Virus record (IMG/VR): IMGVR_UViG_2585427753_000009 | Length of the DNA: 13,562 nucleotides | From: a virus | Taxonomy: Duplodnaviria > Heunggongvirae > Uroviricota > Caudoviricetes | Reading direction: 5' to 3' (one strand) | Shown: in pieces, positions 1 to 13,562 of the stretch | How the letters are laid out: every line of letters starts with the position of its first letter | Position numbering within the stretch: the stretch's first letter is position 1 | Position numbers and translations under genes: made by a program | The notes under the pieces: model-generated | Seen by the model: the letters and a program-made list of their open reading frames with translations, nothing else | Database searches by the model: none | Told to the model about the DNA's origin: nothing

Positions 1-429
1 CTTTTGGGGAACCAGGATAGGCAAGCGGAAACGCCAGCGGCATGGCCAGAGCAGGGGAACACCGGCGGGTGTCAGCATATCGGCAAGTATGTGGCTCAAA
101 TAACCCAGCACCATACCCTGCAACGCATCAGCCGGAATGAACCAGCTTTCAGGAACCTTAAGGTAAAAGGTTGCCAGCAGCGCAAATACCGCCAGCAGAC
201 TGTGGGTAAAACCACGATGCCCAAAAGCGCGGGCGATCGGTTTTGATATCCACTTTAATCGCTGCCCAAGAAACGACTTTGGGTGATCGATGTCCGGTAA
301 CAAACACGTCAGGATTGCGGAAGGGACAATATGCCACCAGTCACCCTGTGCCAGCACGGGCGTCAGCTCGGCATTTTTGGCAAATACCGCACAAGCAATA
401 GAAAAGAGAAGGTGACCTTCCGCCGTCAT
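1..429 (-). CDS. ydjM: SOS-regulated inner membrane protein YdjM-like (5' part only; gene continues past window start)
   Basis: Minus-strand frame from ATG (complement of 427-429) translates MTAEGHLLFSIACAVFAKNAELTPVLAQGDWWHIVPSAILTCLLPDIDHPKSFLGQRL..., hydrophobic throughout and matching my recollection of E. coli YdjM. A LexA box sits immediately upstream. The + strand ORF 4-246 is antisense to it. Confidence 0.7.
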   Translation of the reverse strand, partial: MTAEGHLLFSIACAVFAKNAELTPVLAQGDWWHIVPSAILTCLLPDIDHPKSFLGQRLKWISKPIARAFGHRGFTHSLLAVFALLATFYLKVPESWFIPADALQGMVLGYLSHILADMLTPAGVPLLWPCRWRFRLPILVPQK

Positions 430-443
430 GATAAAACTCACTA

Positions 444-463
444 AACTGTCGATACGTACAGTA
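444..463. promoter_or_regulatory. LexA (SOS) box upstream of ydjM-like gene
   Basis: AACTGTCGATACGTACAGTA fits the CTGT-N8-ACAG palindrome of the LexA consensus and lies 15-35 nt upstream of the ydjM-like start codon. An additional CTGT/ACAG half-site follows at 476-479. Confidence 0.55.
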
Positions 464-644
464 TAGGGTTTTTATACAGTGCACGGAAGTGGTGACGGTG
501 TAACTCTTTCTCTTAAATTGGCGATTAATCCGTCAGTTGAATGCAAATTCAGATAAAGAACCAGGGTGATGCGCCGCGCGATAAATGCACTCTATCTTGT
601 GCGATAAATGGCATCCACGCGGCGTTTCATTATTTGAAAAAGAA

Positions 645-1217
645 TTACATTTCAGGTCGCGTTATGACAGTCCCAACAGGGTGGTAGCGGTAGATCGTTG
701 ACAGTCCAATATCATAGATAATTGCCAGCCGCTTTCTGTCATACCCTTTCTGGAGCAATCTTGCGATCTGCTCATGCTGCTCCTTCGTCAGTTTCGGGCG
801 ACGTCCTCCAACTCTCCCTTGTGCTCGCGCAGCAGCCAGTCCTGCCAGCGTGCGCTCAACTATCAGTTCACGCTCCATTTCTGCCAGTGCACCCATCATA
901 TGAAAAAAGAACCTTCCCATCGGAGTGCTGGTATCGATTGAATCCGTCAGACTGCGAAAATTGACACCTTTTGCGCGTAGCTCTTCTGTGAGAGCAATGA
1001 GGTGTTTCATTCTTCTACCCAACCGATCCAGCTTCCAGACCACCAATGTATCCCCTCTTTTAAGGCACTTTAAAGCGCGTTTCAGGCCTGGTCGTTCCGA
1101 CTTGGTTCCGCTCATTTTGTCCTCAAAAATCTGTTCACATCCTGCGCACATTAATGCATTGCGTTGCAAATCTGTGTTTTGGTCATTTGTTGACACACGT
1201 ATGTAGCCAATCAGCAT
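645..1217 (-). CDS. Serine DNA invertase (Hin/Gin/Pin/Cin family), copy 1
   Basis: Translation MLIGYIRVSTNDQNTDLQRNAL...VVWKLDRLGRRMKHL...GRRPKLTKEQHEQIARLLQKGYDRKRLAIIYDIGLSTIYRY has the N-terminal catalytic serine motif (YIRVSTNDQ) and a C-terminal helix-turn-helix like Hin/Gin. The ORF-track start at 1346 is a read-through extension; the real start is ATG at 1217, preceded by AAGGGAG with 7-nt spacing. Confidence 0.9.
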   Translation of the reverse strand: MLIGYIRVSTNDQNTDLQRNALMCAGCEQIFEDKMSGTKSERPGLKRALKCLKRGDTLVVWKLDRLGRRMKHLIALTEELRAKGVNFRSLTDSIDTSTPMGRFFFHMMGALAEMERELIVERTLAGLAAARAQGRVGGRRPKLTKEQHEQIARLLQKGYDRKRLAIIYDIGLSTIYRYHPVGTVITRPEM

Positions 1218-1271
1218 TAAAAATACTCCCTTTTGAGTGGTTAAAGTACTGAGATAATGTGGGGAGGATTT

Positions 1272-1297
1272 GAGAGATAAACGTTGGTTTGGGGGAA
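1272..1297 (+). other. Candidate hix/gix-like crossover site A (core AAACGTTGGTTT at 1279-1290)
   Basis: AAAC-N4-GTTT core resembling the hix/gix AAACC-NN-GGTTT pattern, about 60 bp upstream of invertase copy 1 and at the exact start of the sequence shared by all three fiber cassettes. The same core recurs in inverted orientation at 2894-2905 and 3366-3377. Confidence 0.55.
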
Positions 1298-1452
1298 GGC
1301 TCTGCATTGCCTGTTGGTGTACCGGTTCCGTGGCCCACCGCCACACCGCCAGAAGGCTGGTTAAAGTGCGACGGGCGCGCCTTTACAAAAGAACAATATC
1401 CTGTTCTGGCCAGAGCCTACCCGACCCTCCGTCTTCCCGATTTACGCGGTGA
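1279..1452 (+). repeat. 174-bp inverted repeat, arm A (perfect match to complement of 3204-3377)
   Basis: By-eye comparison: 1279-1452 equals the reverse complement of 3204-3377 with no mismatch; the first mismatch is at 1453 versus 3203. Encodes the conserved N-terminal 'collar' part of the cassettes. Confidence 0.8.
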
Positions 1453-1801
1453 GTTTATCCGTGGATGGGACGACGGGCGCAAAGTTGATACAGGACGTAA
1501 GTTGCTGTCCGCACAAGGGGCAACGCTGTTAAGAACAGCAATGCTGGATTATTATAACCAGGACACTACGGGAACCTCGGGGATAGTCGGCATGGGATTC
1601 AACAATGAAGATTCCATTACAGACCTTCGTGAGGGCAGCTTTAAAATGCCGGACGGGACAACATTCAGCGATCCTGTCGTGGCAATGTCAGACAATGGTA
1701 TGCAGGCTACTATTCTGACCTCTATCAGAAGCGGGTATGCGAAGGGTATCACTGTCAGACCCCGTAGCATTGCACTTAATTACATTGTGAGGGCAGTTTA
1801 A
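1289..1801 (+). CDS. Tail fiber C-terminal variable cassette A (no start codon; frame open from 1274)
   Basis: Translation (NVGL)GEGSALPVGVPVPWPTATPPEGWLKCDG...PDLRGEFIRGWDDGR...NYIVRAV: the conserved junction segment shared by P2 H, Mu S and P1 S fibers plus a tail-collar-like motif. The only in-frame start is TTG; an in-frame stop lies at 1271-1273, so it needs fusion to an upstream constant region. Its stop overlaps the start of the downstream tfa (TAATG). Confidence 0.8.
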   Translation: MGEGSALPVGVPVPWPTATPPEGWLKCDGRAFTKEQYPVLARAYPTLRLPDLRGEFIRGWDDGRKVDTGRKLLSAQGATLLRTAMLDYYNQDTTGTSGIVGMGFNNEDSITDLREGSFKMPDGTTFSDPVVAMSDNGMQATILTSIRSGYAKGITVRPRSIALNYIVRAV

Positions 1802-2415
1802 TGAGTAACACTGCAGTTCTGGATGAAAACGGTATCGCCACTGTAGCGGGCGATATCACTGTATATCACTATGACGAGGAAACCCGGGAATACACCTCAT
1901 CCTCTGTGGAGTATCTCGCCCTTGGGGTGGGTACTCCGGCACATTCGTGCGCCGATGCACCGCCGGAGGCAATTTCGGGTTACGTGGTTTGCCGGACTGC
2001 CACGCTGAACGGGTGGGAGCATGTGCCTGATCACCGCGGCGAGACGGTATACAGCACGGAGAACGGTAACCCTGTTCTGATTACCCAACCGGGTGATTAC
2101 CCGGCGGACACCACCACAAAACAGCCAGCCACGCCATGGGATACCTGGAACGGTGAGGCGTGGGTAACCGATACTGAACGGCAGCGAGCCGCAGAACTGG
2201 AGGTTGCCAGACAGCAACGCCAGCAACGGGTGAAACAGGCGATGGCGTCCGTCGATCTTATCAACCTCAAACTGCGTGCTGGTCGCAGTCTGACACCAGA
2301 AGAAACGGCAAAACTGAACGCCGTGCTGGATTATATCGACGAGCTGAACGCACTGGATATCAGCACGGCACCTGAAATCAGCTGGCCGGAAGCGCCACTG
2401 GCACTTGCCAGTTGA
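1801..2415 (+). CDS. Tail fiber assembly protein (Tfa; Mu U / P2 G family)
   Basis: 204 aa with VYHYDEETREY, HRGETVYSTENG, WNGEAWVTD and C-terminal APEISWPEAP motifs typical of caudoviral Tfa chaperones. Translationally coupled to cassette A. Confidence 0.85.
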   Translation: MSNTAVLDENGIATVAGDITVYHYDEETREYTSSSVEYLALGVGTPAHSCADAPPEAISGYVVCRTATLNGWEHVPDHRGETVYSTENGNPVLITQPGDYPADTTTKQPATPWDTWNGEAWVTDTERQRAAELEVARQQRQQRVKQAMASVDLINLKLRAGRSLTPEETAKLNAVLDYIDELNALDISTAPEISWPEAPLALAS

Positions 2416-2421
2416 ACGGTA

Positions 2422-2895
2422 TCACGCCGCCCTCACGATATAGTTAAACGCGATATTGCGGGGGCGGGTTATGTTAAAGAATGCTCCGTTTAATTCGGCT
2501 TTTGCGCGACTGTTTGTTCCACCCAGTATTGCGTACCACAAATAATCGCTACGGTAATTCCCCGCAAACACCTTATCGCCGCCATAGTCAATATTATTTC
2601 CGTTACTCATGTACGAGATATCAAGCGCAGAATCGTTATCGTCATGACCGCCGACCAGTGTACCTTTCTGCCATGAAAGCAACTTACGCCCCTCGTCAAT
2701 CTTGCGCCCGTCGTCCCATCCACGGATAAACTCACCGCGTAAATCGGGAAGACGGAGGGTCGGGTAGACTCTGGCCAGAACAGGATATTGTTCTTTGGTG
2801 AACGTAGCTCCGTTGCACTGTAACCAGCCTGCTGGCGGTGTGGCGGTGGGCCATGGAACCGGTACACCAACAGGCAATGCAGAGCCTTCCCCCAA
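2422..2895 (-). CDS. Tail fiber C-terminal variable cassette B (no start codon)
   Basis: GEGSALPVGVPVPWPTATPPAGWLQCNG...PDLRGEFIRGWDDGRKIDEG...NYIVRAA: same conserved N-terminal segment, divergent C-terminal domain. Begins at crossover site B, converges on tfa with a 6-nt gap, and has no tfa of its own. Confidence 0.75.
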   Translation of the reverse strand: MGEGSALPVGVPVPWPTATPPAGWLQCNGATFTKEQYPVLARVYPTLRLPDLRGEFIRGWDDGRKIDEGRKLLSWQKGTLVGGHDDNDSALDISYMSNGNNIDYGGDKVFAGNYRSDYLWYAILGGTNSRAKAELNGAFFNITRPRNIAFNYIVRAA

Positions 2896-2905
2896 ACCAA
2901 CGTTT
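2690..2905 (-). repeat. Cassette B copy of the conserved junction repeat (imperfect, mosaic relative to A and C)
   Basis: Reverse complement matches arm A for the first ~50 nt from the AAACGTTGG core, then diverges and matches again near GATTTACGCGGTGAGTTTATCCGTGGATGGGACGACGGGCGC. Confidence 0.6.
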
Positions 2906-2912
2906 TTATGCC
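2887..2912 (-). other. Candidate crossover site B (core at 2894-2905)
   Basis: Reverse complement AAACGTTGGTTTGGGGGAAGG. The stop codon of cassette C (2906-2908) sits inside this site, so cassettes C and B are in tandem. Confidence 0.5.
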
Positions 2913-3424
2913 GCCCTTACGATATAATTAAAGGCAATATTACGAGGACGGTTTTCATTAGCTGTTGGCACGACACGAGAGGCGTCGAATCCAAGGTCAT
3001 CGGTTTTGTCTATAGTAGTTGTGTTATTCGGCATTCTCGCTGATCGTGTTCCTGCATCGTAAAAAGCCCCTCTGATTGCATCAAAAGACATACCGATCCC
3101 GCCATCTGCGAATCCCTCAATATTTCTTATTGCATCCCCCTGTGAAGATAATAATTGTCGCCCGGCATCCACACCACGTCCGTCATCCCAGCCACGAATA
3201 AATTCACCGCGTAAATCGGGAAGACGGAGGGTCGGGTAGGCTCTGGCCAGAACAGGATATTGTTCTTTTGTAAAGGCGCGCCCGTCGCACTTTAACCAGC
3301 CTTCTGGCGGTGTGGCGGTGGGCCACGGAACCGGTACACCAACAGGCAATGCAGAGCCTTCCCCCAAACCAACGTTTTCGTTTTTATCCCTACCTATACC
3401 AACTCTGTATTTTTCACGAAACAA
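2906..3424 (-). CDS. Tail fiber C-terminal variable cassette C (no ATG; conserved part begins at about 3385)
   Basis: ...KNENVGLGEGSALPVGVPVPWPTATPPEGWLKCDGRAFTKEQYPVLARAYPTLRLPDLRGEFIRGWDDGRGVDAG...NYIVRAA. Its first ~57 codons are identical at DNA level to cassette A (inverted), then it diverges. The ORF-track start is a TTG within the invertase-2 upstream region. Confidence 0.75.
   Translation of the reverse strand: MFREKYRVGIGRDKNENVGLGEGSALPVGVPVPWPTATPPEGWLKCDGRAFTKEQYPVLARAYPTLRLPDLRGEFIRGWDDGRGVDAGRQLLSSQGDAIRNIEGFADGGIGMSFDAIRGAFYDAGTRSARMPNNTTTIDKTDDLGFDASRVVPTANENRPRNIAFNYIVRAA
3204..3377 (-). repeat. 174-bp inverted repeat, arm C (perfect match to complement of 1279-1452)
   Basis: See arm A. 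Confidence 0.8.
3359..3384 (-). other. Candidate crossover site C (core at 3366-3377)
   Basis: Reverse complement CGAAAACGTTGGTTTGGGGGAAGG, about 55 bp upstream of invertase copy 2; mirrors the site A / invertase 1 arrangement. Confidence 0.55.
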
Positions 3425-3438
3425 AGAGGATGTTTTTT

Positions 3439-4038
3439 ATGCAAATTGGCTATATTCGTGTGTCAACAAACGACCAGAACACGGATTTACAACGCAATGC
3501 ACTGAACTGCGCAGGATGTGAACTGATTTTTGAAGATAAAATCAGCGGAACGAAATCAACCAGACCGGGATTGAAAAAACTGCTCAGAACGCTATCAGAA
3601 GGAGATACGCTGGTTGTCTGGAAGCTGGACAGACTGGGCAGAAGTATGAAACACCTGATCACGCTTATTGAGGAATTGCGGGAAAAAGGTGTTAATTTCC
3701 GTAGTCTGACGGACAGCATTGACACGTCAACACCCATGGGGCGTTTCTTTTTTCACGTCATGGGGGCTTTAGCCGAAATGGAACGTGAATTAATTGTAGA
3801 GCGTACACTGGCCGGGCTGGCAGCAGCACGCGCACAAGGACGCATTGGCGGACGTCGCCCGAAGTTGACAAAAGAACAACACGAGCAAATAGCGAGGCTG
3901 ATTAAAAACGGTCATGACAGGAAACAACTGGCGATCATTTACGACATCGGCATATCGACGATTTATCGTTATCACCCTGTAGGCGATATACAGGCTGAAG
4001 AAACAACCAGACAGACTCAGGAAAATGAAAACCGCTAA
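3439..4038 (+). CDS. Serine DNA invertase (Hin/Gin/Pin/Cin family), copy 2
   Basis: MQIGYIRVSTNDQNTDLQRNALNCAGCELIFEDK...GRRPKLTKEQHEQIARLIKNGHDRKQLAIIYDIGISTIYRY. Start ATG at 3439 follows AGAGGA with 8-nt spacing; the ORF-track start at 3310 is a read-through extension. Closely similar to copy 1 but with a distinct, longer C-terminal tail. Confidence 0.9.
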   Translation: MQIGYIRVSTNDQNTDLQRNALNCAGCELIFEDKISGTKSTRPGLKKLLRTLSEGDTLVVWKLDRLGRSMKHLITLIEELREKGVNFRSLTDSIDTSTPMGRFFFHVMGALAEMERELIVERTLAGLAAARAQGRIGGRRPKLTKEQHEQIARLIKNGHDRKQLAIIYDIGISTIYRYHPVGDIQAEETTRQTQENENR

Positions 4039-4057
4039 TCTGACCATTAGCGGTTTT
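4031..4057. terminator. Bidirectional intrinsic terminator between convergent invertase 2 and gene U
   Basis: Perfect 9-bp stem ACCGCTAAT / ATTAGCGGT with 6-nt loop, followed by TTTT on the + strand and by a T-rich tract on the - strand. Confidence 0.5.
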
Positions 4058-4064
4058 GCGTTAA

Positions 4065-4559
4065 TCAAAACAGCCCTTTAACGGAGCTGGCCGCGCTGTT
4101 AAGAGATGATGTCACTTTATCTTTGAAGCCGGACAGCATATCGCTGAACGATGAGGATTGCAGGCGCTCCCGCAAATCCTCATCACAGCGTTCAAGAGTC
4201 AGTGAAAATTCTATCTTTTTCGCCTTACCATAGCGATCAAACTCGGAACGGGTCGTATTCGTTTCAGTCAGTACATACATGCCGTAAATCTGCCCGACAC
4301 CATCAATCAGAGGCCAGGGGCGTCCTGTATATGCCTGCGTGGTCAGCAACGAAAGCGACACTTCGCCACCTGTAATTTCAGGATAAAGCACGCCGGAAAG
4401 CACAATGCGATCATCACCTGCGCCGATATACTGCCAGCCTGCTGAACGGTTAACGCGTTCATTTTTCACATGCCGCCAGCTTTTGTTTTGCTGTAACTGC
4501 TGATGCGGCAGCGTGCGCAGCTCAAAAACAAACATGCCGTAGATCATCATCATGGCCAT
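4065..4559 (-). CDS. P2 gpU-like tail protein
   Basis: MAMMMIYGMFVFELRTLPHQQ...GVLYPEITGG...RPWPLIDGVGQIYGMYVL resembles P2 gpU as I recall it, and the gene sits directly after the tape measure gene. The true start is probably the third ATG (4553), which has proper GAGGAG spacing. Confidence 0.7.
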   Translation of the reverse strand: MAMMMIYGMFVFELRTLPHQQLQQNKSWRHVKNERVNRSAGWQYIGAGDDRIVLSGVLYPEITGGEVSLSLLTTQAYTGRPWPLIDGVGQIYGMYVLTETNTTRSEFDRYGKAKKIEFSLTLERCDEDLRERLQSSSFSDMLSGFKDKVTSSLNSAASSVKGLF

Positions 4560-4565
4560 GACTCC

Positions 4566-7382
4566 TCAATCTTTATCGTAAAAACTGCCACGCCCGGCAC
4601 GGGCGCGCCGTTCCATTTCTGCCCTAACCATTTCACCGACCAGTTTCGCCAGTTCGCGGGGATTCTGTGTAACAATGTTATGCAGATGAACATGAATTTC
4701 ACCGCCAAATCCGGAGGCAACAGGCTCCCGGTTACGGGAAGTTGCAGGAGCTGATGCCACTGGCGATCGTATGGCCTCCGCCACCGGGCGGGAGCTGGCC
4801 GCAACAACAGGGACCAGCGCCGGAGGCAGCGGAGCCGGAACCACGGGTGTGATATTAATTGCGGGGGCAGGCTTACTGACCTGCGCAATCTTCCGCTCCT
4901 GCCACTCCCCACGAACAGCAAGTGCGCGGGGCAGGTTCTTAAAGACAATATCGCCGGGGCCAATGCGTTTTTTCGTCTCATCAACCAGCTTACCTGTGTT
5001 ATCAGCAATTTTGCTGAGTCTGCGCAGCGTCCCGGTATTGCTGTCTGTGAGCGGTTTGTTGTCTTTGGGTTTATCACCTCCGGTGCCATTGCCATTTTCC
5101 ACAGGCTTCGGCGGATTGATTTTCGCCAGGTCCCCCTGAAGTAAGGCAACCTTGTCCTGAAGAATGGCCGCACGCTGTGCGTCTTCGATTTTCTTGCGCG
5201 CCCTTTCCGCTTCATCCGGAAGGACGCCAAGTTTTTCAAGTATCCACGCCAGCGTATCCAGTAGCATTTTTGCAGGTGTCAGAACAAGTTGTAACGCACC
5301 GCCAAGAACGTTACCGAATATCTCGCCAGCACTGGTACATTTATCCAGCGTTTCCTTGCTGGACTCCATCGGTGACAACAGCGATTTAAACCAGTTAAAC
5401 ACCTGGCTGATCCCGCTTCCGATTGCGTCAAAAACAGGACCAAACCGTTCAAAGGTTTCGCGCAACGGGGTCAGCCTTTCCATAATCCCGCTGAACACCC
5501 CGGCAAAAAATGCCCTGATGGGATCCCAGTATTTCCAGATGAGAACGGCAGCTCCGGCAAGCGCAGCCACGATAAGACCGACCGGACTGAACAACGCCCC
5601 GATAGCGCCCCCCAGTAACGAAACGGAACCCGTCACCATTCCCCATAGTGCTGGCAGGAGTCTGACAGCATTCATTGAACCGGTCAGGAGGGAAAAGCCA
5701 AGACGCAGTTTTGCCAGCGGGCCAGCAAGCACACCAATAGCCAGCGACAACGAGCCAACCGTTGCAGTCATTGCCAGCAACGCACCGCCTGCTATCAGTA
5801 GCTGGCGCGTCAGTACCGGATGGGCCTGCGCCAGCGAGGTGATTTTTTCAAGCACCCGCGTGAGCCACTGCGTGACAGAACGCAGCGGACCGTCAACCAG
5901 ATCACTGATGCGAATACGAAGACCTTCCCATGCGCTGTCGAGATTTTTCAGGTCCCCATCAAGATTATCGGCCATTACTTTTGCGACGCGATCGGCCTCT
6001 CCCCTTGCCCCCTGCAATTCTCTGGTCAGTTTTTGCAGCTCTCCTGAACCAGCCGCAGCAACAAGCGTCTGCAAACCAACGAACGCCTCTTCTCCGGCGA
6101 TGTCCTTGAAGAAGGAAACCTGGTCCACCTGTCCGTATTTTTGTGTCGCCTTATAGAGATCAAGCAGCACATCCTCCATCGGGCGCATTTTGCCTCTGGC
6201 GTCAGCAACTGACACCCCCAGCTCTTTCAGCGCATCAGCCGCAGCTTTTGGCGGTGATGCAAGGCGGGACAGACTTGCGCGCATGGCCGTACCAGCATCG
6301 CTTCCACGAAGACCATTATTGGCAAGCATCCCGGCCATGGCCGCCGCTTCTTCAAGACTGATACCAAGTTTTGCGGCAACCGGACCGGTATACTTCATGG
6401 TTTCGCCCAGCGCGCGTAAATCAGTATTGGTCCGGGTGAATGCCGCTGTCAGCGTATCGCCAACCCGGTCCATTTGATCGGCTGTCAGGTTGAACTGTGT
6501 GAGGATATTGGAGCCTATATCCGCCGTCTCGCCGAGTTCGACGCCACCTGCCAGCGCCATATTAAGAACACCGGGCAATGCGGCCTGAATGGCCTGCGGA
6601 GTAAAACCAGCCATTGCCAGAAAGCTCTGCCCACTGGCGGCATCACTCGCAGTAAACTGTGTTTCAGAGCCAAGTTTTAACGCCTGCTCACGCAGCGCCT
6701 TAAACTGCGGGCTGTTTTTGTCGATTCGCGTCAGTGCCTGAACGCGGGACATCTCTTTGCCGAACCCGATCGCAGGCTGCAAAAAACGCCCGGCAGCATA
6801 GCCGCCCGCCGCTGCCGCACCAATTGCCAGCGCACCACCTGTTTTCAGTTTTCCCGCGGTTTCCTGCGCGCGCGAATACCGCTCACGCGCCCGCGTTACA
6901 CGCGCAAGCGCCTGCCGTTCGCGTTCAAGCTGGTTGTTGTACTGTTCGGTGCGTCTGATGGCCTGCTGGATGGTGTTATCGCTGCCTGTCAGGGAAATGC
7001 CGTGGCGTTTCAGCTCTCCGCCAAGCTCCCGCATTTTCTGAATTTCCCGTGTGCGCGATTCATTCAGGCGTTCAAGCCGGGTGCTTAACTGCTGCATCAG
7101 CTTTTGTTGTTTTTCGCTGAGCACTGTACCCGTGCGTTGTAACTGATTAAGGGCGTTAAGCTGGCGTCGTGCTTTCACGATACCCGCATCCGCTTTACTG
7201 ACAGCGTCGCGGGCGCGCTCAAATGATCGCGCCTGACGCTCGAGATTTTTGATCGCCCCCTGCGTTCGCTGGATGGAGTCACCAAACTGCCCCATCAGGC
7301 GGCGGGCGTTTTCGGCAGGCCGGGTCAGCCTGTCAACGGCGCTGAAAGCGACCCGGATATCAAGAGTCTTCATTGTCTGCAT
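4566..7382 (-). CDS. Tail tape measure protein (P2 gpT-like)
   Basis: 938-aa ORF with long coiled-coil-type N-terminal region, central Gly/Ala-rich hydrophobic stretches and a Pro/Ala-rich C-terminal part, lying between the E/E' chaperone and U. Internal ORFs on both strands are alternate-frame artefacts. Confidence 0.85.
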   Translation of the reverse strand: MQTMKTLDIRVAFSAVDRLTRPAENARRLMGQFGDSIQRTQGAIKNLERQARSFERARDAVSKADAGIVKARRQLNALNQLQRTGTVLSEKQQKLMQQLSTRLERLNESRTREIQKMRELGGELKRHGISLTGSDNTIQQAIRRTEQYNNQLERERQALARVTRARERYSRAQETAGKLKTGGALAIGAAAAGGYAAGRFLQPAIGFGKEMSRVQALTRIDKNSPQFKALREQALKLGSETQFTASDAASGQSFLAMAGFTPQAIQAALPGVLNMALAGGVELGETADIGSNILTQFNLTADQMDRVGDTLTAAFTRTNTDLRALGETMKYTGPVAAKLGISLEEAAAMAGMLANNGLRGSDAGTAMRASLSRLASPPKAAADALKELGVSVADARGKMRPMEDVLLDLYKATQKYGQVDQVSFFKDIAGEEAFVGLQTLVAAAGSGELQKLTRELQGARGEADRVAKVMADNLDGDLKNLDSAWEGLRIRISDLVDGPLRSVTQWLTRVLEKITSLAQAHPVLTRQLLIAGGALLAMTATVGSLSLAIGVLAGPLAKLRLGFSLLTGSMNAVRLLPALWGMVTGSVSLLGGAIGALFSPVGLIVAALAGAAVLIWKYWDPIRAFFAGVFSGIMERLTPLRETFERFGPVFDAIGSGISQVFNWFKSLLSPMESSKETLDKCTSAGEIFGNVLGGALQLVLTPAKMLLDTLAWILEKLGVLPDEAERARKKIEDAQRAAILQDKVALLQGDLAKINPPKPVENGNGTGGDKPKDNKPLTDSNTGTLRRLSKIADNTGKLVDETKKRIGPGDIVFKNLPRALAVRGEWQERKIAQVSKPAPAINITPVVPAPLPPALVPVVAASSRPVAEAIRSPVASAPATSRNREPVASGFGGEIHVHLHNIVTQNPRELAKLVGEMVRAEMERRARAGRGSFYDKD

Positions 7383-7628
7383 TCCCGCTGCGAAGTGCCG
7401 CCCGCTCGCGCCAGCTAACCACTTCGCCGGGCGTCATCATGAAGATTTCGGCGGGCGACCAGTTAAAAATGGCGGCAATATCCGCCACCAGATCTTCGAT
7501 GTGCTCAAAGCACACCAGGGTGATTACGCTGCCGTCTCCTGCACGCTCTTCGCGCCAGAGTCTGGCTCGCTCATAAAATTTACAGCCACAGCGCACAACC
7601 GAATAAAATCGCGTGACGACATTTTTTT
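7360..7628 (-). CDS. E' extension: -1 frame continuation of E, predicted to be made as an E+E' fusion by frameshift
   Basis: The -1 frame opens at the A7 run (minus-strand TTAAAAAAATG, + coordinates 7621-7630) where a TAA in that frame overlaps the run, stays open to 7360 and overlaps the tape measure start. This is the arrangement of P2 E/E' and lambda G/GT. Confidence 0.5.
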
Positions 7629-7898
7629 AATCATCACTTCATCCAGTCGTGGCGAGGTCACGCGAGGCAACAGCGTGAACATGGTATCCGCTTTCAGATT
7701 CAGCACATCAGACAGCGACAGACCACGCAGGGATCCCGCCTGCTCAATAGCCCCGGTGATCTCCACATATGTGATTTTTTCGCCACCACGCTCAATTGGC
7801 CGGGAAAGTTTTACACCACGTTCGACAGCCATATCCTCACCTGCCGTCACATCATCCGCTACGGTGTTATTCCGGGTTTCAGTATCGATATCTTTCAT
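7524..7898 (-). CDS. Tail assembly chaperone (P2 gpE-like)
   Basis: 124-aa ORF immediately upstream of the tape measure gene, with a strong RBS (AAGGAG, 7-nt spacer) and an A7 slippery run in its 3' part. Confidence 0.65.
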   Translation of the reverse strand: MKDIDTETRNNTVADDVTAGEDMAVERGVKLSRPIERGGEKITYVEITGAIEQAGSLRGLSLSDVLNLKADTMFTLLPRVTSPRLDEVMIKKMSSRDFIRLCAVAVNFMSEPDSGAKSVQETAA

Positions 7899-7953
7899 CA
7901 GTTGTCTCCTTTTCAGTCAGAGGCGACGCACTGCGCCGCCTGCATATTACTTA

Positions 7954-8466
7954 TCAGCCAAGCCCAAGCGCGGAACGAATGCGGTCAGGCACAATGTCCT
8001 TGCCGTCCTTCCGGTAGATGTGGTTCAACAGGTCGATTTCCAACAGCGGGCGATCGTTAACGCTCAGCTTGTAGTAGGTGTTTTTGACAGCGTAAGTGTG
8101 TGATGTGGCTTCGCCCTGTTTGGCCTCCCCCATATCAATTTCCGTCACACGCCCGCGCATCTCGATTTCATACAGATCGCTTTCTGCATCGGTGTAGTAT
8201 TCACCCGCAAAACGCAGCAGCGTGCCGTCAATCGTGCCGCCATATTTAAGGAACAGCGCACGAACAGCTCCCCCCATAACAAAACTCGCATCAAGCGCGG
8301 AGTCGTCCAGACCGAGATCAATACTTACCGCCCCCATCATGCCACCACCACGATAGCTGTCGGTTTTGCGCGTCAGTTTGGGCGGCGTGACGGACGTCAC
8401 CTTACCCACTTCGTTTTCACCATCCACAAACAGCGTAAAAAAGCGAAGATGTTTTGGTACAGCCAT
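7954..8466 (-). CDS. Tail tube protein (P2 FII-like)
   Basis: 170 aa with KVTSVTPPKLTRKTDSYRGGGMMGAVSIDLGLDD, matching the P2 FII tube motif as I recall it (KLTRK...YRGxGM...DLGLDD). Start overlaps the sheath stop (ATGA). Confidence 0.85.
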   Translation of the reverse strand: MAVPKHLRFFTLFVDGENEVGKVTSVTPPKLTRKTDSYRGGGMMGAVSIDLGLDDSALDASFVMGGAVRALFLKYGGTIDGTLLRFAGEYYTDAESDLYEIEMRGRVTEIDMGEAKQGEATSHTYAVKNTYYKLSVNDRPLLEIDLLNHIYRKDGKDIVPDRIRSALGLG

Positions 8467-9650
8467 CAGGCACCTCCCAGCACCGCAAATGCGGGACCAA
8501 AGAATTCATCAGTAAACGACTGGTAAAGCTCCATGTCTTCCAGCGGGGGAACAGGCGTATATTTGTAGCGAATACGCACGCGCCCCTGACGTAAATTCGT
8601 GGTGCCGTTATCCACCACGTCATACCAGCACGACGCCCCAATCAGTTTCCCGGCAGTAACCAGTGAATCCAGTTTTGCCCTGATGGCACTGATAACATCT
8701 TTCACGTTCGCAGGCGTCAGTGGACTGTCGATGGTTTCAAACTGCGCTTCCGCAATTGAATCAGCCAGCACCTGTGCGGTTCGGGTATACACCTCAAAGA
8801 TGTAGGCGTTCGTTTCCGGTGTGCGGTTGCCCCAGAAGCGGAACCCGTTGCGACGAATAATGGTCGTGATTTCTTTGTTGTTGAGGCTATTGGCATCGCT
8901 GTCTTCGGCCTGCAACGACCAGAACACATGCCTGGACATCCCCAGCACATTTTTAACCGGAACGTTGGACAGTGATTTGTGCCATCCCTGCTCATGGTCA
9001 ATGTACGCACGAAGGCCGCACGCATAGGCAGGCGCGGGGAACGTTTCGTTTTTGCCACTTTTCGGGTTGTAGGCGATGAAGTCCGGCCATAAGAGCATCA
9101 CCTCACGTTCGTTGAATTTCTGGCGGTAGGTAATCGCCTCAGCCATCGTGTTACAGCCGTGACATGAGGCATACACAAACGCGCGCAGTTTACCCGCAAT
9201 CACGCACAGGGATTTTGTCACCGCCTCCGTGTCCAGCTCCGGCGCGGCCAGAATACGCGGACGGTATCCGATGCTTTCATCCTGCTCTGCAACAAGCAGC
9301 GCATACATCCCCGTATAGCTGCCGTCAGATTCAGAACCACCGATAACCAGTTGATCCTGCGTCTTTCCGTCTTCTTCTTTGTGTTCAGCCACGCGAACGA
9401 CGATCACCTTTGTGCTCACCTGGTCTGCGATGGCCTTAAGCGCACGATAAAGCGTCCCCGTTGTCCCGCATTTTCCCAGCACGTCATTGACGCGGGTCAG
9501 CAGTGTGGGCTTGTTCAGCGGGAACAGCTTCGCGTCCGCATCATCCGCCGTTGCCACGATACCGATAACGCTGGAATCAACATCGTTAATCGCTGTTACC
9601 AGGTCGGTATTTTCCGTAACACGGGCACCATGAAAACGAGTTTCACTCAT
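8466..9650 (-). CDS. Contractile tail sheath protein (P2 FI-like)
   Basis: 394 aa with FPLNKP, KLRAFVYASCHGC, LLWPDF, GWHKSLSNV, LIRRNGFRFWGNRT, YTRTAQVLAD and YTPVPPLED motifs characteristic of the P2 FI sheath family. Confidence 0.88.
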   Translation of the reverse strand: MSETRFHGARVTENTDLVTAINDVDSSVIGIVATADDADAKLFPLNKPTLLTRVNDVLGKCGTTGTLYRALKAIADQVSTKVIVVRVAEHKEEDGKTQDQLVIGGSESDGSYTGMYALLVAEQDESIGYRPRILAAPELDTEAVTKSLCVIAGKLRAFVYASCHGCNTMAEAITYRQKFNEREVMLLWPDFIAYNPKSGKNETFPAPAYACGLRAYIDHEQGWHKSLSNVPVKNVLGMSRHVFWSLQAEDSDANSLNNKEITTIIRRNGFRFWGNRTPETNAYIFEVYTRTAQVLADSIAEAQFETIDSPLTPANVKDVISAIRAKLDSLVTAGKLIGASCWYDVVDNGTTNLRQGRVRIRYKYTPVPPLEDMELYQSFTDEFFGPAFAVLGGA

Positions 9651-9807
9651 AGCTTTAGCCCCTTGTATCCGTTAAATGATTCGGCAACAATCATCACCCA
9701 CCACGCGCGTAATCTCACCCCTGTGCCGTTCTCCCGATCCGGCGACAACAAAAAGCAGTAACCCCCTCCGCACGCACATGCGACCATGCCGCACAGGGAG
9801 GGAACAG

Positions 9808-10917
9808 ATGACCGATACCACCATGCAATTGCTCAGTCAGGGCACAGACCCCGTGAAAATGCCGGATTTTGATATTCTCGCGGAGGGTAAAACGCTGTCA
9901 GGCGTGGCAGAGCGCCTGATGAGCCTGTCACTGACCGACAACCGGGGATTTGACGCGGACCAGCTCACCATCACGCTGGATGATGCGGATTGTCAGTTGC
10001 AGCTACCGCCACGGGGCGCGCGCCTGACGGTTCTCATTGGCTGGAAAGGAGAACCGCTGACAGAAAAAGGCACTTACATTGTTGATGAAATCGCTCACGA
10101 AGGACCGCCGGACAGGCTGACTGTTTCAGCCAGAAGCGCAGATTTTCGGGATGAATTTAACGTTAAACGTGAGGTGTCCTGGCATGATGTGACCGTTGAG
10201 CGTGTGGTATCCGCCATCGCTCATCGGTATGGTCTGAAACCGCAAATCAGCGAAATGCTGATGGATATCGAAATCGACCACGCCGACCAGACCGAAGAAA
10301 GCGACATGTCCTTCCTTACGCGCATGGCGGAAATGCTGGGCGCAATCACCACGGTAAAAAGCGGTAATCTGTTATTCATTATGCCAGGCGGTGGCGTGAA
10401 CGCACAGGGCCAGCCGTTGCCATCGTTCGCCATCACGCGCAGCAGTGGCGATCGCCATCAGTTCCGCATTGCTGACCGCGAAGCGTATACGGGGGTACGC
10501 GCTTACTGGCTTGATCTTAATTACGGGAAAAAGAAAAAAGTCAGCGTGAAACACCGCAAACCGCCAAAACCCAAAAAGGAGAAAAGCAGCAGCCGTGAAG
10601 GTGATTATATGGAAGGCGCGGAAGGCAATGTGTTTGTGTTACGCAAGACTTATCAGAACGAGCAGGCAGCAAGACGCGCAGCGGCGGCAAAGTGGCAGCA
10701 GCTACAACGCGGAGCCGCATCATTCTCCATCACGCTGGCATGTGGTCGTGCAGAACTCTACCCCGAAATGCATGGCACGGTAACAGGATTTAAAAGCGAG
10801 ATTGATAATCAGGACTGGATTATTGCAAAAGCCGAGCACACCATCGATAACAGCGGCTTTACCACGCAGCTTGAGCTTGAGGCAAAAATCTCGGAATGGA
10901 TAGCAGAAACAGAGTGA
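9808..10917 (+). CDS. P2 gpD-like tail protein (late control gene D family)
   Basis: Start at ATG 9808 after AGGGAGG. N-terminus LSLTDNRGFDADQLTITLDD...RGARLTVLIGWKGEPLTEKGTYIVDEI matches the gpD-family pattern; sits immediately upstream of the Ogr-like gene as in P2. Contains an unusual Lys-rich low-complexity insert. Confidence 0.72.
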   Translation: MTDTTMQLLSQGTDPVKMPDFDILAEGKTLSGVAERLMSLSLTDNRGFDADQLTITLDDADCQLQLPPRGARLTVLIGWKGEPLTEKGTYIVDEIAHEGPPDRLTVSARSADFRDEFNVKREVSWHDVTVERVVSAIAHRYGLKPQISEMLMDIEIDHADQTEESDMSFLTRMAEMLGAITTVKSGNLLFIMPGGGVNAQGQPLPSFAITRSSGDRHQFRIADREAYTGVRAYWLDLNYGKKKKVSVKHRKPPKPKKEKSSSREGDYMEGAEGNVFVLRKTYQNEQAARRAAAAKWQQLQRGAASFSITLACGRAELYPEMHGTVTGFKSEIDNQDWIIAKAEHTIDNSGFTTQLELEAKISEWIAETE

Positions 10918-10959
10918 GCAACTTAGAATAGCAGCAGCACCACGTTAAGGGAGGTCGCT

Positions 10960-11220
10960 ATGTTCCGTTGTCCGCTTTGTGGCGCATCTGCCCGTATCCG
11001 CACCAGTCGTCCGGAAAATGATTCAAACACCGTGCGGCAAAAGTATTACCAGTGTAACAACCTGGAATGCGGCGTATGCTTCTCAACACTGGAAGCTTTC
11101 CATAAATTCACATCAAAACACACCTCCGGCGTTCACTCTTCAGAAGGTATCCCGTGGCATGAGCTGCCAGCTTCACACAGGGGAAACAATCAGATGAGTT
11201 TGCCTTTACCTCAGAATTAA
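10960..11220 (+). CDS. ogr: Ogr/Delta-family zinc-finger late transcription activator
   Basis: MFRCPLCGASARIRTSRPENDSNTVRQKYYQCNNLECGVCFSTLEAFHKF... has the Cys-x2-Cys ... Cys-x4-Cys zinc finger and the MF-CPLC / RTSR / Y-QC-N signature of P2 Ogr. Strong RBS AAGGGAGG. Confidence 0.85.
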   Translation: MFRCPLCGASARIRTSRPENDSNTVRQKYYQCNNLECGVCFSTLEAFHKFTSKHTSGVHSSEGIPWHELPASHRGNNQMSLPLPQN

Positions 11221-11411
11221 CAGGCAGAATTGCCGGAGTAACAAAAAAGCGATAGATTACGCGCGGGTGCCTTTCGGCTGATGGTCGGAGGGAATACCCG
11301 AAGGCCAGATGTGGAAAGGCCCCGGAAAACATTTCTGTTTAACCGAGGCCCTAACATATCTACCTTAAGCAAGTGATAGGTTAGCGCCTCTCCAACAAAG
11401 GAGCAAGCGCT

Positions 11412-11552
11412 ATGTCGCAAAAATCGCTTACGGCCATCACATTCTGCGTGACGGTAATCCTCATCATCTGGATGCTACACGGTTCGCTGTGTGAAATACG
11501 GATGAGCTTCTGGGGAGCGGAGTTTGCGGCGTTCTTACAGTGTAAGCAGTAA
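11412..11552 (+). CDS. Hok-family type I toxin (46 aa); not in the ORF track because it is under 60 aa
   Basis: MSQKSLTAITFCVTVILIIWMLHGSLCEIRMSFWGAEFAAFLQCKQ: N-terminal transmembrane helix, the Hok hallmark S-L-C-E-[IL]-R motif and a conserved C-terminal AAFLxCK, closest to HokA as I recall it. AAGGAG RBS with 8-nt spacing; long structured leader upstream; hairpin and terminator downstream. Confidence 0.7.
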   Translation: MSQKSLTAITFCVTVILIIWMLHGSLCEIRMSFWGAEFAAFLQCKQ

Positions 11553-11640
11553 GGAAACCGCGACGGGGGAGCAATCCCCCGTCAATCGGTTGCTAAGGTT
11601 GGCTGAAGTGGCACCCTATCTCACAGACATGAACAACAAA

Positions 11641-11672
11641 CCCGCAGCGTAAGAACTGCGGGTTTTCTTTTT
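11641..11672. terminator. Intrinsic terminator after the hok-like gene (probably bidirectional, also serving the small minus-strand ORF)
   Basis: CCCGCAG-(8 nt loop)-CTGCGGG followed by TTTTCTTTTT on the + strand; the complement is followed by TTTGTTGTT. A second perfect 9-bp hairpin (GACGGGGGA...TCCCCCGTC) lies at about 11569-11590, reminiscent of the hok mRNA 3' fold-back element. Confidence 0.6.
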
Positions 11673-11740
11673 GGAACTATCACTAGCTAGTGTACCGTTA
11701 ACGGCACATAATGCTCGCACAACAAACCTGTTAAAAGAGA

Positions 11741-12022
11741 TTACTCAGCATTCTCCTGCTTCCATTGCCGGATCATTTCATCGGTAACATCACCCTCATA
11801 ACATACCACGTCATACCCTCCATTACGGCTATATGCACTGCGTCCACCACATCTACTACCATTCCTTGCATGATTATAAGGACACGCACAATTGCCTGGA
11901 TAAGATTCAATGGATTCTTTAATTATTTCTTTTTTGATCTGAGCATCAGACTTTCCTGTTGCTGCATATCCGCTAAAAGATACTAAACAAAGGCAGATTG
12001 CCATTAATAAACCACATCGCAT
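11741..12022 (-). CDS. Small secreted Cys-rich protein of unknown function (about 93 aa with signal peptide)
   Basis: From the internal ATG (12022): MRCGLLMAICLCLVSFSGYA|ATGKSDAQIKK... has a canonical signal peptide and four Cys in the mature part. AT-rich. The 131-aa ORF-track version has a non-credible N-terminal extension; exact start is uncertain because the RBS is weak. Confidence 0.5.
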   Translation of the reverse strand: MRCGLLMAICLCLVSFSGYAATGKSDAQIKKEIIKESIESYPGNCACPYNHARNGSRCGGRSAYSRNGGYDVVCYEGDVTDEMIRQWKQENAE

Positions 12023-12259
12023 ACCGATACACTCTATTACTAACCAATCATAGCCCACATCATAAAATCGAGATGAGGAGTACAATACCTTTAACAAGAA
12101 GGTGTCATAACGATAATATGTCGTGCAATTCATCAAAAAAAAGATCTATATCAAAGAGATAGAACTCTTATCAGTGCTTCAGACATCGGCATTCGAGGCA
12201 GCAGAAAAACAGTAAATCTGACGAATTTGCCTTTTCCCAAGATGTTGTCAGATTAAAAA

Positions 12260-12420
12260 GATAGATTAGCGCAGGTACCTGTTGGTGGATTGCAGGAGGA
12301 AAAATGAAGTCGAGTGGAAAAATCCCAGAAAAATTTTTGTTTAACAGAGGTCCTGGTTCACTATGCGAAATACGGAGGAGCTGCAGAAGAATTCTGCTTC
12401 ATCCTTAGAGTTTAAACAGC
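12260..12420 (+). pseudogene. Degraded second hok-like locus (leader retained, toxin ORF internally deleted and frameshifted)
   Basis: 12260-12357 aligns by eye with the leader of the intact locus (11251-11348), e.g. GATAGATTA..., GGAAA..CC..GAAAA..TTT.TGTTTAAC.GAGG.CC. 12358-12378 GGTTCACTATGCGAAATACGG then matches the toxin's GGTTCGCTGTGTGAAATACGG (codons for GSLCEIR), but the RBS, start codon and transmembrane-helix codons are missing and the remainder is out of frame. Confidence 0.45.
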
Positions 12421-12492
12421 ACGTGCACTACCATTGTTTCTGCATATCGCCACACCATCGCCACTCAACCGCCATTGCACAAAATACAAATA

Positions 12493-12519
12493 CAAAAAAA
12501 CCACCCGAAGGTGGTTTCA
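12493..12519 (-). terminator. Intrinsic terminator of the glyW-cysT-leuZ tRNA operon
   Basis: Minus-strand AAACCACC-TTCG-GGTGGTTT followed by TTTTTTTG, about 40 nt past the tRNA-Leu 3' end. Confidence 0.7.
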
Positions 12520-12559
12520 CGACACTGCTTATTGCTTTGATTTTATTCTTATCTTTCCC

Positions 12560-12646
12560 ATGGTACCCGGAGCGGGACTTGAACCCGCACAGCGCGAACG
12601 CCGAGGGATTTTAAATCCCTTGTGTCTACCGATTCCACCATCCGGG
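12560..12646 (-). tRNA. leuZ: tRNA-Leu (anticodon UAA)
   Basis: Reverse complement reads GCCCGGATGGTGGAATCGGTAGACACAAGGGATTTAAAATCCC...GGGTTCAAGTCCCGCTCCGGGTACCA: 87 nt, long variable arm, encoded CCA. Confidence 0.93.
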
Positions 12647-12658
12647 CTCGGGAAGAAA

Positions 12659-12732
12659 GTGGAGGCGCGTTCCGGAGTCGAACCGGACTAGACGGATTTG
12701 CAATCCGCTACATAACCGCTTTGTTAACGCGC
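12659..12732 (-). tRNA. cysT: tRNA-Cys (anticodon GCA)
   Basis: Reverse complement GGCGCGTTAACAAAGCGGTTATGTAGCGGATTGCAAATCCGTCTAGTCCGGTTCGACTCCGGAACGCGCCTCCA, 74 nt. Confidence 0.93.
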
Positions 12733-12786
12733 CAAATTCTTCAGGCCTTTCAGCCAGACATCCGCTGCCGCCGATGTCTTTTAAAC

Positions 12787-12862
<76 letters not shown>

Positions 12863-13013
12863 ATTCATCAAGCAATCAGTTAATCACTTGATTTTATTAT
12901 CGTCTGGCAATCAGTGCCGCCGTTCGATGCGTTGCATTCTACTTACCTGGCGCGATGAGTCAACGATATTTTTCACCACTTTTGATCGTTTGCTGAAAAT
13001 TGCGCCGAAACGA

Positions 13014-13562
13014 TCACTGATCAAGCAAATCTGCACGCGCAGCGCTCAAATATTGCAACATTGACCACAGAGTCAGTACCGCAGCCACAAAGAAAAGTGC
13101 AATACCGGCGTACTCAACCCAAATGTTCGGACGCCACAGCAGCCAGGCTAACGCCACCATCTGGGCAGTGGTTTTCACTTTCCCAATCCAGGAGACAGCC
13201 ACGCTACTGCGTTTACCCAACTCCGCCATCCATTCGCGTAGCGCAGAAATAATAATTTCACGGGCGATCATCGTTGCTGCCGGTAAGGTCACCCACCAGC
13301 TGTGGTAATGCTCGGTTACCAGCACCATGGCGATAGCCACGAGAACTTTATCTGCGACAGGGTCAAGGAAAGCACCAAACCGGGTACTCTGATTCCAGCG
13401 GCGTGCCAGAAAACCATCGAACCAGTCAGTCACCGCCGCGACGCAGAAAATGAGCGCGGCGGCAAACGGCGACCAGGTGACAGGCAAATAAAAGACCAAT
13501 ACAAAGAATGGGATAAGGATGACACGGAACAGTGTAAGCAACGTAGGGATATTAAATTGCAT
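13014..13562 (-). CDS. pgsA: CDP-diacylglycerol--glycerol-3-phosphate 3-phosphatidyltransferase (phosphatidylglycerophosphate synthase)
   Basis: Complete 182-aa [75 protein letters not shown]..., with the CDP-alcohol phosphatidyltransferase motif D-x2-DG-x2-AR; matches E. coli PgsA as I recall it, in the expected position next to glyW-cysT-leuZ. Confidence 0.95.

Follow-up and report, generated by a model that had tools for sequence, protein, structure and literature searches.

The locus described here raises the question of whether two DNA invertase genes that bracket three tail-fibre cassettes, with no constant fibre gene between or beside them, represent a genuine genetic arrangement. The stretch that was analysed (13,562 nt, referred to below as the window) is an exact match to the start of draft contig JORF01000015.1 of assembly GCA_000713045.1, its position 1 being the end of that draft contig, and it is equally found at 100% as positions 17373..3812 of locus L016. 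An earlier note on this DNA had offered two readings of the array, namely that it is the recombinant junction of an exchange between two separate fibre-inversion systems, or that it serves as a silent reservoir of cassettes.

Invertases, crossover sites and cassettes of the window

The features of the window are compiled in Table 1; those described in the earlier note were all recovered at the positions it gave. Both invertase genes are intact and of Gin/Pin type and, as had been proposed, they are related to each other, with 159 of 184 residues identical between the proteins (86%) and gene 5' regions that are 80% alike. Each product contains Resolvase and HTH_7 domains (PF00239 and PF02796, with E values of about 1e-51 and 1e-12) together with the motif IGYIRVSTNDQ, which places both in the Hin/Gin/Cin/Pin family, and inv1 is matched over its full length by the Mu Gin structures 4M6F and 3UJ3 (E = 2e-93). 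A shorter gene call for inv1, of 121 aa, is unique to this contig.

Table 1. Features of the window, with coordinates, strand and the basis on which each was assigned
Feature	Coordinates	Strand	Basis
ydjM 5' part, first 143 codons	1..430	-	PF04307 YdjM gene call
Right end of Mu-like transposable prophage, beginning with TG at 567	567..644	-	recurring matches from 560-567
inv1, Gin-type serine DNA invertase of Mu-like prophage (WP_000904922-type), 190 aa	645..1217	-	Resolvase + HTH_7
Crossover site A, 26 bp, core TT at 1284-1285	1272..1297	+	direct reading and 33-bp repeat
Interval holding the switch from Mu-like to P2-type alleles, probable chimeric join	1284..1678	.	allele comparison
Fibre C-terminal cassette A, start-less, without its own constant part	1289..1801	+	Pfam Phage Tail Collar domain
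tfa (tail-fibre assembly) gene of cassette A	1801..2415	+	Caudo_TAP, E = 3.5e-28
Cassette B (2422-2895) and crossover site B (2887-2912)	2422..2912	-	Pfam Collar domain; site repeat
Cassette C (2906-3424) and crossover site C (3359-3384)	2906..3424	-	Pfam Collar domain; site repeat
inv2, P2-like prophage invertase (WP_001375851-type), 199 aa	3439..4038	+	Resolvase + HTH_7
P2-like tail operon: U, tape measure T, E/E', FII tube, FI sheath	4065..9650	-	ORFs, Pfam, RefSeq of collinear prophages
P2-like D gene (right-end region 9808..11552)	9808-10917	+	gene calls, Pfam, RefSeq annotation
ogr (same region)	10960-11220	+	gene calls, Pfam, RefSeq annotation
Hok/Gef-like ORF at P2-like prophage right end (same region)	11412-11552	+	gene calls, Pfam, RefSeq
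Chromosomal flank: tRNA-Leu, tRNA-Cys, tRNA-Gly, pgsA	12561..13562	-	ARAGORN, Rfam, annotation of L002

The junction segment that the cassettes had been said to share was found to be an exact 33-bp sequence present three times (1279-1311 on the plus strand, 2873-2905 and 3345-3377 on the minus strand), with no copy expected by chance in 200 shuffles, and these repeats extend as arms of 231-278 nt that are 85-91% alike. They can be read as pix/gix-like sites of 26 bp (TTCCCCCAAACC AA CGTTT...) with a common 2-bp core (TT/AA), which border the segment in inverted orientation, site A on the plus strand and sites B and C on the minus strand. Site A has an outer half-site of Mu type, and all cassettes have its core and inner half-site in common. 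The distance to the start codon of the neighbouring invertase is 54 bp for both site A and site C. The three start-less cassettes and the single tfa gene of the original description were all recovered by domain searches. Reading of the open reading frames across the window revealed no constant fibre 5' part in frame with any of the sites, again as had been stated, so that the hallmark of a host-range switch, a constant 5' part abutting a border site, is missing from the window. Such a part is present in intact relatives of both halves of the window, from which it may be inferred that the constant fibre genes lie elsewhere in this genome. Apart from the three tRNAs, an Rfam search over the window returned nothing.

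Two prophage types and the module they share

The left part of the window derives from a Mu-like prophage. In B2 E. coli (e.g. ATCC 11775), ydjM and the region preceding it agree with positions 1-566 at 100% identity. Positions 567-1283 are the terminal 717 bp, on the right-hand side, of a Mu-like transposable prophage that is integrated approximately 137 bp ahead of ydjM. Many genomes have matches that begin at 560-567, at 99% identity or more, beside different chromosomal genes (such as rstB, irp2, dgcQ and malE), and the copy in 83972, which splits rstB, encodes a MuA-like transposase, a MuB-like ATPase, Gam and Mor; variable chromosomal flanks and the gene set expected of a Mu-like prophage are thus both present. 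In the intact Mu-like prophages L003 and L004 inv1 occupies the same position, and intact elements elsewhere show the order inv1, cassette A with tfa, cassette X and constant fibre gene.

From position 1284, that is from the core of site A, the window follows base for base a P2-like (P88-type) prophage located at leuZ/pgsA. The intact P2-like prophage L008, at the same leuZ site, shows no mismatch to the window from 1284 to 12767, and L009 shows two. The gene order typical of this group (H, tfa, cassettes and invertase, followed by U-T-E-FII-FI on the opposite strand, D-ogr and attR at the tRNA) is collinear with the window from 1281/1284, inv2 has the same position in the intact prophages, and cassette A is fused there to the constant part of H. 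An inversion of the FI-U tail operon relative to D-ogr was considered and rejected, as this order is native to the P2-like group. The nearest phage records are invertases of P88/Xuanwuvirus, with 79-82% identity. P2-like prophages that are otherwise identical (0 mismatches) were observed with the A-tfa-B segment in both orientations.

The two prophage types share the A-tfa module at 99% identity or more, and their crossover cores are identical. Between 659 and 1678 the window and the Mu-like copy of 83972 show no difference, and the first polymorphisms that tell the Mu-like from the P2-like version occur at 1679/1681, where the window agrees with P2 (L008); each of the six positions at which the A-tfa copies differ (1679, 1681, 2073, 2188, 2394 and 2449) is of P2 type in the window. 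The switch from one prophage to the other must therefore fall within 1284-1678, a stretch of 395 bp over which the closest relatives of both prophages do not differ. A crossover inside A-tfa, suggested by polymorphisms relative to DA33135, was dropped because the closer proxies L008 and L009 match the window from the site core onwards; this identity sets the interval at 1284-1678, within which site-specific and homologous exchange are not separable.

Alternative contigs and the nature of the join

The same assembly contains a second version of the left flank. Contig JORF01000060.1 (1,847 nt) matches window positions 1-1302 without a difference and stops at the very ydjM base where the window does. 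On the far side of the site, however, comes cassette X, which in 83972 is the second cassette of the Mu-like prophage, followed by the 3' end of a tfa gene with the Mu-type alleles 2394A and 2449T. This structure indicates that inv1 is still attached to its own Mu-like segment, so that the adjacency of inv1 and cassette A represents the other flip state of that segment. The same pair recurs in the sister assembly JORG as two small contigs, L027 (inv1 joined to X) and L033 (inv1 joined to A), both of which end at window position 71; L033 has no mismatch to the window and ends 140 nt into cassette A. In two further sister assemblies, JORM and JONF, contigs of 190-200 kb have the order X-inv1-ydjM-tcyP-cedA-katE. 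Contigs with inv1 next to A and with inv1 next to X thus co-occur within single assemblies.

Taken together, these comparisons suggest that the two-invertase layout is probably a chimeric contig path, most likely absent from the chromosome, and we infer that the join is computational rather than biological. The isolate would carry two separate and ordinary tail-fibre inversion systems, one in a Mu-like prophage between hxpB and ydjM (constant fibre gene, a segment with X, tfa and A, inv1, attR) and the other in a P2-like (P88-type) prophage beside leuZ (constant H, then A with tfa, B and C, then inv2). As each segment would flip in culture, reads would back several adjacencies. The path taken by the assembler would have started in the tail genes of the P2-like prophage, followed inv2, C, B, tfa and A and, inside the 395-bp stretch of A, would have passed into the Mu-like flank of inv1, attR and ydjM, which corresponds to the flip state of the Mu-like segment in which inv1 adjoins A. 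The product would be a contig with two invertases and no constant fibre gene, the constant gene of each system residing elsewhere in the genome. With the alternative contig and the 395-bp join, the situation is essentially the one named in the earlier note as fatal to a real two-invertase locus, an assembly collapse of two separate loci. Its suggestion of an exchange between two fibre-inversion systems survives in part, in that two systems are indeed joined, Mu-like to the left of 1284-1285 and P2-like to the right, but the contig of the same assembly in which inv1 adjoins X speaks against the exchange itself.

It has to be considered, on the other hand, that junctions of this type do arise biologically. 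Among 5,426 complete genomes, inv1 and inv2 were found within 3.5 kb of each other in a single one, 4/0 (NZ_CP023849.1), in which the same two invertase types bracket C, A-tfa and B. This genome also contains the reciprocal structure that the earlier note had predicted, an invertase-free junction at which the constant fibre genes of P2 and Mu type are opposed across a cassette segment. The event took place in the serS-aroA interval (about 45 kb), its crossovers map within at most 25 bp around the site core, and un-inverted relatives are known for both prophages; the inter-prophage inversion in 4/0 is genuine, with both crossovers mapped to the 26-bp sites. It differs from the window in being part of a complete genome with no contradicting alternative contig, and in its location, given that the corresponding event in the window would span ydjM-leuZ. 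The existence of the same junction type in 4/0 counts against a chimera, as does the relative orientation of ydjM and pgsA, which is that of a viable inversion and not that of a lethal 180-kb deletion, and which a random chimera would yield only half the time. A minority subpopulation with a real inversion may also exist. No two-invertase layout was detected in the phage collection, where an apparent 'Hin1/Hin2' pair of a P1-like phage turned out to be one gene split by annotation. The ydjM/Mu junction was seen in none of the 5,426 complete genomes.

That the contig reflects real molecules, with the Mu-like and P2-like invertases acting on each other's sites across about 180 kb, is unlikely. 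Under such a scenario the ydjM-leuZ region would form a very large stretch of chromosome able to invert back and forth, and a mixed culture would contain it in two states, one of which has the two-invertase junction. In the version of this idea in which the invertases recombine the sites of both prophages in trans, so that the culture is a mixture of chromosome isomers that were both assembled, the presence in one assembly of inv1 joined to X and of inv1 joined to A and onwards to inv2 finds a direct explanation; the sites share core and inner half-site exactly, the flip states of identical P2-like prophages suggest an active system, and in 4/0 two prophages have demonstrably undergone exchange at the sites. 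However, ordinary inversion of the Mu-like segment by itself would lead one to expect inv1 next to A, as the JORG contig illustrates, and 4/0 is the only one of the 5,426 complete genomes with such a product. Efficient inversion by enzymes of the Hin family requires a defined synapse and an enhancer in cis, which in this family depends on Fis and is located within the invertase gene's 5' part, for which reason recombination over 180 kb should be rare. We consider such a mixed state quite improbable.

Somewhat less credible still is a real and fixed chromosomal inversion of about 180 kb (ydjM to yecA), in which the inv1-proximal site of the Mu-like prophage would have recombined with the constant-H/A site of the P2-like prophage, either by invertase or by RecA within the shared cassette A, leaving inv1, A with tfa, B, C and inv2 at one junction and two constant fibre genes face to face at the other. 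The geometry is compatible with this event, since in K-12 the genes ydjM and pgsA lie on opposite strands (plus and minus, respectively), whereas the window has the two on the minus strand; P2 identity starts exactly at the site core, and 4/0 documents the same type of event with both junctions and with crossovers restricted to at most 25 bp about the core. Nevertheless, an inv1 gene relocated beside the P2 segment could not adjoin X in that chromosome, so the contig JORF01000060.1, which joins inv1 to X and a Mu-type tfa, is impossible in a clonal inverted chromosome. Parental adjacencies would be absent after an inter-prophage inversion, and yet inv1 next to X with the Mu-type tfa occurs in this very assembly; moreover, the window's junction was found in no other assembly. 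A natural, stand-alone two-invertase reservoir of silent cassettes, inherited as such, is highly implausible despite the intactness of both invertase reading frames and all three sites, because the halves are the ends of two different and well-populated prophage types, each with its own constant fibre gene, and because neither the phage collection nor 5,425 of the 5,426 complete genomes contain the layout, the single case being an inversion product; the reservoir reading of the earlier note is accordingly left without support.

Known inversion systems and implications

The Mu-like half closely resembles the G/Gin system of Mu (and likewise P1 C/Cin and e14 P/Pin) in its 190-aa invertase, in 26-bp sites with an AAACC-NN-GGTTT type centre, in alternative fibre C-termini with tfa, in the placement of the invertase gene directly outside the segment, and in the position of inv1 at the right end of a transposable prophage. 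The difference is that in the window as assembled a second invertase stands on the side opposite the first, whereas related intact prophages have a normal constant gene there. The P2-like half, with one site on the plus strand and two on the minus strand, is comparable to p15B Min and to the three-inverted-repeat switch of an EPEC P2-like prophage; its sites permit A-B and A-C flips and hence three alternative C-termini for one fibre gene. The EPEC switch has been reported with the same architecture and four coexisting variants (Goldberg et al. 2014, PMC4272514). The intact prophages L008 and L009 do not differ from it, and it is only the window contig that lacks the constant H part.

Recombination between prophages has been linked to chromosomal inversions, and according to the statement in PMC6379469 that cites Iguchi et al. 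2006, those of O157 have been ascribed to homologous recombination between lambdoid prophages. A likeness exists in that co-resident prophages supply the inverted homologies, but here recombination would involve the invertible fibre segments of two prophages, one Mu-like and the other P2-like. Furthermore, it has been described that Cin acts at secondary crossover sites and that invertases occasionally use non-cognate sites (Arber interview, PMC4270481).

For the interpretation of draft genomes, the window provides a note of caution, as co-resident prophages with flipping and nearly identical fibre cassettes tangle short-read assembly graphs and may thereby generate a seemingly exotic locus. 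A search of the same assembly for alternative contigs with a common flank is a test that can be transferred to other cases. From a biological perspective, it is noteworthy that prophages of the Mu-like and the P2-like type with identical crossover cores and a common A-tfa module reside together in one E. coli chromosome, and the inversion in 4/0 suggests that host chromosomes can now and then be rearranged by phage invertases, with both prophages losing their mobility as a result.

Gene content of the window

An earlier note had described two Hin/Gin/Pin-type invertase genes (inv1 and inv2) bracketing three start-less fibre C-terminal cassettes (A, B and C), and its account was accurate in every detail, the invertases, Collar cassettes, tail-fibre assembly gene (tfa) and site repeats all being confirmed. 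The two invertases share 86% identity, inv1 matches Mu Gin structures (E = 2e-93), and the crossover core lies inside an exact 33-bp sequence present in three copies in the window, where none is expected by chance. Positions 1-566, comprising ydjM and its upstream region, are 100% identical to B2 E. coli.

Features of the window, with two loci of strain 4/0
Feature	Position	Strand	Remarks
ydjM, first 143 codons	1-430	minus
inv1	645-1217	minus	Resolvase + HTH_7 domains
Cassette A	1289-1801	plus	Collar domain
tfa	1801-2415	plus	after cassette A
Cassette B	2422-2895	minus	Collar domain
Cassette C	2906-3424	minus	Collar domain
inv2	3439-4038	plus	Resolvase + HTH_7 domains
P2-like tail genes U, T, E, FII, FI	right of inv2	minus
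D, ogr, hok-like ORF, then tRNA-Leu, tRNA-Cys, tRNA-Gly, then pgsA	rightmost part
4/0 locus L005	11946-15339		NZ_CP023849.1
4/0 locus L007	30167-34072		NZ_CP023849.1

Across window 1801-3424 a tfa chaperone gene comes after cassette A only; B, C and the second cassette of the Mu-like prophage (X) lack one, and in a fusion of the fibre gene with B or C the single tfa is in the wrong orientation. Between ogr and the right end of the prophage is a Hok/Gef-like ORF of 46 aa (11412-11552), a position it also has in related P2-like prophages, and no Sok-type RNA was detected at the Rfam gathering score.

The Mu-like and P2-like halves

From position 567 the window matches, at 99% identity or higher, the end of an element that adjoins unrelated genes (rstB, irp2, dgcQ, malE) in many genomes; in strain 83972 rstB is interrupted by this element, whose genes include those for a MuA-like transposase and a MuB-like ATPase as well as Gam, Mor and head and tail genes of Mu type. 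Its ends beside unrelated genes, together with this gene set, indicate a Mu-like transposable prophage of which inv1 is the Gin, and intact members show the order end, inv1, A tfa, and X fused to the constant fibre gene. A Mu-like prophage inserted between hxpB and ydjM occurs in the draft assemblies JORF, JORG, JORM and JONF and in up to 9 further contigs grouped with them; it is absent from all 5,426 complete E. coli genomes, so the lineage lacks a closed reference. In three complete genomes (NZ_CM135823.1, NZ_CP135691.1 and NZ_CP107137.1; H110-H112) the IS66-family element ISEc23 splits the Mu-like inv1, which would be expected to lock that prophage's fibre segment.

Rightward of 1281/1284 the window is collinear with intact P2-like (P88-type) prophages, in which a full-length H fibre gene has cassette A as its C-terminus. 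Two such prophages of related strains, sharing the leuZ integration site, show 0 mismatches across 1284-12767 (L008) and 2 across the whole of 1284-13562 (L009). Other P2-like copies carry A-tfa-B in the flipped orientation with 0 mismatches, suggesting that this switch is active in nature. Both halves of the window are ordinary representatives of known types: a Mu G/Gin-type switch on the left and, on the right, a three-site P2-like switch of the sort shown in EPEC to yield four coexisting variants (PMC4272514).

In a draft contig of the same P2-like prophage (L013 14959-22808; CYBG01000002.1, GCA_001285145.1) only a tfa 3' fragment follows inv2-C-B, and is succeeded by a truncated DUF6645 gene, R-S-V-W-J-I-H-tfa reversed and a second copy of B, a pattern produced either by an internal inversion that also duplicated sequence or by an assembly artefact around the invertible region. 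In JORG, a sister assembly of the window's own (L017 13996-14485; JORG01000101.1), the cassette adjacent to inv2 begins with the site and conserved head but has B as its body, and C is apparently absent; either a deletion between sites B and C, which are direct repeats, or a chimeric end of the contig could account for this.

The Mu-like copy of 83972 is identical to the window across 659-1678 and departs from it at 1679, 1681, 2073, 2188, 2394 and 2449; given the P2-like identity from 1284, the A-tfa modules of the two prophage types are near-identical and their site cores identical. Up to the core of site A (1284-1285) the window is Mu-like; to the right of it each discriminating position has the P2-type allele, so the switch falls somewhere in 1284-1678. 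That P88-like and Mu-like (phiE255-like) prophages in ST131 exchange homologous fibre cassettes has been noted in a preprint (10.1101/2022.05.07.487787).

Origin of the two-invertase junction

The 13,562 nt of the window open draft contig JORF01000015.1 (GCA_000713045.1), starting at its very end, and a look-up of the 190-aa inv1 protein retrieved a second contig of this assembly, JORF01000060.1 (1,847 nt), which equals window 1-1302 exactly and ends at the identical ydjM base. Past the site it continues into X of the 83972-type prophage and then a tfa 3' end with the Mu-type alleles 2394A and 2449T, so that in this isolate inv1 remains joined to the segment belonging to the Mu-like prophage, in its inv1/X flip state; the adjacency inv1/A is the opposite flip state of the same segment. 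Both states occur in the sister assembly JORG as small contigs that stop at window position 71, the inv1/A contig reaching 140 nt into A and showing 0 mismatches against the window, and contigs of 190-200 kb in JORM and JONF have the order X-inv1-ydjM-tcyP-cedA-katE. The inv1 gene call is 121 aa in JORF01000015.1 versus the full 190 aa in JORF01000060.1 (L028 631-1203), a gene-calling inconsistency, as the sequence is the same.

The two-invertase junction is probably a chimeric contig. On the simplest account, the assembler would have output alternative paths around the flipping region, and that of contig 15 would have run through a 395-bp stretch of A without differences between the closest relatives of the two prophages, so that the P2-type A-tfa-B-C-inv2 path became linked to the flank of the Mu-like prophage.

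A real inter-prophage inversion in a minority of cells, with the window as minority isomer, seems improbable. Chromosomal inversions between prophages have an established precedent (PMC6379469), as has the action of Cin on secondary sites (PMC4270481). K-12 has ydjM at 1.81 Mb (plus strand) and pgsA at 1.99 Mb (minus strand), whereas both are on the minus strand in the window, so the contig, if right, is the junction of a ~180-kb inversion. Its orientation is of the viable type, which a random chimera would yield only half the time, and strain 4/0 shows a comparable event in a complete genome; a fixed inversion is nevertheless very improbable, as it is contradicted by JORF01000060.1 in the same assembly: a clonal chromosome with inv1 moved beside the P2 segment could not also have inv1/X. 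That two invertases and their cassettes form a natural reservoir element is hardly credible; a small remainder of the probability is assigned to none of these readings. With a chimeric contig preferred, and pending reads, the two-invertase layout of the window is best not regarded as a real feature.

Probable inversion between prophages in strain 4/0

Using a padded query of the ends of both invertase genes only, inv1 and inv2 were found at most 3.5 kb apart in one of 5,426 complete genomes, that of E. coli 4/0 (NZ_CP023849.1), in the order serS - P2 tail - inv2 / C / A tfa / B / inv1 - aroA. A reciprocal structure of the kind described in the earlier note, with two constant fibre genes and no invertase, exists in this genome, where the P2 constant H gene lies opposite the Mu constant fibre gene. 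Relatives carry un-inverted versions of both prophages, and both crossovers, compared with un-inverted proxies, are confined to at most 25 bp including the core of the 26-bp site, which favours invertase-catalysed exchange over general homologous recombination. This sequence comparison suggests that 4/0 has undergone an invertase-mediated inversion between two prophages, and it is this case that deserves follow-up.

What the first reader, a model, noticed from the sequence alone, without database searches (positions are those of the whole stretch)
1272..3384. Three crossover-type sites and a 174-bp perfect inverted repeat
The core AAACGTTGGTTT occurs at 1279-1290 (plus) and, inverted, at 2894-2905 and 3366-3377, each at the exact start of a cassette. 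Arms A (1279-1452) and C (3204-3377) are identical over 174 bp by my base-by-base comparison, while the cassette B copy is mosaic. Perfect identity over that length, next to diverged flanks, suggests recent inversion or gene conversion; the repeat is also long enough for RecA-dependent recombination independent of the invertases. Sites B and C are direct repeats, so their recombination would delete cassette C; invertases normally disfavour that.
Basis: seen in the sequence. Interest (0 to 1): 0.6.

Follow-up and report, generated by a model that had tools for sequence, protein, structure and literature searches.

The report
Headless invertible phage tail-fibre cassette array
The three sites and the long perfect repeat are real, but they are an ordinary, already described phage device that flips DNA to swap tail-fibre tips; the only unusual thing is that this copy has lost the fibre gene it should serve and sits between two invertase genes from two different prophages, which is either a chromosome-rearrangement scar or a draft-assembly error.

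Summary
Observation confirmed. AAACGTTGGTTT occurs at 1279-1290 (+) and inverted at 2894-2905 and 3366-3377. Arms 1279-1452 and 3204-3377 are identical over 174 bp, and the middle copy is mosaic.

The sites are the cores of three 26-bp Pin/Gin-type crossover sites (TTCCCCCAAACC-AA-CGTTT...). Site A is letter for letter a site published for E. coli EC958 prophage Phi2. Each site opens a promoterless C-terminal tail-fibre cassette, and the long repeat encodes the shared Phage Tail Collar domain. A three-repeat version of this module was shown by PCR to flip in EPEC.

The 174-bp identity is not a recent local event. All of 1279-4100 is 100% identical to intact P88-like (P2-family) prophages in three other strains. 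Other relatives have different perfect arm pairs (204 and 213 bp), so patchy conversion among arms is a family trait.

What is unusual is the context. No constant fibre gene adjoins the array. The left flank is the end of a Mu-like transposable prophage next to ydjM. The right flank is a P88-like prophage at leuZ/pgsA. ydjM is flipped relative to K-12, which implies a ~180-kb inversion. One complete genome (strain 4/0) has the same architecture plus the reciprocal junction. However, the window is the start of a draft contig, so an assembly chimera is about equally likely.

The parts
1..428 (-). 5' part of host gene ydjM. Host DNA runs to 566.
   Evidence: 1-566 is 100% identical to B2-group E. 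coli. ydjM is (+) in K-12 but (-) here relative to pgsA.
567..644 (.). Terminal sequence of a Mu-like transposable prophage (begins TGATGCGCC...).
   Evidence: In other genomes homology starts at 563-567, next to many different host genes (irp2, ydiV, dgcQ, gspL and others). The head genes of the same prophage type are Mu-like.
645..1217 (-). Invertase 1 (190 aa), a small serine recombinase transcribed away from the array.
   Evidence: Resolvase plus HTH_7 domains; 74.7% identical to Gin, 75.5% to PinE and 84.7% to invertase 2.
1272..1297 (-). Crossover site A, TTCCCCCAAACC-AA-CGTTTATCTCTC (outer half of the invertase-1 type).
   Evidence: Identical to EC958 Phi2_3prime, GAGAGATAAACGTTGGTTTGGGGGAA.
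1279..1452 (+). Arm A, 174 bp, perfect inverted repeat of 3204-3377. It encodes the start of the cassette and its Collar domain.
1289..1801 (+). Cassette Sv1 (170 codons). It has no constant N-terminal part, and an in-frame TGA lies at 1271-1273.
1801..2415 (+). Tail-fibre assembly chaperone that accompanies Sv1.
   Evidence: (Caudo_TAP).
2422..2905 (-). Cassette Sv2, including its mosaic arm (2732-2905).
2887..2912 (+). Crossover site B, TTCCCCCAAACC-AA-CGTTTTTATGCC (internal type), in direct orientation with C.
2906..3377 (-). Cassette Sv3, including arm C (3204-3377).
3359..3384 (+). Crossover site C, TTCCCCCAAACC-AA-CGTTTTCGTTTT (outer half of the invertase-2 type).
3439..4038 (+). Invertase 2 (199 aa), a small serine recombinase of the P88-like prophage, transcribed away from the array.
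   Evidence: 82.1% identical to PinE. Same position as in intact P88-like prophages.
4065..11674 (.). Right-hand part of a P88-like (P2-family) prophage: U, T, E, FII and FI on (-), then D, ogr and hok on (+).
12561..13562 (-). Host leuZ-cysT-glyW tRNA genes and pgsA (the attachment region of the P88-like prophage).

Best explanation
The region 1272-3384 is a Din-family (Pin/Gin/Cin/Hin-type) multiple-inversion tail-fibre cassette array.

Anatomy. Three 26-bp crossover sites share the inner half-site TTCCCCCAAACC and the core AA. Each marks the 5' end of a promoterless C-terminal receptor-binding cassette (Sv1 plus its chaperone, Sv2, Sv3).

Mechanism. A small serine invertase, activated by a Fis-bound enhancer inside its own gene, pairs site A with B (1.6-kb flip) or with C (2.1-kb flip) and exchanges strands at the AA core. 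In an intact phage this fuses a different cassette in frame to the constant part of the fibre gene. B x C (direct repeats) is disfavoured.

The 174-bp repeat. It is the coding sequence of the Collar domain common to all cassettes. Its perfection is an allele inherited with this P88-type array. The allele was produced earlier in the lineage by patchy conversion or homologous exchange between arms, not by the invertase.

The context. In this contig the array is headless, so no isoform can make a fibre. One side carries the end and invertase of a Mu-like transposable prophage inserted upstream of ydjM. The other side carries the invertase and tail genes of a P88-like prophage at leuZ. I lean slightly towards this being a real recombinant between the two prophages' homologous arrays, which would invert about 180 kb of chromosome. 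An assembly chimera is almost as likely.

What is shown: the sites, arms, domains, flank origins, isoforms in other genomes and the 4/0 reciprocal junction. What is inferred: activity of this copy, Fis dependence, and the reality and mechanism of the hybrid join.
For: Sites: one search shows the same 12+2+12 layout and AA core as the e14 site next to pinE (TTCTCCCAAACC-AA-CGTTTATGAAAA) and the same layout as Mu gix. Site A is identical to the published, active EC958 Phi2 site.

Enzymes: Resolvase plus HTH_7 domains, 73-82% identical to Gin and PinE.

Cassettes: a Collar domain at aa 10-57 of each, and a Caudo_TAP chaperone.

Activity of the module type: all four isoforms expected from A x B and A x C flips occur among genomes carrying the same Mu-like array. 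A three-repeat module in an EPEC P2-like prophage showed 2.2-kb and 1.8-kb inversions with four variants confirmed by PCR; E2348/69 carries an invertase-2 flank 98.9% identical to the window's and a three-site array.

Inheritance of the perfect repeat: 1279-4100 is 100% identical to L025, L027 and L028.

Family-wide arm mosaicism: the Sv1 arm exists in at least 3 variants, the Sv2 arm in 2, and other loci have perfect pairs of 204 and 213 bp.

Hybrid context: the flank origins are shown. ydjM is (+) and pgsA (-) in K-12, but both are (-) here. Strain 4/0 has invertase 2 - array - invertase 1 next to aroA and, about 45 kb away, the reciprocal P88 fibre head - cassettes - Mu-like fibre head junction. 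U13A shows the uninverted P88-like prophage at serS.
Against: No experiment or read-level data exist for this strain, so activity of this copy is inferred from relatives.

The enhancer was not located. A simple Fis-motif scan found one conserved match at +71 in all four genes, but no partner at the 47-bp spacing described for hin.

For the hybrid being real: the window is the first 13.6 kb of a 2014 draft contig. The two prophage types can share at least 794 bp of identical sequence (L026 identical at 981-2072, L025 at 1279-4100), which is the situation in which assemblers mis-join. Only 1 of 5,426 complete genomes shows this architecture, and none has the ydjM junction.
Confidence: 0.85

Rival explanations
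1. The two-invertase, headless arrangement is an assembly chimera. The strain carries an intact Mu-like prophage at ydjM and an intact P88-like prophage at leuZ, each with its own near-identical array. The short-read assembler walked in from the invertase-1 flank and out at the invertase-2 flank. The sites and arms themselves would still be real.
For: The window is positions 1-13,562 of draft contig JORF01000015.1, GCA_000713045.1. Only 1.28 kb of unique sequence lies left of the repeat. The candidate parents are identical to the window, and hence to each other, over 1279-2072. Real examples are rare: 1 in 5,426.
Against: Sister assemblies of the same batch break their contigs at these repeats instead of joining across them (L032 is 3.3 kb, L033 is 2.0 kb). 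An unbroken 130-kb contig therefore suggests there was no competing path. The same architecture exists in a complete genome together with its reciprocal junction.
Confidence: 0.45
2. The hybrid is real and was made by an invertase. One of the two Din invertases recombined a crossover site of the Mu-like array with an oppositely oriented site of the P88-like array. This inverted the ~180 kb between them, moved a whole cassette set from one phage to the other, and is potentially reversible.
For: All sites of both prophage types share the same inner half-site and AA core, and even the same fibre-gene-side outer half, GGTAATTGAGGA. In the window everything right of core A is of the P88 haplotype. 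In strain 4/0 the array joined to the invertase-1 flank is of the P88 haplotype: 2 mismatches to DA33135 against 16 to a typical Mu-like array. Heterologous action of invertases in trans was already inferred for EC958 Phi4, whose own invertase gene is truncated.
Against: The exchange point cannot be placed. Mu-like prophages identical to the window through 2072 exist, so any point from 1279 to 2072 fits. In 4/0 the interval is about 277 bp wide. Invertasome assembly needs both sites and the enhancer on one supercoiled domain; action over 45-180 kb of chromosome is untested.
Confidence: 0.2
3. The hybrid is real and was made by RecA-dependent homologous recombination between the two ~2-kb, ~99% identical arrays while they lay in inverted orientation. 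This is the usual route to prophage-mediated chromosomal inversions.
For: The arrays of the two prophage types are 99-100% identical over 1.6-2.1 kb. Array haplotypes are shuffled between the two phage types, including within one double lysogen (EC190759). Inversions by homologous recombination between prophages are established (review PMC6379469).
Against: Nothing positive distinguishes it from the invertase route. An apparent switch inside the chaperone gene (2189-2249) disappeared once better-matching relatives were found.
Confidence: 0.25

Closest known systems
Invertible tail-fibre segment of prophage Phi2 in E. coli EC958 (Forde et al. 2014, PMC4134206)
   Same: Its invertase-proximal 26-bp crossover site, GAGAGATAAACGTTGGTTTGGGGGAA, is identical to window site A. 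The site lies in a long repeat (227 bp), and the cassettes have Collar domains. Both orientations were seen in PacBio reads.
   Different: EC958 Phi2 was described with two sites, a 96% identical repeat and an intact constant fibre gene. The window has three sites, a 100% identical 174-bp repeat, no constant gene and a second invertase.
Three-repeat invertible module in a P2-like prophage of EPEC E2348/69 (Goldberg et al. 2014, PMC4272514)
   Same: It has three partly homologous repeats and two nested inversions (about 2.2 and 1.8 kb, against 2.1 and 1.6 kb here), with four variants confirmed by PCR. E2348/69 carries an invertase-2 flank 98.9% identical to the window's and a three-site array.
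   Different: The EPEC module is joined to its fibre gene and has one invertase. Its cassette bodies differ.
e14 P segment with pinE, and Mu G segment with gin (the classical Din systems)
   Same: A 26-bp site with 12-bp half-sites and a 2-bp core. The AA core and the AAACC-AA-CGTTT centre are the same as e14. The invertases are 73-82% identical. Both swap C-terminal fibre parts.
   Different: The classical systems have two sites and short repeats (34 bp in Mu, from my own knowledge). Here there are three sites and arms of 174-231 bp.
Min system of plasmid p15B (a Din multiple-inversion system with six crossover sites; recalled from Sandmeier, Iida and Arber, not checked here)
   Same: A Din invertase acts on more than two sites and shuffles several fibre cassettes.
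   Different: The number and arrangement of sites differ, and p15B is a P1-like plasmid prophage. No sequence comparison was made here.
Strain 4/0 (NZ_CP023849.1) two-invertase junction
   Same: Invertase 2 - cassettes - invertase 1 with the same flanks (99.4%), and an array of the P88 haplotype.
   Different: It lies between serS and aroA (a ~45-kb inversion) and is in another isoform. It is a complete genome in which the reciprocal junction is visible.
R64 shufflon
   Same: It works alike: several sites shuffle alternative C-terminal ends of one adhesin-type protein.
   Different: R64 uses a tyrosine recombinase (Rci) and 19-bp sfx sites. The recombinases here are serine enzymes, so this array is not a member.

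Membership tests
Din-family DNA inversion system (Hin/Gin/Cin/Pin) | A small serine recombinase with an N-terminal resolvase catalytic domain and a C-terminal HTH, closely related to Gin/Pin | tested here: met
   both proteins match Resolvase (E about 1e-51) and HTH_7; 73-82% identity to Mu Gin and e14 PinE, and the N-terminal YIRVSTNDQ motif with the catalytic serine is conserved.
Din-family DNA inversion system (Hin/Gin/Cin/Pin) | 26-bp crossover sites made of two imperfectly symmetric 12-bp half-sites around a 2-bp core that is identical in all partner sites | tested here: met
   A, B and C are TTCCCCCAAACC-AA-CGTTT... with an AA core. The e14 and Mu sites were extracted the same way; site A equals a published site.
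Din-family DNA inversion system (Hin/Gin/Cin/Pin) | Partner sites in inverted orientation bounding the invertible DNA | tested here: met
   A is inverted relative to B and C. B and C are direct.
Din-family DNA inversion system (Hin/Gin/Cin/Pin) | A Fis-dependent recombinational enhancer in cis, inside the 5' part of the invertase gene | tested here: inconclusive
   the first 150 nt of both genes align closely with gin and pinE, and one Fis-consensus match at +71 is conserved in all four. No second match was found at the 47-bp spacing described for hin. There is no functional test.
Din-family DNA inversion system (Hin/Gin/Cin/Pin) | Inversion fuses alternative C-terminal cassettes in frame to a constant 5' part of a tail-fibre gene | tested here: not met
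   In this window neither outer flank is a fibre gene, and an in-frame TGA lies at 1271-1273. The feature is met in the intact relatives L002, L005, L013 and L014-L028.
Din-family DNA inversion system (Hin/Gin/Cin/Pin) | Both orientations demonstrable in a population | not testable with these tools
   No reads are available for this isolate. Indirect evidence: all four isoforms occur among genomes, and there is PCR or PacBio evidence in EPEC and EC958.
R64-type shufflon | A tyrosine recombinase (Rci) acting on 19-bp sfx repeats | tested here: not met
   both recombinases are serine resolvase-type. The sites are of the 26-bp Din type.
Mu-like transposable prophage (origin of the left flank) | Insertion at many unrelated chromosomal positions, a TG terminus and a Mu-type head/tail gene set | tested here: met
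   the same end plus invertase 1 lies next to irp2 (interrupted), ydiV, dgcQ, gspL and others; the end reads TGATGCG.... DUF935, Gp37, DUF3486 and Mu-order baseplate genes are present.
P88-like P2-family prophage (origin of the right flank) | The order H - array - invertase - (U, T, E, FII, FI inverted) - D - ogr, integrated at a tRNA or serS site | tested here: met
   the order is the same in DA33135, Ceylon31 (at leuZ) and U13A. Phage P88 itself matches at 80% over the invertase/U region.

The most novel reading that the evidence does not exclude
The crossover sites of two unrelated resident prophages (Mu-like and P2-like) form one distributed shufflon. Either invertase can recombine a site in one prophage with a site in the other. 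This would flip tens to hundreds of kb of chromosome reversibly, hand a complete host-range cassette set from one phage family to the other in a single step, and disable both prophages while the inversion stands. The window and strain 4/0 would be two independent captures of that state.
Probability: 0.15. Interest if true: 0.6.

Novelty: new member of a known kind. Interest (0 to 1): 0.3.

Why it matters
As a three-site invertible tail-fibre array it adds nothing new. The site sequence, the module type and its flipping are all published.

If the headless two-invertase arrangement is real, it matters in three modest ways. First, it would be a concrete intermediate showing how unrelated phage families (Mu-like, P2-like and apparently ~93-kb plasmids) come to share identical receptor-binding cassettes. 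Second, it would be an example of prophage arrays acting as portable homology or recombination sites that invert large chromosome segments and strand both prophages. Third, it is a caution for annotation and assembly: such arrays are exactly where short-read assemblies can swap flanks.

Tried and rejected
(1) Locating the exchange point by SNPs. Against DA33135 (P88-like) and p11A (Mu-like) the window looked like a single crossover inside the chaperone gene, at 2189-2249. I rejected this after finding P88-like prophages 100% identical over 1279-4100.

(2) I then inferred an exchange exactly at site A, because the commonest Mu-like haplotype first differs at 1330. I rejected this too, because Mu-like prophage L026 is identical to the window over 981-2072. 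The interval stays at 1279-2072.

(3) I searched all 5,426 complete E. coli genomes for the source genome or a sister. None carries the whole window or the ydjM/Mu-like junction.

(4) Exact-protein look-ups identified the source contig, but they cannot list the other contigs of that assembly. The reciprocal junction could therefore not be sought.

(5) A promoter and terminator scan of 1150-3500 gave nothing above chance.

(6) A Fis-motif scan for the enhancer was inconclusive.

(7) A simple deletion between the two prophages is rejected. The relative orientation of ydjM and pgsA is flipped compared with K-12, and the ~180 kb between them could hardly be lost.

(8) Membership of the R64-type shufflon family is rejected on recombinase class.

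(9) cix and hix were not extracted from sequence. Only gix and the e14 sites were compared directly.
Full report
1. OBSERVATION

The 12-mer AAACGTTGGTTT is at 1279-1290 (+), and its reverse complement is at 2894-2905 and 3366-3377, with no other copies. The 19-nt extended core occurs three times against none in 200 shuffles. The stretch 1279-1452 and the reverse complement of 3204-3377 are identical at all 174 positions. Identity begins exactly at the core, and the flanks outside are unrelated. The middle copy has 13 mismatches to A, confined to 1330-1416. It is identical to A at 1279-1329 and at 1417-1482, including the stretch where C has already diverged. The description 'mosaic' is accurate.

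2. WHAT THE PARTS ARE

ORFs and Pfam give the following parts:
- Invertase 1: 645-1217 (-), 190 aa, Resolvase plus HTH_7.
- Cassette Sv1: 1289-1801 (+), with its tail-fibre assembly chaperone at 1801-2415 (+).
- Cassette Sv2: 2422-2895 (-).
- Cassette Sv3: 2906-3367 (-).
- Invertase 2: 3439-4038 (+), 199 aa, Resolvase plus HTH_7.

Each cassette carries a Phage Tail Collar domain at residues 10-57, which is exactly what the long repeat encodes. The two invertases are 84.7% identical to each other and 73-82% identical to Mu Gin and e14 PinE.

I extracted 26-bp windows in the same way from this window, from Mu and from e14:
- A = TTCCCCCAAACC-AA-CGTTTATCTCTC
- B = TTCCCCCAAACC-AA-CGTTTTTATGCC
- C = TTCCCCCAAACC-AA-CGTTTTCGTTTT
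- e14 site next to pinE = TTCTCCCAAACC-AA-CGTTTATGAAAA
- Mu gix = TTCCTGTAAACC-GA-GGTTTTGGATAA

These are Din-type crossover sites with a common AA core. A is inverted relative to B and C.

Site A is letter for letter the 'Phi2_3prime' crossover site tabulated for E. coli EC958. There it lies in a 227-bp, 96% identical repeat bounding a 2,067-bp segment that PacBio reads caught in both orientations (PMC4134206). A three-repeat module in a P2-like prophage of EPEC E2348/69 was shown by sequencing and PCR to undergo ~2.2-kb and ~1.8-kb inversions with four coexisting variants (PMC4272514). E2348/69 carries an invertase-2 flank 98.9% identical to the window's and a three-site array. The corresponding distances here are 2,099 bp (A x C) and 1,627 bp (A x B).

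3. THE SURROUNDINGS CHANGE THE PICTURE

In intact relatives the array is entered from a constant fibre-gene part through a fourth kind of site (outer half GGTAATTGAGGA). In the window neither side is a fibre gene. An in-frame TGA lies at 1271-1273, and both flanks are invertase genes pointing outwards, each starting 62 bp from its site.

The left flank is host DNA over 1-566: ydjM and its upstream region, 100% identical to B2-group strains. From 567 (TGATGCG...) it is the end of a prophage that in other genomes sits next to irp2 (interrupting it), ydiV, a ybcI-like gene, dgcQ, gspL and others. That prophage has Mu-type head and baseplate genes, so it is a Mu-like transposable prophage. The ST131 preprint calls the corresponding element phiE255-like.

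The right flank (3378-11674) is the invertase, U, T, E, FII, FI, D, ogr and hok of a P88-like P2-family prophage. It is followed by leuZ-cysT-glyW and pgsA. This prophage type occupies that position in Ceylon31 and many other strains.

In K-12, ydjM is (+) at 1.810 Mb, and leuZ and pgsA are (-) at 1.992 Mb. In the window both are (-). A deletion cannot give this arrangement. An inversion of the ~180 kb between an array in a Mu-like prophage upstream of ydjM and an array in the leuZ prophage gives exactly this arrangement (inference).

4. A COMPLETE-GENOME PRECEDENT

I built a composite query from the two outer flanks separated by random filler. It found one genome in 5,426 with both flanks within about 2.7 kb in the window's relative orientation: strain 4/0.

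There the order is U, invertase 2, [Sv3, Sv1, Tfa, Sv2], invertase 1, then aroA and serC in reversed order. About 45 kb further on lies the reciprocal junction: P88-like gene I, the H head with a cassette, then Tfa, a cassette and a Mu-like S head in the opposite direction, followed by the rest of the Mu-like prophage. U13A shows the uninverted P88-like prophage between serS and dmsA.

The array attached to the invertase-1 flank in 4/0 is of the P88 haplotype. It has 2 mismatches to DA33135 against 16 to a typical Mu-like array. Exchange between the arrays of these two prophage types, with inversion of the intervening chromosome, does therefore occur in nature.

5. THE CAVEAT

Exact-protein look-up shows that the window is positions 1-13,562 of a draft contig: JORF01000015.1, 130.7 kb, GCA_000713045.1 (L029 is identical over 1-11,801). 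The two prophage types can be identical over long stretches. P88-like L025, L027 and L028 are identical to the window over 1279-4100. Mu-like L026 is identical over 981-2072. An assembler could therefore have entered the repeat from one prophage and left into the other.

Against that, contigs of sister assemblies from the same batch stop at these repeats rather than crossing them (L032 and L033). This suggests there was no competing path in this genome. I could not inspect the other contigs. I put a real junction at about 0.45-0.5 and a chimera at about 0.45.

If the junction is real, the exchange point lies somewhere in 1279-2072. It cannot be assigned to the core (invertase route) or to the homologous body (RecA route). 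Two earlier placements, inside the chaperone gene and then at site A, both dissolved when closer relatives were found.

6. THE 174-BP PERFECT REPEAT

Strand exchange at the 2-bp core moves an arm together with its cassette, so the invertase cannot make arms alike. Only conversion or homologous crossover inside the arms can.

Across 18 related loci the arms are a patchwork:
- The Sv1 arm occurs in at least three versions, with 0, 3 or 8 differences from the window's.
- The Sv2 arm occurs in two versions, with 13 or 3 differences.
- Other loci have their own perfect pairs: 204 bp inverted in L005 and 213 bp direct in L003.
- Most pairs differ at 3-21 positions.

In this array, however, the identity is inherited. 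The same Sv1 allele (E22, A43) and the same Sv3 are present, 100% identical, in three other assemblies, in other isoforms.

The repeat is long enough for RecA-dependent inversion; that statement rests on general knowledge of homology requirements and was not tested. A B x C event would delete Sv3. The invertasome normally makes inversion the exclusive outcome (PMC3798978). Even so, prophages with exactly the Sv1-Tfa-Sv2 two-site structure exist in both phage types (L015, L017, L019). They could be deletion products or the ancestral form.

7. HOW IT WORKS (BEST ACCOUNT)

The inferred mechanism for the module is as follows. An invertase dimer binds each 26-bp site. Two sites in inverted orientation are brought together with the Fis-bound enhancer inside the invertase gene. 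All four strands are cut at the AA core, one half of the tetramer rotates by 180 degrees, and the ends are rejoined. This flips 1.6 or 2.1 kb. Four isoforms are reachable. In an intact phage each isoform places a different Collar-domain cassette behind the constant fibre part. All four are seen among genomes carrying the Mu-like version.

In the window the machinery is complete and even duplicated, but it has nothing to switch, because every isoform leaves the cassettes unexpressed.

8. NOVELTY AND VERDICT

The finding is real and correctly read as invertase crossover sites, but the thing itself is known. It is a new member of a known kind; the site sequence and the three-site behaviour are published. 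The headless, two-invertase hybrid is rare (1 in 5,426 complete genomes). I did not find this inversion described in the papers I searched, although one preprint already notes a DNA translocation between the homologous fibre regions of P88-like and phiE255-like prophages. It is either an instance of the well-known class of prophage-mediated inversions or an artefact. Interest is 0.3.

Noticed in passing
window 1453-2720; hits H133, H143, H144: The Sv1-Tfa-Sv2 block is 99.7-99.8% identical on ~92-93-kb E. coli plasmids (KY 1497, WCHEC4533, WCHEC96200). I guess these are phage-plasmids, but I did not check. If so, a third element type besides the P2-like and Mu-like prophages carries the same cassettes.
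   Followed up: no
L003 and L035 (E. coli EC190759, both prophages in one genome): In this double lysogen the P88-like array is closer to the strain's own Mu-like array (5 mismatches in 1,661) than to other P88-like arrays (16 mismatches to the window). Both prophages carry the same extra cassette, WP_001702916.1, next to their invertases. This suggests exchange within the genome.
   Followed up: partly
window 446-461 and 566/567: A perfect LexA-box consensus (CTGTCGATACGTACAG) lies just upstream of ydjM. The Mu-like end is inserted about 140 bp upstream of the ydjM start and leaves the box with the gene. Any effect on ydjM regulation is unknown.
   Followed up: no
window 1801-2415 versus 2422-3377: Only Sv1 is followed by a tail-fibre assembly chaperone gene. 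Sv2 and Sv3 have none of their own. In e14 and Mu each alternative fibre end has its own chaperone.
   Followed up: no
L010 28023-29273 (strain 4/0 reciprocal junction): The Mu-like fibre-gene head at the reciprocal junction is annotated as a pseudogene and is several hundred bp shorter than in other Mu-like prophages. The stranded prophage may already be decaying (compared).
   Followed up: no
window 645-1217 (L029 gene-1010): The public gene call for invertase 1 in the source contig is only 121 aa, although the 190-aa frame is open and has the full catalytic domain. This is probably a start-codon choice by the gene caller.
   Followed up: partly
window 4065-10917: The FI-FII-E-T-U tail block is on the opposite strand to D and ogr, unlike the gene order I recall for phage P2. 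The same order is seen in all P88-like relatives examined, so it is normal for this group and not a local rearrangement.
   Followed up: yes
window 1 (contig start inside ydjM): The draft contig begins in the middle of the single-copy gene ydjM, only 566 bp from the prophage end. I found no repeat there that would explain a contig break.
   Followed up: partly

Follow-up and report, generated by a model that had tools for sequence, protein, structure and literature searches.

In the annotated record of phage P2 (NC_001895; Peduovirus), the genes FI, FII, E/E', T, U, D and ogr are co-oriented, with D as the last gene of the F operon (FI-FII-E/E'-T-U-D), overlapping U, and with ogr next, an order that the preliminary description of the DNA studied here had given correctly. 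The same colinear order is found in phiCTX, Mannheimia phage 587AP1 and Burkholderia phage phiE12-2. The late-promoter consensus of P2 is TGT-N12-ACA (PMC3931495). The activator site of the P2 P/O region (3057-3087, centre 3071.5) lies 55.5 bp from the starts at 3016 and 3127, with one dyad midway between the two divergent late promoters, and in P2 this bidirectional design serves the capsid and terminase operons only. In P88 (NC_026014; Xuanwuvirus P88) and its genus mates, the order is invertase, U-T-E'/E-FII-FI on the opposite strand, D, ogr and hok. Plaque formation has been described for P88, which mitomycin C induces (PMC5285337), for phiSM, which also lysogenises and is spontaneously released (PMC6456863), and for SEN4 and SEN5, which are produced spontaneously (PMC5261728). 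A search of the literature on the inverted tail block found no paper commenting on this layout.

Gene content of the window

The window, by which the whole stretch of 13,562 nucleotides is meant, contains the right-hand portion of a P2-family prophage of the P88-like type (Xuanwuvirus), only the right third of this phage genome being included, with a tail-gene order that is normal for its lineage. The layout found is that of Xuanwuvirus, namely invertase or other cargo, U to FI on the opposite strand, D-ogr-hok and a right end at the attachment site, and host DNA in the K-12 orientation resumes at 12492, adjoining leuZ. The Peduovirus order, a single operon FI-FII-E-T-U-D with all genes in one orientation and U directly beside D, was not found in the window. 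The window is also a junction of a chromosomal inversion of ~180 kb between two prophages, and its tail-fibre cassette is fused to the end of the second prophage. Pfam searches identified a complete contractile tail module of the P2 family (Peduoviridae), consisting of FI, FII, E/E', T, U, D and an Ogr/Delta activator, and confirmed the placement of FI to U on the minus strand (4065-9650) and of D and ogr on the plus strand that had been proposed from the sequence. The features are as follows.

3310-4038, plus strand: open reading frame of the invertase ('invertase 2' of the preliminary description), with Resolvase and HTH_7 domains
4028-4057, no strand: shared hairpin, resembling a bidirectional terminator, on which the invertase and U converge
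4065-4559, minus strand: U, tail protein (Phage_P2_GpU, E=8e-39)
4566-7382, minus strand: T, tape measure protein of 938 aa (PhageMin_Tail, E=2e-56)
7360-7581 (also delimited as 7363-7575), minus strand: E' extension in the -1 frame (Phage_P2_GpE, E=3e-12)
7524-7898, minus strand: E, tail assembly chaperone (Phage_TAC_7, E=7e-5, under the Pfam cutoff)
7954-8466, minus strand: FII, tail tube protein (Phage_tube, E=7e-46)
8466-9650, minus strand: FI, tail sheath protein (three sheath domains)
9651-9807, no strand: candidate divergent control region of FI and D, 157 bp (sequence, and an architecture conserved in 32 of 35 representative relatives)
9690-9695, minus strand: predicted -10 element of the FI-operon late promoter, GATGAT, with a predicted start near 9683
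9730-9747, no strand: candidate Ogr-type activator dyad TCT-N12-ACA (TCTCCCGATCCGGCGACA), centre 9738.5, from motif conservation
9779-9787, plus strand: predicted extended -10 element of the D promoter, TG-c-GACCAT, with a predicted start near 9794
9808-10917, plus strand: D, baseplate hub and late control protein of 369 aa (Phage_GPD)
10960-11220, plus strand: ogr, late activator with an Ogr/Delta-type zinc finger (Ogr_Delta, E=5e-14)

The gene set is orthologous to that of P2, with protein identities by BLASTP of 50% for D (over nearly the full length), 46% for U, 45% for FI and 42% for Ogr, and P2 shares an Ogr-type activator and, by prediction, the E/E' frameshift chaperone arrangement and late promoter sites of the TGT-N12-ACA type. 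The window differs from P2 in that FI-U is inverted and in that D has a predicted upstream control region of its own. The tape measure gene T was found to be intact, as had been claimed, with an open frame over its whole length. The hairpin on which U and the invertase converge, as had been described, was located at 4028-4057; its 12-bp stem stands between an A-run and a T-run, and its free energy is -16.9 kcal/mol (z-score -4.3) for the plus strand and -15.7 kcal/mol (z-score -3.5) for the minus strand. The identity of E is backed by its position and by homologues in P88 and RefSeq genomes, and the -1 frame of E' is open as far as the TGA at 7362-7360. From the sequence we infer a frameshift from E to E', with the A_AAT_TTT heptamer at 7581-7575 as the candidate slippery site (AAATTTT in the window, TTTTTTG in P2). 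Aligned to P2 Ogr, the Ogr protein has cysteines C4, C7, C32 and C37, so that the four-cysteine zinc finger is present; compared with the pattern C-X2-C-X22-C-X4-C, the middle spacing is X24 rather than X22 because of a two-residue insertion.

Two gene starts needed attention. The GTG at 3310 opens the invertase open reading frame, but the true start is probably 3439; both a 600-nt RefSeq homologue and the alignment with P88 gp43 start at 3439-3445. The D frame is also open from 9676, but D most likely starts at the ATG at 9808, which is preceded by GGGAGGG and which is the start that the preliminary description had assumed in letting FI and D diverge from the 157-bp spacer. A mis-start of gene D recurs in RefSeq and is flagged by the present analysis.

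Distribution and origin of the inverted block

The gene-order comparison with P2-like phages and prophages revealed that the same divergent order is widespread. Positions 3445-11670 of the window are colinear, in one or two pieces, with 500465-2, phiSM, P884B11, P88, 520873, 503458, PhiR44_2 and Chuche, with 92-95% nucleotide identity, and the annotated maps of P88 and phiSM have an order identical to that of the window. The FI/D spacer of P88 and its genus mates has the same 157 bp as that of the window, whereas, to the left of the invertase, they have a tail-fibre cassette unlike that of the window. The P88 record lacks an annotation of ogr, but its DNA is present, with 98% protein identity, and in practically every related locus D is followed by an ogr homologue. 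An intact FI/D junction was found in 1357 of 5426 complete E. coli genomes, with at most 22 further genomes having partial junction matches. When D-containing loci were sampled from one genome per species, 57 of the 80, representing ~25 Enterobacterales genera, had the inverted layout, and the other 23 had the P2 layout. The inverted layout was also found in SEN5 (Senquatrovirus) and in Klebsiella phage Kp4871-3 (Reginaelenavirus); in SEN4/SEN5 and the Klebsiella Reginaelenavirus, FI-U is inverted relative to D-ogr and a TGT-N12-ACA dyad lies as far from the FI start as the dyad of the window does, although D is only 62-71% identical to that of the window. The divergent layout is already present in public genomes, in sequenced, classified and viable P88-like, SEN4-like and related phages.

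Two readings of the divergence had been offered, a natural layout of the lineage and a precise flip of the FI-U operon in the present genome. The first stands, with the intact, plaque-forming P2-like phages P88, phiSM and SEN4/SEN5 all sharing the divergent FI/D arrangement, and the second is effectively refuted. A recent flip by the adjacent serine invertase, or through short inverted repeats at the borders, would convert the P2-type order into the present one; the invertase gene adjoins the block, and the window does carry a genuine large rearrangement involving invertible segments. However, the inverted repeats suggested for the borders were looked for and no repeat pairs 4039-4064 with 9651-9807. 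Crossover sites of the invertase (AAACCAACGTTT core) are limited to 1279-1290, 2894-2905 and 3366-3377, such pix-like sites being confined to the tail-fibre cassette, and none was found at the borders of the FI-U block, where even the best match differs at 12-13 of 26 positions, a background level. The slot adjoining U is a cargo hot spot occupied by an invertase, an acetyltransferase or a macro-domain protein, and the layout is kept where other cargo replaces the invertase. It is identical in relatives that have no invertase at all, namely SEN5, in which U converges directly on the tail-fibre assembly gene, and the O157:H7 and O84:H7 prophages. Together with the occurrence of the same layout throughout the E. 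coli genomes and the loci of other species counted above, these observations leave a recent flip with hardly any credibility.

The inverted loci form a single cluster for each of D, FI and U (by UPGMA on p-distances, not a rooted likelihood tree), which fits a single ancient inversion. It could be argued instead that a foreign FI-U cassette from another myovirus recombined backwards into an ancestor, as phage genomes are mosaic and the slot beside U readily takes up cargo. Such a replacement is improbable, however: FI, U and D have diverged from P2 to about the same extent, the pairwise distances of D track those of FI and U across 73 loci (r=0.90-0.92), and all three genes yield the same partition into inverted and colinear loci. 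The layout is almost certainly typical of the lineage and ancient rather than a rearrangement of the present genome. FI-FII-E/E'-T-U would have been inverted once relative to D-ogr in the ancestor of an Enterobacterales phage clade comprising Xuanwuvirus, Senquatrovirus, Reginaelenavirus and many uncharacterised prophages, and the arrangement would have been inherited vertically since then. The neighbouring invertase does not act on the FI-U block.

The FI/D spacer

The pattern T[GC]T-N12-ACA was found in 32 of 35 spacers, where shuffled sequences would give 2.2, and its distance from the FI start is fixed; the other three lack the strict pattern, and 31 of the 32 loci that have it have a single copy. 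The left half-site in the window is TCT, which deviates from the TGT of the P2 consensus. In the P88 genome, the dyad followed by ACAACAAAAG (TCT-N12-ACAACA(AAAG)) occurs only in the FI/D spacer and in the divergent P/O region, so that the P/O region of P88 itself has the same motif. A TGT-N20-ACA element (9664 and 9722) was considered as the conserved element and was dropped, since P88 lacks the second copy and the cross-genus alignment shows T[GC]T-N12-ACA.

On both sides of the dyad centre, -10-like hexamers are conserved on opposite strands at a distance of 43.5-48.5 bp (~46 bp). On the FI side, A/T is invariant at -48.5, -47.5 and -44.5 from the centre among 31 distinct loci, and on the D side a G at +41.5, followed by A, A and T at +44.5, +47.5 and +48.5, is conserved. 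These positions put each predicted start at 55.5 bp from the centre of the dyad, and the dyad-to-hexamer spacing is the same as that in the P2 P/O region. A generic scan for sigma-70 promoters and terminators, which did pick out the hairpin, found no significant promoter in the region (five promoters, compared with 4.8 expected from shuffles), a null result that is expected for activator-dependent promoters without a -35 element and that lends the model no positive support.

Because the geometry of the spacer matches that of the P2 P/O late control region, we infer that the 157-bp spacer may well be one bidirectional late control region, in which a single symmetric Ogr-type site would lie ~55 bp from two divergent -35-less promoters. 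The leftward promoter would transcribe FI to U, ending at the hairpin common with the invertase, and the rightward promoter would transcribe D and probably ogr in the same transcript. It is also conceivable, if rather doubtful, that the layout is lineage-typical but that FI and D are controlled independently, by two activator sites or with a constitutive D promoter. Counted from the dyad centre, further blocks are indeed conserved in the spacer at about -20 (CACG) and at about +30 to +38 (a GCGCGCG run). At 9663-9690 the window has a second imperfect palindrome, TTGTATCCG-N10-CGGCAACAA, but this one belongs to the P88 group alone, with no conservation in other genera. Independent control is likewise disfavoured by the presence of one T[GC]T-N12-ACA per spacer in nearly all loci and by the symmetric position of the dyad between the two conserved hexamers. 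Under the shared-dyad model, the P88 clade would differ from P2 in that the tail sheath operon and D appear to be under a second copy of the bidirectional design.

Implications for P2-family phages

In conclusion, the locus is best explained as a whole by an ancient, lineage-typical inversion of FI-U, with bidirectional late control as the less certain part of the explanation, a reading to which we assign a probability of about 0.9. P88-like, SEN4-like and related phages have this layout as their standard map, and its description has little discovery value. The spacer model provides a concrete testable prediction, that of two divergent Ogr-dependent promoters with one common site. With about a quarter of complete E. 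coli genomes having the inverted FI-U/D layout, P2 alone is an unsafe synteny template for judging the intactness of P2-family prophages.

The ancestral inversion may also have had a regulatory consequence, for which a limited literature search found no describing paper and for which the odds are about even: the late promoter of the sheath operon, with its palindromic Ogr site, would have been moved directly upstream of D, creating a second bidirectional region besides P/O and uncoupling D-ogr from the 5.6-kb sheath operon. Owing to its symmetry, the Ogr site could at once activate both leftward and rightward transcription. If this is true, such a relocation of the promoter would explain why the inversion came to be tolerated and later became fixed in a clade of ~25 Enterobacterales genera.

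Orientation of the tail block in the window and in isolated phages

The gene map of the window was derived from the ORF map and Pfam scans and was compared with the annotated P2 record. In P2, FI through D and ogr share one orientation and U abuts D, whereas in the window FI to U lie on the minus strand and D and ogr on the plus strand; both the observation and the difference from P2, as given in the preliminary description, are real.

Features of the tail region (U, T, E, FII, FI and ogr from the ORF map and Pfam)
3439–4038, plus strand: invertase, ORF open from 3310
4028–4057: hairpin with a 12-bp stem, folding well on both strands
4065–4559, minus strand: U
4566–7382, minus strand: T, 938 aa
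7524–7898, minus strand: E
7954–8466, minus strand: FII
8466–9650, minus strand: FI
9808–10917, plus strand: D, ATG at 9808 preceded by GGGAGGG
10960–11220, plus strand: ogr

All of the tail ORFs are intact, as had been noted, and D, FI, U and Ogr are 42–50% identical to their P2 counterparts. The E/E' pair also looks intact, since the −1 frame is open past E to 7360 from a candidate slippery heptamer, A_AAT_TTT, at 7581–7575, and a Phage_P2_GpE domain was found by Pfam in this frame downstream of E. The invertase and U converge on the hairpin at 4028–4057, in agreement with the shared hairpin described earlier. The D frame is open from 9808, and its alignment to P2 D begins at about residue 15. 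In many RefSeq E. coli genomes PGAP starts gene D about 103 codons late (window 9808–10117; for example at 12868 in the compared genome L089), naming the product 'contractile injection system protein, VgrG/Pvc8 family' and adding a spurious hypothetical protein or pseudogene beside it.

The preliminary description had left open whether the FI–U operon had been precisely flipped in this genome or whether this is the natural layout of the lineage, and the gene-order comparison that it proposed was carried out. In a megablast search against isolated phage genomes, window 3445–11670 is colinear, in one or two pieces at 92–95% identity, with eight isolated phages, namely Escherichia phages 500465-2, P884B11, P88, 520873, 503458, PhiR44_2 and Chuche and Citrobacter phage phiSM, which all belong to the genus Xuanwuvirus or lie next to it. 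As annotated, P88 and phiSM run, like the window, from the invertase through U to FI on the opposite strand and then to D. The inverted block is also found in Salmonella phage SEN5, which belongs to another genus, has a D protein 62% identical and lacks an invertase, and in a Klebsiella Reginaelenavirus genome. P88, phiSM and SEN4/5 are viable: P88 produces plaques after induction with mitomycin C (PMC5285337), phiSM is a spontaneously released phage that forms plaques and lysogenizes K-12 (PMC6456863), and SEN4/5 are plaque formers produced spontaneously (PMC5261728). A flip particular to this genome is thus not upheld, as intact, inducible P2-like phages share the FI/D divergence.

The element is assigned to the P88-like group: a P2-family tail module is present, and the departure from the gene order used as a criterion for P2 (Peduovirus) is characteristic of that group. 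Being found in published, classified and experimentally viable phages, the layout is already known, and no paper remarking on the tail-block inversion or on a common FI/D late control site was found in a limited literature search.

Two observations concern phiSM itself. Product names in its GenBank record (L002, OR565851) are shifted by one gene at 11024–13475, so that the sheath gene is labelled 'late control gene D protein' and D is labelled 'ogr'; its virions are siphovirus-like with non-contractile tails according to the 2019 paper (PMC6456863), and the genome nonetheless encodes a sheath and a tube.

Spread and stability of the inverted order

The FI/D junction (9250–10200) is present at a coverage of at least 80% in 1357 of the 5426 complete E. 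coli genomes. At the U-side junction of these genomes variation is limited to the cargo past the U stop codon, which is an invertase in about 620 genomes and a serine O-acetyltransferase gene, with a macro-domain gene further upstream, in the O157:H7 and O84:H7 prophages; the orientation of the block is unchanged in every E. coli case examined. The slot flanked by the tail-fibre assembly gene and the 3' terminus of U (equivalent to window 3439–4064; 8279–8851 in the compared loci L003 and L004) is a cargo hot spot that holds an invertase or a serine O-acetyltransferase depending on the strain and is empty in SEN5. In the serine O-acetyltransferase strains the macro-domain gene is inserted between the tail-fibre gene and its assembly gene.

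One genome per bacterial species was then scanned with a D-protein profile, followed by tblastn with FI, FII, T, U, D and Ogr. Of the 80 loci, 57, from about 25 Enterobacterales genera (including Salmonella, Klebsiella, Photorhabdus, Xenorhabdus, Providencia, Morganella and Yersinia), carry the inverted FI–U block with FI and D diverging over 120–200 bp, and 23 have the P2 order; in practically all of the 80, D is followed by an ogr homologue. The outgroups phiCTX, Mannheimia phage 587AP1 and Burkholderia phage phiE12-2 are colinear, as is P2. Inverted order in viable phages, E. coli genomes and many genera bears out the natural-layout reading. When D, FI and U are each clustered on p-distances, the inverted loci form one cluster that contains no colinear locus, and D distances track FI and U distances (r ~0.9), for which the simplest reading of the sequences is a single ancient inversion with both sides of the breakpoints co-inherited afterwards. 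A contig labelled as the Gram-positive 'Vagococcus sp. WN89Y' (L008, NZ_JBQPOM010000071.1) carries a P88-like tail region 95–99% identical to that of E. coli; a contaminated or wrongly labelled assembly is suspected.

A recent or reversible flip is effectively excluded, because inverted repeats joining the two FI–U borders, for which 4039–4064 was searched against 9651–9807 as had been suggested, were not found, because crossover sites were not found at either border, where the best match has 12–13 mismatches in 26 (background level), and because relatives without any invertase have the same block orientation. The three invertase crossover sites of the window, TTCCCCCAAACCAACGTTT (Pin/Gin-type core; 1279–1290, 2894–2905 and 3366–3377), all lie inside the tail-fibre cassette.

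Chromosomal context of the window

Positions 1–566 are core E. coli DNA (the hxpB–ydjM spacer and the 5' part of ydjM), reversed relative to K-12, and from 567 to about 2950 comes the right end of a second prophage, which encodes an invertase of its own. This prophage end adjoins ydiV, a truncated irp2 or aroA in other strains; these varied flanks suggest insertion at many sites, and the second prophage is probably Mu-like. P88-like prophage sequence begins at 1281 and reaches leuZ–cysT–glyW–pgsA in the K-12 orientation; the cassette 1281–2950 is common to both prophages, at ~99% identity.

Further features of the window
645–1217, minus strand: invertase of the second prophage, ~75% identical to the diverged plus-strand invertase at 3439–4038
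645–4038: multi-cassette tail-fibre shufflon between the two outward-facing invertases, with one assembly gene, three C-terminal cassettes that bear Collar domains, and three sites of the pix-like kind (1279, 2894 and 3366)
11244–11616: Hok/Gef-type toxin locus downstream of ogr, 84.5% identical to a segment of many Stx2-converting lambdoid phages
11700–12490: low-GC segment (~39%), past the point where P88 homology stops (11672) and before host DNA resumes (12492); its likely content is variable cargo of the prophage terminus
11741–12136, minus strand: 131-aa ORF with no significant family match

The constant N-terminal part of the tail-fibre gene is absent from the window. From its sequence, the window looks like one endpoint of a ~180-kb inversion in which two prophages of like orientation would have recombined through their invertible tail-fibre cassettes; the P88-like prophage is accordingly split here, with none of the tail ORFs in the window disrupted. 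The join may instead be an assembly chimera that arose within the 99%-identical cassette (1281–2950). The exact junction is absent from all 5426 complete E. coli genomes; in strain 4/0 a comparable double-invertase junction lies beside aroA, with the inner cassette flipped, and an ST131 preprint describes exchanges between tail-fibre segments of P88-like and phiE255-like prophages.

A predicted late control site between FI and D

As the preliminary description held, FI and D diverge from 9651–9807. The equivalent genes diverge in the inverted relatives as well. The sheath operon no longer ends with D, and D would therefore need a late promoter of its own. The FI/D spacers of 35 representative loci were aligned, and a T[G/C]T-N12-ACA dyad was found in 32, nearly always in a single copy and 75–89 bp from the FI start codon; the strict pattern is missing in three. 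Among 1000 mononucleotide shuffles of the same spacers, a mean of 2.2 and a maximum of 8 spacers matched. The four Ogr-dependent late promoters of P2 have TGT-N12-ACA as their published consensus (PMC3931495).

With the dyad as the common reference point of the spacers, conservation in the flanks is strongest at positions that make up two mirror-image −10-like hexamers, GAnnAT on the minus strand (−48.5 to −43.5 from the dyad centre) and TG-n-nAnnAT on the plus strand (+40.5 to +48.5). Starts placed ~7 nt past the two hexamers are each ~55.5 bp away from the dyad centre, which is the geometry annotated for the shared P/O site of P2 (TGT-N12-CCA at 3063–3080, centre 3071.5, starts at 3016 and 3127). 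Further blocks common to the FI/D spacers (window and compared loci L007–L088) are CACG ~20 bp left of the dyad centre and a GCGCGCG run ~30–38 bp right of it.

Predicted control elements in the window
9730–9747: dyad, left half-site TCT rather than TGT
9690–9695, minus strand: predicted FI −10 hexamer, GATGAT
~9683: predicted FI transcription start, 33-nt leader
9779–9787, plus strand: predicted extended −10 of D, TG-c-GACCAT
~9794: predicted D transcription start, 14-nt leader

In the whole P88 genome TCT-N12-ACAACA occurs twice, in the FI/D spacer and in the divergent P/O spacer only. Together with the conserved dyad, the mirror-image hexamers and the P2 P/O geometry, this leads us to propose two bidirectional late control regions for the P88 clade, one at P/O and one at FI/D, with a single predicted Ogr site in each. 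The FI transcript would end at the hairpin shared with the invertase, and the D transcript probably extends into ogr, 42 bp downstream.

In conclusion, the natural layout is supported and the flip is rejected; the finding is ordinary and of low interest, and the proposal that FI and D share a late control site may be new in a small way. For the ancestral inversion, breakpoints immediately ahead of the sheath promoter and at the U/D boundary would have brought the palindromic activator site beside D, which could be the reason that the rearrangement was viable from the start.

Follow-up and report, generated by a model that had tools for sequence, protein, structure and literature searches.

Near the right end of an Escherichia coli prophage of the P88-like (P2) family, just downstream of ogr, lies a hok/sok-type type I toxin-antitoxin module that is an accessory gene (moron) of the prophage; judged by sequence, mok is absent from this copy and from all relatives examined. 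The module was studied in a 13,562-nt stretch of DNA (IMG/VR record IMGVR_UViG_2585427753_000009), hereafter the window. We consider it very probable that the locus is intact and works by the mechanism proposed below, the two taken together as one explanation. As a toxin-antitoxin locus it is ordinary and already known, apart from a single regulatory difference of modest interest.

The toxin gene is recognizable as a member of the Hok family. On the plus strand, 11412-11552 reads from an ATG start as a 46-aa peptide (MSQKSLTAITFCVTVILIIWMLHGSLCEIRMSFWGAEFAAFLQCKQ), the ORF that an earlier note on this DNA had singled out. The single transmembrane helix that the note described, read directly from the sequence, corresponds to a hydrophobic stretch of 17 residues (L6-L22), and the motifs SLCEIR and AAFLQCK are both in the peptide. 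Pfam PF01848 (HOK_GEF) matches at 30.1 bits (E 3.7e-7; gathering score 22), with residues 7-44 aligned to profile positions 5-42 of 42, and the family-conserved residues are all present with the same spacings (M1, C12, T14, L26, C27, E28, E37 and C44), the published Hok logo having M1, C16, T18, L30, C31, E32, E41 and Cys or Tyr at 48 (bioRxiv 10.1101/2025.08.07.668861). Together with the helix that closes the 5' region of the mRNA onto its 3' region (see below), this match and these residues uphold the identification of a hok-like type I toxin locus. The nearest K-12 paralog and best NCBIfam match is HokA (43% identity over 40 residues), whose locus differs in having a mokA remnant annotated as a pseudogene and IS150 immediately beside it; the score on the HokA equivalog model NF007290 (35.8 bits) lies far below its cutoff of 89, so the peptide is a Hok-family protein and not a HokA ortholog. 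The Hok subfamily model NF007279 gave 23.6 bits against a cutoff of 73. PADLOC-DB 2.0 matched neither Hok nor the alternative-frame translations; as it missed the positive controls MokW and MokC too, it holds no such model and is uninformative here.

The same gene has been catalogued repeatedly, contrary to the novelty that the note had implied. RefSeq WP_000078920.1 is the identical protein, annotated 'Hok/Gef family protein'; phage P88 carries the gene as gp52; PHROGs assigns it to phrog_251, 'MokW-like host killing' (E 2.5e-23); and it belongs to Hok cluster 72 (Escalera-Maurer et al.), whose representative 72_1621 differs by one residue (V16A). That variant was one of the peptides tested and is counted among the toxic ones, the three peptides named as non-toxic being from other clusters (bioRxiv 10.1101/2025.08.07.668861). 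Cluster 72, phrog_251 and the RefSeq entry describe the same lineage and cover the peptide only; the preprint listing cluster 72 (2026) states that Mok and Sok were left out of its analysis (bioRxiv 10.1101/2025.08.07.668861). The gene is indeed missing from the ORF track, as the note remarked, but through a length cutoff only, and PGAP annotates the exact coding sequence in RefSeq. With the toxin annotated in hundreds of genomes and a near-identical peptide reported toxic, finding the gene adds little.

Codon-level comparison indicates purifying selection on the peptide, and this holds among E. coli, Salmonella, Klebsiella and Citrobacter copies whose identity has fallen to 61-70%. The pN/pS ratio was 0.18 overall and 0.35-0.40 against distant copies, the estimate from the viral set being biased downward because that set was picked by protein identity. 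Intact 46-aa forms predominate among the copies, and some are truncated or read through the stop. The longer calls, of 59-81 aa, were considered as in-frame Mok-like extensions and rejected, all being C-terminal read-throughs. A short ORF in a GC-rich and highly structured region could in principle arise by chance, for instance in a phage terminator or attachment site with no toxin-antitoxin function, but this explanation is effectively refuted by the Pfam score above threshold, the 68 homologous protein clusters that are all named Hok/Gef, the codon-level selection, the match of the leader to the hok/sok covariance model (E 1.4e-9) and the reported toxicity of the one-residue variant.

The locus is widespread and its position is stable. 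A match was found in 1633 of 5426 complete E. coli genomes (~30%) and on 311 IMG/VR contigs, and the lineage extends beyond E. coli to Salmonella, Klebsiella and Citrobacter. Among the loci compared, ogr is directly upstream of hok in 82 of 87. The prophage has its insertion site next to the E. coli tRNA operon glyW-cysT-leuZ, and the three tRNAs are the sole Rfam matches at gathering thresholds. The note had placed the module immediately after ogr, between the phage tail genes and the tRNA operon; it does adjoin ogr, but a minus-strand phage ORF (11741-12136) sits between hok and the tRNAs. In the alignment of relatives the conserved module ends at ~11622, just past the fbi element, and is followed by a two-way intrinsic terminator (11638-11674), common to hok and the convergent ORF: a hairpin at 11638-11665 and a T-run to ~11674, terminator-like on both strands, which bears out the strong terminator that the note had seen at 11641-11672. 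Most ogr-linked copies have a terminator hairpin of the same family with compensating changes, and copies in other contexts have a different terminator. No variant is commoner among the 49 distinct relatives than the one in the window, and with both promoters conserved as well the locus looks intact.

The promoters of hok and sok were placed by homology, a simple sigma-70 consensus scan of 11150-11750 having found no promoter; both are weak by consensus. The predicted hok promoter (11230-11258, plus strand) consists of a -35 TTGCCG (11230-35), a 17-nt spacer and a -10 TAGATT (11253-58), and shares the geometry of K-12 hokC, in which the -10 hexamer is followed by 6 nt and then GGGTGC. Among relatives the TTG of the -35 and the TA...T of the -10 are constant and the spacer varies. 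The +1 is put at G11265, to which position 1 of the Rfam hok/sok model RF01794 aligns, giving a predicted leader of ~147 nt in place of the roughly 190 nt estimated before. The full-length mRNA would thus run over 11265-11672 (~408 nt, plus strand), beginning GGGUGCC. Folded as a 412-nt transcript, it has a minimum free energy of -175.3 kcal/mol (z = -7.1 against shuffles).

The Rfam search that the note had proposed for hok and sok RNA did yield RF01794 (hok strand, 11265-11422, model positions 1-157, its full length; E 1.4e-9), but only in a permissive search, at 47.9 bits against a gathering threshold of 59. The range is 31-54 bits for relatives in the lineage, against 110-118 bits for hokB, hokC and hokW. 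The low score reflects an inner 5' hairpin that differs from that of R1; because the whole lineage falls below the Rfam threshold, Sok and the other RNA elements go without genome annotation, and in RefSeq the matched region carries no feature for a Sok RNA.

The elements that lock and protect hok mRNA in R1 are recognizable in the predicted transcript. Its 5' end forms a tac element (11265-11279; GGGUGCCUUUCGGCU) that pairs, in the minimum free energy fold, with an fbi element (11601-11616; GGCUGAAGUGGCACCC). The GUGCC/GGCAC core of this pairing is kept in the RNAalifold consensus, and closure was obtained in all 48 of the 48 variants folded individually; two fbi flank types occur among relatives, both closing onto an invariant tac. 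In the fold of the nascent RNA, tac pairs instead with 11313-11323 (GGAAAGGCCCC), a box able to base-pair with tac as well as with the GAGG region, which we call ucb-like by analogy to R1 (PMC9841398). It corresponds to stem 1 of the Rfam model, and RNAalifold pairs its GGCC/CG with 11343-11349. Just past the hok stop codon is a stem-loop (11555-11591, core 11562-11583) with the perfect 9-bp stem that the note had pointed out (11562-11570 with 11575-11583) and a GCAA loop. Two pairs in it covary (G-C in 36 and A-U in 12; A-U in 39, G-C in 8 and C-G in 1). We predict it to be the protective end of a 3'-trimmed, active mRNA, as its R1 counterpart shields trimmed hok mRNA against 3' exonucleases (PMC9841398).

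A Sok RNA is predicted on the opposite strand, transcribed from a minus-strand promoter that overlaps the hok ribosome-binding site (11378-11406; -35 TTGCTC, reverse complement of 11401-06; 17-nt spacer; -10 TAACCT, reverse complement of 11378-83). The hexamers match consensus at 3/6 positions each and fall in invariant alignment blocks. The promoter agrees with that of sokW from prophage Sp5 in its -10 hexamer, its spacing and its overlap with the hok ribosome-binding site, and a -10 mutant of sokW loses antitoxin activity (PMC8621323). The predicted RNA (~11370-11308, ~63 nt) would comprise a 5' single-stranded tail, a GC-rich hairpin and a UUUCC tail; it folds at -27.6 kcal/mol (z = -4.7), and annotated sokB and sokC occupy a corresponding place, 48-107 nt upstream of hok. 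The tail-plus-hairpin form recurs in all 25 distinct variants, with compensating changes in the upper stem; since one stretch of DNA encodes both the Sok hairpin and the sense hairpin, covariation in it does not reveal on which strand selection acts. The note had been able to place neither Sok nor mok. Sok can thus be given a position, whereas its reader could not place mok because mok does not exist here.

The ribosome-binding site of hok is good, as the note had stated (AAGGAG at 11398-11403, 8 nt before the ATG), and is predicted to be buried. A hairpin at 11382-11412 (UAGCGC/GCGCUA) pairs CUCC (11390-93) with GGAG (11400-03); it is paired in RNAalifold, shows G-U to G-C changes among relatives and has an energy of -13 to -17 kcal/mol in 10 of 11 variants. 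For full-length and trimmed mRNA alike, GGAG has a predicted probability of 0.00 of being unpaired. In thermodynamic accessibility calculations 3' trimming opens neither this site nor the upstream GAGG, and folding by itself therefore fails to account for activation.

Where mok would begin, only a vestigial initiation region is found (11345-11376, plus strand): GAGG at 11345-48, 7 nt, then ATA at 11356-58 and an in-frame TGA at 11374-76. The positive controls hokC, hokB and hokW have an ATG at this codon, exactly 7 nt after GAGG and 57-58 nt before hok. The window has no mok frame, all three frames being closed between 11352 and 11384. None of 11 divergent relatives has a mok start codon at the homologous position, and the codon after GAGG varies among relatives (ATA, CGA, TTT, CAC, CGT, CTT and CAT), although the GAGG itself, at -66/-67, is invariant. 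No leader ORF reaches hok in 31 of 49 variants and those in the rest are not conserved; 1-nt indels among relatives shift the leader frame, and the leader fusions of 61-87 codons in some variants are the product of a 1-nt indel. A 31-aa ORF (11281-11376) was rejected as mok, as it ends 36 nt before hok and its ATG is absent in two relatives (L011 and L012).

This absence bears directly on whether Hok is made. In R1, mok translation is mandatory up to the hok ribosome-binding site and not needed further, and all four recovered substitutions of the mok start codon abolish toxicity (PMC9841398). Given that effect, and with the hok ribosome-binding site predicted fully paired here, the translation route in our proposed mechanism is assumed. 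The R1 requirement, the ATA codon, the closure of every frame ahead of the hok ribosome-binding site and the pairing of that site would all suit a silent relic, which lost its mok start, makes no Hok from its native mRNA and is merely carried along with ogr and the prophage, or whose DNA serves another purpose. We regard this as quite improbable: a dead coding sequence should carry frameshifts and stops, yet intact 46-aa forms dominate, the peptide is under purifying selection among copies diverged to 61-70% identity, and the lineage has kept both promoters, tac, fbi, the hairpin over the ribosome-binding site and the 3' stem-loop, in part with compensating changes.

Hok might also be coupled to a cryptic substitute for mok, initiated at AUA 11356 or AUC 11358, 7-9 nt after the invariant GAGG, or at a mini-ORF (GUG 11373-AUA-GGU-UAG 11382). 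The frame-0 stretch 11355-11384 ends exactly at the base of the hairpin over the ribosome-binding site; with the mini-ORF stop at the foot of that hairpin, a terminating ribosome would melt it, and R1 mok needs translation only that far (PMC9841398). In the Citrobacter copy (L012), moreover, an upstream ORF ends in TGATG on the hok start. We nevertheless think such coupling unlikely, for the codon after GAGG differs among relatives, the 1-nt indels shift the frame, and the conservation of GAGG is explained by its place in a hairpin stem on both strands. The mini-ORF was rejected as a conserved element; its GUG is missing in two relatives (L009 and L003), and it has no ribosome-binding site.

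Under the reading that we favour, an intact module, the weak constitutive promoter would yield a stable hok mRNA of ~408 nt, in which pairing of the first 15 nt (tac) with fbi, just before the terminator, would keep the RNA locked while the hok ribosome-binding site is held in its local hairpin. Slow trimming from the 3' end to the stem-loop at 11555-11591 would remove fbi and let the 5' region refold, by analogy with plasmid R1. Sok, short and unstable, would pair with the leader at 11308-11370 and bring about destruction of the mRNA; should the supply of Sok stop, the 46-aa Hok would be made, enter the inner membrane and kill or lyse the cell. Sok cannot work by blocking mok translation in a lineage that has no mok leader frame, and may act instead through duplex-triggered decay, by covering the conserved GAGG where ribosomes would land, or both.

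It is plausible, at a little below an even chance, that the cluster 72 prophage lineage has dispensed with mok while keeping every other hok/sok RNA element and that, if Hok is made natively, Sok controls it by a route other than mok. In the type I system tisB/istR-1 the toxin ribosome-binding site is structurally buried, and the antisense RNA, binding far upstream of it, denies ribosomes their standby site. Standby-site control of this kind is one way in which a mok-less hok might work, proposed as a functional analogy between systems with no sequence or structural homology.

Compared with R1 hok/sok, the paradigm type I system, the locus has a similar small single-helix membrane toxin with an L-C-E core and a C-terminal cysteine, a similar predicted stable mRNA of ~400 nt locked by tac/fbi pairing, with a sequestered hok ribosome-binding site and a protective 3' stem-loop, a similar predicted cis-antisense Sok of ~60 nt whose promoter would lie over the hok ribosome-binding site, and a GAGG ~66 nt upstream of hok. 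Unlike R1, it has no mok frame, with ATA in place of the mok ATG and all frames closed, and its peptide is prophage-borne rather than plasmid-borne and has 46 aa instead of 52, with a shorter N-terminus. It also resembles hokW-sokW of the Stx2 prophage Sp5 (E. coli O157:H7 Sakai), likewise prophage-borne, to whose Sok promoter the one predicted here is identical in its -10 (TAACCT) and its 17-nt spacing; hokW-sokW has been shown to function as a toxin-antitoxin pair and to promote lysis and phage release after mitomycin C (PMC8621323). HokW, however, has 51 aa and is 26% identical to Hok here, and its gene has a 70-codon mokW with an ATG at -57, a leader that scores 113.5 bits on RF01794 and a lambdoid phage as carrier. 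A comparison of the Stx-phage copy of the present lineage (L003) with hokW (L095), as a test for the same phage site, found no flank similarity, the flanks being unrelated.

The likeliest role of the module, by analogy to other hok/sok loci, would be prophage retention, or aid to lysis or exclusion; the roles put forward in the note, stabilising the island or excluding phages, are guesses. The working map of the locus is now full, comprising both promoters, tac, fbi, Sok, the hairpin over the ribosome-binding site and the 3' stem-loop, and the fixed place of the module beside ogr in P2-like prophages makes it a convenient system for the role of hok/sok in temperate phages, in retention, phage exclusion or lysis. 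Set against the R1 requirement, the lineage-wide absence of mok offers a natural test of what unlocks hok translation and of the way in which Sok represses it. If our reading of cluster 72 is true, the family as a whole would not be bound by the R1 requirement for mok translation.

The window encodes a Hok-type toxin exactly where the earlier note had placed it: a 46-aa ORF at 11412-11552 on the plus strand, with an ATG start, the peptide MSQKSLTAITFCVTVILIIWMLHGSLCEIRMSFWGAEFAAFLQCKQ and, as claimed, a good ribosome-binding site (AAGGAG, 11398-11403) 8 nt ahead of the ATG. Its hok-like character was borne out by Pfam HOK_GEF (30.1 bits; gathering score, 22), and the peptide carries all seven residues conserved in the Hok family (residue list from bioRxiv 10.1101/2025.08.07.668861). 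The ORF is indeed absent from the ORF track, for the sole reason of a length cutoff. Judged from sequence comparison, the peptide is under purifying selection in this lineage, with a pN/pS of 0.18 across all pairs, a value pulled down by the selection of the viral set on protein identity, and of 0.35-0.40 against the most distant copies. Given the Pfam score and the transcript fold relative to shuffles, none of the ORF, the hairpins and the fold is a product of chance.

The toxin gene is already a known, routinely annotated Hok-family member, as follows from RefSeq, phage, protein-family and preprint records. A 601-base stretch around the locus occurs unchanged (100% identity) in several Escherichia coli chromosomes and has matches in 1,633 of 5,426 complete E. 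coli genomes, at up to seven places per genome. In E. coli 55989, the Hok/Gef gene (WP_000078920.1) comes after the tail sheath gene, a VgrG/Pvc8-family gene (contractile injection system) and ogr, in that order, and is followed by a gene for a hypothetical protein, tRNA-Leu/Cys/Gly, pgsA and uvrC. Phage P88 (Peduoviridae, Xuanwuvirus) carries this gene as gp52, under the name 'MokW-like host killing', and the window hok falls in phrog_251 (category moron). A protein search with the peptide returned 68 clusters from E. coli, Shigella, Salmonella and Klebsiella, every one named Hok/Gef, and 311 IMG/VR contigs encode a relative. The lineage is the high-abundance cluster 72 of a 2026 Hok peptide catalogue, in which three of the 45 homologs assayed were non-toxic, all outside cluster 72 (bioRxiv 10.1101/2025.08.07.668861); its representative 72_1621 differs from the window peptide at one residue. 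Of 87 related loci, 82 have ogr as the immediate upstream neighbour, an arrangement found also in Salmonella P2-like prophages; in this phage group the module is thus a fixed accessory gene. The placement proposed earlier, after ogr and ahead of the tRNAs, is right, except that hok is not the final phage gene before the tRNAs.

Several features of the surroundings were recorded. Upstream of ogr, a 413-aa ORF (9676-10917) occupies the gpD position among the phage late genes; its long N-terminal extension, from a mechanical ORF list, may not be real, because the E. coli 55989 counterpart is a shorter, 801-nt 'VgrG/Pvc8 family' CDS with a small pseudogene fragment ahead. Downstream, 11673-12491 (~820 bp) is DNA of neither P88 nor K-12. 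It includes a minus-strand ORF (11741-12136), convergent with hok and sharing with it a two-way terminator (11638-11672), whose Cys-rich product has a signal-like N-terminus, no Pfam family and a C-terminal 81 aa matching phrog_27544 (unknown function; E = 1.5e-57); RefSeq has a shorter hypothetical protein (282 nt) at this site. In the last segment (12492-12563), homology to E. coli K-12 returns at 12492, a position equivalent to the 3' terminus of the small RNA 3'ETS-leuZ. The prophage and its cargo are therefore inserted directly downstream of the terminator of the leuZ operon, on the K-12 yecA side. Elsewhere, Salmonella enterica contig L102 carries a tandem duplication of the module (Hok/Gef genes at 451-591 and 955-1041, same strand, ~360 nt apart), and a Salmonella diarizonae locus (L011) strongly matches the enterobacterial sRNA STnc540 (RF02082, 185.7 bits) at 1009-1195 on the minus strand, some 170 nt past the hok stop codon and some 300 nt from the hok start codon.

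We mapped the RNA elements on an alignment of 49 distinct full-length relatives, using as controls K-12 hokC and hokB, with annotated mok (the leader frame coupled to hok in plasmid R1) and sok, and the experimentally validated hokW-sokW of the Stx2 prophage Sp5. The conserved block runs from ~11228 to ~11622, and the terminator beyond depends on context. The predicted hok promoter (-35 TTGCCG, 11230-11235; 17 nt; -10 TAGATT, 11253-11258; plus strand) has the geometry of K-12 hokC, its TTG and TA...T being constant among relatives and its spacer variable. Six nucleotides separate it from GGGTGCC at 11265, which gives a leader of ~147 nt instead of the ~190 nt first estimated. The predicted transcript (412 nt) has a fold 7 standard deviations better than that of shuffled sequences. 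The first 15 nt of the transcript (the 5' element tac) pair with fbi, the 3' partner at 11601-11616, in the minimum free energy fold, the RNAalifold consensus and all 48 variants folded singly; closure holds despite two types of fbi flank, GAAGUGGCACCC and GAUAAGGCACCC, with the 5' tac invariant. In about 20 IMG/VR loci besides L017, L022 and L025, predicted prophage contigs stop exactly 3 nt past the hok stop codon, so that gene-based boundary trimming removes fbi and the terminator.

In nascent RNA, tac would pair instead with a box at 11313-11323 (GGAAAGGCCCC), for which modelling also predicts alternative pairing with the GAGG region (11343-11349), as expected of the ucb-type 5' box of R1. 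A hairpin at 11382-11412, retained in 10 of 11 sequence variants (-13 to -17 kcal/mol), buries the GGAG (11400-11403) of the hok ribosome-binding site. The perfect 9-bp stem reported after the stop codon (11562-11570/11575-11583, GCAA loop) was recovered as the core of a longer 3' stem-loop (11555-11591) with covariation at two pairs (G-C in 36 sequences and A-U in 12; A-U in 39 and G-C in 8); the R1 equivalent shields processed, active mRNA from exonucleases (PMC9841398). The terminator also held up: both strands show a terminator-like hairpin (11638-11665) and a T-run.

The earlier note could place neither the antisense antidote Sok nor mok; Sok can now be placed, as a prediction from homology, and mok is absent from the window. 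The putative minus-strand Sok promoter (-35 TTGCTC, reverse complement of 11401-11406; 17 nt; -10 TAACCT, reverse complement of 11378-11383) lies in invariant alignment blocks and shares with the sokW promoter of Sp5 its -10 hexamer, spacing and overlap with the hok ribosome-binding site; mutation of the sokW -10 region abolishes antitoxin activity (PMC8621323). Both hexamers are weak by consensus, and a simple promoter scan flagged neither. The predicted RNA (63-67 nt) would run from near 11370 to near 11308, in agreement with annotated sokB and sokC, 48 to 107 nt upstream of hok starts. It folds into a 9-13-nt single-stranded 5' tail and a GC-rich hairpin (-27.6 kcal/mol, z = -4.7) followed by a UUUCC tail, a form kept in all 25 distinct variants. 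In five of them (L009, L079, L083, L003 and L012), compensating changes reshape the upper stem, a covariation that does not prove which strand is selected, because the same DNA forms a sense RNA hairpin. The Sok 5' tail and its target (11355-11372) vary more than any other stretch of the otherwise conserved module, the relatives having at least seven different tails; this may reflect specificity diversification that avoids cross-talk between copies, of which E. coli genomes hold up to seven.

No leader ORF from ATG, GTG or TTG reaches the hok start in the window, and all three leader frames meet stops between 11352 and 11384. The scan was validated by hokC, hokB and hokW, in which an ATG lies 57-58 nt upstream of hok and exactly 7 nt past GAGG; the window equivalent is GAGG (11345-11348), 7 nt and ATA (11356-11358), with a stop six codons on. 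A leader ORF reaching hok is absent in 31 of 49 variants, and those in the others are non-conserved products of a 1-nt indel. In Salmonella, Klebsiella, Citrobacter, Escherichia albertii and Stx-phage copies the mok-start codon is CGA, TTT, CAC, CGT, CTT or CAT, with tac, fbi, GAGG, the Sok -10 and the hok ribosome-binding site in place. On these comparisons, the lack of mok characterizes the lineage as a whole and does not reflect damage to the window copy; we did not find this state of an abundant Hok lineage described in the literature searched. Longer database protein calls, considered as N-terminal (Mok-like) extensions, were all C-terminal read-throughs. In the distant relative from Citrobacter braakii (L012), a 34-codon GTG-initiated ORF starts 104 nt upstream and its TGA overlaps the hok ATG (TGATG), which may be a termination-reinitiation arrangement, not present in E. 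coli copies. The Rfam hok/sok model suggested as a check (RF01794) does match the window leader, below its gathering score of 59; hokB, hokC and hokW score 110-118 bits and every lineage member 31-54 bits, values that fit a divergent leader and probably account for the lack of a Sok RNA feature in RefSeq at this site.

We consider it very likely that the locus is a hok/sok system. In R1, mok start mutants lose toxicity, and mok translation is required up to the hok ribosome-binding site (PMC9841398), a site that in the window is predicted to be fully paired in full-length and trimmed RNA alike. It could accordingly be asked whether hok is a silent relic, not translated from its native locus, which we judge improbable; within the hok/sok reading we favour, with reasonable though lesser confidence, a working module independent of mok. 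The hok ribosome-binding site might be opened by ribosome standby or sliding from the GAGG region, by non-canonical initiation at AUA or AUC, by a non-conserved mini-ORF (GUG 11373 to UAG 11382) or by direct entry upon hairpin breathing. Published roles of hok/sok include T4 exclusion (cited in PMC8621323) and plasmid maintenance; hokW-sokW aids lysis and phage release after induction (PMC8621323), and hok is enriched in prophages, not near defence systems (bioRxiv 10.1101/2025.08.07.668861). What is added here is a complete RNA map of the locus and the finding of an abundant lineage that lacks mok; mok-independent function, if borne out by experiment, would revise the hok/sok paradigm in a modest but real way.

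What the first reader, a model, noticed from the sequence alone, without database searches (positions are those of the whole stretch)
12260..12420. Second, decayed hok-like copy next to the tRNA-Leu terminator
The leader of the intact locus has a diverged paralogue at 12260-12357 (similar by eye, not identical). It continues straight into GGTTCACTATGCGAAATACGG, which corresponds to the GSLCEIR codons of the toxin. The segment with the RBS, start codon and transmembrane helix is therefore missing (about 120-130 bp by my estimate) and the 3' part is frameshifted. This fits the known tendency of chromosomal hok loci to be inactivated, and the two copies flank the small secreted-protein gene. The divergence argues against an att-site duplication and for an old duplication.
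Basis: seen in the sequence. Interest (0 to 1): 0.45.

Follow-up and report, generated by a model that had tools for sequence, protein, structure and literature searches.

The report
Dead hok toxin-gene relic in prophage
The flagged stretch is a real but dead, drifting copy of a small toxin-antitoxin (hok/sok) locus that sits at the right end of a P2-like prophage inserted in the leuZ tRNA gene, so it is an ordinary pseudogene and not a working or chromosomal element.

Summary
Window 12255-12354 matches the leader of the intact hok locus (11244-11352), and 12355-12421 matches the toxin's 3' codons (11481-11550). These matches are colinear and far above chance. The 128 bp between them (11353-11480) are absent. 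That segment holds the predicted Sok promoter and 5' end, the hok ribosome-binding site, the start codon and the membrane helix. The similarity also reaches about 33 bp into the end of ogr (12215-12237 ~ 11188-11210).

The framing needs correcting. Neither copy is chromosomal. Both lie inside a P88-like (Xuanwuvirus, P2-like) prophage whose att repeat is window 12492-12615. E. coli genomes without the element match only from about 12492.

P88-like phages carry D-ogr-hok-[variable cargo]-attP. Here the cargo is a small secreted-protein gene plus this ogr'/hok' relic.

All carriers whose sequence was examined share the same deletion. These are the listed full-length hits among about 646 E. coli genomes and 21 haplotypes from 30 viral contigs.

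The relic looks unconstrained:
- It diverges at about the synonymous rate of its neighbour.
- It has no conserved ORF.
- It folds no better than shuffled sequence.
- It gives no Rfam match.

It is most likely a non-functional scar of recombination between two related phages. Interest is low.

The parts
10960..11220 (+). ogr (late-gene activator) of the P88-like prophage. Its last ~33 bp are repeated in diverged form at 12215-12237.
   Evidence: Pfam Ogr_Delta 52.4 bits. Annotated ogr/Delta in the identical genome.
11231..11259 (+). Inferred promoter of the intact hok mRNA: TTGCCG, 17-nt spacer, TAGATT.
   Evidence: Read from the sequence. It lies 5 nt upstream of the position where the Rfam model of the hok leader begins, 11265. 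The strict consensus scan did not call it. This is an inference.
11265..11672 (+). Intact hok mRNA. Leader 11265-11411, Hok CDS 11412-11552 (46 aa), 3' UTR with a fold-back element near 11597-11613, terminator 11638-11672.
   Evidence: Pfam HOK_GEF 30.1 bits against a cutoff of 22. PHROG 251 'MokW-like host killing', E=2.5e-23. Rfam RF01794 47.9 bits, E=9e-10, below the gathering score of 59. MFE -174.6 kcal/mol, z=-7.5, with the 5' end paired to ~11597-11613. Terminator found.
11312..11406 (-). Predicted Sok-like antisense RNA (about 11371 down to about 11312) with its promoter: -35 TTGCTC at 11406-11401 and -10 TAACCT at 11383-11378.
   Evidence: Read from the sequence by analogy with hok/sok and hokW/sokW (PMC9841398, PMC8621323). 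Inferred, not tested.
11353..11480 (+). The 128-bp segment of the intact locus that has no counterpart in the relic. It holds the predicted Sok promoter and 5' end, the hok SD, the ATG and the codons of the membrane helix.
   Evidence: Breakpoints from colinear BLAST matches. The junction is identical in all 21 haplotypes.
11741..12022 (-). Small secreted-protein gene (93 aa, signal peptide) lying between the two hok copies. It is cargo of the leuZ-type module.
   Evidence: ORF. PHROG 27544 (unknown function), E=7e-58. pN/pS about 0.07-0.15 between haplotypes.
12215..12256 (+). Relic of the 3' end of a second ogr gene. NLTNLPFPKMLSD* corresponds to NQMSLPLPQN* of the intact ogr.
   Evidence: Possibly extends back to about 12176 (gapped alignment).
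12255..12354 (+). Relic of the hok promoter -10 element (TAGATT, 12262-12267) and of the hok mRNA leader.
   Evidence: 72.5% identity to 11244-11352. The -35 to -10 spacing has collapsed: TTGTCA sits only 11-12 nt upstream. No Rfam match at E<=10.
12355..12421 (+). Relic of the 3' end of the hok coding region: GSLCEIR, then frameshifted, ending near the former stop.
12446..12464 (+). Two direct repeats of ATCGCCAC, 11 bp apart. Probable arm-type integrase sites of attP. They mark where the functional att region begins, about 25 bp after the relic.
   Evidence: One further copy lies in the int-proximal arm at attL. The reverse complement TGTGGCGA resembles the P2-type arm consensus tgTGGaCa (PMC3448106). 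Inferred.
12492..12615 (.). attR identity block (124 bp): the leuZ terminator plus the 3' half of tRNA-Leu. An identical copy lies next to int/yecA. The prophage ends here.
   Evidence: Genomes without the element match only from 12492/12493.
12561..12647 (-). tRNA-Leu (UAA), leuZ. This is the integration target.

Best explanation
The stretch 12215-12421 is a non-functional relic (pseudogene) of a second ogr-hok/sok right end from a P2-like phage. It is carried in the variable cargo region, next to attP, of P88-like (Xuanwuvirus) prophages that integrate into leuZ.

Proposed history. The first and last steps are inferred; the deletion itself is shown.
1. An ancestral phage had ...D-ogr'-hok'-attP(leuZ).
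2. Recombination with a related genome placed a P88-type D-ogr-hok backbone and the small secreted-protein gene upstream. That genome could have been a co-infecting phage or a tandem lysogen at the same site. Most of ogr' was lost in this step.
3. The now redundant hok' locus then lost 128 bp. That removed the Sok promoter and 5' end, the hok SD, the start codon and the membrane helix.
4. Its promoter spacing also collapsed.
5. It has since drifted neutrally while hitch-hiking between an expressed cargo gene and the attP arm.

The relic makes neither toxin nor antitoxin and has no role of its own.
For: Homology and the exact 128-bp gap.

Location inside the prophage: the att repeat is 12492-12615, its twin lies beside int/yecA, and the prophage is about 35 kb long. 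Genomes without the element match only from 12492.

P88, Chuche and P884B11 show D-ogr-hok followed by different cargo. Their identity to the window stops at 11672-11674.

The ogr tail is included in the repeat.

The same deletion is present in every carrier whose sequence was examined:
- The listed full-length hits among 646 E. coli genomes are single pieces of query length.
- So are all 30 IMG/VR contigs, which give 21 haplotypes.

Evidence of relaxed constraint:
- On the same homologous segments the relic copies are 83.7-95.8% identical between haplotypes. The intact copies are 96.6-98.9% identical.
- The relic's divergence (0.04-0.17) is about equal to the synonymous divergence of the adjacent orf93 (0.09-0.16). 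Meanwhile ogr, hok and orf93 show pN/pS of about 0-0.15.
- The only sizeable ORF (12304-12408, 34 aa, with an AGGAGG SD) ends in three different frames and lengths (34, 36 and 13 aa) across haplotypes. It hits no family.
- The RNA folds no better than shuffles (z=-0.8), against z=-7.5 and 5'-3' pairing for the intact mRNA.
- There is no Rfam match, whereas the intact leader hits RF01794.
- Insertions and truncations are tolerated: IS1 at about 12306 and a ~1.3-kb insertion at 12224-12229.
Against: - No intact orthologue of the relic lineage was found. The donor phage is therefore hypothetical, and an in-phage tandem duplication followed by decay cannot be excluded.
- The Sok coordinates and both promoters are predictions.
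- Neutrality rests on few substitutions (7-9 synonymous differences in orf93) and on essentially two or three deep haplotype groups.
- The relic has persisted in every carrier seen, including O157:H7, where the intact copy was lost. That would also fit a spacing or binding role in attP.
- No expression data were available.
Confidence: 0.85

Rival explanations
1. The relic has been exapted as part of the phage attachment region, for example as spacing or as IHF/Cox binding sites of the ogr-side arm of attP. It would then be retained for that reason.
For: It lies directly next to the probable arm-type repeats (12446-12464) and the att block. It is present in every carrier examined, even where ogr and the intact hok were deleted.
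Against: It diverges at roughly the synonymous rate and carries several indels. The segment 12422-12491, closer to the core, shows lower or similar divergence. The probable crossover site in the tRNA body lies about 190-260 bp away, beyond typical arm lengths. Linkage to the att site alone explains its persistence.
Confidence: 0.06
2. The relic still produces a functional RNA or a 34-aa peptide (12304-12408) that modulates the intact hok/sok locus or something else.
For: A strong AGGAGG-N4-ATG precedes a 34-codon ORF that runs in frame into GSLCEIR. The -10 hexamer TAGATT is retained.
Against: The ORF ends in three different frames and lengths across haplotypes. It matches no family. Its apparent conservation at the start is partly an artefact of the search pattern used. 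The -35 to -10 spacing is only 11-12 nt. The fold z-score is -0.8. The part of the leader that the predicted Sok 5' end would recognise is deleted.
Confidence: 0.04
3. It is an inactivated chromosomal hok locus native to the region downstream of leuZ.
For: Chromosomal hok loci of E. coli K-12 are known to be inactivated. This rests on prior knowledge (Pedersen and Gerdes 1999), which I did not read here.
Against: 5425 of 5426 genomes share only 12492 onwards. The relic lies between the prophage genes and the attR block. Other leuZ-occupying islands lack it. The same module is found in viral contigs.
Confidence: 0.01
4. The similarity is chance resemblance of AT-rich sequence, or is part of the att-site duplication.
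For: None beyond the low complexity of parts of the leader.
Against: Score 82 against 22 +/- 3 for shuffles. There are three colinear matches. A database-wide search independently returns hok leaders. The att repeat was mapped elsewhere.
Confidence: 0.01

Closest known systems
hok/sok type I toxin-antitoxin loci (R1 hok/sok; prophage hokW/sokW of Sp5; PHROG 251, Pfam PF01848, Rfam RF01794)
   Same: The relic is homologous to the leader and the last codons of a hok locus of the P88/hokW type. The neighbouring intact copy has the family's hallmarks: a Hok/Gef peptide, a structured leader, 5'-3' fold-back pairing and a terminator. It is 84% identical in DNA to Stx2-phage hok loci.
   Different: The relic lacks the toxin start codon and membrane helix, the Sok promoter and the family's RNA structure. 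It is a pseudogene, not a working member.
Inactivated chromosomal hok loci of E. coli K-12 (hokA, C, D, E and others, disrupted by IS elements or rearrangements; from prior knowledge)
   Same: A hok locus that has lost function and persists as a remnant.
   Different: This one is prophage-borne, not chromosomal. It was inactivated by an internal 128-bp deletion plus point and indel decay, not by an IS. It sits beside an intact paralogue.
Right-end cargo ('moron') region between ogr and attP of P2-like phages (Peduoviridae; P88/Xuanwuvirus)
   Same: Same position and gene order: D-ogr-hok-cargo-attP-int. The cargo differs between phages. A long tRNA-restoring core is typical of tRNA-integrating P2/186-like phages (PMC3448106).
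   Different: Here the cargo contains a second, degenerate ogr'-hok' end. No such repeat was seen in P88, Chuche or P884B11.

Membership tests
hok/sok type I toxin-antitoxin locus (functional member) | ORF for a Hok/Gef peptide with a start codon, an N-terminal membrane helix and a conserved C-terminal part | tested here: not met
   Only the codons for GSLCEIR plus a frameshifted tail remain. The 34-aa ORF hits nothing in PHROGs or NCBIfam. The intact neighbour meets this feature.
hok/sok type I toxin-antitoxin locus (functional member) | Antisense Sok RNA gene with its own promoter, opposite the leader | tested here: not met
   The counterpart of the predicted Sok promoter and 5' end (11353-11406) falls inside the 128 bp that are absent. 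The Sok position itself is a prediction.
hok/sok type I toxin-antitoxin locus (functional member) | Structured hok mRNA leader (Rfam RF01794) and long-range 5'-3' (tac/fbi) pairing | tested here: not met
   No Rfam match at E<=10. Fold z=-0.8 with no end-to-end pairing. The intact copy gives 47.9 bits (below the gathering score of 59) and z=-7.5 with 5'-3' pairing.
hok/sok type I toxin-antitoxin locus (descent from the family, i.e. pseudogene) | Significant colinear sequence similarity to a bona fide hok locus | tested here: met
Prophage att-site (attL/attR) duplication | Near-identical direct repeat at both ends of the integrated element, overlapping the target gene | tested here: not met
   The att repeat is 12492-12615, with a 100% identical copy beside int. 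The relic's only partner is 1 kb away, about 72% identical, and internal to the prophage.
P2-like (Peduoviridae, Xuanwuvirus/P88-like) prophage right end | Order D-ogr-(hok)-cargo-attP, with int on the other side of att; high identity to P88 | tested here: met
   Window 8431-11672 is 97.6% identical to phage P88. A full prophage with integrase lies next to yecA.

The most novel reading that the evidence does not exclude
The ogr'-hok' relic is the visible scar of an exchange of the integrase/att module between P2-like phages by recombination in the ogr-hok region. The retained leader fragment has been co-opted as part of attP architecture, or as an RNA that tunes the intact hok/sok locus or the divergent secreted-protein gene. 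If so, dead toxin-antitoxin loci could be raw material for phage regulatory DNA.
Probability: 0.05. Interest if true: 0.45.

Novelty: new member of a known kind. Interest (0 to 1): 0.15.

Why it matters
The main value is for annotation and bookkeeping. RefSeq annotates nothing under this stretch in the E. coli genomes listed. About 646 complete genomes carry it, including the O157:H7 lineage, where it is the only hok-like sequence left at this site.

Recognising it as a dead hok locus prevents two errors: calling it a small gene or an sRNA, and counting it as a toxin-antitoxin system.

It also gives a tidy example of two things. One is how P2-like phages build their cargo region next to attP by recombination between relatives. 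The other is how a redundant type I toxin locus is disarmed: toxin start and antitoxin promoter were lost in a single deletion. Neither point is surprising to specialists.

Tried and rejected
- Search for an intact orthologue of the relic lineage. blastn 'distant' against 5,426 E. coli genomes found only copies with the deletion. The relic-specific 23-mer found 30 viral contigs, all with the same architecture. The same pattern, and an arm-repeat pattern, found nothing in the GTDB species representatives. Low-stringency searches of phages and plasmids returned nothing closer than the P88-type hok leaders at 72.5%.
- tblastn of the ogr' tail peptide against phages gave no match.
- Self-comparison of P88, Chuche, P884B11 and the copA-side island showed no second hok remnant, so the relic is specific to the leuZ-type module.
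- Other elements at leuZ are unrelated islands without hok: a type I R-M island and IS-rich islands.
- The idea that the 34-aa ORF is a real gene was rejected because its frame is not conserved.
- The consensus promoter scan called neither hok promoter. The promoter statements therefore rest on reading the sequence.
- The literature searches found no description of this relic.

Full report
**1. What is in the sequence**

The window ends with pgsA and the glyW-cysT-leuZ tRNA cluster on the minus strand. To the left lie P2-type tail genes, gene D and ogr (10960-11220, Pfam Ogr_Delta). Next comes a 46-codon Hok/Gef gene (11412-11552). It scores 30.1 bits on Pfam HOK_GEF against a cutoff of 22, and E=2.5e-23 on PHROG 251 'MokW-like host killing'.

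The Rfam model RF01794 is named sok but aligns on the sense strand and ends at the start codon. It matches the hok leader at 11265-11422 with 47.9 bits (E about 1e-9, below the gathering score of 59).

The RNA 11265-11672 folds far better than shuffled sequence (-174.6 kcal/mol, z=-7.5). Its first 15 nt pair with about 11597-11613, and a terminator lies at 11638-11672. This is the 5'-3' fold-back that characterises hok mRNAs (PMC9841398). The neighbouring locus is therefore a credible intact hok/sok-type locus. [quoted passage not shown]

**2. Check of the observation**

A BLAST self-comparison gives three colinear matches:
- 12255-12354 ~ 11244-11352 (72.5%, E=1e-8)
- 12355-12382 ~ 11481-11508 (85.7%, E=2.5e-4)
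- 12215-12237 ~ 11188-11210 (82.6%, E=0.13)

A local alignment scores 82, against 22.4 +/- 3.3 for dinucleotide-preserving shuffles. The 3' part aligns to about 12421 / 11550 (z=6.2). Searched against 2.3 Gb of phage genomes, the relic's top hits are the hok leaders of P88-like phages (E=1e-3).

The segment without a counterpart is 11353-11480, 128 bp. The junction reads ...GAGGTCCT|GGTTCACTATGCGAAATACGG. This translates to GSLCEIR and then leaves the Hok frame, giving GSLCEIRRSCRRILLHP*. The one addition is that the similarity starts earlier, inside the last codons of ogr: NLTNLPFPK...* against NQMSLPLPQN*.

**3. Context: a prophage, not the chromosome**

The window is 100% identical to E. 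coli FORC_069. There, a complete P2-like prophage of about 35 kb runs from an integrase next to yecA to this region.

The two ends share a 124-bp identical block, window 12492-12615. It consists of the leuZ terminator plus the 3' half of tRNA-Leu. Of 5,426 complete E. coli genomes, 5,425 match the query 11700-12560. Most of them match only from 12492/12493 onwards. The relic (12215-12421) is therefore phage DNA lying just inside attR.

Two ATCGCCAC repeats 11 bp apart (12446, 12457), with a further copy in the int-side arm, resemble P2-type arm sites for integrase (consensus tgTGGaCa in PMC3448106). They mark the start of the functional att region.

**4. Comparison with relatives**

Window 8431-11672 is 97.6% identical to phage P88 (Xuanwuvirus, Peduoviridae). 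Identity to P88, Chuche and P884B11 stops at 11672-11674, just after the hok terminator. Beyond that point each phage carries different cargo before attP/int.

More than a thousand E. coli genomes have ogr-hok of this type at various sites. Here the cargo is a 93-aa secreted-protein gene (PHROG 27544, unknown function) plus the ogr'/hok' relic.

Distribution of the relic:
- It occurs in 646 complete E. coli genomes.
- 313 of these genomes have both hok copies.
- In O157:H7 TW14359, window 10154-11689 has been deleted. That removes ogr and the intact hok, and leaves only the small gene and the relic, next to IS elements. Other listed O157:H7 genomes match only from 11690.

All listed full-length hits, and all 30 IMG/VR contigs found with a relic-specific 23-mer (21 haplotypes), show exactly the same deletion junction. 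The deletion was thus a single old event. No intact version of this lineage was found anywhere I could search. P88, Chuche and P884B11 have no second hok remnant.

**5. Is the relic under constraint?**

On the same homologous segments in the same genomes, the relic copies are 83.7-95.8% identical between haplotypes. The intact copies are 96.6-98.9% identical.

The relic's divergence (0.04-0.17) is about equal to the synonymous divergence of the adjacent small gene (0.09-0.16). Meanwhile ogr, hok and that gene show pN/pS of about 0-0.15. The counts behind these figures are small.

Further signs of decay:
- Indels are frequent in the relic.
- The ORF 12304-12408 has a strong SD, but across haplotypes it ends as 34, 36 or 13 codons in different frames. 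It matches no family.
- The RNA from 12273 folds no better than shuffles (z=-0.8).
- Rfam finds nothing.
- The -10 hexamer TAGATT survives, but the nearest -35-like hexamer is only 11-12 nt away.
- The predicted Sok promoter and 5' end lie in the deleted 128 bp. This rests on reading the sequence.
- An IS1 truncation at about 12306 and a ~1.3-kb insertion at 12224-12229 occur in some genomes.

**6. Explanation**

The best reading is a non-functional scar. An older leuZ-integrating P2-like genome had ogr'-hok'-attP. Recombination with a P88-type relative put a second ogr-hok, with the secreted-protein gene, in front of it and truncated ogr'. The relative could have been a co-infecting phage or a tandem lysogen. 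The redundant hok' then lost its toxin start and its antitoxin promoter in one 128-bp deletion, and it has drifted since. It is retained only by its position between a useful cargo gene and the att arm.

What is shown: the homology, the deletion, the location and the lack of constraint. What is inferred: the order of events and the existence of a donor phage.

Rival readings are an att-arm function (about 6%) and a residual RNA or peptide function (about 4%). A native chromosomal locus and chance similarity or att duplication (about 1% each) are effectively excluded.

**7. Novelty and verdict**

Degenerate hok loci are well known, and so are mosaic cargo regions next to attP in P2-like phages. 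This particular relic is unannotated in RefSeq, and I found no description of it in the literature. It is a new member of a known kind. Interest is low (0.15).

Noticed in passing
window 12492-12615; 12446-12464: The prophage's att identity block is 124 bp (leuZ terminator plus the 3' half of tRNA-Leu). Two ATCGCCAC repeats 11 bp apart lie just inside it, and a third copy lies in the int-side arm. These are probably arm-type integrase sites.
   Followed up: partly
L039 (O157:H7 TW14359) 2465-2541, equivalent to window 10071-10153 joined to 11690: In TW14359 a deletion removed window 10154-11689, which holds the end of gene D, ogr and the intact hok. The small secreted-protein gene and the dead hok copy remain next to leuZ, flanked by IS3-family and IS30 elements. 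Other listed O157:H7 genomes also match only from 11690.
   Followed up: partly
L005 (E. coli CP131_Sichuan) 884-2575, next to copA: A hok - serine acetyltransferase - orf93 island lies at a different chromosomal site. It is 85-90% identical to the window module, and the homology stops at window-equivalent 12226, inside the ogr' tail. A related serine O-acetyltransferase is also annotated in this prophage after the tail-fibre assembly gene (window about 3357-3929, minus strand).
   Followed up: partly
L016, L035, L028 (IMG/VR contigs); junction at window-equivalent 11253: In three viral contigs the module 11253-12491 (hok, orf93, relic) is joined at the hok -10 region to a different phage backbone with other tail-fibre genes, instead of ogr. 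L028 also has a ~1.3-kb insertion at 12224-12229.
   Followed up: no
window 11562-11583 and 11590-11613: Between haplotypes the hok 3' UTR differs by 13-15%, but the hairpin after the stop codon changes on both sides (CGGGGGAGCAATCCCCCG against CGGGGAGGCAACTCCCCG). This suggests the RNA structure is being maintained.
   Followed up: no
window 11281-11376 (+): A 31-codon ORF lies in the intact hok leader (MVGGNTRRPDVERPRKTFLFNRGPNISTLSK) and ends 36 nt before the hok start. No mok-like ORF overlapping hok was seen, so translational coupling here may differ from the R1 hok/mok arrangement.
   Followed up: no
window 11681-11708: Two adjacent palindromes (CACTAGCTAGTG and GTACCGTTAACGGCAC) sit exactly where identity to P88-like phages ends and the leuZ-specific cargo begins. 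This is also where the O157:H7 deletion ends (11690).
   Followed up: no
L040, L041 (other E. coli genomes at leuZ): leuZ is a shared integration hotspot. Unrelated islands occupy the same site and duplicate the same core, including one with a type I restriction-modification system and IS-rich islands.
   Followed up: partly
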